Virus record (IMG/VR): IMGVR_UViG_3300028837_000819
Coordinates: 1 to 57,846 of that record
Strand: one strand, 5' to 3'
Origin: a virus
Lineage: Duplodnaviria > Caudoviricetes
DNA: 57,846 bases
Below, piece by piece: positions 1-57,846 of the stretch (the first letter of the stretch is position 1; every line of letters starts with the position of its first letter). The translations under genes and the position numbers were made by a program. Under the pieces are notes generated by a model. It ran no database searches and was not told where the DNA came from. It saw nothing but the letters and a program-made list of their open reading frames with translations.

Positions 1-1
1 C

Positions 2-958
2 GACCGGCAGACCAAGCAGAAGCTCGGTCCCAAGGGCAACGTGATCGAGGCGCTCCAGAAGTTCTCGATGAAGCCCTGTCCCATCTGCGGGTCCAAGGTA
101 CCTACGAACACCGGGTACTGCATGAAGTGCAAGAAGAAGACCCTGAAGACCGAGAGCGTTGACGAGGCCACGTTCGAGAAGGGTCGCCGTGTTGCGTGGA
201 CTGCCCCTAACGGTACCAAGATGCAGGGCGTGGTGGTCAACGACGTTGGCGGCAAGTATGACATCAAGGTCAGGGTGACGAACCCCACGCCCAAGAGGGG
301 CGACGAGGAAGTCCTTGTCAAGCGCGCGAAGCTCAAGACTGCGGGGCCTGCTGAGGACCTCGACGAGGACAAGACGAGCAAGGAGATGGAGGCGGGGCTC
401 AAGGGCTTCGTCGCCGACTACATCCTCTCCCGCAGCCACGGCAACGTCTCGCTTGCCAAGCAGATCAAGAAGAAGATCGACGCGATCATCAAGAAGAAGG
501 GGCTCAAGAAGGACAAGGTGTACGGGTACTTCGGCGACCCCGACGACCCGAAGCAGCGGGAGAAGGTTCGCAAGGCCGCGCGCAACCTCAAGGAGAGCGA
601 GCTTGCGGAGGTCGCGGGTGGCATGACCATGACGATGCAGGGCCGCGAGATCAAGGAGCCCACGTTCCTCAAGTCGATGGCGAATAAGGCGGGGGTCGAA
701 CTCAAGCGGGCTCTCCGTCTGTGGGGCAAGGCTCAGTTCGCCACCGAGGACCAGTACCCGGAGATCAAGAAGAAGTCCTCGCGGTACTACGAGATCGTGA
801 CGGGCATCTTCAAGAAGATGCAAGATGCTCAGGCTCAAGGAGGATGTGGACCTCAAAGCGTGGCTCGCGGGCTTGAGCAATGCGGACTGGCGGGGCATTA
901 TCGAGCAGGAGCCCCCGACCAACGGCGAGCCCCCCGCAAACGGCGAAGAGCCGGATGA
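2..958 (+). CDS. 5'-truncated multidomain putative prohead core/internal head protein, N-terminal part (Zn ribbon, SH3-like barrel, Lys-rich helical modules); frameshifted at 815-828
   Basis: Frame is open from base 2 (DRQTKQKLGPKGNVIEA...). CPIC..CMKC Zn ribbon. Modules are separated by TESVDEA, EDLDED and KESELAEV. Sequence after FKKM (820) looks out of frame. Confidence 0.6.
   Translation, partial: DRQTKQKLGPKGNVIEALQKFSMKPCPICGSKVPTNTGYCMKCKKKTLKTESVDEATFEKGRRVAWTAPNGTKMQGVVVNDVGGKYDIKVRVTNPTPKRGDEEVLVKRAKLKTAGPAEDLDEDKTSKEMEAGLKGFVADYILSRSHGNVSLAKQIKKKIDAIIKKKGLKKDKVYGYFGDPDDPKQREKVRKAARNLKESELAEVAGGMTMTMQGREIKEPTFLKSMANKAGVELKRALRLWGKAQFATEDQYPEIKKKSSRYYEIVTGIFKKMQDAQAQGGCGPQSVARGLEQCGLAGHYRAGAPDQRRAPRKRRRAG
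815..828 (+). repeat. 7-bp tandem duplication AAGATGC x2 causing a frameshift
   Basis: aagatgc at 815-821 and 822-828. Confidence 0.9.
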
Positions 959-1430
959 CGATGACGATGACGACGACGATGATGACGAAGAGGACGATGA
1001 CGAGGACGAGCCCAAGGCAAAGCCGAAGCCCAAGACCACCGTCGCCGTCGCCTCCGGGAAGAAGGGCAAGAGCGCGGTCAACTACCAGCCGCAGTCCGGG
1101 ACGAAGAAGTGCAAGACGTGTTCGTTCTGGCTCGGCGGCCAGTGCTCTCAGGTGAAGGGTAAGATCAGTCCGGACGGCACGTGCGACCTCCACCAGAAGA
1201 AGGTGAAGACAGAATCCAACAATTTGTTGGTCCGCTTCAGCATCACCGAGAGCGATCACAAGCTCGTCAAGAAGTTCATGGACCTCGCGAAGGGCGTTGG
1301 GCTGGACTACGAGACTCCTGTCCATCTGCGCGGCGGGAAGCTCGAATTCGATGTTCCGGAGGCGCTTGGCCGGAAGATCAAGCCCTTCATGGAGGGCGTT
1401 GGGGTCTCTGCGGAGGTCCTGCAGGAATAA
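825..1430 (+). CDS. C-terminal continuation of the previous gene: poly-Asp linker, HiPIP-like 4-Cys domain, small C-terminal domain
   Basis: Removing one AAGATGC copy fuses the two ORFs (..IFKKM-LRLKEDVD..). Contains KSAVNYQ..CKTC-x7-C-x2-VKGKISPDGTC. Confidence 0.65.
   Translation: MLRLKEDVDLKAWLAGLSNADWRGIIEQEPPTNGEPPANGEEPDDDDDDDDDDDEEDDDEDEPKAKPKPKTTVAVASGKKGKSAVNYQPQSGTKKCKTCSFWLGGQCSQVKGKISPDGTCDLHQKKVKTESNNLLVRFSITESDHKLVKKFMDLAKGVGLDYETPVHLRGGKLEFDVPEALGRKIKPFMEGVGVSAEVLQE
1216..1230. promoter_or_regulatory. Palindromic operator-like site, copy 1 (CCAACAATTTGTTGG), intragenic
   Basis: Perfect 7-1-7 inverted repeat; same motif at 21423, 27912, 44323 and 52634. Confidence 0.7.
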
Positions 1431-1451
1431 GGGGTTTTTCGGAAAAAAGGG

Positions 1452-1480
1452 TGGACACTACTACACCCTTGCGTTAAACT
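1452..1480 (+). promoter_or_regulatory. Sigma70-like promoter TGGACA-N17-TAAACT with upstream T/A tracts
   Basis: Lies in the AT-rich gap before AGGAGG and ATG 1524. It is overlapped by the inverted repeat AAGGGTG..CACCCTT (1447-1470). Confidence 0.6.
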
Positions 1481-1523
1481 TTTGGTCGTTGCCGCTCTGG
1501 CAGAACGGATAAGGAGGATCGTC

Positions 1524-2543
1524 ATGAGTCCAGTCGTGATCGGCGGGTCCAAGGAGAAGGTCGATGAGGTCGACGTCGAACAGCTTCTCGTGAACGAGGA
1601 GGGCGAGCCCTCCATCGAGGCGCAGGTCATCGAGGCTTTCCTCGACGACGTCGAGTATTCCCCCCTCATAGACGAGATGCTGGCGGACGAGGACACGCGC
1701 GAACTCGTCAAGGTCAGCGAGGTGCACGCCAAGCCGCTCAAGGGCGTCGAGGGTGCGCTGATCGTCTGCGAGGAGGGCGAGGAGGACGATGAGGACGCGA
1801 GCCTCTACCTCCTCTTCGAGGTCAAGGGCTCGGACATGGCCGAGATCATCGACGTCGATGACCTGTACGCCATGTTCGACTACCACCTCCGGGAAGAGCT
1901 TCCCGAGGAGACCCTCGAAGACAAGATCAAGAAGGCCGTCTTCGGTGTCATCGACATCGACGAGGACGAGCTTGACGAGCGGTTCAAGAAGGGCGACTTC
2001 CGGAAGATTCACAAGGCTGGCGGGAAGGATCAGGTCGCGCGGATGCTGATCGCCATGATGAAGAAGGAAGTCATCCAGCGGGCCGACTCGCCGGGCACCG
2101 GTTACAAGGGCGGGGACTACAAGAAGCAGCCCGCCGGGTACTCGACCGGCACCCCGAAGGGGAAGAAGAAGTACCGCCTGTACAAGAAGAAGTTCGCCGC
2201 CAAGATCAAGAAGGCCGCCGTCAAGGCGAAGAAGGCCATCAAGATCGCGGGCAAGAAGGCGGGCGCGAAGGGCAAGAAGAAGAAGGCCGGTGGCAAGAAG
2301 AAGGTCGCCGCTTCCGTCGAAGCCCCGGCCGCCGGGACCGTTCTCAGCGAGGGCGCGAGCCTCGCGGGCAAGGTCCTCGGTGTCATGGGCGGGAAGCCTA
2401 CGAAGCCCGGCTTCATCATCGAGGGCGATGAGGAGAAGAAGCCCGAGCCCGAGAAGAAGCCCGAAGGCGGGGACACCAAGCCCGCCGACGAGCCGGAGAA
2501 GAAGGACGGGGACACCGATCCCGAGAAGAGCGACGACGAGTAG
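1524..2543 (+). CDS. Putative prohead core / DNA-condensing protein (acidic N-terminal half, histone-H1-like Lys/Ala-rich C-terminal half)
   Basis: Strong RBS AAGGAGG before ATG 1524. Charge switches at DEDELDE|RFKKG. KKAAVKAKKAIKIAGKKAGAKGKKKK tract. Confidence 0.55.
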   Translation: MSPVVIGGSKEKVDEVDVEQLLVNEEGEPSIEAQVIEAFLDDVEYSPLIDEMLADEDTRELVKVSEVHAKPLKGVEGALIVCEEGEEDDEDASLYLLFEVKGSDMAEIIDVDDLYAMFDYHLREELPEETLEDKIKKAVFGVIDIDEDELDERFKKGDFRKIHKAGGKDQVARMLIAMMKKEVIQRADSPGTGYKGGDYKKQPAGYSTGTPKGKKKYRLYKKKFAAKIKKAAVKAKKAIKIAGKKAGAKGKKKKAGGKKKVAASVEAPAAGTVLSEGASLAGKVLGVMGGKPTKPGFIIEGDEEKKPEPEKKPEGGDTKPADEPEKKDGDTDPEKSDDE

Positions 2544-2631
2544 CAGACTCTCGTCGATCTTTGCCTGAGCGTCGGGGCCGTTGGGTCACAGGGGGGTACC
2601 AGCGGCCCGGCCTCACCTCGGGAGGTGTTAC

Positions 2632-3063
2632 TTGGACGGTCCTCCGTCTCATGAACTACCGCCAGTGAAGTCGTCCGAACTGGCGTTGAACACAGGCCCC
2701 GTCGGCGCGGTGTTGAAACGCCACGTCGATGAGGCTGACGAACTGGAGCCTGCGGCACAGCCAAATCCGTCTGCCGTCCGTGACGACGACAATGAGCCCT
2801 CGCCGCCGAGGACTCTCCCTGATCCGGCCCCGCAGGCTCCGGCTTCTGGTGACCTCCCCGAAGGGCTGACCACCCTCGGGGAGGTTGCCAACTACCTCCA
2901 AGCCAAGATAGACGAGGCACCACCCGAGTTTGACGAAGCGGAGGGCGAAGTCGACGCCGATTGGGATGCAGCCAAGCTGTTGAAAGAGAGCGTACCTCAA
3001 GTCCGCAGCACCGGTCCGCAGGTGGCGGCCAAGGCGCTCGGACGCATGAGGCCCGGTTCATGA
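2632..3063 (+). CDS. Hypothetical acidic/Pro-rich protein
   Basis: GGAGGT RBS before in-frame TTG 2632; stop overlaps the next ATG (ATGA). Confidence 0.55.
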   Translation: MDGPPSHELPPVKSSELALNTGPVGAVLKRHVDEADELEPAAQPNPSAVRDDDNEPSPPRTLPDPAPQAPASGDLPEGLTTLGEVANYLQAKIDEAPPEFDEAEGEVDADWDAAKLLKESVPQVRSTGPQVAAKALGRMRPGS

Positions 3064-3545
3064 ATGTATACGACCCGTATGCACACGCCGAGCGGCCCTT
3101 AGAGGAGTGCACCGCGCTCCTGTTCGCAGGCGACTACATCCCCGTCAAGTCCGTGATCGAAGACAAGTGGTTCGCCGTTCACATGCGGACCAACCGATCC
3201 TTCAAGCTGTCCAATCTTCCCGAGGACGCCAACGGGAAGATGCTTCAGGATACGATCCTTTCTCACGAACTCTCCAACGAGTTGCTCGAAGCGTGCTACG
3301 AAGTACGCTTCCGGATGGTGGAGGTCGCTCCTCCAAGCGAGGCGGAACTCGATGAGGCGAAGGCGCGAATCGACTCTCGGTACGGTCAACCCCCCCGACC
3401 CGCTGCCGAGGCGAGAGCGCTCTTCTCGGGCTATAGACCCGGCGAGGTCCGCCTTGCAACCATCCGTCTGTCAGAGAAGCTCCTCGATGACACGATGGCA
3501 AGCATAGAGCGCGTGCGGATCAGCGCGCTTGCGGAGGAGGGTTAG
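3060..3545 (+). CDS. Hypothetical protein
   Basis: ATGA coupling with the upstream gene; globular-looking sequence MNVYDPYAHAERP... Confidence 0.65.
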   Translation: MNVYDPYAHAERPLEECTALLFAGDYIPVKSVIEDKWFAVHMRTNRSFKLSNLPEDANGKMLQDTILSHELSNELLEACYEVRFRMVEVAPPSEAELDEAKARIDSRYGQPPRPAAEARALFSGYRPGEVRLATIRLSEKLLDDTMASIERVRISALAEEG

Positions 3546-3548
3546 TGC

Positions 3549-5828
3549 ATGGCGCTCTCCGCGCTGCTCGCCGATCCCACGGTCGAGGAACCTACGTACC
3601 TCGATGACTTCTTCCTCTCGGAGGCGGTCTGCCGCAGGATCGCCTCCTTGACGGAAGGCCGGGAGGACAAGCACGTCCTCAAGGCTGTCTTCCTCGCCGG
3701 AGCCGGAGGCGCTGGCAAGTCTGCCGTCGCCGACGCGATGTTCGCGGGCACCGGGATGAAGGTCATCAACGCTGACAAGCATCTCGAACGGTTCCTGAAG
3801 GAACTCAAGATACCGCCCGCCGAGGTGGGGCTGGAGTACGGGCTCTTCCGCAAGGCCCGCGATCTCATGAAGAAGGAGATGAGGCACTACGCACTCGCCC
3901 GCCTCGGGGTCATCGTTGACTCGACGGCGTGGGAGTACACGCGGATCGCGGAGCCCGTCAAGAAGTTCCGGCAACTCGGGTACGACGTCTTCATGGTCTT
4001 CGTGGACACGAGCCTTGAGACGGCGCTTGCCCGGAACAAGGCGCGGGCAGAGAAGGGCGGCCGGAAGGTCCCGGACAGTTTCGTCGAGGACGCGTGGCGC
4101 GGATCGCAGAAGAACAAGAAGAAGTTCGCCAAGCTCTTCGGCAAGAAGCGGTTCCTCATCGTCGATAATGACAAGGACGTGGAGAAGAAGACGTGGGCCA
4201 ACGTGATCGCCCCGAAGCTACGTTCCATCTCCAACAGGATTCTCAAGGCGGCCGTCAAGAACAAGAAGGGGATCGCGTGGCTGAAGAGCGGCAAGCGGGC
4301 GACGAAGGCGTCGCGTGCAGCCGAGTGGCCGAAGCCCAAGAAACCCAAGCCGTTCGTCTTCAAGGCCGATGCGCCCAAGGCCCCGCAGGGGAAGGTGAGC
4401 AAGAAGGGCGTCCCGATGGGGCGCAAGGGGCCGTCGAAGCTGAAGGCCGAGTTCAAGGGTAAGGGCAAGATGGACCTCGGCGTGATGTTTCCCGAGCTAT
4501 TCGGGAAGAGCTACATCCGCCCCAACGAGTCGATGGCCGAGTCCTTCATCAACGAGAAGGACCTCTCGAAGCTCAAGCCCAAGCTCGACGACCTGAAGCA
4601 CAACATCGAGGCGATGTACGAGCTTGAGTGGAAGTATTACCAGATCAAGAACAACGCGTGGACCGGCCGCCCGGAACGGTACGAGAACACGCTGAAGCTC
4701 TACGCCAAGGCGCTGAAGCAGATCATCCCCGCCACAGCGAAGCTCCTGCTTCCGACGTTCGATAAGTGGCTCTCGCAGCACGCGCTCACGAGCAAGAAGT
4801 CGTGGGGCAAGGCGCGCGTCGGTGAGGACCGCGAGATGTACGACGACGTGAAGGAGGCGTGGGGCGCGCTCCAAGGCGAGCTTGAGAGGTACGGCGGCCG
4901 GGATGCTACGTGGGCTCTCATTGACGTGGACCTCGATCAGACGCCGCGCTTCAAGGAACTGGTCGAGCTTCTCCGCAGTGAGGACGAACAATTCTGGAAG
5001 GACGAGCAGTACAGCGAGCACGGCGATGACGATGACGAGTGGGAGCCGTACCCGTACGAGGACGAGCAGTCGTACCTCGAATCGCTCGCGGGCATGGGGG
5101 ACTTCGGTGACGCGCTCGCGTCCTTCTCCATCGACGACGGCTGGAAGTGGGACATCATCGAGGAACTCTACGGCGAGCTTGTCTTCGATGCGTGGTTCGA
5201 TCACTGGAAGGCGCAGGGGATCGTGCAGACGCGGGCAATGGTCCAGAAGCGTCGCAACGATCTCAGCAAGCTCTCGCGTGGTGTGAAGAACGTCCCCAAG
5301 GGCGTGGTCCGGCTCAACCTCGCGCTCAACTGTGCGCACCAGACGGGCTCGATGCTCGACTACGTGGAGCAGGAGCACGAGGATGTCAACACCGCGTTCC
5401 TCAACAAGCTCTCCAACCGGGCGATCCCGCCGAAGTGGAAGAAGGAGATGCGGACCATCGGCGTGGACCTCAACCCGGCGAACGAGAAGAAGACGAGCAA
5501 CTGGCAGAAGTTCATGAAGGCGTGGAAGTCATACTCCGAGTCGCTGGACGAGGGCGTGTCCGCGATCTACGAAGGCAAGAAGGGTCCGATGTGGAAGACC
5601 CTTGAGAAGAACAAGGTGAAGCTCTCTGACGAGGAGCGCGCTGAGGTCATGAAGCGGAAGGCTGTCTGGCACCACGGCCCGAACGGAGAAGCGACGCCCG
5701 CCGTCTGGAAGGCTGTGGTCGACGGCGTGAAGTGGTACGTGACGAACACGCACCGGGCCTTCAACGTCCGGCCTACGCTCGCGGGCGCGATCAGCCGGTA
5801 CCACAAGTTCATCAAGAGCACGGCTTAG
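3549..5828 (+). CDS. Multidomain protein: zeta-toxin/AAA_33-like P-loop kinase, helical acidic domain, small C-terminal domain
   Basis: Walker A AVFLAGAGGAGKS, INADK, VIVDSTA, FVDTSLETALARN..R..GGRKVP lid. Domain boundaries at SLTEG, NESMAESFINE and SESLDEG. Confidence 0.75.
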   Translation: MALSALLADPTVEEPTYLDDFFLSEAVCRRIASLTEGREDKHVLKAVFLAGAGGAGKSAVADAMFAGTGMKVINADKHLERFLKELKIPPAEVGLEYGLFRKARDLMKKEMRHYALARLGVIVDSTAWEYTRIAEPVKKFRQLGYDVFMVFVDTSLETALARNKARAEKGGRKVPDSFVEDAWRGSQKNKKKFAKLFGKKRFLIVDNDKDVEKKTWANVIAPKLRSISNRILKAAVKNKKGIAWLKSGKRATKASRAAEWPKPKKPKPFVFKADAPKAPQGKVSKKGVPMGRKGPSKLKAEFKGKGKMDLGVMFPELFGKSYIRPNESMAESFINEKDLSKLKPKLDDLKHNIEAMYELEWKYYQIKNNAWTGRPERYENTLKLYAKALKQIIPATAKLLLPTFDKWLSQHALTSKKSWGKARVGEDREMYDDVKEAWGALQGELERYGGRDATWALIDVDLDQTPRFKELVELLRSEDEQFWKDEQYSEHGDDDDEWEPYPYEDEQSYLESLAGMGDFGDALASFSIDDGWKWDIIEELYGELVFDAWFDHWKAQGIVQTRAMVQKRRNDLSKLSRGVKNVPKGVVRLNLALNCAHQTGSMLDYVEQEHEDVNTAFLNKLSNRAIPPKWKKEMRTIGVDLNPANEKKTSNWQKFMKAWKSYSESLDEGVSAIYEGKKGPMWKTLEKNKVKLSDEERAEVMKRKAVWHHGPNGEATPAVWKAVVDGVKWYVTNTHRAFNVRPTLAGAISRYHKFIKSTA

Positions 5829-5837
5829 GGGCACGCG

Positions 5838-8780
5838 ATGGCAACGGGGAAGTACAAGTTCGCTGACCTGAAGGATGTCGAAGAGGCGATGAACGGCCTC
5901 GACTCCATCGTCTCAGGCGCGGGTGTGATACAGGGTGCGGTCAACACGTTCGCGGACCTGCCGAATCCCATTGGCCTCAAGGACGGAACTATCTACATCG
6001 TTCGGCTGGACACGCCGGGCCACGACAACGGCTTCTATGTGGTGCAGTCGGACACGTGGCAGTTCTTCGATGCGCTCAACTTCCAAGACTCCGACGAGGT
6101 CCCCAACAAGTCGATCATACCGGGTGCGAGCGTGACCGCTGCGCTCGATCACCTCGGCGGGTACTTCATGTCGGACTTCTCTACGCCACAGGCGGCCATT
6201 GACGCGGCCATCGTGTCGGGACAGAAGTTCCTCTTCGTCGATCAGCTATTCTCGCTCTCCGTCGCGCTGGACCTCAAGAGTGAGGCGGACCTCAGCCTCA
6301 TGGGGCTCGGGTCGGGGACGGGCTTCCTCGTTGCGAACGTGGCAGCCACAGGAGCCATCGAGAACGTCGGGGATCGTGCGAAGCTCAGTGACATCTACAT
6401 CGAGGTCCAGAACTGCACCACCACGGCCAAGATCATCGACGCGGACGCGGCTGCAGGCGTGACGCTGGACAACGTGCTCATCAGGATGAAGACCGGCACG
6501 CAGGCGGCCCGCGCCTTCTCGCTCTTCGACTGCGACGACTCCACCGTCAACCTCTGCCGGGTCATTGTCGAGGATGCTGGCACTGGCAAGCTCGATTACG
6601 GCATCTATGCTGAAGGCTGCGAGAACATCATCGTCCAGAGCAACCGCACGCTCAAGGGGACGGTCGGGATCAGGGTCGATGACAGCGAGCGGGCCTCGGT
6701 CGAGAACAACTACGTCCTGTATCCGTGGGGCAACGCGTACGAGATCGTTGACTTCAACCACGGGCAGGCCCTCAGCAACCACGCGTACTCGGGCAACACG
6801 GCGGGCACGTACGGCTTCTTCCTTCAGAACCTCGAAAGCCTCCAGTTTGGCAAGAATGACGTGCAGGATTGGGACGCCGGGGCCAACATGACCGGCGCGT
6901 ACTTTGACAACGTGGACAAGGGCGTCTTCGAGGGGAACCTCTTCCGGGACCTCTCGCTTGACGGGATGTACTTCACGGACAGCGCCAGTCTCACGTGCCG
7001 GAACAACTTCGTGCACGTGTGCGGGCGCGACGGCATTTACTTCAACACTAACCAGTACGCGAACATCTCGGGGAACTACATCTATTTCCCCGTGCGCGAC
7101 GGGTACGGCTTCACGTCCTGCGCTCAGACGATCCTCAATGACAACCACATCTTCGGACCGGGCGGCCGAAACGGCGTCCTGTGCTCGGCCGGGGCCATGT
7201 TCCAGATTGCCAACAACCACCTGTACAACGCCTTCGGGACCGGACCGGATATCGAGTGTGTCGATTGCACGACCGTCGTCATCGAGGGCAACATCTGTGG
7301 CGGGTCCAGTGTGCAGAAGGTCTACCTACATGGGGCCACCACGCGGGACATCCTCGTCGACGACAACCAGTGCACGTTCGTTCGATACGATGGGATCGTC
7401 GTTGAGGACTGCGAGAAGGTACAGGTCAAAGACAACACCATGCGCGTCGGGAGCGATGTTGACTTCGACGCCATCAAGGTGACCGAGGGCAATGACATCC
7501 ACGTCGAGGGCAACCAGATAACTCAGTGGGACGCTTCGACGGGCATCCGTGGCATCTCGTGGACCACCTCCGTGGCGGACAGCAGCAAGGGCACCATCTC
7601 TCGGAACAGGATCACGGGCCTCACGGGCGTTGGCATCTACCTCCACGGTGCACCCCCGGCCGGACCGAAGTATCACGAGCACGTCGACGTGGAGAACAAC
7701 AGGATCGTCAGTCCGGGGAGCCACGGCATCCACGCCGCGCACATCCGGTACTGCAACATCAACGGGAATAAGATCAGCAAGGGTCAGGGGCAGGATACCT
7801 ACGGCATCCTGATCGAGTCTGACGTGGGTCAGTCGAACAACCTGTGCTCCGTCTCTCGCAACAAGATCACGGAATGGAATGCGCAGACGGGGATGGGCTG
7901 CATCAAGATCGCCGGAAACAATAATACCGAGTTCGAGATCGACGAGAACAAGGCGTACCAGTGCACCGGCCACGCGATGGAGATCAAGTGCAGCGGGTTC
8001 AGCCTCATTGGCAACCGGGCCGAGGCAGCCTTCGGCGCGGCTCTACTTGCCAACGGGCTTGTCAACGGCAGCATCACTGGCGGGTCGTACGAGGGCGGTG
8101 ACGCCACGACCGGGGGTGCTATCGTCTTCGACGGTGGCGGATCAGTCACGCTCACTGGAGCCTTTATCAGTGGCGGTTCCTATCGCGCGGTGTGGGTGAA
8201 GGACTACTGTGAGAACATCAGCGTCACGGACAACCACATCAAGACCGGTGGGAACCTCGCGGCTGACCGCGCTGTCATCGACGTGGAGGGCGAGGTCGAG
8301 CGTATCCTCATTGGCGACAACGTCTTCGAGCACTCGAACCATCACCCGATCCGCGTCAAGACCGGAACCACTGGCGATCCCGACGCGGTGACGGTCAAGG
8401 GGAACATCTGCGTCGGCTGCTCTGTCGGCGGCATCAAGTGCCAGAACGTGGGCCATCTCAAGGTCGAGGGGAACACGCTCGGTGACAAGGCGTACAACGC
8501 CGGATACCCGGCCATCGACGTGGACAACTGCGATCAGGCGTCGCTCCAGCACAACACGATCTATGACTGGAACGCCGGGGCCGGAGATCACGGCATCTAC
8601 GTCCAGAACTCGACCAAGGTCCTGCAGGCGGACAACACGATCCAGAATGTGGGAGGTGACGCGGCGAAGTGGGAAGATACGGTCACGTACTCGATGAGTC
8701 GTGACAACATGATGATCGGCGAAACCGTCGATCTCGGTTCTGGCACCGGTAACGATGCGAACGGTGACCGGATCGTATAG
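5838..8780 (+). CDS. Long right-handed parallel beta-helix protein (pectate-lyase-like; putative virion depolymerase/adhesin)
   Basis: Many ~22-25-aa PbH1-type coils (GI.....N..I..N); short N-terminal GAVNTFADLP..G.IY.V adaptor module. Confidence 0.8.
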   Translation: MATGKYKFADLKDVEEAMNGLDSIVSGAGVIQGAVNTFADLPNPIGLKDGTIYIVRLDTPGHDNGFYVVQSDTWQFFDALNFQDSDEVPNKSIIPGASVTAALDHLGGYFMSDFSTPQAAIDAAIVSGQKFLFVDQLFSLSVALDLKSEADLSLMGLGSGTGFLVANVAATGAIENVGDRAKLSDIYIEVQNCTTTAKIIDADAAAGVTLDNVLIRMKTGTQAARAFSLFDCDDSTVNLCRVIVEDAGTGKLDYGIYAEGCENIIVQSNRTLKGTVGIRVDDSERASVENNYVLYPWGNAYEIVDFNHGQALSNHAYSGNTAGTYGFFLQNLESLQFGKNDVQDWDAGANMTGAYFDNVDKGVFEGNLFRDLSLDGMYFTDSASLTCRNNFVHVCGRDGIYFNTNQYANISGNYIYFPVRDGYGFTSCAQTILNDNHIFGPGGRNGVLCSAGAMFQIANNHLYNAFGTGPDIECVDCTTVVIEGNICGGSSVQKVYLHGATTRDILVDDNQCTFVRYDGIVVEDCEKVQVKDNTMRVGSDVDFDAIKVTEGNDIHVEGNQITQWDASTGIRGISWTTSVADSSKGTISRNRITGLTGVGIYLHGAPPAGPKYHEHVDVENNRIVSPGSHGIHAAHIRYCNINGNKISKGQGQDTYGILIESDVGQSNNLCSVSRNKITEWNAQTGMGCIKIAGNNNTEFEIDENKAYQCTGHAMEIKCSGFSLIGNRAEAAFGAALLANGLVNGSITGGSYEGGDATTGGAIVFDGGGSVTLTGAFISGGSYRAVWVKDYCENISVTDNHIKTGGNLAADRAVIDVEGEVERILIGDNVFEHSNHHPIRVKTGTTGDPDAVTVKGNICVGCSVGGIKCQNVGHLKVEGNTLGDKAYNAGYPAIDVDNCDQASLQHNTIYDWNAGAGDHGIYVQNSTKVLQADNTIQNVGGDAAKWEDTVTYSMSRDNMMIGETVDLGSGTGNDANGDRIV

Positions 8781-8808
8781 CCCCTTGCGAGCCCAAGGGA
8801 GGTCAGGC

Positions 8809-10086
8809 GTGGCGACGAAGGCGAAGACGAAGAAGAAGCCCACGAAGAAGAAGCGGGCCAAGGGGTCCAACGGCCATTACGCGCGCGCGAATGTCGTGAG
8901 GCTCAAGGTCGCGGACCTCGAAGACGCTCCCTACAACGCGAGGACGATCACGCAGAAAGCTCTCAAGGGACTCTTCAAGAGCCTCGAAGAGTTCGGCCTC
9001 GTGCATCTCCCCGTGGTCAACAAGCGCAAGAAGAAGTACCGGATCATCGGCGGCCACCAGCGGGTCCTTCTTCTCAGGCGAGAGGGGGTCGAGCATGTAT
9101 GGTGCATCGTGGTGGAGGTCCCCGACGACGTTGAGCGAAAGGCCAACTTCACGCTCAATAACCGAGCTATCCAAGGGGAATTCGTTCCCGAACTCACCCG
9201 AGACCTACTGGACCGGATTCGGGGTCTCGTCGATAACGCAGACGCGAAAGACTCGCCCTTCAAGCTCCTCAACTTCGACGAGCTAGTGAAGCGGGTCTCC
9301 CGGAACATGAACGTGCTCTCCGGCGAGAACGGACAGCCGATCATCCTGAACGAGGGCCGCGTCGACGAGGACGCCGAGCCGCAGATGACGAAGACCAAGG
9401 CCGACTCTCAGGTCGGGACGATCTACGAACTCGGGGATCACCGCATTCACTGTGGGGGTCTCAAGGGTGTCGGGAGTCTCAAGGCGTTCGGTGTCGCAGA
9501 CGACGTGGTGGACATGGCCTTCACCCGGATCGCTGATCCCAAGACGCTGAGCGAGGGGTACCTCGACTCGTATCTCGGGACGATACTGGAGGGCACGAGG
9601 GGGGCCGTTTACATCGTCACGACGACGCGGAACCTCGCGCAGATTCAGCAGCGCTTCGAGGCTCTCCACGGGCACTGGTCAACTACGCTCATGTGGGTCT
9701 ATCCCGAGGCGAGCCCGTCGGTCGACGAGCGGTACCGGGACGTGCTCATCCCCGTCATCTATGGCTGGCCGGAGGGGGCGGATCGCCAGTTCTATGGGGA
9801 GAAGCGGATCAGCAACGTCTTCACCCTGAAGCGGGCACCGAAGAACAAGCTGCCGGTGGAGATCGCCATCAAGGCGTACGCGCTGTCCTCGTGCGACGGG
9901 GACAACGTGCTCGATGTGGACGTGGGGGACGGCTCAAGTGTCATCGCCGCGAGCATGACCCCGCGTCATCTGATTGGCTACGTACGAACGGCCCACGCCT
10001 GTGACAAGGTGCGGAGGAGATGGGCCGAATTCATTCATGGGCCGAAGTGCAACTGGAAAGCGCTTACACCGAAGCGTTCCGGATGA
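8809..10086 (+). CDS. ParB/Srx-like N-terminal domain fused to a degenerate N4/N6 DNA methyltransferase
   Basis: LEDAPYNAR..IIGGHQR ParB motif; GTIYELGDHRIHCG linker; DPPY is replaced by TRIA and DPFxGSG by DVDVGDGSS. Confidence 0.75.
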   Translation: MATKAKTKKKPTKKKRAKGSNGHYARANVVRLKVADLEDAPYNARTITQKALKGLFKSLEEFGLVHLPVVNKRKKKYRIIGGHQRVLLLRREGVEHVWCIVVEVPDDVERKANFTLNNRAIQGEFVPELTRDLLDRIRGLVDNADAKDSPFKLLNFDELVKRVSRNMNVLSGENGQPIILNEGRVDEDAEPQMTKTKADSQVGTIYELGDHRIHCGGLKGVGSLKAFGVADDVVDMAFTRIADPKTLSEGYLDSYLGTILEGTRGAVYIVTTTRNLAQIQQRFEALHGHWSTTLMWVYPEASPSVDERYRDVLIPVIYGWPEGADRQFYGEKRISNVFTLKRAPKNKLPVEIAIKAYALSSCDGDNVLDVDVGDGSSVIAASMTPRHLIGYVRTAHACDKVRRRWAEFIHGPKCNWKALTPKRSG

Positions 10087-10106
10087 CCGGAGGTGGAGGG
10101 CGCTGT

Positions 10107-10319
10107 GTGGAAGAACGAGAGCCGACGCTGTTAGGAAAGATCGCGTGCTTCTTTGGGGTGCACCCGTGGCAGTACAACACCCCGTGGAAGGGCGAGTACA
10201 TGTGGCCTCACCGGAGCCGGTGGAGGTGGAAGAGGCGCTGCATTGTCTGCGGGGTCGAGGAGGTCTGGTATCCTCACCTTCAAGGGCAGTCGAGCGGCGG
10301 ATGGCACAGACAGAGGTGA
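10107..10319 (+). CDS. Small Zn-finger protein (DUF1660-like)
   Basis: C-FFG-V-H-PW ... RRC-IV-CG pattern; GGAGG upstream of GTG. Confidence 0.55.
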   Translation: MEEREPTLLGKIACFFGVHPWQYNTPWKGEYMWPHRSRWRWKRRCIVCGVEEVWYPHLQGQSSGGWHRQR

Positions 10320-10322
10320 TCT

Positions 10323-11555
10323 ATGCCGATTGAGATGACGAAGCCGACGATCATGCGGCTCAAGCTGAGCACGCTTGAGTTCTCGAACTACAACCCGAGG
10401 CAGATCAGCGAGACCGCGATGCAGGGTCTCCGCGAGGCGCTGGCCGAGTTGGGTCTCATGGACATGCCTCTCGTCAACGTCGCCGACGGGAAGAAGAGGA
10501 TCATCAGCGGCCACATGCGCGCGCGAGCGCTTATGGAGGAGGGGTACACGGAGGCGGACTGCCTCGTCGTGGAGTTCGACGACCTGAAGGAGCAGATGGC
10601 GAACATCACGATGAACAACCCGGCCGTTCAGGGGAAGTGGGACCTGAAGGACATCGTGCCGACGCTCGATCAGATCACGGCGGACCTACCGAAGCCGGAC
10701 CACATGCTGCTGGAGACCTTGCTCCGGGACATCAGGAAGCAGGTCTCGCGCAACCCGGACCTGAGACCGTCGGGCAAGAAGTTCGCGGGCGGCACGCCCA
10801 AGTCGAGCGCCGGAGTGATCTACGGCCTCGGCCCGCACCGGCTGTACTGCGGAGCCATGCAGGACAAGGACGCGTTCCCCTTCATCTTCGGGAAGAAGCG
10901 AGCGACGGCGTGCGTCACCGATCCTCCGTACAACGTCCAGTACGAGCAGGCGGGCAAGGACGGCGAGATCGAGAATGACAACATGAGCCCGGCTGAGTTC
11001 CGGTCCTTCATGGAGGACGTGGTGTCCGTGATCCGGGCGTACGTCTCCGGCGTCACCTACATGTTCATGTCGAGCAAGTACCTGCCCGTCGTGCAGGACG
11101 TGTGGGAGTATCACGACGGGATCGTGGATCGCTGGATGGCGTGGGTGAAGACGAACCCGAGCGTCAGCAGCTTCCGGACGGTGGACTTCCACAGCCAGTT
11201 CGAGTGGATCATGTTCGGGTACAAGGCCGGGGCGAGTGTGCCGGAGGTCGAGACGGCGAGGACGAACCTCCTCATGTTCCCGAAGCCAGCAGTCAACAAG
11301 CTCCACCCGACGCAGAAGCCGCTCGAAGTGGTCGCGCCTCTGGTCGAGGACGCCACCGACGAGGGCGAGATCGTCTTCGATCCCTTTGTCGGGAGTGGGA
11401 CTACGATCATCGTCTGCGAGGTCCTGAAGCGCGTGTGCTTCGCCTGTGAGCTTGATCCCCGGCACGTGGACACCGCTCGACGGCGTTGGGCCGAGAGCGT
11501 GCACGGCGAGAATTGTGATTGGGAAGACTTGACTAAGGCGGTTTCGGCTATATGA
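10323..11555 (+). CDS. ParB/Srx-domain DNA methyltransferase (N6-adenine/N4-cytosine, beta class)
   Basis: NYNPR..IISGHMR ParB motif; TDPPY catalytic motif; HPTQKP; FDPFVGSGTT SAM-binding motif. Confidence 0.9.
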   Translation: MPIEMTKPTIMRLKLSTLEFSNYNPRQISETAMQGLREALAELGLMDMPLVNVADGKKRIISGHMRARALMEEGYTEADCLVVEFDDLKEQMANITMNNPAVQGKWDLKDIVPTLDQITADLPKPDHMLLETLLRDIRKQVSRNPDLRPSGKKFAGGTPKSSAGVIYGLGPHRLYCGAMQDKDAFPFIFGKKRATACVTDPPYNVQYEQAGKDGEIENDNMSPAEFRSFMEDVVSVIRAYVSGVTYMFMSSKYLPVVQDVWEYHDGIVDRWMAWVKTNPSVSSFRTVDFHSQFEWIMFGYKAGASVPEVETARTNLLMFPKPAVNKLHPTQKPLEVVAPLVEDATDEGEIVFDPFVGSGTTIIVCEVLKRVCFACELDPRHVDTARRRWAESVHGENCDWEDLTKAVSAI

Positions 11556-11556
11556 T
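11529..11556 (+). promoter_or_regulatory. Sigma70-like promoter TTGACT-N16-TATGAT
   Basis: Near-consensus hexamers overlapping the MTase stop, upstream of the GAGGAG RBS of 11600. Confidence 0.6.
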
Positions 11557-11599
11557 GGCCGATGTCACACTGCTCTATTAAATAGAGGAGAAAGCGACG

Positions 11600-11941
11600 A
11601 TGGATGCACCGAAGTATCTGTACCATGCCACCTACCTTGCAAACTATGACGGGGACACCATTGACCTCAACGTGGACCTCGGCTTCAACATCAACGTGAC
11701 GATCCGCGTACGGCTCCTCGGTGTGGACACGCCCGAGCTTCGGGGTGTCGACGAGGCCGAGAAGACGCGCGGCCAGCGGGCGAAGGACTTCACCTGTCAG
11801 TTCCTCTCGGGCGAGGACGTGATCGTCAAGACCTACAAGGACAAGAAGGGGAAGTACGGCCGATGGCTCGCGGAGCTTTGGGTCGGGCAGAGGAGCTTGG
11901 GCGACGCGCTGCAGGAGGCGGGGCTCGCGGCTCCCATGTGA
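11600..11941 (+). CDS. Thermonuclease (SNase-like) family nuclease
   Basis: DGDT..DLGF..RVRLLGVDTPE..KGKYGRWLA motifs intact. Confidence 0.9.
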   Translation: MDAPKYLYHATYLANYDGDTIDLNVDLGFNINVTIRVRLLGVDTPELRGVDEAEKTRGQRAKDFTCQFLSGEDVIVKTYKDKKGKYGRWLAELWVGQRSLGDALQEAGLAAPM

Positions 11942-11963
11942 CGGGTCGGATCGGGAATATCAG

Positions 11964-14900
11964 ATGCCCTTGACGTACAAGGTCCCTAAGAACGTCCGCG
12001 CAGCGGCCGAGAATGCCCTCAGAGCGCACGCAAAGCGTCCGGGCGGCTCGGAAGCCGTCTCGGGGGCCGGTATCGCGACAGCGCTCAAGGAAGGCACCGT
12101 GGGGCTCGATCTGGTGGCCTCTCTGCACCGGTTCTTCACGATCAACGAGCGCCTATACCGTGCAGCCATACGGACCCTCCAAGATGACCTCACCGCGCCC
12201 GTGATCCTGTCGTGGAGACTACATGGGGACACGGGCGGCAAGGTATGGGCTCGCCGGGTCTTCACGCAGGCGGTGAAGGAGGGACTCCTCGAAGAGGATC
12301 AGTACGCCGCCCTCTTCCGCCGCGAGCCCGAGCAGATTTACGACCTCTTCGCCGCCGACGCGTGGCGATGGGAGTACGGCCTCGATCCACGGAGCGCCGC
12401 TCGCTTCGTCGAGGAGTACGCTCACCAGACCGGCAACCTTCTGGAGATCAACCGGGCCTTCGGCGACGGAGCAAAGGCCGTCGGCAACGCCGTCTATCGC
12501 CGGTACCACACGCCCAACCCGTTCGAGGAAGTGTACAAGGCGATGGTCGTGGAGGACGTGGACTACAAGCTCGCGGCCGAGCTTGATCTCCATGACATGT
12601 GCCGGAGCGCGAACATCCCGCTGAGCGAATCGCTCTTCCCGCAGATCGCGAACAAGTCCGACCTCACCGTGGCGAAGACGATATGGGGCCAGTTCGTCGC
12701 GTACTTCATCCTTGCCGTCGAGGCTCCGGACCTTCTCAAGCCGGTGCACAAGGGCTCGAAGATTCCGCCGCTCCTGATGCAGACTCCGAAGAAGCACTTC
12801 GCGTACCCGGACCCGATCAACACCTACATCCGTTACTTCCATCCCGATGGCGCGAAATACGTGGACCCCAACAAGGACAAGAAGTTTGTGGGCCTTGAGG
12901 TCGAAGCCGAGAACCTCATGAAGCGCGCGTTCTATGGGAAGAAGATCACCCGAGTGCAGGCTCTCAAGTTCCTCGGCCGAGCCCGACGCTGGACCGCGAA
13001 GAACAAGATGGCCGGGAGCCTCTTCCACATCTTCAACGCTGACTGGAAGAAGGCCAACTGGCAGCACATCCTTGACAACATCCCGCTCGAAGCCGACGTC
13101 CAGCCTGCCTTCGCGGCGTTCGTCGCGGGCAACCCGATGCCTGCCGAGGGTGTGGACCTACAACAGACGCTCGCCAAGAAAGCCACGAAGGTGGGGGTCA
13201 TCAAGGCGCTGTCCATTCAGTATGGCGACATGCCGACGGCCATCGAGCCCATGAAGCTCCGTGACACGGACTCCGGCAAGTGGGCCAAGGGAGAGAAGAC
13301 TCCGCTCGGAGTTTACAGCGTTCTCCTGAGTGCGGGGACGGATCACAAGTTCATCATGCTCGGCGCATACAAGGTGCCAAGCCAGAACGAGCCGATCCTC
13401 GTGTATCACCCGGAGTTCGACGAGGCGAATCTCAAGCTCACAGGCGACGCCAAGCTCCTCGACGCGCTCAAGAAGAAGAGCGTCATCATCGTGCAGGGTC
13501 ACAAGGACATGCCGGGCACTATCTACGGAGCGCCCGAGAAGCCGAAGAAAGAGGATCAGGCACCGGGCGCGGCCGAAGACGAGGACGCGCTCCTCGCCTT
13601 CATCGCCAGCGAGCTTGAGTTGCCAGTCGACGAGGTGAAGGCGATCTCCCTCACGCTCACTGAGTCGTGGGCCACGTTCGGATACGAGTATCCGGAGTGG
13701 ATGTTCATCGAGACGACGGACCTTGATTACAAGAAGGAGGGCACGGAGTTCTCGCTGAAGCTCCTCGGCGCGTTCGAGACGGCCGTCCAGATGGTCATTG
13801 CCTACCGGGATGATGACGGCGATCTCGGGTGGACCGACGATGACGAGTTCTCGCAGGCGATCACGAAGCACTATGTCCGCCCGCAGGGGTGGGAGCCCAA
13901 CGTTCCCGAGGACCCGGCCTTCCCCGATTGGGTTCCCAAAGAGCTTGGCAAGATGTTCGGAGTCGGGGCGGCCAACGTCAGTCAGGTACCGCTCAGCAGT
14001 ACCAAGTTTGCCAAGGCGTGCAAGATAGAGAGCCTTGAGTGCAAGTCGTACTCGCAGTGGGTGTACTGCGGGCCGACCTACCAACTCATTGGTGCGGCGC
14101 AGATCGGCGGCGTCGTCCACATCGTCTTTCAGGACATCATTGACCCGAACGACCTCATAGGTCCGATGGACTCGATGGCGTCGCAGTCGGTGTACGACGG
14201 GACCGCGTACCCGTCGGACAAGAAGCAAGCGCTTCCCGATGACCTCCACAAGTTCACGGACGAAGAATACTCGGCGATCAAGAATCAGTACAACCTTGAG
14301 GAGCCGGACGTTCTCTCTGTCCCTCTCGAAACCACGGATAGCTACGACACCGCGAAGGAGAACGGGTGGGGCTTCCGTCGCGGGACTGTGTGGGGGGTGA
14401 AGACAGCGGGCGGCGCGTGGCTCTATTACAAGGTTTCCGGAGCCTTCAAGAAAGGCTTCGAGGTCATGTTCCTCCTGTACAAGGGTGAGGATCAGAACAG
14501 CACCACCGATATCGCGTTCTTCTACGATTCCGTCTTCAAGGGTGGCCTCAACAACGGTGACATCATCCCGGCTGCGCAGGTCCCCGTTACGTCCCCGCCC
14601 AAGTTCGTCGTCGGGGACGTGCTCGATTTCCCGTCGGCCCGGTGGGCGGTGTTGGGGTTCCAGTCCCAACAGTATCTCCTTCAGCCTCTCAACGTCAGCT
14701 ACGATATCAAGGCCACGACCACGGGCTTTCAGGACGTTGTGGAGGGGGCGGCCGAGAAGGTCGGCCACATCGACGAGCCGCTCGCTGGCGCGCTCCTCAC
14801 CGCGCACATCGTTCTCCCAAGCGGTTGGGAGCACATGCCGAAGGCCGAGTTCGTCGAGGAGACTGGACTCGCGCTCGGGACCGCCGTCAACATGGGCGGG

Positions 14901-17900
14901 AGCAATTATTGGATCAGCGGCGGCGTGAAGAACACGGCTGGCGAAACATACGTGCTCGGAACACGGCCCGCGACGTCAAAGAATTCCGGCTGGTCTGATA
15001 TCGCGTACATCGAGCCGCTCCTCTCGCCTGCTAGTGACTACATCACCGAGTACGAGTCCACGTACGAGCCCACCGATCCGAAGCCGGAGCCCGGTGCGGA
15101 GGACGCGCTCGACGCGGTGGACGACGAGGCTGGCAACGCTGCGATGAGCGGTACGAATCCTGCCTTCACCTTCCTCAAGAAGAAGGATTGGACTCCGGCG
15201 GTCAAGAGTGAGAGCCCTGAGTTCCAGTGGGACCTCGGAGCGAAGCTCCAATACGGTCCGGAGAAGACGCGGACGATCATCGGGTACGGCTTCGCCGACG
15301 AGGCTGCTATCTACGTCATGGTCACCGAGAAGGGCAACGTCAACTTCAAGTCTGTCAAGGTGGGGAATCAGCAGTATGGCCCCGTGATCGAGTACGTCCA
15401 GAACATCGTTGACAACCTTCACCCGAAGCCGAGTGACGCGGGGAAGCAGAAGTTCCCGAAGCTCAATTACGGGCTCTCGTCGCACGCCAAGAAGCTCGCG
15501 CAGAAGCACGATCTGATCTATATCTCGTCGCCTGCCAATGCTCCCTTCTACGTGGGCTCCAAGATTTACGATAGCGTCGAAGGTAAGAGCGGCTGGCTCG
15601 TCGCGTGGACTGGTGACCCCGAGGAGCACGAGTTCAACGGGATCATCATGTACAAGGACGGCACGTGGTCCGAGCAGTCCTTCAACGCGATCCTCAACAA
15701 CCTGAGCATCAAGTACGCGAACACCAACGTGATCGACGAGACTGAGGGTGACATCACCTTTGGCAAGGGTTCTGAGAACGTCTCCATGACGGTGAACTAC
15801 CCCGGAGGCTCGCTGCCGACCAAGCCGGTCGAGGGGTGGGATGACCCAACGCCGGTTCAGCAGCCCGCCTTCCCGGAGCTTCCTTCAGGCAAGCACATCT
15901 CGGCTGGCGTCGTTGCCGTCTTCCCGGCAACTTCGACGGGCGTCAACAGCGGACCCACCATCGCGGTGCTCCCGAAGGCGACGTTTGTCATGACGCATCC
16001 GATGAACGAGTTCGCCGGGTACTCGATCACGTTCCCGAAGGGCACCGTCGAGCCGGGCGAGTCCATCGAGAAGGCTGCCGTTCGAGAGTGCTTCGAGGAG
16101 ACGGGTCTCACCATGAAGCTCGTCGCGTTCCTCGGGGACTACAAGGGCCAGTCCTCGTTGACGCGGATGTTCATGGGGTACGTGACCGGCGGCGATCCGA
16201 AGGCGGCCGGGAAGGAAACCGACGCCGTCTCCCTGAAGCCATTCGACTTCGCTGCGCCGCCCTCGGAGCAGAAGTGGTGGAGTCAGCTTCAGGATCGTGA
16301 CAAGAAGATCGTGGACGATGCCATCGACTGGATGAACACCAACGGGCTCCCCAATGAGGTGAAGATCAGCGAGGCGGCAGAGGACAGCGCCGTTACCGGA
16401 CCACAGGACACGGAAGGCTCGAACGGACCGGATACCTACGACCCGAAGGCTGAGCACGAGTACAAGCAGGAGTTCCCCAAGCAACTCATCAGCACGGCGG
16501 ACTATAAGGTCACCGTCGATACGAAGAAGTGGTGCGGCTCCTTCTTCGGCACGGTGTATTACGAGCAGTGGTGGTACGGGAAGCAACTGGAATGGATCAA
16601 CTTGGGCTATCCGCCCGTCGGCGCTCTCATCAAAGCTCCGGATGCTCAGGTCCCGGTCTCGCGCGTGCGCGCGTACGTGGACACGAAGGAGAAGGATGAG
16701 GGGGGCGAATACTTCGGGACCTACATCGTCGTCGAGTACGAGGACAAGACGACTCATTGGGCGCTCCTCATCAACAGCGGTCAGGCTGGAGCAACGCCTT
16801 ACAAGCCCGAAGTCTTCCAGCCCGTCGTCTCGAAAACGTCTGTCAAGCCGACGGCGATCACGGCGGACACGACCAAGGACGATGTGTGGAAGACGCTCCT
16901 CTTCAAGGCCCCGTTCCCCGTCAGTCAGGAAATGCAGGACGCGCTCAAGAAGACGGCGGCGGCGATCCCCTCGATACCGGCCACCTTCTCGTGCGCGAAG
17001 AACATGACGAAGGGACCTCCCTACGGAGAGATCGTCGTCTATCCGGCGCTCGATTCGGACGTGCCGTACCTCGTGGCCGGGTACGTCGAGTGGAAAGACA
17101 CGGAGGGAAACGATTACAGCTTCGCGCTCCTTGTCGGCGGCGGCAAGGTACAGGTCATTCCGTCGCTCAACTTCATAACCGACGAGTGGTCCATAGACGC
17201 GAACGCGAAAGCGGCACAGAGCCCGGCCGATCCGTTCTTCACACACCCGGACCCCAACATCAACGCGGTCATTCAGCAAATCTATGCCAACGGCGGGGAC
17301 ACCAAGGCCGTCGGCACGACGGTCGGTCAGTTCAAGGATCAGTGGATGAAGGAGGCGAAGCTCCCTGCCTACGCCGTCGTCACCAAGCCTCTCCTTCAGG
17401 ACGTGGCGTCGCTCTTCGTTCCCGGTGCGGCCACGCAGGCACAGTACGACGCCATTGTCGGTTGCCTCAAAGCCCGGATGAAGGCCACGCACAAGAACAA
17501 GGGCAAGAAGGGCACGAGCGCCGGGACCGCTGTCGCCACGCCGCAGATCACGGCCGCCGCTCCGGTTCTTCCCGAGGTCAACGTTCCGAAGAAGGTCCTG
17601 AAAGCGAAGGGACTCAACGTCGAGTCCGCCGTCTATCAGAACTACGTCAATACCCCGCAGCCGATGCTCTTCAGCGATCTCGGTCAGACCGTTGGTGGTG
17701 GCTCGAAGCCGAACAAGCTCCTTGCCGGTCCCGGCGGGACGAAGTGGTTCTTCAAGATGGGTCCGGGGAAGGAGACCTTCCGGCCGTACGTGGACCGTGC
17801 GGCGTATCTGATCTCCGACCTCGTGAAGGATAACAACATCCCCGTCGGCGTCATGGAGTTCGAGGGCGGCGTCGGGTCCTACCAGCCGTACGCCGAGGAC

Positions 17901-18968
17901 GCGACGAATCCGCCGAGCGATCCCACCACGCTGTCGCCGGAGAACATGGCAGAGGTCCTCGCTCAGCACATGGTCGATATGTTTATGGGGGACCACGACG
18001 GCCACGTCGGCAACTGGCTGCGGATCGGCACACAGCTTCGCGCCGTTGACCGGGGGCAGGCGTTCAAGTTCCTCTTCCAGAACAAGAATGATAGCTACGA
18101 TCCCACGTGGCACGCCAAGGGGAACTTCGGTGAGGGGTACGCCAAGAAGCTCCTCATCGAGTGGGGCAACAACAACGTCGATCTTCCCAAGGAGTCTCTG
18201 CAGGGCGCGCGCGACGCCATCGCCAAGGTGCAGGCCATCGTGGACCAGCAGCTTGAGGCGATCCTCACACCGGTCTTCGACGCTCGTGACACGTCACCAG
18301 CTGAGCGGAAGAAGATTCTGAAGAAGCTGTACACGAGGAGGGATAACTACCTCAAGGACTGGACGGCCGTCATGAAGGGCTTGAAGAAGGGCTTCAAGTG
18401 GCCGTCGGTCGGTGTCACGATCCCGAAGATTACCCCGCTCAAGTCCTCTCCGAAGACGCAGGAGTTCAAGGCGCGCGAGGAGAAGACGATCAAGGAGGCC
18501 GTCGCGGCGGGCTGGCAGGGCAAGGCTCTCCAGATCGACAAGGATGCCATCGAGAATCAGGAGGTCATGGTTCGGCGGGTGACCTACGAAGAGAAGCCGG
18601 GCATGAAGATACCCGCGACGCTGATCCAGTTCCGTGTTGCTCGCGAAGCCGGACTGAAGCTCGTGCAGACGCTCGCCCCGAAGGCGAAGGTCACCATCGA
18701 GGAGGGCGGTACGGCATTCGGTCCGCAGCGCCTCAAGGCCGACGTGGTGAAGAATTATTACGAGGCGATCCTTGCCGCGATCAAGAGCGTCAATCATCAC
18801 CTCTCCAAGGAGAAGAACCTAGAGATCAACATGGATCAACATGCAGACGGTTGGCAATGCGCTCAACCTATCGCCGGAATTGGAGAAGATTTTCAGCCAG
18901 ACCAAGGACCCGGCTGGCACCTACAAAGCAACTGGCGAACCGAACGACGCCGTGAACGCGATGGCTGA
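11964..18968 (+). CDS. Giant polyvalent protein, N-terminal part: phage head-associated helical domain, ~10 SH3-like barrels, NUDIX hydrolase, PI3K/HipA-like kinase; frameshifted at 18824-18843
   Basis: Nudix box GTVEPGESIEKAAVRECFEETGL (~16041-16109); kinase-like GGGSK..WFFK..GDHDGHVGN..VDRG (~17694-18065). Confidence 0.8.
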   Translation: MPLTYKVPKNVRAAAENALRAHAKRPGGSEAVSGAGIATALKEGTVGLDLVASLHRFFTINERLYRAAIRTLQDDLTAPVILSWRLHGDTGGKVWARRVFTQAVKEGLLEEDQYAALFRREPEQIYDLFAADAWRWEYGLDPRSAARFVEEYAHQTGNLLEINRAFGDGAKAVGNAVYRRYHTPNPFEEVYKAMVVEDVDYKLAAELDLHDMCRSANIPLSESLFPQIANKSDLTVAKTIWGQFVAYFILAVEAPDLLKPVHKGSKIPPLLMQTPKKHFAYPDPINTYIRYFHPDGAKYVDPNKDKKFVGLEVEAENLMKRAFYGKKITRVQALKFLGRARRWTAKNKMAGSLFHIFNADWKKANWQHILDNIPLEADVQPAFAAFVAGNPMPAEGVDLQQTLAKKATKVGVIKALSIQYGDMPTAIEPMKLRDTDSGKWAKGEKTPLGVYSVLLSAGTDHKFIMLGAYKVPSQNEPILVYHPEFDEANLKLTGDAKLLDALKKKSVIIVQGHKDMPGTIYGAPEKPKKEDQAPGAAEDEDALLAFIASELELPVDEVKAISLTLTESWATFGYEYPEWMFIETTDLDYKKEGTEFSLKLLGAFETAVQMVIAYRDDDGDLGWTDDDEFSQAITKHYVRPQGWEPNVPEDPAFPDWVPKELGKMFGVGAANVSQVPLSSTKFAKACKIESLECKSYSQWVYCGPTYQLIGAAQIGGVVHIVFQDIIDPNDLIGPMDSMASQSVYDGTAYPSDKKQALPDDLHKFTDEEYSAIKNQYNLEEPDVLSVPLETTDSYDTAKENGWGFRRGTVWGVKTAGGAWLYYKVSGAFKKGFEVMFLLYKGEDQNSTTDIAFFYDSVFKGGLNNGDIIPAAQVPVTSPPKFVVGDVLDFPSARWAVLGFQSQQYLLQPLNVSYDIKATTTGFQDVVEGAAEKVGHIDEPLAGALLTAHIVLPSGWEHMPKAEFVEETGLALGTAVNMGGSNYWISGGVKNTAGETYVLGTRPATSKNSGWSDIAYIEPLLSPASDYITEYESTYEPTDPKPEPGAEDALDAVDDEAGNAAMSGTNPAFTFLKKKDWTPAVKSESPEFQWDLGAKLQYGPEKTRTIIGYGFADEAAIYVMVTEKGNVNFKSVKVGNQQYGPVIEYVQNIVDNLHPKPSDAGKQKFPKLNYGLSSHAKKLAQKHDLIYISSPANAPFYVGSKIYDSVEGKSGWLVAWTGDPEEHEFNGIIMYKDGTWSEQSFNAILNNLSIKYANTNVIDETEGDITFGKGSENVSMTVNYPGGSLPTKPVEGWDDPTPVQQPAFPELPSGKHISAGVVAVFPATSTGVNSGPTIAVLPKATFVMTHPMNEFAGYSITFPKGTVEPGESIEKAAVRECFEETGLTMKLVAFLGDYKGQSSLTRMFMGYVTGGDPKAAGKETDAVSLKPFDFAAPPSEQKWWSQLQDRDKKIVDDAIDWMNTNGLPNEVKISEAAEDSAVTGPQDTEGSNGPDTYDPKAEHEYKQEFPKQLISTADYKVTVDTKKWCGSFFGTVYYEQWWYGKQLEWINLGYPPVGALIKAPDAQVPVSRVRAYVDTKEKDEGGEYFGTYIVVEYEDKTTHWALLINSGQAGATPYKPEVFQPVVSKTSVKPTAITADTTKDDVWKTLLFKAPFPVSQEMQDALKKTAAAIPSIPATFSCAKNMTKGPPYGEIVVYPALDSDVPYLVAGYVEWKDTEGNDYSFALLVGGGKVQVIPSLNFITDEWSIDANAKAAQSPADPFFTHPDPNINAVIQQIYANGGDTKAVGTTVGQFKDQWMKEAKLPAYAVVTKPLLQDVASLFVPGAATQAQYDAIVGCLKARMKATHKNKGKKGTSAGTAVATPQITAAAPVLPEVNVPKKVLKAKGLNVESAVYQNYVNTPQPMLFSDLGQTVGGGSKPNKLLAGPGGTKWFFKMGPGKETFRPYVDRAAYLISDLVKDNNIPVGVMEFEGGVGSYQPYAEDATNPPSDPTTLSPENMAEVLAQHMVDMFMGDHDGHVGNWLRIGTQLRAVDRGQAFKFLFQNKNDSYDPTWHAKGNFGEGYAKKLLIEWGNNNVDLPKESLQGARDAIAKVQAIVDQQLEAILTPVFDARDTSPAERKKILKKLYTRRDNYLKDWTAVMKGLKKGFKWPSVGVTIPKITPLKSSPKTQEFKAREEKTIKEAVAAGWQGKALQIDKDAIENQEVMVRRVTYEEKPGMKIPATLIQFRVAREAGLKLVQTLAPKAKVTIEEGGTAFGPQRLKADVVKNYYEAILAAIKSVNHHLSKEKNLEINMDQHADGWQCAQPIAGIGEDFQPDQGPGWHLQSNWRTERRRERDG
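18824..18843 (+). repeat. 10-bp tandem duplication GATCAACATG x2 causing a frameshift
   Basis: gatcaacatg at 18824-18833 and 18834-18843. Confidence 0.9.
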
Positions 18969-20292
18969 CCAGTACATCCAGTACCTCGCGGCGATCAAGG
19001 TCTTCGTGGACAGCAAGGAGGAGTATCTCGGAAAGCACTCGCCTCACTTCGCGCCGTTCCTGTGGCAGGAGCCCACCGAGGAAGAGGAGGAGCCCACCGA
19101 GATTCCGCAGATCGAGATCGAGCTTCGCAAGCAGGGAGCCTCGTTGCCGCAGTCGACGGCCGAGCCGGGTGAGGTTGTCATCACCGGTTTCAACAAGCCT
19201 GTCTACCGTACGTCGGAGCAGCCTCAGTTCGTCATCAAGGACCCGATCACGCAGGCGACGATCTTTTACAACCCGCCGGGTGGCGTGCAGGGTCTCAAGT
19301 CCGGCGTCGAGGGCCACAAGTCCATCGCGTGGGCGGTCATGAAGGGTGAGCCGTCCACTGGCGTCGTGGCGCACCTCATGAAGCTCTTCGAGTCGGCGGC
19401 CGGTCTGAAGATGCGGCCTGCCACGAAGAAGGACGACGAGGTTCTCTACTGGTCAAAGCAGGCGGCTCTCCTCCAGAGCGGCGGCAAGGTTCACCCGAAA
19501 GCAGACGGCACCGCCGAAGTTGATCCGGCATACGCGCAGGCGATGCAGCAGTACCGGATGGGCGATGACGATGCGGCGCTGAAGGGGCTGAAGGATTTCA
19601 CGGCGAAGCAGCTTGGCGTCCCCGTCGGCCAGCTTACGAAGCAGCCGGGGTACAGCTTGAAGGGTGACTACACACGGGGGGCGGGCTGGCGCAGGCACGA
19701 GCGAATCGGATGGACCGCCTCGAAGCTCCAGAGCTTCATGGGGAAGGGCGCGACTGTCGCCCACACGGTAACCGGTGGCTCGGGCAACATGCTCAACTTC
19801 TTCCAGATGGCGATGAAGAACGGCTCGCTTCTGTCGAACAATCAGAAGCCCTTCTATGGAGTCAGTGTCAACGGATTCTCGACGGGTTCGGACTTCGACG
19901 CGGGTGGCACGCAGGGTCTCTTCTGCGTCTTCCGGAAGTTCGGGTCGGCCGGTGCGAACGTGCTGTACTTCGATATCGCTGTCTGTCTCAGAACGGATGT
20001 CTACGTCGTGGGTTCTGGTGACGCTTTCGGGAACGTCCACACCGAGCGGTACACCACACCGGAGCAGTGGAAGGGGAAGGTCGGTACGGGCCAGATCGGT
20101 GCAAGCTCGCACTTCCAGATCAACGTCCGTCATGACATTGACATTCAGAAATATCTTCTCTCGGCGGTGTGCTCGTCGGCCAGTTCTCGCGATCAGATCA
20201 GGAAGATTTGCAAAGACATGGGCTGGACGAAGTTCGCGCGCGGGCGCAGTATCGAACAGGCCATTGTCACCTCGAAGGAGGCAAAGTTCTGA
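18841..20292 (+). CDS. C-terminal part of the giant protein; possible ADP-ribosyltransferase-like domain
   Basis: Removing one duplicated copy fuses the ORFs (..LEINM-QTVGN..) into 2772 aa. VAHTVT..GSLLS..S..D..GG..LFC pattern. Confidence 0.65.
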   Translation: MQTVGNALNLSPELEKIFSQTKDPAGTYKATGEPNDAVNAMADQYIQYLAAIKVFVDSKEEYLGKHSPHFAPFLWQEPTEEEEEPTEIPQIEIELRKQGASLPQSTAEPGEVVITGFNKPVYRTSEQPQFVIKDPITQATIFYNPPGGVQGLKSGVEGHKSIAWAVMKGEPSTGVVAHLMKLFESAAGLKMRPATKKDDEVLYWSKQAALLQSGGKVHPKADGTAEVDPAYAQAMQQYRMGDDDAALKGLKDFTAKQLGVPVGQLTKQPGYSLKGDYTRGAGWRRHERIGWTASKLQSFMGKGATVAHTVTGGSGNMLNFFQMAMKNGSLLSNNQKPFYGVSVNGFSTGSDFDAGGTQGLFCVFRKFGSAGANVLYFDIAVCLRTDVYVVGSGDAFGNVHTERYTTPEQWKGKVGTGQIGASSHFQINVRHDIDIQKYLLSAVCSSASSRDQIRKICKDMGWTKFARGRSIEQAIVTSKEAKF

Positions 20293-21011
20293 TGCCGTTG
20301 ATGGACGCCATCATGCAGGGGATGGAGTTCCGGTGCGCCTACTACGGAACGCCGCAACCCATTGACCTCGTGGCGCGCGCGCCGGGCGAGACGCTTATCG
20401 CCTTCGCAGGGTGGTGGAAAGCACAATGGGACATCGGCAATGGTCTTGAGATCGTCAAGGGGAACCTCGTCGAGGCCGAGCAGGGCATCCGCTGGAAGTT
20501 CGACGAAGGTCCCGATGACACCCTCATCGCGTCGCCGAGTGATGGTGACATGCAGGCGCGGATCGACCGAACGCGCACGCTGCAGGACATCGAGCGGCCG
20601 ATTTACCTCAACGCGCTCGCGATTCTCAAAGAACAGAACCCGGACTTCGATTTCGACCCGTGGATCGAGACCTACCTAGAGCGGCCTCTATACGACCCTG
20701 TGGCGGCATATCGAAAAAAGCACTTAGGACTACGAAAAACCTCTGGACTTTTGCTTCTCAACAGGGATAATGTGGGCGTCGATGTTCTTCTCGTGGATGA
20801 GCACGGCAACGCTGCAGTTGCAGCAGCGTCGGAGTGGCTGACCGTGTTCGCCAACAGGTGGACCGAAATGGAAGACAGGCCCGATCCTCAGAGCTTCGTC
20901 GAGTGGGTCGCGACGCAGCGTCCCTACGGTCCTCATGGTCTTAGCGAACCCTTTGTGTTGGAAGCGGAAGGTCACTTGGAGGACCTCGCCGCGAGAAGAC
21001 TGAGTGAGTGA
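20292..21011 (+). CDS. Hypothetical protein translationally coupled to the giant gene
   Basis: TGATG overlap at 20290-20294; MPLMDAIMQG... Confidence 0.65.
   Translation: MPLMDAIMQGMEFRCAYYGTPQPIDLVARAPGETLIAFAGWWKAQWDIGNGLEIVKGNLVEAEQGIRWKFDEGPDDTLIASPSDGDMQARIDRTRTLQDIERPIYLNALAILKEQNPDFDFDPWIETYLERPLYDPVAAYRKKHLGLRKTSGLLLLNRDNVGVDVLLVDEHGNAAVAAASEWLTVFANRWTEMEDRPDPQSFVEWVATQRPYGPHGLSEPFVLEAEGHLEDLAARRLSE
20744..20771 (+). promoter_or_regulatory. Intragenic sigma70-like promoter TGGACT-N16-GATAAT with upstream A-tracts
   Basis: Local AT-rich patch with gaaaaaag and gaaaaac tracts ~21 bp apart, ~280 bp upstream of the head gene block. Confidence 0.45.
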
Positions 21012-21053
21012 TGGTCGTCTAGCTGGCGGCCACTTGGAAAGGAGCATTCAGTT

Positions 21054-21419
21054 ATGCCAAGGCGTCAGGCAGCAGCGGTGGATGTGTACGATTTCGGTGC
21101 CCCGGCTGCGGTGGCAACGGTCCTCGACTTCAAGGTCTTGCAGGGCGGCAAGCTCGACCTTTGCTTCGAGAACCTCGAAGCGCCGGACCTCACGGTCTCG
21201 GTCGAGGTCTCCGAGGACGGGACCACCTACGCAGCGACCACGGCGGCGGACAACCTCGCGGTTGTCACCGACGAGGTCGTGGCGGGCGGCTGCAACAAGG
21301 ACTTCACGGTCCTTGCGAGGCAGGACTTGGACAACTACGTCCGCGTCCGCGCCTTGGGCGGCACGCGTGCCAACATGCAGGTGCGCCCCGACGGCGTCCT
21401 CCAGATCAGGCAGATATAA
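21054..21419 (+). CDS. Small all-beta putative virion (decoration) protein, distant paralogue of the next two genes
   Basis: AAGGAG RBS; shared pattern EN...DL...E.S.D..G...V..GG...F.....(Y/W)(V/L)R..A. Confidence 0.55.
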   Translation: MPRRQAAAVDVYDFGAPAAVATVLDFKVLQGGKLDLCFENLEAPDLTVSVEVSEDGTTYAATTAADNLAVVTDEVVAGGCNKDFTVLARQDLDNYVRVRALGGTRANMQVRPDGVLQIRQI

Positions 21420-21422
21420 GCA

Positions 21423-21437
21423 ACAACAATTTGTTGG
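21423..21437. promoter_or_regulatory. Palindromic operator-like site, copy 2 (ACAACAATTTGTTGG)
   Basis: Intergenic, 3 bp after the stop at 21419. Confidence 0.75.
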
Positions 21438-21498
21438 TTGGATTGTGGCTCTGCCAGTCTGAGCCGCTGCCGGTCCACAGGAAGAGGAGGTCGCCACC

Positions 21499-21933
21499 AT
21501 GGGCGAGGTGAGGGAAAGCCTGCCCCGCGTGTACCAGTTCGACATCGGACTGGACCCGACGCAGCCAGCGGGGTCCGAGGACCTCGTTGGCGTCGTGAAG
21601 CGGAACGATCAGGTCTCGGCGGCGGGCTACGGCCTCGCTCCTCTCTTCGGGCTCGTCGAGAATCACGGGCCAGTCGATCTCGTCTTCGAGGTCGAGGACT
21701 CCGACGACAACGGGCAGGTCGATCCGTACGCCGTCGAGAACATGCGTATCGGTGGCGCGTCGGTTGCCAACGTCACGGTACCTCCCGGTGGCAAGGTCGT
21801 CTTCATTCTTGAGGGCGTCACGAAGCGGTGGCTCCGCTTCAACGCCACCCCCGCGCTGACAGCCGGTGGCCGCCTCACCGTCGCCTACTGGTTCGGCGAT
21901 CTTGAGACAAGGCTCGCGGTGGGAACGCCGTAA
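21499..21933 (+). CDS. Putative head decoration protein (paralogue A)
   Basis: MGEVRESLPRVYQFDIG...RLAVGTP; highly similar to the next gene. Confidence 0.6.
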   Translation: MGEVRESLPRVYQFDIGLDPTQPAGSEDLVGVVKRNDQVSAAGYGLAPLFGLVENHGPVDLVFEVEDSDDNGQVDPYAVENMRIGGASVANVTVPPGGKVVFILEGVTKRWLRFNATPALTAGGRLTVAYWFGDLETRLAVGTP

Positions 21934-21949
21934 CGAGGAGATCGCGGTC

Positions 21950-22738
21950 ATGGGCGACGTAAGAGAAAGCCTCCCACGGTCGATCCAGTTTGACATCGGG
22001 AGCGATTCGCTCAGACCGGTGGGGTCCGAGGATATCGTTGGCATCGTGAAACGGAGCGATCAGGTTGGCGACGTGGCCTACGGGATCGCGCCCATTTCTG
22101 GTCTGGTCGAGAACCACGGGGCTGCGGCGCTTACGTTCGCGTTGGAGGAGTCGCAGACCAACGGACTGGTGGACGGGCCGCCCGGAGAGCTACATGTGAA
22201 GGGTGCCGTAGTGGCCGCCACGACCGGGGCGCAGGTACTCGCCACGGACTTCGAGAACGGGGACACCATCGACGGCGTGTTGCTCGCCACAGGTGACCGT
22301 GTTCTTGTGAAGGATCAGGCGTCAGGCGTAGAGAACGGCATCTATGTGGTCAAGGCCGTGGGTGCTCCTGACCGTGCCGCTGACATGGCCGCCACCTCAG
22401 ACGCGGCCTTGGCGTACTGCTTTGTCGCCGGGGGTACCGCCAACGAGGGCACTGGTTGGGTGTGCACGACCGCCTCCCCGGCTGTGGTCGGGACTGATGC
22501 CCTCGCCTTCACGCAGTATGCGGGGGACCCCTACGTTCCCCGCAACATTCGCGTGGGCGGTGCGAGCGTGGCGAACGTCGCGGTCGAGCCGGGTGGCAAG
22601 GTCCCCTTCTCCATTGAGGGGACAACGGAGGAGTACCTCCGCTTCAACGCCACGCCGACGGTGTCGGCCAAGGGTCGTCTGACGCTTTCCTACTGGTACG
22701 GCGAGCTTGAGAGACGGCTCACGTTGGGGACGCCATAA
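21950..22738 (+). CDS. Putative head decoration protein (paralogue B) with an inserted fibre-type domain
   Basis: MGDVRESLPRSIQFDIG...RLTLGTP with a ~118-aa insert containing TIDGVLLATGDRVLVKDQASGVENGIYVV, a motif common in phage fibre proteins. Confidence 0.65.
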   Translation: MGDVRESLPRSIQFDIGSDSLRPVGSEDIVGIVKRSDQVGDVAYGIAPISGLVENHGAAALTFALEESQTNGLVDGPPGELHVKGAVVAATTGAQVLATDFENGDTIDGVLLATGDRVLVKDQASGVENGIYVVKAVGAPDRAADMAATSDAALAYCFVAGGTANEGTGWVCTTASPAVVGTDALAFTQYAGDPYVPRNIRVGGASVANVAVEPGGKVPFSIEGTTEEYLRFNATPTVSAKGRLTLSYWYGELERRLTLGTP

Positions 22739-22929
22739 TGGTGCAGGAAGCCATGACGCCGGGCGTGCTGAACGCGCTCAACAAGAACAGGAACCGTTCA
22801 ACGTGTCCCGGTTGCGGCTTCCCGCTCCCGATTTATCCCGGCCGCTATCCTGCGCACTGTCCGCAGTGTGGCGGGGACCGCGAAGCACCGGCCGAGACGC
22901 AGGAGCCAGAAGAGGACAGCGAGGAATGA
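22738..22929 (+). CDS. Small Zn-ribbon protein
   Basis: CPGCG..CPQCG; TAATG coupling. Confidence 0.6.
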   Translation: MVQEAMTPGVLNALNKNRNRSTCPGCGFPLPIYPGRYPAHCPQCGGDREAPAETQEPEEDSEE

Positions 22930-22930
22930 G

Positions 22931-23158
22931 ATGGCTCGTTCCGGATTGAAGGTGAGTCTCGATGACGAAACGCTCTACCAACTCACCAAAACCGGGATGG
23001 GCGATCTCGTCGAGCAGATCGAAGGGAAGTTCTCAGGCGTGAAGCTGAGATGCCGAGCGACGAAGTGCAAGTTCAACGAGGATGGGAAGTGCGGACTCCC
23101 GGCCGAGCGCATACAGATGAATAGCTCGTGGGAGTGCGACAACTTCGCGAGGGAGTAA
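22931..23158 (+). CDS. Small Cys-rich protein (DUF1540-like)
   Basis: C-RATK-C-KFN-EDGK-C...I......C-DNF pattern. Confidence 0.6.
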   Translation: MARSGLKVSLDDETLYQLTKTGMGDLVEQIEGKFSGVKLRCRATKCKFNEDGKCGLPAERIQMNSSWECDNFARE

Positions 23159-23160
23159 CG

Positions 23161-23565
23161 GTGGCGAAGAAGGATGGAAAGCTGAGGTCCTCGCGGTCGT
23201 CGAGACCGAAGGCACCGCTTCCAGAGTCGCTGCCCGGCGACTTCTTCCTCATGGAGTACGACCGATCCCGTGGGCGCTACATCCTCCACCTTGATAACGA
23301 CGACGAGGAGAGCTTCGATCTCGGCTCGGACGTACAGGAGATGATGCGGCAGTTCGAGCGTTGGGGCCGGTACTCGATAGGGTGCGAGGCCATCGACCGC
23401 GCGCGGGAGTTCGGACTTGCTCAGGCGATTCCCGGAGAGACCGCGCGCGACGACCGAGTAATCGCCCTGCACGACCGGCCCGGCAAAGGCCGTGAGTTGA
23501 TGTTCAGGGACGGCAAGGAGAAGAGACATGGGGACCTCCCAAGGCTCACCAGAGCTTCTATGTGA
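23161..23565 (+). CDS. Hypothetical protein
   Basis: GGGAG RBS before GTG 23161; fills the gap between neighbours. Confidence 0.6.
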   Translation: MAKKDGKLRSSRSSRPKAPLPESLPGDFFLMEYDRSRGRYILHLDNDDEESFDLGSDVQEMMRQFERWGRYSIGCEAIDRAREFGLAQAIPGETARDDRVIALHDRPGKGRELMFRDGKEKRHGDLPRLTRASM

Positions 23566-23584
23566 GGGCGCTCTCGGCGCTTTC

Positions 23585-25138
23585 ATGCCCGAGGTGGCCT
23601 ACGTCCGTCAGGACGATAAGGTCCTCTTCCTCCTCGGAGAGCAGGCTCTAACGGAGTCTCTGGATGACGGTGCCAACATCGTCGAGTCGATGGATGACCT
23701 CGAACTCGAAGAGCGCGAGATCGGCGGCAAGAAGGTCAAGTACCCGAAGAACTCGCAGTGGTTCGTCGAGGGTCCCTTCCAGCGTTCCGACGTGAAGAAC
23801 GCCAACAACCGCATCTACGCCCGCAAGATATGGGAACGCCTCGTCGGCGACGCCAAGAGCGCCACGATGAAGATGGTCACGGACCGCGCGATGATCGGGC
23901 ACCTTGAGCATCCGAAGGACGGCCGGACCGACGGCAAGGAGGGCGCACTCGTCACGACCAGCCTCAAGCTCAAGGAAGACGGCGTGGTGTGGGGGAAGGC
24001 CGAACTTCTGGACACGCCGAACGGTCTCATCTTGCAGGAGTACACGCGGAAGAAGATCAAGTGGGGTGTCTCCTCTCGCGGCAACGGCACCGTGAAGGAT
24101 GACGGCCACGTGAACGAGAACGACTACACGCTCGAAGCGTTTGACGGTGTGATGCGCCCCTCGACGCCGGGTGCGCATCCCAAGCCCGTCACGAGCAGCG
24201 AATCGGAGGAGCCCACGGGCGCGGCTCCTCCTGTTGTGGAGGATGACATCAACCCCGAGCAGGGTGCGGGGACCCCTTCCGAGGAGGAGGAACTCACGGA
24301 GGACGCGCAGGCGACGGTGGATCGCGTGACTTCTCTCGTGGAGACCGACCTCGAAGACCTCGACGAAGGTGCGTCTGCCAAGCTGACTGGCGAGATTCTG
24401 GCGAATTTGGGGACCTTGATCGACCTCGCAAAGGAGGGCAAGCTCAAGGCTGAGCGCGCCTACACCATGCAGGGTTGGTTGACGGATCGCCTGAAGGCGC
24501 TGCAGGAGTCGCAGGGTGTCAGTGCGGAGACCATCATCGAACGGGCCATCGAGGGCGTCGACACGGAGGAGGACGAGGAGAAAGCCGCCGCCTTCCGCAA
24601 GGTCGTGGAGTCCTTCCAGTCGCAGATTTCGAGCCTCACAGAGGACCTCGAAACTGCGACGTCCGAGGTCGAGACGCTGGAGGGCAAGCTGGCCGACGCC
24701 GAGATCGCTGTCAGCCTCATCACCACTGAGCGTGATGAGCTACTGCAGACGGTCGAGACGAAGGACCGGCAGCTTGCCGTCGCTCTGGCCTCGATCAGTT
24801 CGGAGTCCGAGGAGGAGGTAAAGGACCCTGTTGAGGCGGCAGTGGCAGAGGCGATCCTGAAGAAGCCCGGTCTCTCCGAGTTCCGCGACGTGCTCATGCG
24901 CGCCGAGGACGATGAGGAGGTCGAGCGGCTCGTCGAGAGTCTGCTACCCGCCATCCCAACCTCCGAGCCAATCGTCGAAGACGATCCGCCCGGAGTTTCA
25001 CCGAAGTCTCGCCGAGCGCTCCCGCGTGGAGATGTAATCTCCGAGGTGAAGGGCGGAAAGCCCAAGCCTGCAGTGAGCGAGAGCAGGGGGGCGAGAGTTG
25101 CGGGTAAAGCGTTGTCAAACATGAAGGGTGGGGAATAA
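23585..25138 (+). CDS. Prohead protease (T4 gp21-like) fused to an acidic coiled-coil scaffold-like region
   Basis: EGPFQRSDVKNANNRIY, IGHLEHP, GKAELLDTPNG and GVSSRGNG motifs; ~320-aa acidic helical extension; directly upstream of the capsid gene. Confidence 0.9.
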   Translation: MPEVAYVRQDDKVLFLLGEQALTESLDDGANIVESMDDLELEEREIGGKKVKYPKNSQWFVEGPFQRSDVKNANNRIYARKIWERLVGDAKSATMKMVTDRAMIGHLEHPKDGRTDGKEGALVTTSLKLKEDGVVWGKAELLDTPNGLILQEYTRKKIKWGVSSRGNGTVKDDGHVNENDYTLEAFDGVMRPSTPGAHPKPVTSSESEEPTGAAPPVVEDDINPEQGAGTPSEEEELTEDAQATVDRVTSLVETDLEDLDEGASAKLTGEILANLGTLIDLAKEGKLKAERAYTMQGWLTDRLKALQESQGVSAETIIERAIEGVDTEEDEEKAAAFRKVVESFQSQISSLTEDLETATSEVETLEGKLADAEIAVSLITTERDELLQTVETKDRQLAVALASISSESEEEVKDPVEAAVAEAILKKPGLSEFRDVLMRAEDDEEVERLVESLLPAIPTSEPIVEDDPPGVSPKSRRALPRGDVISEVKGGKPKPAVSESRGARVAGKALSNMKGGE

Positions 25139-25164
25139 CTCCCCCCCAAGAAAGGAACAGTAAA

Positions 25165-26655
25165 GTGCCGGGACACATACTCAGCGAACAGGGCCTCTAC
25201 GAGGGCCTGATCGAGGCAGGTCTCCGCCTCGCAGCCATCCCCGAGTCCGAGGGCGGCTGGAAGGAGTATTTCGAGGAGTCCGACGGAGCGGACCTTCGGA
25301 TACAGGACGACATTCTCCGCGCGCAGACTGCCCTGATGCTGGAGAACGCCAAGCGCTGGCTCGCACAGAAGTGCAAGGCGCGTCGCAACAGCGAGGGCAG
25401 GCTGGTGATCGACGAGGTGACCCGCTCCGCGCTGGTCGGCGGCTGGTCGGACTACCTCTTCCCGATCATCAGGGCGTCGTTCCCCACCAACCCGATCAAC
25501 GATCTGGTGTCGGTCCAGCCCACCAACCGCCGCACCGCGACGGTGGTGTACTGGAACTGGATCGTTGCCACGCAGAAGGGCTCGTACTATCCGGGCCAGA
25601 GGCTTCAGGACGCGAACAAGGGTCGCGTCGACGCCGGATACCACTTCTCCGACGAGTGGGTCATGGGCGAGGTCGTCGGGGTCGGCACAGGCGCATCGCC
25701 CACCATCGCCGGGACGCTTGCGTTCCACGATGGCGGCGGCGTCCGTCCGGGCACCGTTGCGGTAACCGCCGTGGTCGCGGCCACGCCGGAGACGGTGTAC
25801 GACGACGGGAACGGCGGCTTCACGGGTGGTGTCGTTGGCACCATCAACTACGTGAGCGGCGCGTTCAGCATCACGTTCAGCGGCAACGTTGACGCAGCGG
25901 CCAACGTGGTCGGCAACTACAAGTGGGACTCCGAGGGCGGCGCACTGCCCGAGGTCGACGTCCAGATCATCTCCAGCACCGTCGAGACGCAGCGGCGCGG
26001 GCTGAAGGTCAACTACTCGATGGAGGCCATGCAGGACATCATGGCCGAGTTCGGCGTCTCGCTTGAGGGCAACCTCGTCAGCGGCGCGGCCGAGCAGATC
26101 AACTTCGAGATAGCCCGTCAGCTTATCGCCGAGATGTGGGCCGTGGCTCCGGTCAACAGCACGTTCCCCACGACTCTCGCCGGTACGCCGGGTTACAACC
26201 AGCAGGACCACTTCAAGGACCTGTCCTACAACCTCAACGCGGCAAGCAACTCGATATGGGCGGCCACGCAGAAGGGGTACGGCAACTGGCTCGTCATCGA
26301 CGAGTTGGCCTCCAACGTCGTCGAGTCACTCCCGGCGGGCATGTTCGTCGGCGCACCGCGTCCGGCCAACGTGCAGGGGCTCCACTTCGTCGGCACGCTG
26401 CTCAACAAGTACCGGGTCTACAAGGACATCCACCTCACGGGGCTTCCGGGCTCCAGCGCCAACGGCAACATGCTGATGGGGTACAAGGGGCGGCAGTTCT
26501 ACGAGGCCGGGCTGGTGTGGGCTCCGTACCAGTTGCTTTACACCACGGAGTCGCTGCAGACGGCGGACTTCCTGACGCAGAAGGGAATGGCGTCAAGGTA
26601 CGCGACCAAGATGGTCAACAACGAGATGTACGTCCGCGTCAACCTCGGCCCGTAA
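25165..26655 (+). CDS. Major capsid protein (T4 gp23-like)
   Basis: DLVSVQP, RRGLKVNYSMEAMQD, EQINFEI, GYGNWLV, FVGTL..KYRVY.D, MGYKG..EAGLVWAPY, GMASRYA motifs. Confidence 0.93.
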   Translation: MPGHILSEQGLYEGLIEAGLRLAAIPESEGGWKEYFEESDGADLRIQDDILRAQTALMLENAKRWLAQKCKARRNSEGRLVIDEVTRSALVGGWSDYLFPIIRASFPTNPINDLVSVQPTNRRTATVVYWNWIVATQKGSYYPGQRLQDANKGRVDAGYHFSDEWVMGEVVGVGTGASPTIAGTLAFHDGGGVRPGTVAVTAVVAATPETVYDDGNGGFTGGVVGTINYVSGAFSITFSGNVDAAANVVGNYKWDSEGGALPEVDVQIISSTVETQRRGLKVNYSMEAMQDIMAEFGVSLEGNLVSGAAEQINFEIARQLIAEMWAVAPVNSTFPTTLAGTPGYNQQDHFKDLSYNLNAASNSIWAATQKGYGNWLVIDELASNVVESLPAGMFVGAPRPANVQGLHFVGTLLNKYRVYKDIHLTGLPGSSANGNMLMGYKGRQFYEAGLVWAPYQLLYTTESLQTADFLTQKGMASRYATKMVNNEMYVRVNLGP

Positions 26656-26668
26656 CCGAGCCGTTGAT

Positions 26669-26709
26669 CGTTGCGAGGGAGGGGGGCTGGTGCTCCCCTC
26701 CCTCCAACG
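26669..26709 (+). terminator. Strong GC-rich stem-loop after the capsid gene (terminator or mRNA stabiliser)
   Basis: cgttg-c-gagggagggg..cccctccctc-caacg inverted repeat; no U-tract. Confidence 0.5.
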
Positions 26710-26738
26710 CTTAGGTCCCGAACGGGAGGAACGGTAAG

Positions 26739-27104
26739 ATGGCAAAGAAGACGGGCGCGAAGCCCAAGTTCGTGAACATGCAGAAGAGCCCGACGATGGT
26801 CCACGGCGAGGACGGCCGCACGGTACGCGTCCACCCGTTCGACCGTCGCAACGAGGCGCAGGACGGTGCGGTCTACGTCGTCGAGGGCGAGCACTTCGAG
26901 CAGTTCGTCAGCCCGCAGGGTCCCCTCTATCCCTTTCCCGTCAAAGCCCTCAAGGCTGCGGAGGATAAGGCAAAGGCTCTCGCGGAGCAGAACGCTGCGG
27001 CTGCTGCTGAGGCTGCTGGCGTGGCTCCTGACGCTGCCGCGAAGGGTGGCAAGGGCAAGAAGGCGAAGAAGGGCAAGAAGGCAAAGCCCAAGCCCAAGTC
27101 CTGA
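26739..27104 (+). CDS. Hypothetical protein with Ala/Lys-rich C-terminal tail
   Basis: GGGAGG RBS; ends KGGKGKKAKKGKKAKPKPKS. Confidence 0.7.
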   Translation: MAKKTGAKPKFVNMQKSPTMVHGEDGRTVRVHPFDRRNEAQDGAVYVVEGEHFEQFVSPQGPLYPFPVKALKAAEDKAKALAEQNAAAAAEAAGVAPDAAAKGGKGKKAKKGKKAKPKPKS

Positions 27105-27150
27105 CGGGCGGTCGCTCTACTATGTAAGGCGTTCCCGTCAATGACGGGGG

Positions 27151-27909
27151 GTGACCGTGCCGAATGAGATGACCGTCGCCTTGGTGCGTGAGGAGATCGA
27201 GACACGCCTCGGCATTTCGGGCGTGGCCGTCGAACTCTGCGACCGGGACTTCGCAAGCGTCCTCACGGAGGCCGTCCGGCAGATCAACCGGAACGTGCCT
27301 CCGCGCGGTCGTGACACGTTGCCTGTCACCACGGCCGTGAAGAAGTACCGCGTCGACGACAGGGTGCTACCCAAGAAGATCATCGGCGTCGTCAACGTGG
27401 AGTTCGTGGACCCGGCGCTTGTCTCGCAGAGCATTGATCCCTTTGATCCTTGGTGGACACTCGGCGGTGGCATCAGCATCGGTGGGGGCACGATAGCCGA
27501 GTATCAGCAACGGCTCCAGTACATGGAGCAGGCGCGCGAGGTGACCGGGAGCGACGCGTCGTACCAGCAATCTTGGGAGGGCGCGGAGCTTTACCTGTAC
27601 GTCGATATCCGCCGGGCGCTCCAGTGCTCCTACGAGTACACGTGGAGGATCACGCCGGACGATGATGCGGACACAGGTATTCCCCTTCTTCCGGATACGA
27701 TGATCGACTGGCTCCTCGATTATGCGACCGCGCGCGCGAAGGTGATACTGGTCCGGATCAGGAACAAGTTTACTGGCGTCCCGATGCCGGACGGCTCCGT
27801 GAGCGAGACTGACGCGAACACGATCCTTGAGGAGGGCCGGACGGACATCAAGGAGCTACTGGACTTGCTGAAGAAGCGGCGACGTCCACTTCCGCCGGTC
27901 TTTGGGTAG
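27151..27909 (+). CDS. Neck/head-tail adaptor protein (T4 gp13-like)
   Basis: RLG...VAVEL.D N-terminus; WLLDYATARAK.IL..IR.KF.G..MP.G C-terminus; position after the capsid gene. Confidence 0.8.
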   Translation: MTVPNEMTVALVREEIETRLGISGVAVELCDRDFASVLTEAVRQINRNVPPRGRDTLPVTTAVKKYRVDDRVLPKKIIGVVNVEFVDPALVSQSIDPFDPWWTLGGGISIGGGTIAEYQQRLQYMEQAREVTGSDASYQQSWEGAELYLYVDIRRALQCSYEYTWRITPDDDADTGIPLLPDTMIDWLLDYATARAKVILVRIRNKFTGVPMPDGSVSETDANTILEEGRTDIKELLDLLKKRRRPLPPVFG

Positions 27910-27911
27910 GA

Positions 27912-27926
27912 ACAACAAATTGTTGG
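27912..27926. promoter_or_regulatory. Palindromic operator-like site, copy 3 (ACAACAAATTGTTGG)
   Basis: Occupies half of a 29-bp intergenic gap. Confidence 0.75.
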
Positions 27927-27938
27927 TCGGGATACGGG

Positions 27939-28481
27939 ATGGCGAAGATCAGATACAAAAAGTCGCACATCCCTCCGTTCAAGAAGATCGCGGCCAAGGT
28001 CTCTGAAGCTGCGACTGCGGTCCTCGACGAGGAGGTTGCGAAGTTCTCCGAAGACGAGAAGGACCTATTCGTCGTCGAGATAGAGACGCAGGACGTTACG
28101 TCCTTCAAGACTGTCCCCCTCAACCCCGATTACAAGCAGTGGAAGATTCTTCACGGGCTCGACGAGCGTGTGATGATCGCCACCGGCTGGTACGTCTCGC
28201 AGATCAAGGTGCAACACAAGAGCACCGGTAAGTACGGGACCCTCTACTACGTCGGGTTCGACAATCGTGCACTGGCGCGGGACGCAGACGGAAACACCGT
28301 GCCGTTCACGCTTGTGAGCCTCGCGTGGGTACACGAGAAGGGATCGGCCAAGGCGCACGTACCGGCCCGACCGCATTGGGGGCCGCACCTCATGAAGATG
28401 AAGCGGCGGGCCGTGGGGCTCCGTCTGAGACTCCGGCAGAAGATCGTCAAGCGCTGGAAGCGAGCGCTTCCAAAGTTTTAG
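27939..28481 (+). CDS. Putative virion morphogenesis/tail completion protein
   Basis: PLNPDY..WK..., LAWVHEKG...VPARP motif typical of this class. Confidence 0.65.
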   Translation: MAKIRYKKSHIPPFKKIAAKVSEAATAVLDEEVAKFSEDEKDLFVVEIETQDVTSFKTVPLNPDYKQWKILHGLDERVMIATGWYVSQIKVQHKSTGKYGTLYYVGFDNRALARDADGNTVPFTLVSLAWVHEKGSAKAHVPARPHWGPHLMKMKRRAVGLRLRLRQKIVKRWKRALPKF

Positions 28482-28490
28482 GAGCGAGTG

Positions 28491-28877
28491 ATGGCAAAGA
28501 ACGTGGTACTGCTGGTCATGGCCCGCGAGGACCTACCGGCCAACCCGGAGACCGGGAGGCCCAACAGGTGGGGCGAGGTCGTCGGACAGTTCCCCGTGGA
28601 TCACAACTTCGGTCGGTTCGAGCAGCCCTCGGCCGGGAAGTTCGTCCACGTGCGGGTCGATGACTTGGACGACGACGCCGACCTCATGGAGCTTTATGAC
28701 ACGGGCGAGCAGACGCTCGGGCAGCCGGACCCCGAGACGGGCATCCCGACGGTTATAAAGGTCTATGCGAAGCGCTGGTTCGTCCCGGCTGAGATCATCG
28801 ACGAGATCAGGGCCGCCAACGGCGCGCGGCGCACGCTCACTCTCGAAGAGTTCGAGGATAGGGAGCCCGCTGAGTAA
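28491..28877 (+). CDS. Hypothetical acidic protein
   Basis: AGGAG RBS; coupled (TAATG) to the next gene. Confidence 0.65.
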   Translation: MAKNVVLLVMAREDLPANPETGRPNRWGEVVGQFPVDHNFGRFEQPSAGKFVHVRVDDLDDDADLMELYDTGEQTLGQPDPETGIPTVIKVYAKRWFVPAEIIDEIRAANGARRTLTLEEFEDREPAE

Positions 28878-31800
28878 TGCCCGCGCAGGTAAAACACCTC
28901 ATCATGCCGTCGGGTGGTGACTACACCTCTGCCTCCGCGTGGGAAGCCGGAGAGCAGAGGGACCTCGTGGCCGCCGACGAGATCGCCCTCGGTGAGATCA
29001 CCGGGGACTGGTCCGGCGGCGCGGATACCACTTACCTCCTCATCGACAACGTAAACTGGACCACGGACGCGACGCATTACATCTCCCTTTACACGGCGGA
29101 AGATGCTCGTCACCCCGGCCGGTGGGACACGAACAAGTACGTCCTCTCCGTCTCTTCGCAGTGGAACGGTGTCGTGCGGGTGGATGCTAACTACGTTCGG
29201 ATCGACGGTCTTCAGATAGAGAACGTTTGGACGGACGCGACCACGGGAAACGTGGTTGGGATCAATCAGAACGGGCACGGTGACGAGCACACGAACAACA
29301 TCATCAGATGGGGCGGGGGCGGGACCCCTGACTCTGCCAGTGACGCCGGGATTCAGTACGACGGTGCGGCGGCCGGGACACACAAGGCGCGGAACAATAT
29401 CATCTACGACTGGTACATGGGAATGTACTTCGATTACGGGGCGGCGGGCACGACCTTCGTCCTGTATGACAACACGATCAACGATAACGTGAGCACCGGC
29501 ATCTGGATTCAGGACTCCGTGGGCGACGTTACGCTCTACATGAAGAACAACATCTGCAACGGGAATGGCGCGGCGGATTACAACGAGACCACCTTCACGA
29601 CTTACGTCCACTCGAAGAACATCTCCGAGGACGCGACCTCTCCGGACGCTTCGTACCAGAGCATGGCTGTGGTCTTCGTTGATGAGGCCAACGATGACTT
29701 CCACGTGGACGTGAGCGATACCTACGCACGCGGAGCCGGAGACGATCTCTCTGCTGACGCACAGATGGCCTTCAACGATGACATCGACGGCTTCATGCGG
29801 GAGGTGGCTTGGGACATTGGGGCTGACCAGTTCCGAGCCGTCGAGGTCAAGCGGAGCATTTTGGAATCGGGAGGCGATTACTCGTCACTCTCCGGGTTCG
29901 CAGCCGGGGAGGAACGGGACCTCGGGCACCTTGGCGAGATCGCTGTCGGAGAGATCGACGAGGGCTGGACCTCGGCGGACACGGGGTACACGGACTTCGC
30001 TCCCACGAATTGGGTCACAACGCGGGGAAACTACATCTCGGTATTCACCACCAAGGCCGCGCGGCATCCCGGCCGGTGGGATACGAGCAAGTACCGGCTG
30101 GTGACGACCAACGTGTGGTACGGGGCGATCAGGTGCCGCGTGCCATTCGTCAGGATCGACGGGCTGCAGGTCTCGCGCGAGAGCGACGTGGACGTGGGAG
30201 ACGGGACTGGAATCCGGTTCGACGGCAGTGGGGACTATCACGTCACCAACAACATCGTACGATTCAATGGGACGGGGACGCTGGCCGGTGGGGATATCGG
30301 CCTCAACTTCGATACGGTCACGGGCGGCAACTTCAACGCGTACGTCCGGAACAACATCGTTTACGACTTCTACTACGGCTTCTTGATTGATTGGGCTGCT
30401 GGCGGAAACAAGATCGTCCTATACAACAACACCTTCCATAACAACGTCGGCCGTGCGGTACAGATTGTCGGGGCCGTCGGTGATATCGCGCTCTATATGA
30501 AGGACAACATCGCTCAGGGCTCCGGCCTTGCCGACTACAATATCACGTCCTTCACGACCCTCGTGACCTCGAAGAACATCTCCGAGGACACGACCTCGCC
30601 CGACGGCGCGAGCTATCAGAGCAAGGTCGTCACGTTCGTGGACGAGGCCGGGGATGACTTCCACGTCGCCGCCGCTGACACGTCCGGTGCTCTCAAGGGC
30701 GGGGACAACCTGTCCGCCGATGCACAGATGGCCTTCACGGATGACGTTGATGGTCACGCGCGGAGTTCAGGTCCGTGGACCATCGGGGCGGATGAATACA
30801 GGTCCGTCGAGGTGATCCGCACGATCAGCGAGACGGGTGGGGACTACACGTCCACCGCTGCGTTCGAGGCGGCTGAGCAACGGGACCTTGTGAACCTCGG
30901 GGAGGCGGCCGTTGCCAAGATCGACGGAGCATGGGCCGCCGCTGACACCGGTTCGGCGTACTTCGATTCTGCGGATTGGGTGACGGCCGAGGGCAACGGG
31001 ATCAAGGTTTACACGACGGCGGTGGCGCGGCACAAGGGCCGTCCCGGCACCACTACCTACCGGATCAACCCGGCGGCCGTCGGGGGCATCGGCATCCGGA
31101 CTGGCGTTCCGTGGACCGAGATATATGGCGTCGAGATTCTCGATTGGGGTGGCTCGGGATACTCGGCTTCGGCGATTCAGGTCAACACCGGCATTTCCAA
31201 CTGTCGGATCGGATACAACCTCATTCACAACGAGGTCGCGGGCAATGGCGGTGCGGGCATCTCCTTTGGGAGCGCTGGCTCTTACGGGATGCACGTCTTC
31301 AACAACATCATCTACGGCTGCCAGACCGGGATCAGTGGGGACTCTTGGGGCACGTCGTTCTATCAGTACGTGTACGCCAACACGGTCTCGAACATGAGCG
31401 CGTACGGGATCGTCTCCAACAACGGGTTCACGGTCGCGAAGGACAACCTCGTCCAGACGTGCGCCACGGCCTGTTACAACTCCAACTTTGCGGCGGCTTC
31501 CACCAACAACCTCGCCGACGACACGACCGCGCCGGGCTCCAGCCCGATCAACAGCACCACGGTCTCCTTCATCAACATCAACGGAATCGCAACGAACGTG
31601 CTCAGGGACTACCGGATTCACGAAGACAGCGCCAATGCGCGCGGCGCTGGCGCGGACCTCACGTCAGACGCGGACCTCGCGGTCGCGGACGACATCAACG
31701 GGAAGCCCCGCGATCCTCTGCACTTCGACGTCGGGGCCAGCCAGTTTGTTGCCGTCGAGCGCGAGCGGGTCATCGCGGACAGTGGCGGCGATTACACCAC

Positions 31801-33700
31801 GCAGGCGGCCTTCGAGGCGGGCGAACAGACGGACCTCGTGGCCGAGGGCGTTGCTCTCGTCGGCAAGATCAGTGGGTCCTTCGCGGCGGCCGAGACGACG
31901 ACCGTCACGTACGCCGGGTCCTCATGGTACACGTGCCGGGGCAATGGGCTCAAGGTCTACACACTCGATGACGGAGCCCGGCATCCCGGTCGCTGGAGCG
32001 ATACCGCGTACCGGATCATCGTCACGGCCAACGAGTGCATCAGGCTCGAATCTCCGGTGCGTCACATCTGGATCGACGGCCAGCAGTTGTTTACCAACCA
32101 TTCCACGTCGCCTTACGACGGGGTTCACAGCAGTGTCAATGACTCCAGCAGTCACCCGGAAGCGCTGATCGAAGTCTCGAACAACATTATGAAGAGCGAC
32201 GGAACTGCAGGCGGGAAATGCGGCGGGTTCCACAGCGAATGGGCTTACGGATACAACACTGCCAACCGAATCTGGAAGAACATTATCTACGACTTCGGCA
32301 ACGGAGGCGGGTACAAAGAGTCGGGGATCATGTGCCGCACCGGAGACTTTTGGGTTTACCGGAACACGATTGACCGGTGTCGGTATGGCGTCTATGATGA
32401 CGGCAACGGGGCTGACATCACAGCCAAGGGCAACATCGCGCTGGTCTACGGCACCACGCCCGTCTGCTATCAGGGCACCTTCAACGCGAACTCGACCAAC
32501 AACCTCGCGAGCGACGCCACGGCTCCGGGCTCGAATCCGATCAACAACGCCACGCCGGTCTTCGTGGATCAGGCCAACGATGACTATCACCTCGACATGA
32601 CGGACACGGACGCGATGCAAGCCGGATTGGACCTTTCGGCTGACGCCGAGATTCCGATCACCGATGACATCGACGGCCACGGTCTCAAGGCTGTGCCGGA
32701 CGTGGGCGCTGACGAGTACCGGGAGTTGGAGGTAAAGGTTCGGGTCAGGCCCACGGGAGGGGACTACACGACCCTCGCGGCGGCGAACACCGGAGAAGAG
32801 CGTGACCTCGTTCATGCGGGTGAGAAGTCGTTTATCTCGGTGGAGGGAGACTGGAGTGGTGGACCTGACACCACGGACACGACCTTCGATGAGGACTCGG
32901 CTTGGAGAACCTCTGCCGGGAACTACGTCCGGATTGAAGCCGATGACGCCAACAGGGCCACGGCCAAGTGGGATGCGAACAAGTACGTCCGTCGAGTCGC
33001 TGGCATCAGCGGGGTCATCAACATCGACCTGAACAGGTGCATAGTCCGTGGCCTTCAACTCCACGCGAACAACGCATACCGGTCCTGCGTCCAAGTACAT
33101 CGCTCTGGCGGGCACGTGACTGTCGACGGGAACTTCTGCCGCGCGCTCGATCAGACACAGAATTGTCAGGTCATCGGGCTGGACGGGTACCCCATGACCG
33201 TTGATATCATAAACAATATCTGCGAGGGCGGCGGCCACGGAATCTTCAGCGCTGCTGTCGTCGAGAAGGACCTTCAGATTTACAACAACACCATCTACGA
33301 CATGTCGCAGGTCGGCGTCAACGTGAATTGGAGTACCGGGGTCGTCAACATCAAGAACAATCTCGTTCAGGTCACGGCTGTCAATGACTATGTGATTGGC
33401 GTCAGTGGTGGGACTCTGAACACGGCGGGCAACGTAAGCGAAGACGCGACTTCCCCCGAGACAGCCCTTCGGAACCTCACGGCGGTCTTCGAGGATGTTG
33501 GATCGCTTGACTTCCATCTCTCCACAGCCGATTCGGCAGGCAGACTCAACGGGACGGACCTTTCGGCTGATGCCTACTATGCCTTCGACACGGACATCAA
33601 TGTGCAGAAGAGAATCGCCCCGTGGGATTCTGGAGCCGCTGAACTGCTCCTGAAGACCGGCGGGGGCGGGGGTGGTATGTTTAATAGGGGCATGGTCTAA
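28877..33700 (+). CDS. 1607-aa protein made of five tandem ~320-aa beta-helix modules (putative neck appendage/adhesin)
   Basis: Each module begins GGDY(T/S)..E..DL and ends with a D..G...(W/F/P)(D/T).GA-type motif; NNIIY-type coils. Confidence 0.8.
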   Translation: MPAQVKHLIMPSGGDYTSASAWEAGEQRDLVAADEIALGEITGDWSGGADTTYLLIDNVNWTTDATHYISLYTAEDARHPGRWDTNKYVLSVSSQWNGVVRVDANYVRIDGLQIENVWTDATTGNVVGINQNGHGDEHTNNIIRWGGGGTPDSASDAGIQYDGAAAGTHKARNNIIYDWYMGMYFDYGAAGTTFVLYDNTINDNVSTGIWIQDSVGDVTLYMKNNICNGNGAADYNETTFTTYVHSKNISEDATSPDASYQSMAVVFVDEANDDFHVDVSDTYARGAGDDLSADAQMAFNDDIDGFMREVAWDIGADQFRAVEVKRSILESGGDYSSLSGFAAGEERDLGHLGEIAVGEIDEGWTSADTGYTDFAPTNWVTTRGNYISVFTTKAARHPGRWDTSKYRLVTTNVWYGAIRCRVPFVRIDGLQVSRESDVDVGDGTGIRFDGSGDYHVTNNIVRFNGTGTLAGGDIGLNFDTVTGGNFNAYVRNNIVYDFYYGFLIDWAAGGNKIVLYNNTFHNNVGRAVQIVGAVGDIALYMKDNIAQGSGLADYNITSFTTLVTSKNISEDTTSPDGASYQSKVVTFVDEAGDDFHVAAADTSGALKGGDNLSADAQMAFTDDVDGHARSSGPWTIGADEYRSVEVIRTISETGGDYTSTAAFEAAEQRDLVNLGEAAVAKIDGAWAAADTGSAYFDSADWVTAEGNGIKVYTTAVARHKGRPGTTTYRINPAAVGGIGIRTGVPWTEIYGVEILDWGGSGYSASAIQVNTGISNCRIGYNLIHNEVAGNGGAGISFGSAGSYGMHVFNNIIYGCQTGISGDSWGTSFYQYVYANTVSNMSAYGIVSNNGFTVAKDNLVQTCATACYNSNFAAASTNNLADDTTAPGSSPINSTTVSFININGIATNVLRDYRIHEDSANARGAGADLTSDADLAVADDINGKPRDPLHFDVGASQFVAVERERVIADSGGDYTTQAAFEAGEQTDLVAEGVALVGKISGSFAAAETTTVTYAGSSWYTCRGNGLKVYTLDDGARHPGRWSDTAYRIIVTANECIRLESPVRHIWIDGQQLFTNHSTSPYDGVHSSVNDSSSHPEALIEVSNNIMKSDGTAGGKCGGFHSEWAYGYNTANRIWKNIIYDFGNGGGYKESGIMCRTGDFWVYRNTIDRCRYGVYDDGNGADITAKGNIALVYGTTPVCYQGTFNANSTNNLASDATAPGSNPINNATPVFVDQANDDYHLDMTDTDAMQAGLDLSADAEIPITDDIDGHGLKAVPDVGADEYRELEVKVRVRPTGGDYTTLAAANTGEERDLVHAGEKSFISVEGDWSGGPDTTDTTFDEDSAWRTSAGNYVRIEADDANRATAKWDANKYVRRVAGISGVINIDLNRCIVRGLQLHANNAYRSCVQVHRSGGHVTVDGNFCRALDQTQNCQVIGLDGYPMTVDIINNICEGGGHGIFSAAVVEKDLQIYNNTIYDMSQVGVNVNWSTGVVNIKNNLVQVTAVNDYVIGVSGGTLNTAGNVSEDATSPETALRNLTAVFEDVGSLDFHLSTADSAGRLNGTDLSADAYYAFDTDINVQKRIAPWDSGAAELLLKTGGGGGGMFNRGMV

Positions 33701-36700
33701 TGATTCCGTTGAAGCAGTCGTTGGCCGGGCAGGACGTTCCCGTCCGGCTCTTTAACAACGCGAACAACCCGGTCACGGGTGTCACCGCGCCGACGATACA
33801 GGTGAGCAAGAGCGGTGCCGCTCTCGTTGCCGTCTCGGACGGCGCGTGGACTGAGATCGGGAGCGGCTGCTATAACATTCAGGTCGACGCAACGGATACG
33901 AACACGGTTGGGTACCTACTGGTCATCGTGACGGGAACTGGCTTCGTGGACGCTCCGGTCCTCTGTTGGGTCCGGGCGAACACGGAGAAGGATATCGACG
34001 ACAAGCTCGGCGCTCCGGCAGGCGCGAGCGTCTCTGCGGACATCGCGGCGAACCTCGTGGCGGTCAACGCCGTCGGGACGGCAGTCGGGCTGCTCAACGA
34101 TCTTTCCGCACTGCAAGTCGAGAACGCGGTGTGGAATGCTGCGCGCTCGGCGCACACAGGTGCGACCACCTTTGGCGGCGGGGTCCTCACTGAAGACCTC
34201 AACGCGGCTGCGAAGGCGAGCGTTAATGCGGAGGTGGATGCCGCGCTCGATACCGCGATCCCCGGCTCCCCGACGGCGGACTCGATCAACGAACGGATCA
34301 AGACGCTGGATGACAACTACACGGTGACGCGGGCCGGGAACCTCGATAACCTCGACCAAGCCCTCAGCACCACGGAGTCCAACATCAGAGGCTCGGACGG
34401 CGATGACCTCAAGGACATCTCCGACGAGATAGCCGGGGTGTCCGCCGCTATCGGACTGCTCAATGATCTCAGCGCCACTCAGGTCGAGAACGCCGTTTGG
34501 GACGCGAGTAAGGCGGCTCACACAACCGGCACGACCTTCGGAGACCTCGGGAACAAGATCGACCAGTCCCTCTCAGCTACCGAGACCAACATCAGGGGCG
34601 CGGACGGGGACGATCTCAAGGACATCTCCGATGAGATCGGTCTCCTGAACAACCTCTCGGCCGCGCAGGTCAACGCCGAAGTCGATACGGCTCTCGCTGA
34701 CATCAACCTCGATCACCTCATGGCGGTGGCTGCAACGGGTTCGGACGTGGTGGATGATTCCGTCATTGCTCAGCTTGCCAGTAAGTCGGCGACGGCGGAT
34801 TGGGACACCTTTGACAACACGGCCGATTCGCTCGAAGCGCTGGCCGATGCGCTGGCGGGCTCGGGGCTCACGGCGCAGCAGGTCCGTGACGCCATGAAGC
34901 TGGCTCCCACGGTGGGCGCTCCTGCAGTGGGCTCCGTTGACGCACACCTTGACACCATCGAGGCGGACACAACGGCCATCGTCGCGAAGCTCCCTACGGG
35001 TACGATCTCTGATTTCGACGAGGCCAGCGATCTTGTCGATCTCAACGCGGATCAGAGCACCGTCACGTTCGGCACGGTGAATGCGCTCGGCACGACGGCC
35101 AAGGCGGACGTGAATGCGGAGGTGGACGCGGCACTGGACACGGCTATCCCCGGCTCCCCGACGGCTGACTCCATCAATGAGCGCATCAAGACCCTCGATG
35201 ACAATTACACGGCCGCGCGCGCGGGGAATCTGGACAACCTCGATCAGGCCATCTCCACGACCGAGAGCAACCTCATGGGTACGGGCAGCCGGGACCTCAC
35301 CGAGGTGTACGATCTCGTGGGGGCACTCAATAACCTGTCGGCCCTACAAGTCGAGAACGCGGTGTGGGACGCGGCCAAGTCGAGCCACACGGGCGGGACC
35401 ACCTTCGGCGATCTCGGCCAGAAGGTCGATCAGGCGATCAGCGTCACCGAGTCCAACATCCGAGGCACGGACGGGGACGATCTCAAGGACCTCAGCGATC
35501 AGATGGACGCCCTGCAGACCTCCATCGACGGCATCTCGAACGTCACTCGGCTCAGCACGGCGCTCCCGAAGTACATGCAGCGCCCGTCCTCGGGTGACAA
35601 GGCCGTCTTCGTCAAGGTCGCCCTCAAGGACACCACCGGTCAGATGGAGGACCCGGACAACAGCGACATTGGGCTCAAGGTCTACAACTCGGCCGGGACT
35701 TCAAGGAACGCGAACCTCTATCAGGATCAGGCGCTTACGACGTCGCTGGTCGCCAGCTTGTACGCCGGTCGCCTGAAGCTCGTGAAGACTGCCACCGGTC
35801 TCTATGAGTTCTACTACAAGGTCAACGCCGCCGATGCAGAGGAGGAGTTGATCTTCGACTTCTATTGGGAAGAGAGCAGCGTCGGCCTCACGGAGTTCCG
35901 CTCCTCGCAGATTACGGACGCGGCGAACGATCTCACGGCTATCAAGCTGCAGACGGACAAGCTCACCTTCGACGGCTCCAGCCGGATCATCTCGAACGCC
36001 CGCGCGATCTCGGACAGCACGACTGCGGCGGATGATCTCGAAGCCAACATCGGGTACCTCGACCAGTCGCTCGTGACGATGGAGGCTGACATCAGGGGAA
36101 CAGACGGGGACGACCTGAAGGATATCTCCGACGAGATTGCTGCGCTCAGCATACCTACGGTCGGGCAGATCGAGAACGCGGTGTGGAATGCGGCTCGCTC
36201 GGGTCACACCAACGTCGGGAGCATGGGCGAGACGATGACGGACCTCGACACGAAGCTCCCCACCGGGACCATTTCGGACTTCGACGAGACGAGCGACCTT
36301 GTGGACCTCAACGCGGACCAGAGCGGCGTGACAATCGGGACCGTCAACGCTCTCGGGACCACCGCGAAGGCGGACGTGCTGGCGGAAGTCAACTCGGCTC
36401 TCAACACAGCAGTTCCGGGAAGTCCGACGGCCGATTCCCTCTTCGAGCGCATCCAGACGCTCGATGATAACTACACGGCAGCGAGAGCGCCCAACCTTGA
36501 CAACCTCGATCAGGCGATCAGCACCACGGAGTCGAACATCCGAGGGTCCGACGGCGACGACCTGAAGGACCTCAGCGATCAACTCGATGCCGTCTCCACG
36601 GCTATCGGTGCGCTCAACAATCTCAGCGCTGCACAGGTGAATGCCGAGGTGGACACCGCGCTCTCGGACATCAACCTCGATCACCTTATGGCGGTCGCTG

Positions 36701-37893
36701 CTACCGGGGCGGACGTGGTTGACGATTCGGCCATCGCGCAGATGGTCAGCAAGGCGGGAACAGCAGATTGGGACACGTTCGACAACACCGCAGACTCGCT
36801 TGAGGCCATCGCCGACGCCATGAGCGGCTCTGGACTTACGGCTCAGCAGGTCCGGGATGCCATGAAGCTCGCCCCCACGGGCGGTGCCCCGGCTGGTGGA
36901 TCGGTTGACGCCCACCTCGATAACATCGAGACCGACACAACCGCCATCGTGGCGAAGCTCCCCACCGGGACGATCTCCGACTTCGATGAGACCACGGACA
37001 AGGTGGACCTCAATGCGAATCAGTCGAGCGTGACCGTCGGAACCGTCACGGTTGTGGATTCTCTCGGGACTACGGCCAAGGCAGACGTGAATGCCGAGGT
37101 CGACGCCGCGCTTGATACCGCGATTCCTGCTTCGCCAACAGCAGACTCGATCAACGAGCGGATCAAGACGCTGGATGACAACTATACGCCCGCGCGCGCG
37201 GGGTACCTCGATGACCTCGATGCCCCGATCAGTACGGCCATCGCGGACATAGCGACGAACCTCAGCGCGATCAACGCCGTTGGGGTGCTGGTCGCTGGGC
37301 AGAACGATCTCTCGGCCCTACAGGTCGAGAACGCCGTGTGGGATGCGGTCCTCGCGGCGCACCCGAATATCGGATCGACCGGGCTGGCGCTCGCAACGGC
37401 GGCGGCCGGTGGCTCGCCCACGACGATTGCGGCGGCCGTGTGGGACCTCGCACGCGCGGGGCACACGGGACCCACGACCTTCGGCGGCTCCATCGACGCG
37501 CTGGACACGAAGCTCCCCGCTGGTCCTATCGCCGAACCGGGCGATCAGATGGACCTCGTTCCGGCAACGCTCGCGCGGCTTACCGAGTACATCCCGAGGC
37601 GGTCGGTATCGTACGATGACACCGGGGACGTGCTGACGATCCTCGCGTGGCTGGAGATCGAGGGCGAGATCGTGGCATCGCCTACGAGCGTTGCGGTGGA
37701 CGTGCTAGATGAGGACGGAACCAACGTCTTCGCGCAGCTTACGTCCAGCAGTCCGCAGACCGACGGCGTCTTCAAGCTCACGCAGAGCGCGCCGGGGCTC
37801 ACTCCGGCGAAGTCATATCAGGTGAAGGTGGCGGTTGTGCATAACGCCATCACGTACACGAACATCAAGAACATCGTGACGGTGGGTGCATGA
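33700..37893 (+). CDS. 1397-aa repeat-rich fibrous protein (putative neck/collar fibre shaft)
   Basis: Repeated blocks NAEVDAALDTAIPGSPTADSINERIKTLDDNYT, ESNIRGxDGDDLKD(I/L)SD, QVENAVW and KLPTGTISDFDE; beta-rich N-terminal, middle and C-terminal domains. Confidence 0.75.
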   Translation: MIPLKQSLAGQDVPVRLFNNANNPVTGVTAPTIQVSKSGAALVAVSDGAWTEIGSGCYNIQVDATDTNTVGYLLVIVTGTGFVDAPVLCWVRANTEKDIDDKLGAPAGASVSADIAANLVAVNAVGTAVGLLNDLSALQVENAVWNAARSAHTGATTFGGGVLTEDLNAAAKASVNAEVDAALDTAIPGSPTADSINERIKTLDDNYTVTRAGNLDNLDQALSTTESNIRGSDGDDLKDISDEIAGVSAAIGLLNDLSATQVENAVWDASKAAHTTGTTFGDLGNKIDQSLSATETNIRGADGDDLKDISDEIGLLNNLSAAQVNAEVDTALADINLDHLMAVAATGSDVVDDSVIAQLASKSATADWDTFDNTADSLEALADALAGSGLTAQQVRDAMKLAPTVGAPAVGSVDAHLDTIEADTTAIVAKLPTGTISDFDEASDLVDLNADQSTVTFGTVNALGTTAKADVNAEVDAALDTAIPGSPTADSINERIKTLDDNYTAARAGNLDNLDQAISTTESNLMGTGSRDLTEVYDLVGALNNLSALQVENAVWDAAKSSHTGGTTFGDLGQKVDQAISVTESNIRGTDGDDLKDLSDQMDALQTSIDGISNVTRLSTALPKYMQRPSSGDKAVFVKVALKDTTGQMEDPDNSDIGLKVYNSAGTSRNANLYQDQALTTSLVASLYAGRLKLVKTATGLYEFYYKVNAADAEEELIFDFYWEESSVGLTEFRSSQITDAANDLTAIKLQTDKLTFDGSSRIISNARAISDSTTAADDLEANIGYLDQSLVTMEADIRGTDGDDLKDISDEIAALSIPTVGQIENAVWNAARSGHTNVGSMGETMTDLDTKLPTGTISDFDETSDLVDLNADQSGVTIGTVNALGTTAKADVLAEVNSALNTAVPGSPTADSLFERIQTLDDNYTAARAPNLDNLDQAISTTESNIRGSDGDDLKDLSDQLDAVSTAIGALNNLSAAQVNAEVDTALSDINLDHLMAVAATGADVVDDSAIAQMVSKAGTADWDTFDNTADSLEAIADAMSGSGLTAQQVRDAMKLAPTGGAPAGGSVDAHLDNIETDTTAIVAKLPTGTISDFDETTDKVDLNANQSSVTVGTVTVVDSLGTTAKADVNAEVDAALDTAIPASPTADSINERIKTLDDNYTPARAGYLDDLDAPISTAIADIATNLSAINAVGVLVAGQNDLSALQVENAVWDAVLAAHPNIGSTGLALATAAAGGSPTTIAAAVWDLARAGHTGPTTFGGSIDALDTKLPAGPIAEPGDQMDLVPATLARLTEYIPRRSVSYDDTGDVLTILAWLEIEGEIVASPTSVAVDVLDEDGTNVFAQLTSSSPQTDGVFKLTQSAPGLTPAKSYQVKVAVVHNAITYTNIKNIVTVGA

Positions 37894-38774
37894 TAATTCA
37901 GCAGACAGGGCCGGACGCAGTGCTCATGTTTCTGGACGCCGGAGGTCTCACGCCTCCGGACCCGTGCACCATCGTGTCCGTCCGGAAGGCTGGCCCCGTC
38001 ACCATCGAGGTGGAGATCACCGACGGCGCGGGGTATGACAACTACGTCCAGCTTCGCAAGAGGGACACTGGCGAACTCGTGGACCTCAGCTTTGTCTCCG
38101 GCGACGGGACTGTCACGCTCACCGCGCCGACCGAAACAGCCGTCTATCTCCTCATCCCATACAGCGTCAACGGGGCGTACGTCTCCGTGCCCGGCGATCC
38201 GTGGAGCGTGTACCTCTCTTGCGGCCTCTGCATCAAGGAATTCCCGGTCGCGTCGGGCGTCGATATCCCGATCCAAGAGCAACTCATCGAGGAGATGTAC
38301 GAGCGCACGTATCCGGCGCTGCCATACTACAATCTTCTCAAGCAGGTCACGCCGCAGACCACCGGCCCCGAGGAGATCGTCGGCGAGGCGGCCACCACAC
38401 AGTTCGACCCTATTTGGGGCGAGCGCGTCCCGAGCAACATGACGGAGTGGGACCAAGCGCACCTCAGTACCACCTTCGATCCGACGGAGAAGGGCGAGTA
38501 CGCGGCCCCGGTCGAGCTTCACATCCGCGTGCAGCGTGAGGCCCACGAGCTTGACCTCAAGAAGTGGGGCTTCGATCAGATCAGGGACGTGCTGGCCTTC
38601 ATCCCGCTCTCGGTTCTGGAGACGAACGCGATCCTCGTCCGGCCGGGTGACTACTTCGTTTGGGACGAGACCGAGTACACCGTCTTGCAGAAGGACCGGG
38701 ACGGCTGGTGGAAGAACACGACGAGGCGCTTTTACATGATCCTCAACTGCGAGAAGCGGAGGAAGGGCTCGTGA
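37890..38774 (+). CDS. Head closure/neck protein (T4 gp14-like) with an N-terminal Ig-like domain
   Basis: FDPIWGE, LKKWGF...D...FIP, RPGD motifs; position before the gp15-like gene. Confidence 0.65.
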   Translation: MIIQQTGPDAVLMFLDAGGLTPPDPCTIVSVRKAGPVTIEVEITDGAGYDNYVQLRKRDTGELVDLSFVSGDGTVTLTAPTETAVYLLIPYSVNGAYVSVPGDPWSVYLSCGLCIKEFPVASGVDIPIQEQLIEEMYERTYPALPYYNLLKQVTPQTTGPEEIVGEAATTQFDPIWGERVPSNMTEWDQAHLSTTFDPTEKGEYAAPVELHIRVQREAHELDLKKWGFDQIRDVLAFIPLSVLETNAILVRPGDYFVWDETEYTVLQKDRDGWWKNTTRRFYMILNCEKRRKGS

Positions 38775-39202
38775 TGGATGGCACGCGCCTATACTCCGGC
38801 CGGACGGTCAAGGTCCTCTCGACCAACTGTATCGAGGTGGCGCTCGACCTCGGGTTTGGGCTGCACCTCAACAAGCGGATCGTGCTGGAAGGGGTCAACA
38901 ACCGGAGCATCCCGAAGAAGCTCAGGAACGCGGCGCAGCACGCGCTCATCGTTCTCGTGGGTGGCAAGCGTGTGCTCGTGCACGTCGATGACACGAAGCA
39001 GGACGGGTTCCTCACCGGCCGCGTCTATCTCGACGAGAAGGTCTACGGCGAGCCGGTCGGGATGACCATCCCCTTTGGCCGGGAGACGCCGTTGCTGGAG
39101 GTCAGTGAGTTCTATCGGTGGCTCGGTGATGTCGAGTTCGACCTCAAGGAAGTGAAGGCCGCGCTGAACGGCAGGAACGGGAAGCCCAAGAAGAATGTCT
39201 AG
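38774..39202 (+). CDS. Degenerate thermonuclease-fold protein
   Basis: Aligns with 11600 (LDLGFG....I.L.GV) but DGD, R and DTPE are replaced by STN, V and NN. Confidence 0.65.
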   Translation: MDGTRLYSGRTVKVLSTNCIEVALDLGFGLHLNKRIVLEGVNNRSIPKKLRNAAQHALIVLVGGKRVLVHVDDTKQDGFLTGRVYLDEKVYGEPVGMTIPFGRETPLLEVSEFYRWLGDVEFDLKEVKAALNGRNGKPKKNV

Positions 39203-40784
39203 CCCATACACATTCGAGAATTCGCTCCGGTACCACGACGTCGCCGTGTACGAGTGGCTCAAGGGCCTGCACGTGGATTACCGGATCAAGGATGACCCGC
39301 TGGTCCTCCGTCCGGACGAAGAGGTCCTCTCGATCTTCGCGTCTCCGTCACGCCCGTTTGCTCAGGTTGCGGACCTACTAGTCGCGCGCGACTTCTTCCA
39401 TGACATGGGCCTTACGCCCGCGCAGATGACGGAGATGGCCGAGGATCAGTTCCACGCGATCCTTCCGTTGCCAATCATCACGATACAGCGCGCGGACCCA
39501 CAGCCGGACACGGAGCTTGCGAGCGTCCCGAAGGTCTTCAGGAGGAAGTACCTCAACCCGCTGACCGGCAAGTGGGAGTTCCACCCGTGGCCCGGTCACT
39601 ATCGGACCGAGTACACCTTCACTCTCTGGTCGCAGAACAAGATGACCGAGGCGTTCCTGCTCGAATGGTTCTACGCACAGATTGGAAAGGTCGGCGCGGC
39701 TGACAACGAGACCTTCATCGCGGTCAATCACGACGAGCCGTGGGGGACCCTCAAGCAGAGCTTCAAGCTGTCGGGAAGTTCCGATCTCTCCGAGCTTGAG
39801 AGCGCAGACAACCCACGCTGGCTCAGGCACGAGTTGTCCTTCTCGCTCCGGACATGGATCATGCGTCTCTCGGCGGTGAGCTACGATTACCACGACCGGC
39901 AGGGCCTCGACGTGGATCAGATCGGGCCGGAAGGTCCGTACGGCAACTGCACCGACGAGGGCACGCCGCTGGATGTCGCCAACACCGGCATTCAGACCCT
40001 CAACCTGTTCGAGTTCTCGTTGCCTCCGAACCGGGTCCCGACGCTCTGGCCGAAGACGGGCAACGCCACCGTGGCGATGGGTGACGAGTCTCCGGGAGGG
40101 ACTTACAAGACGCGGTTCCACCCCACGCTGCGGATCGGCGTCGAGGAGCCAACGGATACCGTCTCGCTCCTCGAACGGCTGTACGTGAAGGACGACGACG
40201 ACCTCGGGATCGTGGGTTTCTCCTTCGCTTACAAGGCCACCCTGCCGGTCGAATTCGAGGTCCACACCAAGGACTACACGGCCGATCAGGAGTTCAGCGC
40301 TTTCAGCCTCGTGCTCCCGGCCGCGAGCCGGTGGAAGAAGGTCCACCGTTTCACGGTCGTGAACAAGGACTCCTTCATCGCGAAAATAGCCGGAATCATG
40401 GGCCAGAACCCGCAGGAAGCCCGTCTGTCCGATCTCGATTTCAGGGTCATTTCCTCGTTGACAAAGGTCCCCCCTACGGGTAACATTGATCTCGGCACGG
40501 AGATAAAATACTTCTGGAATGGTCTTGAAAAAGCCCCATATCTTGGTATCATTGTCGTCGCGGCAACTACCGGGGGCAATAACGAGGTCGTCCTTGAGGA
40601 TGATGACGTGAATCCAGACACCTCGCGATCACAGATCGTCGACGCGGCTGTCAACGTCGGTGCCGTTCTTCTGTCCCAACCCAAGCATAGTTCACTGGCC
40701 CTTCGCGTCCCCAAGGACGTGACGGTCAGCAGTGTGTACGTCCAGAGGTTCCTTCCGGCGTACAATGGAGACGAGCTTGACTGA
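39195..40784 (+). CDS. Tail terminator/sheath stabiliser (gp15-like N-terminus) with a beta-rich C-terminal extension
   Basis: IFASP.R.F, LPLPIITIQR, P..Y..EY.FTLW pattern; directly upstream of the sheath gene. Confidence 0.65.
   Translation: MSSPYTFENSLRYHDVAVYEWLKGLHVDYRIKDDPLVLRPDEEVLSIFASPSRPFAQVADLLVARDFFHDMGLTPAQMTEMAEDQFHAILPLPIITIQRADPQPDTELASVPKVFRRKYLNPLTGKWEFHPWPGHYRTEYTFTLWSQNKMTEAFLLEWFYAQIGKVGAADNETFIAVNHDEPWGTLKQSFKLSGSSDLSELESADNPRWLRHELSFSLRTWIMRLSAVSYDYHDRQGLDVDQIGPEGPYGNCTDEGTPLDVANTGIQTLNLFEFSLPPNRVPTLWPKTGNATVAMGDESPGGTYKTRFHPTLRIGVEEPTDTVSLLERLYVKDDDDLGIVGFSFAYKATLPVEFEVHTKDYTADQEFSAFSLVLPAASRWKKVHRFTVVNKDSFIAKIAGIMGQNPQEARLSDLDFRVISSLTKVPPTGNIDLGTEIKYFWNGLEKAPYLGIIVVAATTGGNNEVVLEDDDVNPDTSRSQIVDAAVNVGAVLLSQPKHSSLALRVPKDVTVSSVYVQRFLPAYNGDELD
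40458..40552 (+). promoter_or_regulatory. Tandem intragenic sigma70-like promoters: TTGACA-N17-TAACAT (40458-40486) and TTGAAA-N16-TATCAT with extended -10 TG (40525-40552)
   Basis: Near-consensus hexamers in an AT-rich patch of the CDS, upstream of the sheath and tube genes. Confidence 0.65.
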
Positions 40785-40808
40785 CCTTGCTGTCAGGAGG
40801 GTAAAGCC

Positions 40809-41015
40809 GTGTCGAACGTGATGATTGCAAACAAGCTCCCGCAGGCCGTCGAGGTCTCGCTGCAGAGCCCCGGTGGTGGCGTCGAGGGCGTCAAGCTGGA
40901 GCCCTACGAGGCTATCCCGAACGACCGCAGGCCGGAGCATGTGGCCGAGTCCAGCGTGACGGGTTACACGCGGGGACTCGCGGAGCGGGGTTACATCCGA
41001 ATCCGCAAGGGCTAA
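40809..41015 (+). CDS. Small hypothetical protein preceding the sheath
   Basis: AGGAGG RBS, GTG start, 68 aa. Confidence 0.65.
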   Translation: MSNVMIANKLPQAVEVSLQSPGGGVEGVKLEPYEAIPNDRRPEHVAESSVTGYTRGLAERGYIRIRKG

Positions 41016-41072
41016 TTCCTCGGTGCTCGCGTGGATGCTTTACTCGCGGGCTGATACGAAGGAGTGACCGTC

Positions 41073-43733
41073 ATGGTGATGGTGAGCGCAGGAATCCAAG
41101 TCAACGAGTTGGACTTCTCCGACTACGCAGTGCGTCTCGGGATCACGAGACCAGTGTTCGTCGGCGGGGCTTCCAAGGGTGCACCCAATACGGTCATCGA
41201 GGTGAACGACGAGGCGGCCCTCGTCGCGGCCTTCGGACCGCCGCTCCTGACGGATTACGGTCTGCAGGCGGCCGTCCAATACCTCCGGAGGGGCGATCAG
41301 CTAAAGTACCTCCGCGTCGGCGACTCCAACATGGAGACGGCGGACCTGCCGATCCCCGGCACGTCCGGAGGGACTCCGGCGGTCGCGGCCACAGGCGCGA
41401 TCAACTTCACCGCGTCGGCGAACCCGACGGACGGTGAGACGATCACCCTGAACGACGGCGTGACGGCCATCGCTGCCACGGGAGACATCGAGTTCACCGG
41501 AGGCACGCAGCCTACGGACGCGGACACGGTGCTCATCGACGATGGCACTGGCGTCGCAGCCGCCGCCAACATCACCTTCACGGTTACGCCCACCACAGGC
41601 GACACGGTCACCGTCGACGACGCCGAGGGCAACAGCGAGACGTTCGAGTTCTCCGATGGCGGTGGCGTCACGCCGGGGAACGTCGAGGTGGACAAGTCCA
41701 CCACCACCGACGCGGGCGCGTCAGAGTTCCGGACTGCGCTCAACGGCACCGGTCTCAACATCACCTGCGGCGCGATCACGGGCGCGGGTCCGTGGGTCGC
41801 CCCGCTCACCCACGACGTCGTGGGAACTACCGGAAACTTCGCCACCATCGCCTCGACCGGGACCACTCCCCCGGCCCATCCGTCCGGGCTCTCCGGCGGT
41901 GCGGGCGCGGTGAAGTTCGAGTTCGATGACGATGCCAGCACCGAGACGGGCCACGTCGCCGTCACCATCGGGGCCACAACGCCCGATACGCTGGACGACA
42001 TGGTGGACAAGATCAACGCCGCCACTGCCATAGACGTGAGCGCGGCGGACACCACCGGGGTCGGCGATCCGACGATCACGTGCACGCACGGGACGCCGGG
42101 CGCGGCCGGGAACAGCGCCACGATGGCAGCGGCCGGAACAACGCCGCCCACCGTGGCCGCCAACTTCACGGGCGGTGCGGACGGGACCGACTACACCTTC
42201 GAGTTCGACGATGACTCCTCGGTCACGCCGGGGAACATCGCCGTCCTGATCGGGGCCACCGCAGCGGCCACGATGGCAAACCTGATCGTCGCTATCAACG
42301 CATCCGCCGTTCAGATCGTGGCGATAGACGCCACGGTCACCGTCCCCAACTGCGCCCTGACGAACTCCGTACCGGGCGACGCGGGGAACAAGACGATCAC
42401 CGAGACGGGCGCGAACATCGGTGTCAGCGGCATGGCCGGAGGCACGGACGCGATCCCCGGCTCGCTCGTCAACGTTATGACTGTCTACGCATCCTCGCCG
42501 GGCACGTGGGGCAACGAGGTGCAGGTCCAGTTCAGGGACAGCATCGTCTTCGATGCCCCGGCGGGCAACTTCGACATGCTGGTGTACGCGCCGGACAACC
42601 CCGGCGGGACCGCCGTCATCAAGGAGACCTTCCTCAACCTCTCGCTCACGTCCTCGGACGCGCGCTTCATCGAGACGGTCATAGATCAGGGGATTCCGGG
42701 CGAGGCCAACCCGTCCGAGTACGTCTCAGTGGATGTGCTCTCGGATGGGACCGTGACGGCCGCGACGTACACCCTCGGGACGGGCGCGGGGACCGTCGGC
42801 AACGACGGCGTGGCGAACATCCTTGCCGCCGACTACATCGGCACCGTGACCGGCACGGTTGCCACTGGACTGCAGGCGATCAGGAATCCCGAGACCGTCG
42901 AGTTCAACCTCATCGCTGTTCCGGGCGTCACGCACAAGGACGTGATCGACGAGGTCGTGGCCCTCAGTCTCTTCCGGGCGGACTGCCTTGCTCTGCAGGA
43001 CCCGCCGTTCGGTCTGGACAAGCAGGGCGTGATCGACTGGCACAACGGCGACAACATTGCCGTGCCGAACGCCCCGACGTCGCCCCTCACGAGCAACCGC
43101 ATGACGATGACCGGGCACGCGTGGGTCAAGAGGTACGATCCGTACAGCGAGACGAGCATCTGGATGCCGCCGTCAGGACAGGTCGCGGCGCAGGCGGCCT
43201 ACACGGATAGCGTGTCGTACCCGTGGTTCCCCATCGCCGGGCACAACCGAGGCATCCTCGACGCCGACGAGGTCGAGTGGAGCCCGGACTCTGACGACCG
43301 TGCGGACCTCGCCTCCGGGCAGAACCGCGTCAACCCCATCGTCGATTTCGTCGGGCAGGGACCCACGCTCTTCGACAACTGGACGCTGCAGAGGACGCCG
43401 ACGGCGCTCGATCAGGTCCACGTGCGCAGGCTGTTGCTCTACGCCGAGAAGCTCTGCGCCACGGCAGTGAAGTACCTCGTCTTCGAGCCACACGATGCGG
43501 TGACTTGGAAGCGTTTCGTGCAGCTTTGCAACCCGATCCTGTCGTCTATCGCGGCAAAGAGGGGCCTTGAGACCTTCAAGGTCATCTGCGACGAGTCCAC
43601 GAACCCGCCGTCGCAGCGGGCCAACAAGGTCATGAAGGGCAAGCTGCTGATGGTGCCGATCAACGCGGTGCGTGAGTTGGTGATGGACTTCGCCATCTAC
43701 GCGTCGGGCACCGAGTTCGAGGAGGAGTCGTAA
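41073..43733 (+). CDS. Contractile tail sheath protein with nested inserted domains
   Basis: SAGIQVNELDFS, FVGGASKG, FGPP, SPGTWGN, NLIAVPG, WMPPSG, PWFPIAGHNRG, VNPI, VRRLL, VFEP, VICDESTN motifs. Confidence 0.95.
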   Translation: MVMVSAGIQVNELDFSDYAVRLGITRPVFVGGASKGAPNTVIEVNDEAALVAAFGPPLLTDYGLQAAVQYLRRGDQLKYLRVGDSNMETADLPIPGTSGGTPAVAATGAINFTASANPTDGETITLNDGVTAIAATGDIEFTGGTQPTDADTVLIDDGTGVAAAANITFTVTPTTGDTVTVDDAEGNSETFEFSDGGGVTPGNVEVDKSTTTDAGASEFRTALNGTGLNITCGAITGAGPWVAPLTHDVVGTTGNFATIASTGTTPPAHPSGLSGGAGAVKFEFDDDASTETGHVAVTIGATTPDTLDDMVDKINAATAIDVSAADTTGVGDPTITCTHGTPGAAGNSATMAAAGTTPPTVAANFTGGADGTDYTFEFDDDSSVTPGNIAVLIGATAAATMANLIVAINASAVQIVAIDATVTVPNCALTNSVPGDAGNKTITETGANIGVSGMAGGTDAIPGSLVNVMTVYASSPGTWGNEVQVQFRDSIVFDAPAGNFDMLVYAPDNPGGTAVIKETFLNLSLTSSDARFIETVIDQGIPGEANPSEYVSVDVLSDGTVTAATYTLGTGAGTVGNDGVANILAADYIGTVTGTVATGLQAIRNPETVEFNLIAVPGVTHKDVIDEVVALSLFRADCLALQDPPFGLDKQGVIDWHNGDNIAVPNAPTSPLTSNRMTMTGHAWVKRYDPYSETSIWMPPSGQVAAQAAYTDSVSYPWFPIAGHNRGILDADEVEWSPDSDDRADLASGQNRVNPIVDFVGQGPTLFDNWTLQRTPTALDQVHVRRLLLYAEKLCATAVKYLVFEPHDAVTWKRFVQLCNPILSSIAAKRGLETFKVICDESTNPPSQRANKVMKGKLLMVPINAVRELVMDFAIYASGTEFEEES

Positions 43734-43773
43734 CCGAAGAGTTTCAAGCGGACTCTGACAGGAGGATAGGACC

Positions 43774-44307
43774 ATGCCCCTTGCACTGTTGAATGCCGAC
43801 CATGTCGGCGAGCAGGGCTTCGAGCCGCAGCGCGTCAACAACGCGCTCATGTACATCTCGGGGCTCGGAGGGAGTGAGGACGTTCTCACTCTGTCCCTCA
43901 ACTCGTTCCCGATCCCCAAGCGGACCATCGGGATACTGGAGGTGGGGTACCTCAACGACAAGAGGAAGTTCGCCGGGAACCCGGTGTACGACGACCTCTC
44001 TGTCATCTTCAAGGACTACGTGGACGCCGAGACGGCCCGCCTCCTCTGGAAGTGGAACTATCTCGTCCACAACCCCGAGAACGGGAAGACCGGCCTCGCC
44101 CGCTCGTACAAGAAGCAGGGGTGGGTCCATCTCCTGTCGCCCGAGGGGTCCATCGAGCGTATCTACGACCTCGTCGGCATCTGGCCGAGCGGCTTTGATG
44201 GCGGCGACGCCGATATGATGGGGGAGGACACCATGAACATCACGGTGACCATCACCATCGACAAGGCGATCCCGAGCACCGGGCTGCGTCCATCGGACGT
44301 TGCTTAG
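43774..44307 (+). CDS. Tail tube protein (T4 gp19-like)
   Basis: FEPQR.N, RKFAG.P.Y, YKK, GIWP motifs; follows the sheath. Confidence 0.9.
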   Translation: MPLALLNADHVGEQGFEPQRVNNALMYISGLGGSEDVLTLSLNSFPIPKRTIGILEVGYLNDKRKFAGNPVYDDLSVIFKDYVDAETARLLWKWNYLVHNPENGKTGLARSYKKQGWVHLLSPEGSIERIYDLVGIWPSGFDGGDADMMGEDTMNITVTITIDKAIPSTGLRPSDVA

Positions 44308-44322
44308 AATCGGCCGGTGATA

Positions 44323-44337
44323 CCAACAATTTGTTGG
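44323..44337. promoter_or_regulatory. Palindromic operator-like site, copy 4 (CCAACAATTTGTTGG), with extended symmetry GTGATA..TGTCAC
   Basis: Intergenic, after the tube gene stop. Confidence 0.8.
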
Positions 44338-44380
44338 TGTCACTGGAAAGTTGACCTCCTTTCAGCGGAAGGAGCATGTT

Positions 44381-45202
44381 ATGTCTGGCGAGCTAGGTTT
44401 CACCACGGCCACGCTGCCGTCGCGTGGCGTCCTCTACAAGGACAAGGACACGGGGGAGGACCTCCTCCCCGGCGGCGAGATTCAGGTTCGTAAGCTGACG
44501 GCGAAGGAGGAGAGCATCCTGATGAATCAGGGTGCGCGTGGCGTCGAGCGCATCGCGATTCTCCTCAAGAACTGCACCAAGCTGCCGAGCCCGAAGCTGG
44601 CGCACGACGATCTTCTCATCACCGACCGGCTGGCGATCCTCCTTGCCATGCGGACCATCACGTTCGGTCCGCACTACACGTTCACCTTCCGGTGCCAGTT
44701 CTGCGGGAACACCGGCAAGGCGAACATCGACATCATCGAGGACCTTGAAGAGCGGACGCCCGAGAAGATTGCCGAGGACCTCCTCCTGAAGGAGAAGATC
44801 GCGAGCGTCGACGACTTCGTGCTCGAAGAGCCGTTCGACGTGCCGCTCACTGACTGCGGCAAGGTCGCTTCACTACGGTTCCTCCGGGGGACGGACGAGG
44901 CTCGCATCGTAAAGCGCACGAAGCGCATGGCGATGCAGTCGAACGATCCGGCGGACCCGTCGTATCTGTACCGGATCGCCCTCCAGTTCACCGCCATCGA
45001 CGGTGAGACTCAGAACATAGCCACAACGGAGGCATTCGTTCGGGACCTGACCGCCGGAGACACCGCACGGATCAGGCTGGCTGTCGACGATACGGAACCG
45101 GGGATTGACCTCAAGGTCTATCCCACGTGCCCGTCGTGTGGTGGCGAGAACGAGAGGATGATGCCGTTCGACGCGGAGTTTTTTCGGCCGTCCGTACTGT
45201 AA
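44381..45202 (+). CDS. Tail/baseplate hub assembly chaperone (T4 gp26-like)
   Basis: LPSRG..Y, LTAKEE.IL, DLL..DR, CQFCG, CPSCG, ends EFFRP; AAGGAG RBS. Confidence 0.8.
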   Translation: MSGELGFTTATLPSRGVLYKDKDTGEDLLPGGEIQVRKLTAKEESILMNQGARGVERIAILLKNCTKLPSPKLAHDDLLITDRLAILLAMRTITFGPHYTFTFRCQFCGNTGKANIDIIEDLEERTPEKIAEDLLLKEKIASVDDFVLEEPFDVPLTDCGKVASLRFLRGTDEARIVKRTKRMAMQSNDPADPSYLYRIALQFTAIDGETQNIATTEAFVRDLTAGDTARIRLAVDDTEPGIDLKVYPTCPSCGGENERMMPFDAEFFRPSVL

Positions 45203-45401
45203 GCTGGAAGACCTCCGAGCGTACGAATTCTTCCTCCTGTACTACGGCCACGGGTACACGCAGACTGGCATCGGTGGCATGACGTTCGACGAGCTTAACT
45301 GGCACGTCAACAAGCTCGCTGAGCAGTTGAAAGAGGAGAAGCGCGTCCGTGACCAGCAGATGAGGAGGCTGAAGTCACGGGCGGCTGCGAGGAGAAGATA
45401 G
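45183..45401 (+). CDS. gp51-like ORF absent from the ORF track, probably reached by a +1/-2 frameshift
   Basis: +1 frame open 45162-45401 (LEDLRAYEFFLLYYGHGYTQTGIGGMTFDELNWHVNKLAEQLKEE..); no start codon before 45279; abuts the tape measure TTG. Confidence 0.7.
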   Translation, partial: FGRPYCKLEDLRAYEFFLLYYGHGYTQTGIGGMTFDELNWHVNKLAEQLKEEKRVRDQQMRRLKSRAAARRR

Positions 45402-48350
45402 TTGGCCTTCAGCGACGACGCCATCGGCTTCTATCTCCAGCTTGAGGATCAACTCACGCCTGCGCTCGCGACGGCTGATTCTTCGTACGAAACCTTCGTC
45501 AAGTCTCTGGAGCGATACAATCAGCGGGCCTTCAAGTCCGCCAACATGGGGATGTCGGCCGTCACTGATCTTGTGGACAGCTTCGGCGCGGTTCCGAAGG
45601 AGGCGGCGAAAGCCTACGACAAGGCGTACTCCGAGATCAAGAAGCGGACCAAGCCCATCACGCAGAGCGTCCGGATCGACTTCAGCCCGAAGACGACGAA
45701 GGGGCTGGCGCGGGCCGTCGAGCAGGGTGTCGCCAAGGCGATGCGCAAGGTCCGGATCAGGCTCTCGGCTGCACGGCCGCTGAGTCGGATCACCGGCTTT
45801 GACACCACCGAGTCGCTCCGGGCTGCATACAAGGGGATGACTCAGCCGCCGGACATGTTCGGCCGGTTCCAGAATATCCCTCGGTTCGCGGAAGGTGGCG
45901 AGGTAACTGGAGGCGGCGGCAAGAAGGACATTGACAACATCCTCGCCATGCTGAAGGAAGGCGAGATTGTCCTACCAGTCGATATCGCCGACGCCCTGAA
46001 GGCCGCCACAGGAAAGAAGCGACCCCCCGCTTGGCTCTCGGCCGCGCTCGCTGAGATGCTCAACGATAAGGTCGCCCCGATGATAAACAAGAACACCGAC
46101 GCGCTGGAGAACGTCAATGATACGGGCGAGGAGACCGTCGGCATCTTCGAGAACCTGATGACCAACATCCTCGGGCAGGCCCGCTTCCTTGCGCTCAACA
46201 AGGCACTGGAAACGGTCCAGACGAGCCTTCAGGGTGTGCAGTCCGCAGGCGGTGACGTGGCAGATCAGATGGGAGCTACCACGGAGGCGTCGCAGGGTCT
46301 CATCGAGAACATGTTCGACTCGAACCGTATGCTTGGGCTCAGCCGCGAGCAGATGTTTGCACTGACCAGCGATGTTGTGAGGTACGCCGCAGCGGTTAGC
46401 GACGGGGCCATAGGTACCGATGAGCTTGGGATGGCGTTCCTTTCGCTGACACAGGCGGGGCTCAGGAATCAGGCGCAGTTGAAGGCGCTCGCCCCGGCCG
46501 TCGCGCTTATCGCCAAGACCACCTTCACCGATCCCGACTCAGCCGCCAAGAGCTTGTATAAGCTCACGGATGCCTACGGCCTCAGCAACGACGCGGCAGT
46601 CGCGTTGTTCGGGACGTTCCGGAACATCGCCGGGAAGACGGCCATCACCGTCGCCGACCTCAACGAGCAGATGCAGACTCAGATGGAGGACTTGGGTGCA
46701 TTCTTCGAGATGAAAGGTCTCAAGCCCGAGCAGATAAAGACCTCGCTCGAAGGCATCGCCATGATGACGGCCGCCTTGTCTGACAACTGGCAGGAGTCCG
46801 GCTCAGCGATGGCCGCCGTGATGGCGGACGCGCTTGCGGGAAATATCGAGGCACAAAAGTCGCTCGGTTTGATGGGGACTAGCTACGAGAAACTTCAAGC
46901 GGCCGTTGTCACGGGTGACCTGAGTCCTGTGCTTGAGCAGATGACCAAGAATTTCGAGGGTGCGGGCGGCGCGGCCGAGAACCTCAAGGACCTCCACGGG
47001 AAGCTCGATATCCCGATCACGGTTGAAGAGTTCGGAAAGTTGATTACCAAGGGTGGCGATACCGTCGCGACGCTTCGTGAACTACAAGGCCAGACCGTCC
47101 CGACCGGGAAGGGGATGGCGGCGATTGCCGCGCAGGGCGAAGAGATGACTTCGATGTTCGACCGGTGGAAGAATTCCATCTCCCTGTTCTTCTCCAAGGG
47201 CTATGGGCTGAAGCTGATCGAGTTCTTCGACGGGTTCAACTTCCAGCTTGCGCACTCAATCGCGTACCTCTTGAAGGATGCAATCGCCTTCACGGTTTGG
47301 GGTGGCAAAGCTGTCCTGTCTATTCTCGGGGTGGCTTGGGCGCGCATCTTTCACGCGAAGGCAGCTACGACCGAGGCAGTCGCCGTGGGCGCGTCGGCGA
47401 CGGCCAGCGCGGCAGCGGCTCCAGCGTCAGTCGGGCTCTCAGCAGGGCTGATGGCGCTCGCTCCGGCGATCCCCGTGATCCTTGGGCTCGCCGCCGCCGT
47501 GGTCATGATCGGCGCGGCTCTCTGGCTCGCAACGCCAGCCTTCAAGGTCTTCGCCGACGTAATCAAGACGGGCATGGGTATGTTCATGGACATGTTCGGC
47601 ATCCTTGTGGAGACTCCACCGACTCAGATACTCGCATCCGTCGGGGCGCTCTATGCGATGGCGGGAGCCTTCCCGTTGCTCGGTCTCGGCATTCTCACCT
47701 TCAGCAACGCACTCGGGATGTCCGCTCCGGGCCTACTGATCTTCGCCGGGGCCGTCGCAGTCCTCGGCGGGGCTCTCGGTCCGACAGCGGGACTCCACGA
47801 CGTCCTGACGCGGCTCATGTCGATCTTCATCTTCGAGCCCGGCATGGCCGACGAGGCGCTCGCTGGAATGGCAGCCGCCGTGAAGTTCGTCGCCGGGTAC
47901 GTGACGATCATGGGGGCTCTGACGGCGCTTGCCGCCGGGGCGGTCGTGGCAAGCATCACCGGGGCGGTTCTGGAGTTCTTTGGGGTTGGCTCGCCGCTTG
48001 AGGCGCTGGTCGCGCGCGGGCGCGGGGTACTCGGGACCCTCAAGCCTCTCATGGCCGAGTTCGCCGAGCTTGGGTTCGGCGCTACCAAGATTGAAGTCAG
48101 TCCGGGGACGCTCCAGCAGATCACCGGCCGCCCGATCCTCAATGTCGGGGACATCGAGGAGGCGATCCTCGTCAGGCTGGACCCGGAGTCCACCGATGTG
48201 CAGGTCCGCGACGCAGTCCTCGAACAGACCGGAGTGCTACAGCGGTTCCTCGACGAGATTCGTTTCGGTCGCGCGCCCGGAGCCGACAAGGGTAAAGGGA
48301 CGGCCACGGCTAGTAAGGCCACACGTGAAATAGCCTTTGGGAAAGCCTAA
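45402..48350 (+). CDS. Tail tape measure protein
   Basis: 982-aa Ala/Gly-rich helical protein with hydrophobic segments; FAEGG.V.G..D...AML..GE.V motif; follows the chaperones. Confidence 0.85.
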   Translation: MAFSDDAIGFYLQLEDQLTPALATADSSYETFVKSLERYNQRAFKSANMGMSAVTDLVDSFGAVPKEAAKAYDKAYSEIKKRTKPITQSVRIDFSPKTTKGLARAVEQGVAKAMRKVRIRLSAARPLSRITGFDTTESLRAAYKGMTQPPDMFGRFQNIPRFAEGGEVTGGGGKKDIDNILAMLKEGEIVLPVDIADALKAATGKKRPPAWLSAALAEMLNDKVAPMINKNTDALENVNDTGEETVGIFENLMTNILGQARFLALNKALETVQTSLQGVQSAGGDVADQMGATTEASQGLIENMFDSNRMLGLSREQMFALTSDVVRYAAAVSDGAIGTDELGMAFLSLTQAGLRNQAQLKALAPAVALIAKTTFTDPDSAAKSLYKLTDAYGLSNDAAVALFGTFRNIAGKTAITVADLNEQMQTQMEDLGAFFEMKGLKPEQIKTSLEGIAMMTAALSDNWQESGSAMAAVMADALAGNIEAQKSLGLMGTSYEKLQAAVVTGDLSPVLEQMTKNFEGAGGAAENLKDLHGKLDIPITVEEFGKLITKGGDTVATLRELQGQTVPTGKGMAAIAAQGEEMTSMFDRWKNSISLFFSKGYGLKLIEFFDGFNFQLAHSIAYLLKDAIAFTVWGGKAVLSILGVAWARIFHAKAATTEAVAVGASATASAAAAPASVGLSAGLMALAPAIPVILGLAAAVVMIGAALWLATPAFKVFADVIKTGMGMFMDMFGILVETPPTQILASVGALYAMAGAFPLLGLGILTFSNALGMSAPGLLIFAGAVAVLGGALGPTAGLHDVLTRLMSIFIFEPGMADEALAGMAAAVKFVAGYVTIMGALTALAAGAVVASITGAVLEFFGVGSPLEALVARGRGVLGTLKPLMAEFAELGFGATKIEVSPGTLQQITGRPILNVGDIEEAILVRLDPESTDVQVRDAVLEQTGVLQRFLDEIRFGRAPGADKGKGTATASKATREIAFGKA

Positions 48351-48352
48351 TT

Positions 48353-49021
48353 ATGGCTGGTACGAATGACAGCGTGGTCCGGAATCAGCTAACTAGCGAT
48401 CAGCGCTTCGCTCAGGGACTTGTGCCTCCACTGAGCGACAAGCTCCTCATTCGTATCGACCCTTCGTGGCCGCACTGGCTTCCGTGGCGCAAGGTCGTCA
48501 ATCCGGCGGGTCGCGCAGGCGTTCCCGACACGCACCTCATCTTCACCTTTGTCGATCTCGAAGATGGCCTGACCGAATCCGCCGCCGTCAACTACGCGGA
48601 CACGGATGTCGTCGGCCGGGCCGAGGCGTACAAGACCTTCATCTCGACGGGCAACAAGCAGTTCCAGATCAACTTTCAGTTCCGGGCGCAGGGCTTGGAG
48701 ACGAGTGGCGACGAGATTTCAGAGATTCTTCAGAAGGAGGTTGTCCTCCCGGCTCGGTGGCTCGATGCTCTGAAGTATCCGATAGTCGATCAGGGACTCA
48801 CGCTTGCACCGCCTCCCTGCATCCTCCAGATCGGTTCGCTTTTCATCGCACGGGTGATCGCCGACGACGTGCAGATACAGTGGCAGCACCCGTTCGATCC
48901 TGAGAGCCTCCTACCTCATGGCGCTGAGGTCTCGTGCACCTTCAGCGTCGTGCGCCGCGTGGTCGGCAACTATCCGATGGACGGCCTTTGGGGCGCGCGT
49001 CGGACGACGGGAGTGACGTAA
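48353..49021 (+). CDS. Tail tube initiator-like baseplate protein
   Basis: NY.D..VVGRAE, KYP, APP...L.IG motifs; follows the tape measure gene. Confidence 0.7.
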   Translation: MAGTNDSVVRNQLTSDQRFAQGLVPPLSDKLLIRIDPSWPHWLPWRKVVNPAGRAGVPDTHLIFTFVDLEDGLTESAAVNYADTDVVGRAEAYKTFISTGNKQFQINFQFRAQGLETSGDEISEILQKEVVLPARWLDALKYPIVDQGLTLAPPPCILQIGSLFIARVIADDVQIQWQHPFDPESLLPHGAEVSCTFSVVRRVVGNYPMDGLWGARRTTGVT

Positions 49022-49362
49022 TGGGTGATGTGATCGGCATCGCGGCAGACAGTCGGTACAAGGACACGCCGCTTTACACGGCTCCCGACGGGCAGCCCGA
49101 GTTCGCGCTCATGGAACCCCCCGTCGAGTTCAGCACCGAGCAGTCGAGTTTTCAGGTGCATCGCGTCGCCCGCAACGAGATCGGATTCCTCGATGTGCTG
49201 GCGGTCGTTTACTACGGACAGGGGCAGGAACGGCTCTGGTGGGCCATCGCGTTGGCAAACGCGCTGGTGGACCCGGAGAGGGACATGTACGTCGGGCAGG
49301 TCCTCGTGATCCCGTCGAGGTCTAGGATCAACAGCTTCATCTCGCGCGCGCGGGAGGTCTGA
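49021..49362 (+). CDS. LysM-like baseplate wedge protein (gp53/tail X-like)
   Basis: SRY..., LD.LA..YYG....LWWAIALAN...DP.....GQVLVIP. Confidence 0.85.
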   Translation: MGDVIGIAADSRYKDTPLYTAPDGQPEFALMEPPVEFSTEQSSFQVHRVARNEIGFLDVLAVVYYGQGQERLWWAIALANALVDPERDMYVGQVLVIPSRSRINSFISRAREV

Positions 49363-49363
49363 C

Positions 49364-50890
49364 GTGCCGGATTCATATTCACCACTCCAGATCGAGATCA
49401 TCTTCGTGACGGACACCCTCAAGGTGCAGATTCCGGCAGAGAACTATTTTCAGTCCTTGTCCATTGAGCAGCGTATGGGTGGCGCGTGGGCGGGGGCGCT
49501 AACTCTCTTCGACCCGAACTCGGCGTACCTTGAGGACCTCATCCTTGCAGCGGGGCCGCAGGGGGCGGGTCGTGGTGTTCTTGTCCGTTGGGGTTGGACC
49601 CACGACGCGGAGGGAAACTACATCCCGCTCAGCAAGCAGCGGGTCTTTGAGGGCCGGATCGCAACGTACACGTCTGAGTTCGCCGTTGAAGGCTTGACTC
49701 TCAAACTTGACATGGTACACGCGGGTATCCTCAACACAATGGTCGATGGCGAAGCCGCGCCGACGCATTCGTGGTCAGGCCAGATGACCGCCAGCGGTAT
49801 TGTTCGTGATATTGCGGAACAGCAGGGTTGGCAGACATCGGAGAAGGGGTTCTACACCAACAGAAAGACCTTCACGCGTGAGACGGTGGAGGACACGGAC
49901 GGTCCAATCGGCGAGTCTATCGTGAAGCCCGCTGACATGGATTTCGTGACCTTCATCCGAGAGTTCCTTCTCCCCCGTGCTGTCAACAAGGACAAGACGC
50001 ACTTCACGTTCGGCTTGGTGCATACGGCCCCCTCGAAGGAGACCACGACGGGTCTGCGAGTCCGGAAGGCGGACTATCCGTCGGTCGTTCACTTCCACTC
50101 CCCCGAATTCGACGGCGCGAGTTCTGGCGGTCTCAACAGGGCGAAAGGCGAGACCAAGCGGCAGATCATGGCCGCGAAGAGCTACATCTTTGGTCGGGAC
50201 AACATGGGCGAGGTCATCAGCTTCAGCCCGAGCGACGATACGCTCCTCGTCGCGTTGCAGGGGCACAGCAACAGCATTTACAAGGGTCTTGACTCCCTCA
50301 AGGGCGAGCAGATTATCTTCGAGACGCAGGAGCTTGAGGGCTTCCCCGGTGCGACCAAGGTTGTCACGGTGGACACGGAATACACGACTGAGGTGGGAGG
50401 CGAGAGGGTCAGTGCGATCCCGCTCATCGCGCGCACGGGCGAGGACTTGGAGCGGAAGGCCGCTGCGCAATTCTCAAGGGTGGGACAGTCGGGATACACT
50501 GCAACGCTGGAGGTCAGAGGCACGCACGATATGCGCGTCTTCGATTACATCGAGGTGATCTACTACCGGCGTGGGGAGACGATGGTTGGGGACGACCAAA
50601 CGATCCCGACGAGCGACTGGTTCAACGAGAGCACGCCGAAGAAACGGCAAGAGCGGGCGAGGGCGAAGGCGTTCCAGAAGCACTATCTGTCGGGACTCTA
50701 TCATGTCAGGGACATTTCGCACGAACTGAGTGCTTCGGGGTGGGTTACCACGTGTGAGCTTCAGCGGTCAGGGCACGCGTACGTGGGTCCGGACGCGACG
50801 AAGAGGCCAGTTGACATCAGCGTTGAGGCGCAGTCTGTCGAAGGTCAGCGTCGTGAGGACATGATCCCTGCGGAGGTGCGGCGTGGGTGA
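49364..50890 (+). CDS. Baseplate hub protein (gp27/late control D-like)
   Basis: VRWGW, SGIVRDIA..., A.L.V.G, LSGLY.V..I.H.L...G..T motifs; precedes the spike gene. Confidence 0.75.
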   Translation: MPDSYSPLQIEIIFVTDTLKVQIPAENYFQSLSIEQRMGGAWAGALTLFDPNSAYLEDLILAAGPQGAGRGVLVRWGWTHDAEGNYIPLSKQRVFEGRIATYTSEFAVEGLTLKLDMVHAGILNTMVDGEAAPTHSWSGQMTASGIVRDIAEQQGWQTSEKGFYTNRKTFTRETVEDTDGPIGESIVKPADMDFVTFIREFLLPRAVNKDKTHFTFGLVHTAPSKETTTGLRVRKADYPSVVHFHSPEFDGASSGGLNRAKGETKRQIMAAKSYIFGRDNMGEVISFSPSDDTLLVALQGHSNSIYKGLDSLKGEQIIFETQELEGFPGATKVVTVDTEYTTEVGGERVSAIPLIARTGEDLERKAAAQFSRVGQSGYTATLEVRGTHDMRVFDYIEVIYYRRGETMVGDDQTIPTSDWFNESTPKKRQERARAKAFQKHYLSGLYHVRDISHELSASGWVTTCELQRSGHAYVGPDATKRPVDISVEAQSVEGQRREDMIPAEVRRG

Positions 50891-51953
50891 TTACAAGAAC
50901 CTGCCCGGTGTCTACCGTGCCATCATTGCGTGTGTCGAGGACCCCGAGGAGCGGGGCCGCTATCAGGTCCGTATCCCACTCTTCCACGACGAGGATGTCC
51001 CCATCGAACATCTCCCGTGGGCCGAGCAGGTCGTCTTCGCTGGCAAGGGCTTCGGCGACGTACCGAATTACGACGTCGGGGACCTCGTGCTCATCGCCTT
51101 CGAGGGTGGCAATTACGAGTACCCCTTCATCATGGGCGGCTGGCTCAGTCAGTCTCAGGGCATCCCCGATCTTCCGCCCGAGCAGCGGGAAGACTACGAG
51201 GAGACGCGCAAGCGCTGGATGAGGATGGACCGCGCGGGCAACCTCATCGAGATGTCCGAGGTGGACGACGAGCTTCTCATCCGGATCAAATCCGGGGACG
51301 CGGAGGTCGTCGTTTCGCAGATCGACAACAGCATCAACATCGCCGCCACCGGGCCGGTCAGGATCAGTGCGCAGCGTGCGGAGATCGCGGCCGAGGACTT
51401 CTCTGTCCGGAGCGAGAACGCCGAGATCGTTGCCACGCATCGTGACGGCGGGGGCGCTGGCGACGCGATCCTCAACATCTTCTCCTCGCAGGTCGTCAAT
51501 ATCTACGGTGGGGACGCTCCGGGGATCGACGCCGATGCTGTCGTGCGTCTCGGTCAGTACATCGACGGGGCGGCAGCCGCTCGCCAGACCAACCTCGTGG
51601 AGGCGCGCTCCGAGATCATTCAGCTTGGCAAGAAGGACGATGAGATTTCACCGGCATACAAGAAGACGGTTACCATCAACGTCTCGGCGGACGCCCTCGT
51701 CTTCTTGGAGTCTAACACGAAGGTACAGATCGACGCGCCGGACGTGGAGGTCAACGCGAGCAACAGCGCGAAGGTCATCTGCTCGGCCATCGAACTTGGG
51801 GTCGGGACGATGCAGCAGCTTGCGAACTATGCGTTGAAGGCCGCCTACGACGCTCACACGCACGGTGGCGTTCAGAGCGGTGGCAGCCTGACGGGAGCAC
51901 CGACGACGCCGCTGTCGTCGAGCGAGTTCACCACTGATACGAAGGCGAGCTAG
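50883..51953 (+). CDS. Baseplate central spike (gp5/gpV/VgrG-like OB fold plus beta-helix)
   Basis: YRA.....DPE.RGR..VRIP, LPWA, P..GD.V...FEGG; C-terminal HTH metal-binding tip motif. Confidence 0.88.
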   Translation: MGDYKNLPGVYRAIIACVEDPEERGRYQVRIPLFHDEDVPIEHLPWAEQVVFAGKGFGDVPNYDVGDLVLIAFEGGNYEYPFIMGGWLSQSQGIPDLPPEQREDYEETRKRWMRMDRAGNLIEMSEVDDELLIRIKSGDAEVVVSQIDNSINIAATGPVRISAQRAEIAAEDFSVRSENAEIVATHRDGGGAGDAILNIFSSQVVNIYGGDAPGIDADAVVRLGQYIDGAAAARQTNLVEARSEIIQLGKKDDEISPAYKKTVTINVSADALVFLESNTKVQIDAPDVEVNASNSAKVICSAIELGVGTMQQLANYALKAAYDAHTHGGVQSGGSLTGAPTTPLSSSEFTTDTKAS

Positions 51954-51955
51954 AC

Positions 51956-52630
51956 GTGGCAGACGCATGTGCAGGGTGTCCGCAATTCATGAAGGAGGCC
52001 GTCCGGCGTCCGGTTGGGGATGCTCTGCAGAAGGTTCAGAACCTCAAGAAGATGACGAACATCATCAACGACGCGATCAGTGCCATCGTCGGCGACGCCG
52101 CCACGGACGTGGACGCCATCGTGACGGCCATGCCCGATCCGCCGGTCCTCGATTTGAGCTACATGGTCTCGATCCTGACGTGCCCCTTGCTCCCCTTCGC
52201 TGTCGCGGCGGACCTGACGATCCTCCAGAAGCTCGATCCCCGCGAACTGGCGAAGATGGTGCAGGGCCAGATGAAGGGGTACATCAAGACCCTCAACCGG
52301 AACTATCAGGGGGCGCTCAAGGAACTGGATAGCTGGCCGGTCATCAAGCTCTCACAGAACTTCTATCGGGACTTCAAGCGCCTCGGGTTCGACGCTGTGC
52401 TCATGGTCGAGGTGCAGGCAGTGACGGCGGCAATCGAGATCATCTGCCCCGACGAGTACGCGGAGGGACCCTACGAGACATTCGATGACGAGGTGCAGGG
52501 TTTCAGCCTCACGGGCTTCCTGCCGAGTGGGCTGGATTCGGAGGTGAACGATCTTCTGACTGCGCTGCAAGGCGGCGAAGTCAAGATCGAAGCGTGGAGG
52601 GCAGCGGCGAGCGCTCCCATAATATTCTGA
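51956..52630 (+). CDS. Hypothetical helical protein
   Basis: Fills the gap after the spike gene; GTG start. Confidence 0.6.
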   Translation: MADACAGCPQFMKEAVRRPVGDALQKVQNLKKMTNIINDAISAIVGDAATDVDAIVTAMPDPPVLDLSYMVSILTCPLLPFAVAADLTILQKLDPRELAKMVQGQMKGYIKTLNRNYQGALKELDSWPVIKLSQNFYRDFKRLGFDAVLMVEVQAVTAAIEIICPDEYAEGPYETFDDEVQGFSLTGFLPSGLDSEVNDLLTALQGGEVKIEAWRAAASAPIIF

Positions 52631-52633
52631 GGA

Positions 52634-52648
52634 CCAACAAATTGTTGG
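52634..52648. promoter_or_regulatory. Palindromic operator-like site, copy 5 (CCAACAAATTGTTGG)
   Basis: 3 bp after the stop at 52630 and ~40 bp upstream of a promoter -35. Confidence 0.8.
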
Positions 52649-52689
52649 ATATGGAGGGCGCACCCCCTGTCTTATACGGCGAAAAAGGA

Positions 52690-52717
52690 TTGAGTGCGGG
52701 AGGTTTTCGAGTAAAAT
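52690..52717 (+). promoter_or_regulatory. Sigma70-like promoter TTGAGT-N16-TAAAAT, likely producing a leaderless mRNA
   Basis: -10 ends 6 nt before ATG 52724; no SD sequence; A-tract upstream. Confidence 0.6.
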
Positions 52718-52723
52718 CTTAAC

Positions 52724-53134
52724 ATGGCTCACGACGTCACAGACTTCGGTAAACCGCTTCGGGGGCTAGGGCTTCCGGCTCTGCAAGGGGCTGGTGGGTA
52801 CTTCGCCGCGAAGACTCGGCATCAGGTTGCGTGGGGGGACCTACTCAACGCGCTCCTCTGCCCCATCGGTGGTCGGTTCATGCGTCGGGCCTTCGGGAGC
52901 GGGCTGTACAACGTGTTGTTCGAGCCGGGGATGGCGGACAACCCGCAACTGATCCGTTTCATGGTGATCGACGCGGCGTCGAGGCACTGCCCGCACATTC
53001 AGATTCGCGATGTCATCATCGCGGTCGACGGGGATACCGTAAACCTCCGGGTCTCTTTCAGCCTCGCGGAGGACGCAGCGGTTGAGGAACGTCTCGTACA
53101 ACTGGCACGAGGCACGGTTGTGAGGACCCCATAA
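52724..53134 (+). CDS. Baseplate wedge/sheath initiator (gp25/GPW-like)
   Basis: LL.P.G.R.MRR.FGSGL...LFEP motif. Confidence 0.88.
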   Translation: MAHDVTDFGKPLRGLGLPALQGAGGYFAAKTRHQVAWGDLLNALLCPIGGRFMRRAFGSGLYNVLFEPGMADNPQLIRFMVIDAASRHCPHIQIRDVIIAVDGDTVNLRVSFSLAEDAAVEERLVQLARGTVVRTP

Positions 53135-55209
53135 TGGCCGGACCTGCGATAGAAGAGCGGCTCTCGTACACGGATCGGGACTACGACACGGTTCTTGCCG
53201 AGCTTGAGACGCTCGTCAGGCAGACGCGGCCGGAACTCTGGTCCGATTTCTTCGAGTCGAACCTCGGGCTCGCGCTCATCCAGATGAATGCGCTCATCGG
53301 GGACATGCTCTCGTACGGGCAGGACGCTCTCGGCGCTGAGATATTCCTTTCGACCTGTCGCCGGTACGAATCGGCCCTCCGCTTCTGTCGTTCGGTTGGG
53401 TACGTGCCGCGATCCGCGACGCCCGCTGAGGTCACCGTCGCGGCGGTGGACTTCCCCGATGTCATCACGACGCAGGGTGGGACTGTTCCGGCGGGAAGCT
53501 CGATCAAGAGCGGAGACGGGTATACCTACGAGCTTCTTGCGGACGCTGTGATCCCGGCCGGGAGCACCTTCTCCAGCCTTTCCCTCATCGAGGGCCAGAG
53601 TTGGCAGGAGACCTTCGATCCGAGCGTGGACCCGAGTCAGGCGGTCAGCACCTCCCGTGGGGTCGTCGCCGATGCGTCGTGGGACGTGTACGTCGGTACG
53701 GTCAGCCCGTTGAACAAGTGGACTGAGGTCACCAACGTGGCCTTCGAGACAACGCCAACTGATACCTACGAGACGAGCTTCGACGGAGACGGCAAGCTGA
53801 TCGTGAAGTTCGGCGATGGCTCGGCCGGGAAGATTCCCGACGACACGATCACGATCCTGTACCGCACGTCGAACGGGGCGGACGGCAACGCTCCGGTGGC
53901 CTCGATCCGTGGCTCGATGACCGTCAACCTCACGGGCGGCGGGACTGTCAGCGTCACGTACGAGAACAGCAACAGTGCCGCGTCCGGCGGTGAGGACCGC
54001 GAGAGCCTCGCGGAGCTTCGGAACAACGTCCCTGCCTACATCGCGAGCCAAGACAAGCTCATCACGCTGCAGGATTACGAGACCAACATCCCGTCGGTCC
54101 CCGGCGTGGCCCTCTCCTTCGTTGACATTCTGGTCGCTTCGTATGCCTCGAACGTGCTCAACGTCAACGTCTTCGACGCGGAAGAGGTGACCTTCACCTC
54201 CGAGTCACCCGTGGACCTCATCCGCTCGACCGTCGATTACACCCGGTACGTGCAGATGTCGCAGGACCGGGCGAATGACGTGCAGGCGTTCCTTCGCACG
54301 CGCACGATGGAGTCGGTCCACCACACCATCGTCCGGCCGACGATTGCGTGGGTCGACATCTATCTCGGGAATGTGGTCTACGACCAAGAGTATGACAAGG
54401 ATGAAGTCCACGCGGCGATCACGGCCGCCGTCGTTGGGGCCTTCGAGGGAGGCACCGGCTTCTCCGTCCGCGTCTCGGAGGTATACAACGCGGTCCGTGA
54501 CGTGCTTGGGGTCAGCCACTTCTATATCGAGCGGATGATCTTCGACCACCTCGACGGAACGGCCGCCACGGGGACCATCGAGTTTACCGGAGACGTGAAC
54601 CCGGCGGACACGGATACGATCACTATCAGCGACGGCGAGCAGACCGCCACCTTCGAGTTCGATAACAACTCCACCACGTCGCCGGGGAACGTGCCGGTTG
54701 TCATCGGGGCGGACGCGAGCGAGACCCTTGAGAACCTCATGGACGCGATCAACGAGAACCTACTGATCCGCGCGTCCGAGGATCGCAGCGCCTCTGATCC
54801 CACGCTGGACCTCATCCACACGCGGACGGGCTCGCAGTACAACGTCCCCATGACGAAGAACGTGGCGAACCCGGTGACCCTCACGGGCATGGCGGGAGGC
54901 GACGACACGCTGGTACAGCACATCGAGGATCACCGCAGGAATCAGGAACCCGTTCCGGACTTCTGGCCTCCGGGACCGTACGTGCCCGGCGAGCCTTTCG
55001 ATCCTCCGGACCCGTGGGAGGACGGCGGCCAGCTTCCGTACGAGGAGATTGAGGACCCTGAGATCATCAGGGTCGTGAGTGCCCGGCGCTATTACGACGA
55101 GACCTATCTGTACAACAACGAGATATATTACAACGCCGGGGTTGGTGGAGCAGCGGCGGTTCAGGCGATCAACCTACGTCGGCTCGTATTCGAGCTTGTG
55201 ACGCAGTAA
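53134..55209 (+). CDS. Baseplate wedge protein (T4 gp6/baseplate J-like)
   Basis: YTDRDYD, WSDFFES, VGY.P, KFGDG..G..P, GG.D.ES..E.R, T..DY motifs. Confidence 0.9.
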   Translation: MAGPAIEERLSYTDRDYDTVLAELETLVRQTRPELWSDFFESNLGLALIQMNALIGDMLSYGQDALGAEIFLSTCRRYESALRFCRSVGYVPRSATPAEVTVAAVDFPDVITTQGGTVPAGSSIKSGDGYTYELLADAVIPAGSTFSSLSLIEGQSWQETFDPSVDPSQAVSTSRGVVADASWDVYVGTVSPLNKWTEVTNVAFETTPTDTYETSFDGDGKLIVKFGDGSAGKIPDDTITILYRTSNGADGNAPVASIRGSMTVNLTGGGTVSVTYENSNSAASGGEDRESLAELRNNVPAYIASQDKLITLQDYETNIPSVPGVALSFVDILVASYASNVLNVNVFDAEEVTFTSESPVDLIRSTVDYTRYVQMSQDRANDVQAFLRTRTMESVHHTIVRPTIAWVDIYLGNVVYDQEYDKDEVHAAITAAVVGAFEGGTGFSVRVSEVYNAVRDVLGVSHFYIERMIFDHLDGTAATGTIEFTGDVNPADTDTITISDGEQTATFEFDNNSTTSPGNVPVVIGADASETLENLMDAINENLLIRASEDRSASDPTLDLIHTRTGSQYNVPMTKNVANPVTLTGMAGGDDTLVQHIEDHRRNQEPVPDFWPPGPYVPGEPFDPPDPWEDGGQLPYEEIEDPEIIRVVSARRYYDETYLYNNEIYYNAGVGGAAAVQAINLRRLVFELVTQ

Positions 55210-55221
55210 GGAGAGGGGACG

Positions 55222-55641
55222 ATGGCGAACTCACTGACGAACTTGGGCGAGCGCAGCGCGATCATGGGGAATGCGGCAACTGGCCCCACGGACGGTGCTA
55301 TCGCGAGGATAGCGGCCAAGGTGAAGCTCTTCGACAGCACGTCCACGCCGGACAAGGACGGCACGGGCTTCGTCGAGGTGGCGAACGGCAACGGGTATGT
55401 GACAGGCGGCCAAGCGATCACGCACGCCGACTGGACCTACTCCGTCGTCGCCACGAACGGCCAGATTGTCCTCGCCGATAAGCAGTGGACCGCTTCGGGC
55501 GGGAACATTGCCAACATCCTCGGCGCGTTCATCACGGACTCGGCGGATGCGGTGCTCGGCTGGTGGGAGCGTTCGAGCCCCGTCACGCTCGGTCCGGGTG
55601 ACTCGATCACGCTGGACGACCTGACGATCCGCATGACGTAA
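55222..55641 (+). CDS. Small virion structural protein (fibre-associated type)
   Basis: EV..GNGY..GG..., W.ASGG, L..GDS.T pattern; strong RBS. Confidence 0.6.
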   Translation: MANSLTNLGERSAIMGNAATGPTDGAIARIAAKVKLFDSTSTPDKDGTGFVEVANGNGYVTGGQAITHADWTYSVVATNGQIVLADKQWTASGGNIANILGAFITDSADAVLGWWERSSPVTLGPGDSITLDDLTIRMT

Positions 55642-55651
55642 GGGAGTCCCC

Positions 55652-57846
55652 GTGGCGACGCGGACTTGGACAAACGGTAACGCTACCGGCATCTGGTCGG
55701 ACCCTCTCAACTGGTCGGGCGGCTCCAAGCCCGGCCCGTCGGACGATGTTGTCTTCGACGCCACTGACGTGTCGCAGTGTACCATTGACGAGCCCGTCTC
55801 CGTTCAGTCTATCGACGCCAAGGCTGCCTACACGGGTGCCGGGACGAGCGGGAAGCTCGTCAACACCACGTACGCCGTTGCCGTCTCCGGTGACGCCATC
55901 TTTGATAACAAGGAGGTGGACTTCGGGAGTGCCACATACACCGTCGGTGGTGACTTCGACCTTGAGCACGTCGGAATTCAGAGCATCGGAAGCGCCGATG
56001 TGGTCCTGACTGGATCGGCGAAGTCCTTCTACTACGGGTCCAACGTTCTAAACAGCCTTACGATTCAGGCGGGGGCTTCGTACACGACGGCGGGAGCCAT
56101 CAACAGCGGAGCGCTTGCGGTCACCTTTGACATCTCCGGCACATTCACGATCACCGTGACGAAAGACCACTCGTGCACAGACCTTCAAGTGCTCGGTACC
56201 GGTCAGCTTACGGGAGCCGGGCAGTTTCACGTGAATAGCGGCAACATTTACAGCCTCGCGGGGACCACGGACATTGCGGGCTTTTTCATCGAAGACTGCG
56301 ACTCGATTGTGGCCGGTACCATCGCCTCAGCTACGGTAAAGGTTTCTGAGAGCCGGACCGGCACTCGCACGTTGGACATCGAGGCCGGGGCTCACATTAT
56401 CTCTGGCAACATCGAGTTTGAGAAGACGGCTCTCGGTACGTGGGAAATCAATCATCTCTTGGCCGAAGGCTGGTGGGAGATCGCGGGCAACCTCACCCTC
56501 GATATCCAAGCCGGTTCGTTTGACTGGCAGGAATTCGGTTCCGGGTGGGGCTATCCGCAACTAATCCCGCCTATGAACCGGCCGAAGAACGGAATTATCT
56601 GGCTCACTGGTGGTGGCTCGGGCACGCAGACCGTCGACGCAGACTCTCAGAATATGGGGTACGTGATCGTCGACGATTCCGGAGCCACGAAGCAACTCAC
56701 AGCCACATCTACATTCCGAAAGCTGTACGTTGCCAACGGTCTCATCGACTTCAACGGTAAGACGGTCACGGCCAAAGAGCATCTAGGCGTTTACAACGAC
56801 AACTCGTCGTTCTTTGGGAACGTCGTCGGTACGGGTCTGAACGGCTCCACTATCAATGTCAACCGCAGCATCGTCGTGCAGGGCAACGCCAGCACGGATA
56901 TCGACTTCGATGCCTCGGCCAACTGGAATCTCAATGTCGTTCGCTTCGGCCAAGGTTGGCAGGCTTTCGTCTACTGCGACTTTGGGAACTGTCAGGCCAC
57001 GGGCGAGAAGATAGACGCCACGGATGCCAGCAATACGGACTCTGGTAGCAACAGCGAGGTGTACTTCTCGAAGACGACGCGGACGTGGGACGGCGGGGGC
57101 GGTGACACCAGTTGGGGAACGGCCGCGAACTGGTCGGGAGACACGGTGCCCGGTCCCTTCGATACTGCCGTCTTCGATGGGACAAGCGCGAAGAACTGCA
57201 ACGTCAACTCGACCAGACGTGTCGGCACGATTCAGACGTATGGAACGTATGCTGGTACTTTCGATAGTACCAGCGATGACGTTGACGTATTCGATAGGGC
57301 CGAGTTTGCGAACGCAACCGTGGACTTGGGCGGCGGGAATGTCTGGCGCGTTGGCAGCTACGTAGACAGTGGGATAACGACCTTCACGGCTCCGGGGCGT
57401 ATCGAATTCCACGCCTCGTTCGGGGACCTCGAAGCACCCGTTGCACGACCGCTTGGTGAGGTCCGCGTGTATGGCAGTGTTGGGACACGCGCCACGTCGA
57501 AGATCGGTCAACTCACCGCGTACGCGGCAGCGCGCCCCAATACCGATGGTCGTATGGTAATTGGGAGCGGTGATCCCCTTTACGTGGATGGGGATATAAC
57601 GGTACAAGCCAATGCGGGCGTCGGCGGCCGGGACGACCTTCACCTCCTAAACCCTCACGATGTCATACAGCAGGACGGTACGTTCGATCCGGAGGTCTTC
57701 TATTGCTACGGCCAGACGGACCTCGCGGCCGGGACGTACTCGTGCGATGAGACCCACTTCCAGAACGATCAAGGCAGTGCGCAGCCTGTGCGTTTGAGTC
57801 AGGGTACGAGCGGTGGCACGGTCCGCTTCACCCGAGAGGTGTACTT
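55652..57846 (+). CDS. 3'-truncated putative tail fibre/adhesin with autotransporter-passenger-like beta-solenoid repeats (absent from the ORF track)
   Basis: GTG 55652 frame is stop-free to the window end by manual translation. TRTW.......W....NWSG...PG..D..VFD occurs at ~55658 and ~57077. Confidence 0.8.
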   Translation, partial: MATRTWTNGNATGIWSDPLNWSGGSKPGPSDDVVFDATDVSQCTIDEPVSVQSIDAKAAYTGAGTSGKLVNTTYAVAVSGDAIFDNKEVDFGSATYTVGGDFDLEHVGIQSIGSADVVLTGSAKSFYYGSNVLNSLTIQAGASYTTAGAINSGALAVTFDISGTFTITVTKDHSCTDLQVLGTGQLTGAGQFHVNSGNIYSLAGTTDIAGFFIEDCDSIVAGTIASATVKVSESRTGTRTLDIEAGAHIISGNIEFEKTALGTWEINHLLAEGWWEIAGNLTLDIQAGSFDWQEFGSGWGYPQLIPPMNRPKNGIIWLTGGGSGTQTVDADSQNMGYVIVDDSGATKQLTATSTFRKLYVANGLIDFNGKTVTAKEHLGVYNDNSSFFGNVVGTGLNGSTINVNRSIVVQGNASTDIDFDASANWNLNVVRFGQGWQAFVYCDFGNCQATGEKIDATDASNTDSGSNSEVYFSKTTRTWDGGGGDTSWGTAANWSGDTVPGPFDTAVFDGTSAKNCNVNSTRRVGTIQTYGTYAGTFDSTSDDVDVFDRAEFANATVDLGGGNVWRVGSYVDSGITTFTAPGRIEFHASFGDLEAPVARPLGEVRVYGSVGTRATSKIGQLTAYAAARPNTDGRMVIGSGDPLYVDGDITVQANAGVGGRDDLHLLNPHDVIQQDGTFDPEVFYCYGQTDLAAGTYSCDETHFQNDQGSAQPVRLSQGTSGGTVRFTREVY

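Follow-up and report, generated by a model that had tools for sequence, protein, structure and literature searches.

Phage polyvalent proteins carry several effector domains on a single polypeptide and are linked to head genes (Iyer et al. 2017, PMC5512222). Their domain classes include ADP-ribosyltransferases (ARTs) and kinases (PMC5512222), and where an ART or Nudix domain is joined to a head protein, packaging and injection are presumed (PMC5512222, PMC9503650). T4 Alt and the internal head proteins are likewise packaged in a gp21/gp23-type head, processed by a protease and injected (PMC5512222, PMC9503650). Temperate phages have been described as encoding MuF polymorphic toxins (Jamet et al. 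2017, PMC5576092), in an article whose main text does not contain the word "kinase". DarT is an ADP-ribosyltransferase toxin acting on ssDNA (PDB 7omy/7omx; PMC11543638).

We analyzed a window of 57,846 nucleotides from an uncultivated virus (IMG/VR record IMGVR_UViG_3300028837_000819), with emphasis on positions 11964–20292. We consider it probable that this region encodes one 2772-aa polyvalent protein combining a Nudix domain, a kinase and a DarT-like fold, predicted to be borne by the prohead and ejected, in a so far uncultivated myovirus whose head is of the T4 type. Like the described polyvalent proteins, this giant protein carries at least two effector domains in one frame and is linked to head genes, and genes encoding Zeta-toxin-like, ParB-methylase and SNase domains, which are typical of polyvalent proteins, are located just upstream of it. 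The domain types differ: the described polyvalent proteins have a truncated Ser/Thr/Tyr-type kinase and a HYD2-clade ART (PMC5512222), whereas those of the giant are HipA/CtkA-like and DarT-like. T4 Alt has a single domain, an R-S-E ART, and an ordinary size (PMC5512222, PMC9503650), whereas the giant is multi-domain and its packaging is predicted. Compared with the MuF polymorphic toxins (PMC5576092), the giant lacks MuF, is about twice as long and has an additional Nudix domain. The MuF N-terminus of those toxins is shared by mid-size relatives of the giant (1000–1800 aa), in which it is combined with a C-terminal kinase/DarT-like module as in the giant. Mycobacterium prophage proteins annotated as "minor capsid and ADP-ribosyltransferase fusion" (e.g., BK061312.1 gp54) have the same kinase (tblastn E 2e-6) and a C-terminal ART and are encoded between portal and scaffold; unlike the giant, they have an unrelated R-S-E exoenzyme ART (PF03496) and a VG15 N-terminus. 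The features of the locus are as follows.

11964–20292, + strand: whole gene, predicted to encode a 2772-aa polyvalent protein after removal of 10 extra bases
11964–13523, + strand: conserved N-terminal domain (residues 1 to ~520), found only in the giant family
12621–12629, + strand: L220-S221-E222, candidate prohead-protease cleavage site, the sole conserved [L/I]-x-E
13251–15053, + strand: variable region (residues ~430–1030) in which small domains recur, poorly conserved among relatives
15879–16343, + strand: Nudix hydrolase domain (Pfam NUDIX; PDB Nudix matches)
16041–16109, + strand: Nudix box GTVEPGESIEKAAVRECFEETGL (residues 1360–1382), perfect and the lone match in the protein
16881–17498, + strand: alpha/beta domain preceding the kinase (residues 1640 to ~1845), conserved with P0004; AF2 model
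17628–18410, + strand: HipA/CtkA/PI3K-like kinase, as modeled (K1931, D2005, D2010-H-D2012, N2017, D2029; Foldseek)
18411–19677, + strand: linker domains between kinase and DarT-like core, modeled by AF2 as helical, beta-hairpin (AGWQGK...IENQEVMV), beta-sandwich and helical
18824–18843, + strand: two copies of GATCAACATG, a perfect 10-bp tandem duplication that shifts the frame and is missing from independent assemblies
19678–20280, + strand: DarT-like ART-fold core, as modeled (AF2 pLDDT 90.4; Foldseek 7omy/7omx)
19762, 19915 and 20116, + strand: H308, G359 and Q426 (ORF2 numbering), in place of H-Y-E
20292–21011, + strand: gene "d1" (~239 aa), its ATG overlapping the stop codon of the giant; conserved downstream
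23528–26655, + strand: head module downstream of the giant, with S77 prohead protease (23528–25138) and Gp23-type major capsid protein (25165–26655)

A preliminary description of this DNA had reported a single protein of ~2,770 aa. The letters of the window instead give two frames across 11964–20292, one at 11964–18968 (2334 aa) and one at 18841–20292 (483 aa; ORF2), and this split is due to the tandem duplication, whose copies lie at 18824–18833 and 18834–18843. With a single copy of GATCAACATG the frame continues as ...KNLEINMQTVGNALNL..., as it does in the 86%-identical relative P0003, and the product has 2772 aa. The extra 10 bases were absent from the assembled contigs of all four sequencing runs compared, out of runs X1–X20: three (X1, X4 and X6) were identical to the window except for these bases, and the fourth (X7) represents a ~92% relative that also lacks them. 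Because assembled contigs drop rare variants, a minority form with the duplication could persist. Runs in which the sequence had a small share carry no weight as evidence of habitat. One open frame spans the kinase and the C-terminal domain in 12/12 related viral loci, and P0003–P0012 are all fused. Taken together, the assemblies and the related loci indicate that the biological gene encodes a single 2772-aa protein. A genuine split would yield two products, one of 2334 aa that comprises the N-terminal domain, Nudix and kinase and a separate DarT-like protein of 443–483 aa; the window letters read this way, ORF2 begins with ATG, and a protein collection contains a 443-aa product of the same record (P0015). 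We regard this as very improbable, given that the 10 bases are missing from the contigs of 4/4 runs, three of them otherwise matching the window, that the fusion occurs in all 25 giant rows as well as in the 12 related loci, and that ORF1 ends in 44 residues translated out of frame.

Homologues of the N-terminal domain (n = 40) were all 2185–3035 aa in length, and 36 of them carried NUDIX. The N-terminal motif had previously been likened to phage head proteins. Its residues P8, G34, R56, F57, W84 and W95 are conserved at at least 90% in 51 relatives, but the likeness to head proteins was not recovered: segment-wise scans of the domain gave no Pfam or PHROG match and no head-protein family. A MuF identity was rejected, as an hhalign comparison with the MuF-type region from 32 relatives gave a probability of 0.1; no Pfam Phage_Mu_F match was found in the giant protein. 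A T4-type portal identity was also rejected, as Portal_T4 (PF07230) matches elsewhere in the records of three relatives (G001, G002 and G004); this model had no match in the window. The top scores of an atlas search with the N-terminus (0.83, with DUF6321 at 0.79) were at chance level.

[LI]xE is the cleavage motif of prohead proteases in T4-type internal head proteins. Of the LEE, VED and LSES sites proposed earlier, L220-S-E222 is conserved, with [LI]xE at 220–222 in 46/51 rows, but the remaining ones are not; every other conserved Glu column has it in at most two rows. In the variable region, residues 430–529 and 565–664 matched each other by hhalign (probability 93.7), and the region is missing from the BLASTP match to P0004.

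The Nudix box has the consensus G-x5-E-x7-R-E-U-x-E-E-x-G-U. The Pfam NUDIX model matched residues 1350–1424 with 48.6 bits against a cut-off of 21.1 (E 1e-12), and the Glu residues of the box are retained in 45–49 of 51 rows. Sequence and profile searches of the PDB with the giant returned Nudix matches only, and Nudix alone was found when the protein was scanned in six or seven segments with Pfam and PHROG, and also by NCBIfam. The best PDB and NCBIfam matches were scattered over MutT-like, Ap4A, RppH and NudE types, all far under equivalog cut-offs. At the sequence level, a Nudix hydrolase domain with an intact box is thus confirmed, as first proposed.

The kinase region was modeled by AF2 with a mean pLDDT of 82.6, most of the kinase core being above 90. 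The alpha/beta domain forms residues 1–205 of this model, with blocks mostly at pLDDT 83–97 and two blocks at 72 and 79. A Foldseek search with the model returned 11 PDB matches at E ≤ 0.001, headed by CtkA (3akl, E 4.7e-5), PI3K-gamma (1.3e-4) and HipA (4pu4, 9.1e-4), with probabilities of 0.95–1.00. K1931, D2005, D2012, N2017 and D2029 do not vary among 51 relatives, and K1931, D2012-G-H-V-G-N2017 and D2029 are also invariant in 41 aligned relatives. The fold, D-x-H-x-x-N, D-x-G and the Lys are common to this domain and the HipA/CtkA/PI3K-PI4K-type kinases. By sequence models, the kinase region of the window had no Pfam match at E ≤ 10 except one chance-level DUF; Pfam HipA_C matched only in relatives of the giant, 9 of 61 at E ≤ 0.1 (best E 5.9e-6), and on P0013 it reached 17.9 bits, under the curated cut-off of 30.5. 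The modeled fold therefore confirms the proposed PI3K/HipA-like kinase, with an intact Lys/Asp/Asn/Asp set. HipA occurs in a HipB-type antitoxin context, whereas the giant's kinase lies inside a 2772-aa phage protein amid head and effector genes. The linker domains that follow the kinase are conserved both in the giants and in the MuF-type relatives.

The ART assignment had been the weakest call of the preliminary description, which named AlphaFold and Foldseek as a check; with the C-terminal domain these led to DarT, as they had led to CtkA/PI3K-gamma/HipA with the kinase. Among PDB structures, Foldseek gave DarT 7omy a probability of 0.99 and 7omx 0.95, and the third-ranked, non-DarT entry 0.03. 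The target-normalized TM scores were 0.51 (7omy) and 0.48 (7omx), with E values of only 1e-2 and no PDB match at E ≤ 0.001. Language-model neighbors included DarT/PARP, OspC, DarT and Arr clusters at 0.84–0.88. PDB sequence and profile searches with the C-terminal domain gave nothing credible, a six-frame scan of the window with Pfam DarT (PF14487) came up empty at E ≤ 10, and hhalign against 23 DarT sequences gave a probability of 4% (P 0.011). The modeled structure thus has a DarT-like ART fold, with DarT as the only credible PDB match. Further likeness to DarT was seen in the His on strand 1 and in a sister clade, whose Glu aligned with the QAE of DarT. DarT is a lone toxin, whereas the DarT-like domain of the giant is fused to a kinase, has Gly and Gln in place of Tyr and Glu, and has no Pfam DarT match.

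Across 99 rows, H308, S347, D351 and G355-G356 are conserved, and R288, S347, D351, F361, R384, D386, D394 and R403 are conserved in the DarT-like core (ORF2 numbering). The sister clade has H-Y-E at the matching positions (44 rows). In the giant clade, Q426 is present and the canonical Tyr and Glu are replaced in 25/25 rows, and the giants have gained a conserved R430-H431-x-x-D434. The DarT-like fold proposed earlier was thus recovered, but with H-G-Q in place of H-Y-E, and the loss of Tyr and Glu makes ADP-ribosyl transfer by the window's clade doubtful; judged from the alignment, this applies to classical Glu-dependent transfer. The domain could still be an active DarT-like transferase, modifying nucleic acid or protein with ADP-ribose, in which another acidic residue, e.g., D434, is catalytic. 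DarT is the top fold match, H308, S347, D351, F361, R384, D386, D394 and R403 are kept in both clades, R430-H431-x-x-D434 is conserved in the giants, and the strict conservation of Q426 would argue for function over decay. We nevertheless hold an active transferase to be possible rather than likely, since every giant row has lost both the catalytic Glu and the Tyr that stacks on nicotinamide, no DarT Pfam model matched, and a Macro-type reversal partner was found in 0/5 records. For that partner, of the DarG type, Macro PF01661 was searched in five records, in none of which it was found, and the control was positive in 8/14 genomes. Given the H-G-Q residues together with the conserved R-H-x-x-D, the giant-clade domain probably serves to bind NAD+ or a ligand related to ADP-ribose, or performs non-canonical chemistry, in place of classical Glu-dependent transfer.

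The link to the phage head made in the preliminary description is supported, at the level of gene order, by the position of the gene in a head module, upstream of protease and capsid genes, which lie 3' of the giant in 13/13 related loci. Gene d1 is located directly 3' of the giant in 12/13 of these loci (tblastn) and had no Pfam, PHROG or NCBIfam match. At 50% identity the family falls into 129 protein clusters, and the kinase module is encoded on 258 viral contigs; the 51 aligned relatives are diverged (28–43% identity), and near-complete records of two relatives measure 143 and 150 kb. Neither the giant gene (DNA megablast) nor ORF2 (tblastn) had a match among 50,697 phage records. Phage_Mu_F was detected on 11/61 relatives, a MuF-type N-terminus in 67/80 kinase-bearing viral frames, and the DarT-like domain in all 66 kinase-bearing viral frames that were 3'-complete. 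A single-protein scan of genome contigs found MuF-type relatives in five metagenome-assembled genome contigs. By sequence comparison, other phages and proviruses thus also have the kinase and DarT-like supermodule, there fused to N-termini of the MuF minor-capsid type.

These data bear on where the giant protein acts. It might be a host-takeover enzyme that stays in the cytoplasm, does not enter the head and is merely co-transcribed with late head genes, and its N-terminus without a detectable head-protein domain is consistent with this. This seems unlikely to us: the gene has a fixed place inside the head module at 13/13 loci, the same enzyme module is carried on MuF-type minor-capsid N-termini in most viral frames (67/80), and enzymes made late would be of little use unless taken to the next cell. 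A mainly structural internal-head or ejection protein, whose enzyme-like domains are relics, would fit its very large size, its status as a core gene of the lineage, its conserved N-terminus and the lost ART triad. The 51 relatives, however, despite their divergence, show little or no variation in the Nudix box and in the catalytic residues of the kinase, and we rate the relic reading as improbable.

Most likely, the giant protein is a putative head-packaged, ejected polyvalent effector. As a packaged effector, it would be built into the prohead, perhaps trimmed by the S77 prohead protease after L220-S-E222, and ejected together with the DNA. After ejection, the kinase would phosphorylate one or more host proteins, and the Nudix domain would hydrolyze a nucleoside-diphosphate-X compound. 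The anti-defense role put forward in the preliminary description, in which kinase and ART write and the Nudix domain erases nucleotide-based signals or modifications, would be a hypothetical function of such a protein. More speculatively, since all 66 complete viral frames carry both, kinase and DarT-like domain may together constitute an undescribed obligate two-enzyme effector unit on capsid-targeting N-termini, delivered by the head, with a rebuilt ART site in the giant clade. That site (H...Q...R-H-x-x-D) may have been rebuilt for chemistry other than classical ADP-ribosyl transfer, and it is a possibility that it and the protein's own Nudix domain jointly process an NAD+-derived or ADP-ribose-linked molecule at infection.

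Phages are considered to open their attack on host defenses with head-packaged, injected multi-enzyme proteins, few of which have been tested. The family related to the giant is common in metagenomes, and its C-terminal domain has no Pfam model. The H-Y-E and H-G-Q clades offer a natural contrast with regard to the role of the ART fold in each, and this contrast bears on whether the kinase, Nudix and ART-fold domains share one pathway, e.g., NAD+- or ADP-ribose-based immunity.

The viral record that makes up the window (57,846 bases, completeness estimate 41%) had a uniform G + C content of approximately 0.61, and all genes examined in it were on the + strand. The preliminary description had read a single protein of about 2,770 aa at 11964–20292, whereas the window as given holds two ORFs there:

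11964–18968, + strand, first frame (P0001), 2334 aa
18841–20292, + strand, second frame (P0002), 483 aa, in a different frame from P0001

At the frame junction, GATCAACATG occurs twice in tandem (18824–18833 and 18834–18843), and the final 44 residues of P0001 are out-of-frame sequence. A single repeat copy gives one protein of 2772 aa, hereafter the giant, with a junction reading ...KNLEINMQTVGNALNL..., and the junction of the 86% identical relative P0003 agrees with this single-copy reading. The duplication was checked in assembled contigs from four public sequencing runs (X1, X4, X6, and X7), and the 10 extra bases were absent from every contig crossing the site: a single contig from X1 and another from X4, both identical to the window except for these bases, one exact contig across the junction in X6, and one ~92% relative contig in X7. 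The kinase and C-terminal domains were encoded in a single open frame in all 12 related viral loci, with a frame length of 2459–3304 aa in the nine that hold the whole frame, and the database relatives P0004–P0012 (2243–2337 aa) were likewise fused. Because the contigs lack the 10 bases and the relatives are fused, we conclude that 11964–20292 is one gene with a single protein product. We take the duplication to be either an assembly error or a rare variant; as the comparison was made on contigs, a minority form carrying it may exist.

Two domains that had been named from sequence motifs, NUDIX and a PI3K/HipA-like kinase, were both confirmed. Pfam placed NUDIX at residues 1350–1424 of the fused protein (E 1e-12), with a perfect Nudix box at 1360–1382. 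The assignment is solid, and Nudix enzyme activity is predicted from it; PDB matches were scattered among MutT-like, Ap4A, RppH, and ADP-ribose enzymes, singling out no substrate class. The kinase segment of the window had no Pfam match. An AlphaFold model of residues 1640–2290, built from a 41-row alignment, had a mean pLDDT of 82.6 (most of the kinase core >90) and gave 11 Foldseek matches in the PDB at E <= 0.001, the best being H. pylori CtkA (4.7e-5), followed by PI3K-gamma and Shewanella HipA. K1931, D2005, D2012, N2017, and D2029 were invariant among 51 relatives. Pfam HipA_C was found in 9 of 61 relatives at E <= 0.1, with a score under the cut-off in P0013, the sole row whose score was inspected. 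The kinase assignment is likewise solid, and the domain is presumably active as a kinase.

For the C-terminal domain, proposed as a DarT/PARP-like ADP-ribosyltransferase (ART), the fold call was supported, but two of the expected catalytic residues are replaced in the window's clade. The P0002 structure model, based on a 61-row alignment, had a pLDDT of 90.4. Foldseek against the PDB returned nothing at E <= 0.001; the two top matches were Thermus DarT, the first with E 1e-2, probability 0.99, and a target-normalised TM of 0.51, the second with E 1.6e-2, probability 0.95, and a TM of 0.48. The probability at rank 3 was 0.03. The BFVD search returned uncharacterised giant-virus proteins (best E 6.2e-4), and the language-model neighbour clusters, which serve as leads only, included DarT/PARP (0.88), OspC (0.88), DarT (0.85), and Arr (0.84). 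The Pfam DarT model had no matches across the window, and hhalign of the C-terminal family against 23 DarT sequences was below significance (P 0.011, probability 4%), its short alignment setting the family's Glu column on the QAE of DarT. As judged from the model, a DarT-like fold is likely. The catalytic triad was compared in a 99-row alignment, in which two clades were cleanly separated (P0002 numbering):

Non-giant clade, 44 rows (18 short and 26 mid-size; MuF-type where full length): H at 308, Y at 359, E at 426
Giant clade, including the window's protein: H at 308, G/N/S at 359 in most rows, Q at 426 in 25 of 25 giant rows

In this alignment, the giant clade is without the classical catalytic Glu and stacking Tyr. 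It conserves R430-H431-x-x-D434, and both clades have R288, S347, D351, G355-G356, F361, R384, D386, D394, and R403 in common. ADP-ribosyl transfer by the giant clade appears doubtful from these residues; since the replacements are strictly conserved, they may reflect a changed function rather than decay.

The C-terminal domain formed 129 clusters at 50% identity and was nearly always in C-terminal position, and the kinase module was encoded on 258 viral contigs. The 80 loci kept comprised 13 giant frames and 67 with a MuF-type N-terminus, recognized by a profile derived from 32 mid-size relatives; among these loci, every kinase-bearing frame with a complete 3' end (66/66) carried the DarT-like domain. 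Pfam Phage_Mu_F was found in 11 of 61 relatives, and a single-protein scan turned up five contigs of metagenome-assembled genomes that encode MuF-type relatives. A more distant relative, gp54 of the Mycobacterium prophage BK061312.1 (L003 4783–8295), is flanked by portal and scaffold genes and combines a VG15 minor-capsid domain, a HipA-like kinase, and an R-S-E ART; it is annotated as 'minor capsid and ADP-ribosyltransferase fusion', with the HipA-like kinase domain unannotated. Its kinase is the same as that of the giant, whereas its R-S-E ART is unrelated to the DarT-like domain; the kinase therefore partners with two different ART types.

Residues 1–~520 of the giant were conserved within the giant family only (all 40 homologues are 2185–3035 aa; 36 have NUDIX) and matched no Pfam or PHROG family. 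The suggested resemblance to a phage head-protein domain was not sustained: MuF was rejected at an hhalign probability of 0.1, and a T4-type portal was rejected with the portal gene located elsewhere in three relatives' records. The prohead-protease cleavage motif has L/I two residues upstream of Glu. Among the LEE/VED/LSES sites proposed, L220-S-E222 was retained, E222 being the sole conserved Glu column with this spacing (46 of 51 rows). An S77 prohead protease gene lies ~3 kb downstream of the giant, making L220-S-E222 a candidate cleavage site. Within the variable part of the giant, residues ~430–680 (window 13251–14000) hold small repeated domains (hhalign 430–529 vs 565–664, probability 93.7).

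The giant is flanked by the following features:

3549–11941, + strand, polyvalent-type domains as separate genes upstream of the giant (domain matches)
20292–21011, + strand, d1, ~239 aa, ATG overlapping the giant's stop codon

The upstream genes encode a Zeta-toxin/AAA_33-like kinase (759 aa), a beta-helix protein (980 aa), an SNase-like nuclease, and two ParB-N + N6/N4 DNA-methylase fusions, domains typical of polyvalent proteins. Among 13 related loci, several of which end short of this region, Zeta-like genes were upstream in four and ParB-methylase in two. On the 3' side are d1 and genes for a head-decoration-like protein, the S77 protease, a Gp23-type capsid protein, and an adaptor; protease and capsid genes followed in 13 of 13 related loci, and d1 was directly downstream in 12 of 13. 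The d1 product had no family matches and could be a partner, chaperone, or prohead core protein. The ORF at 21004–21462, with a low-complexity, Arg/Ser/Thr-rich translation, has the look of an off-frame artefact, not of a true gene. Two adjacent very large ORFs (1607 and 1397 aa; 28877–37893), essentially without PHROG match, lie between head genes and the tail-sheath gene. In near-complete relatives (L089–L092; records G001, G002, and G004), the T4-type portal gene is distant from the protease/capsid module, an unusual order for a T4-type head.

Excerpts of PMC5512222 describe polyvalent proteins whose domains include an ART of the HYD2 clade and a truncated Ser/Thr/Tyr kinase. According to excerpts of PMC9503650, MuF, portal, or protease proteins often carry fused ARTs and Nudix domains, and such fusions are probably packaged, especially in myoviruses. 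The word 'kinase' is absent from the main text of PMC5576092, and among the papers listed on HipA with MuF or on DarT-like proteins with phage and virion, no title or abstract describes the kinase plus DarT-like module; the supplementary tables of PMC5512222 and PMC5576092 may include the domain. The giant is a real, conserved polyvalent protein. It is most likely packaged in the head and ejected; we infer this packaging, as well as its cleavage and all its activities. It adds to the known phage polyvalent proteins as a variant form.
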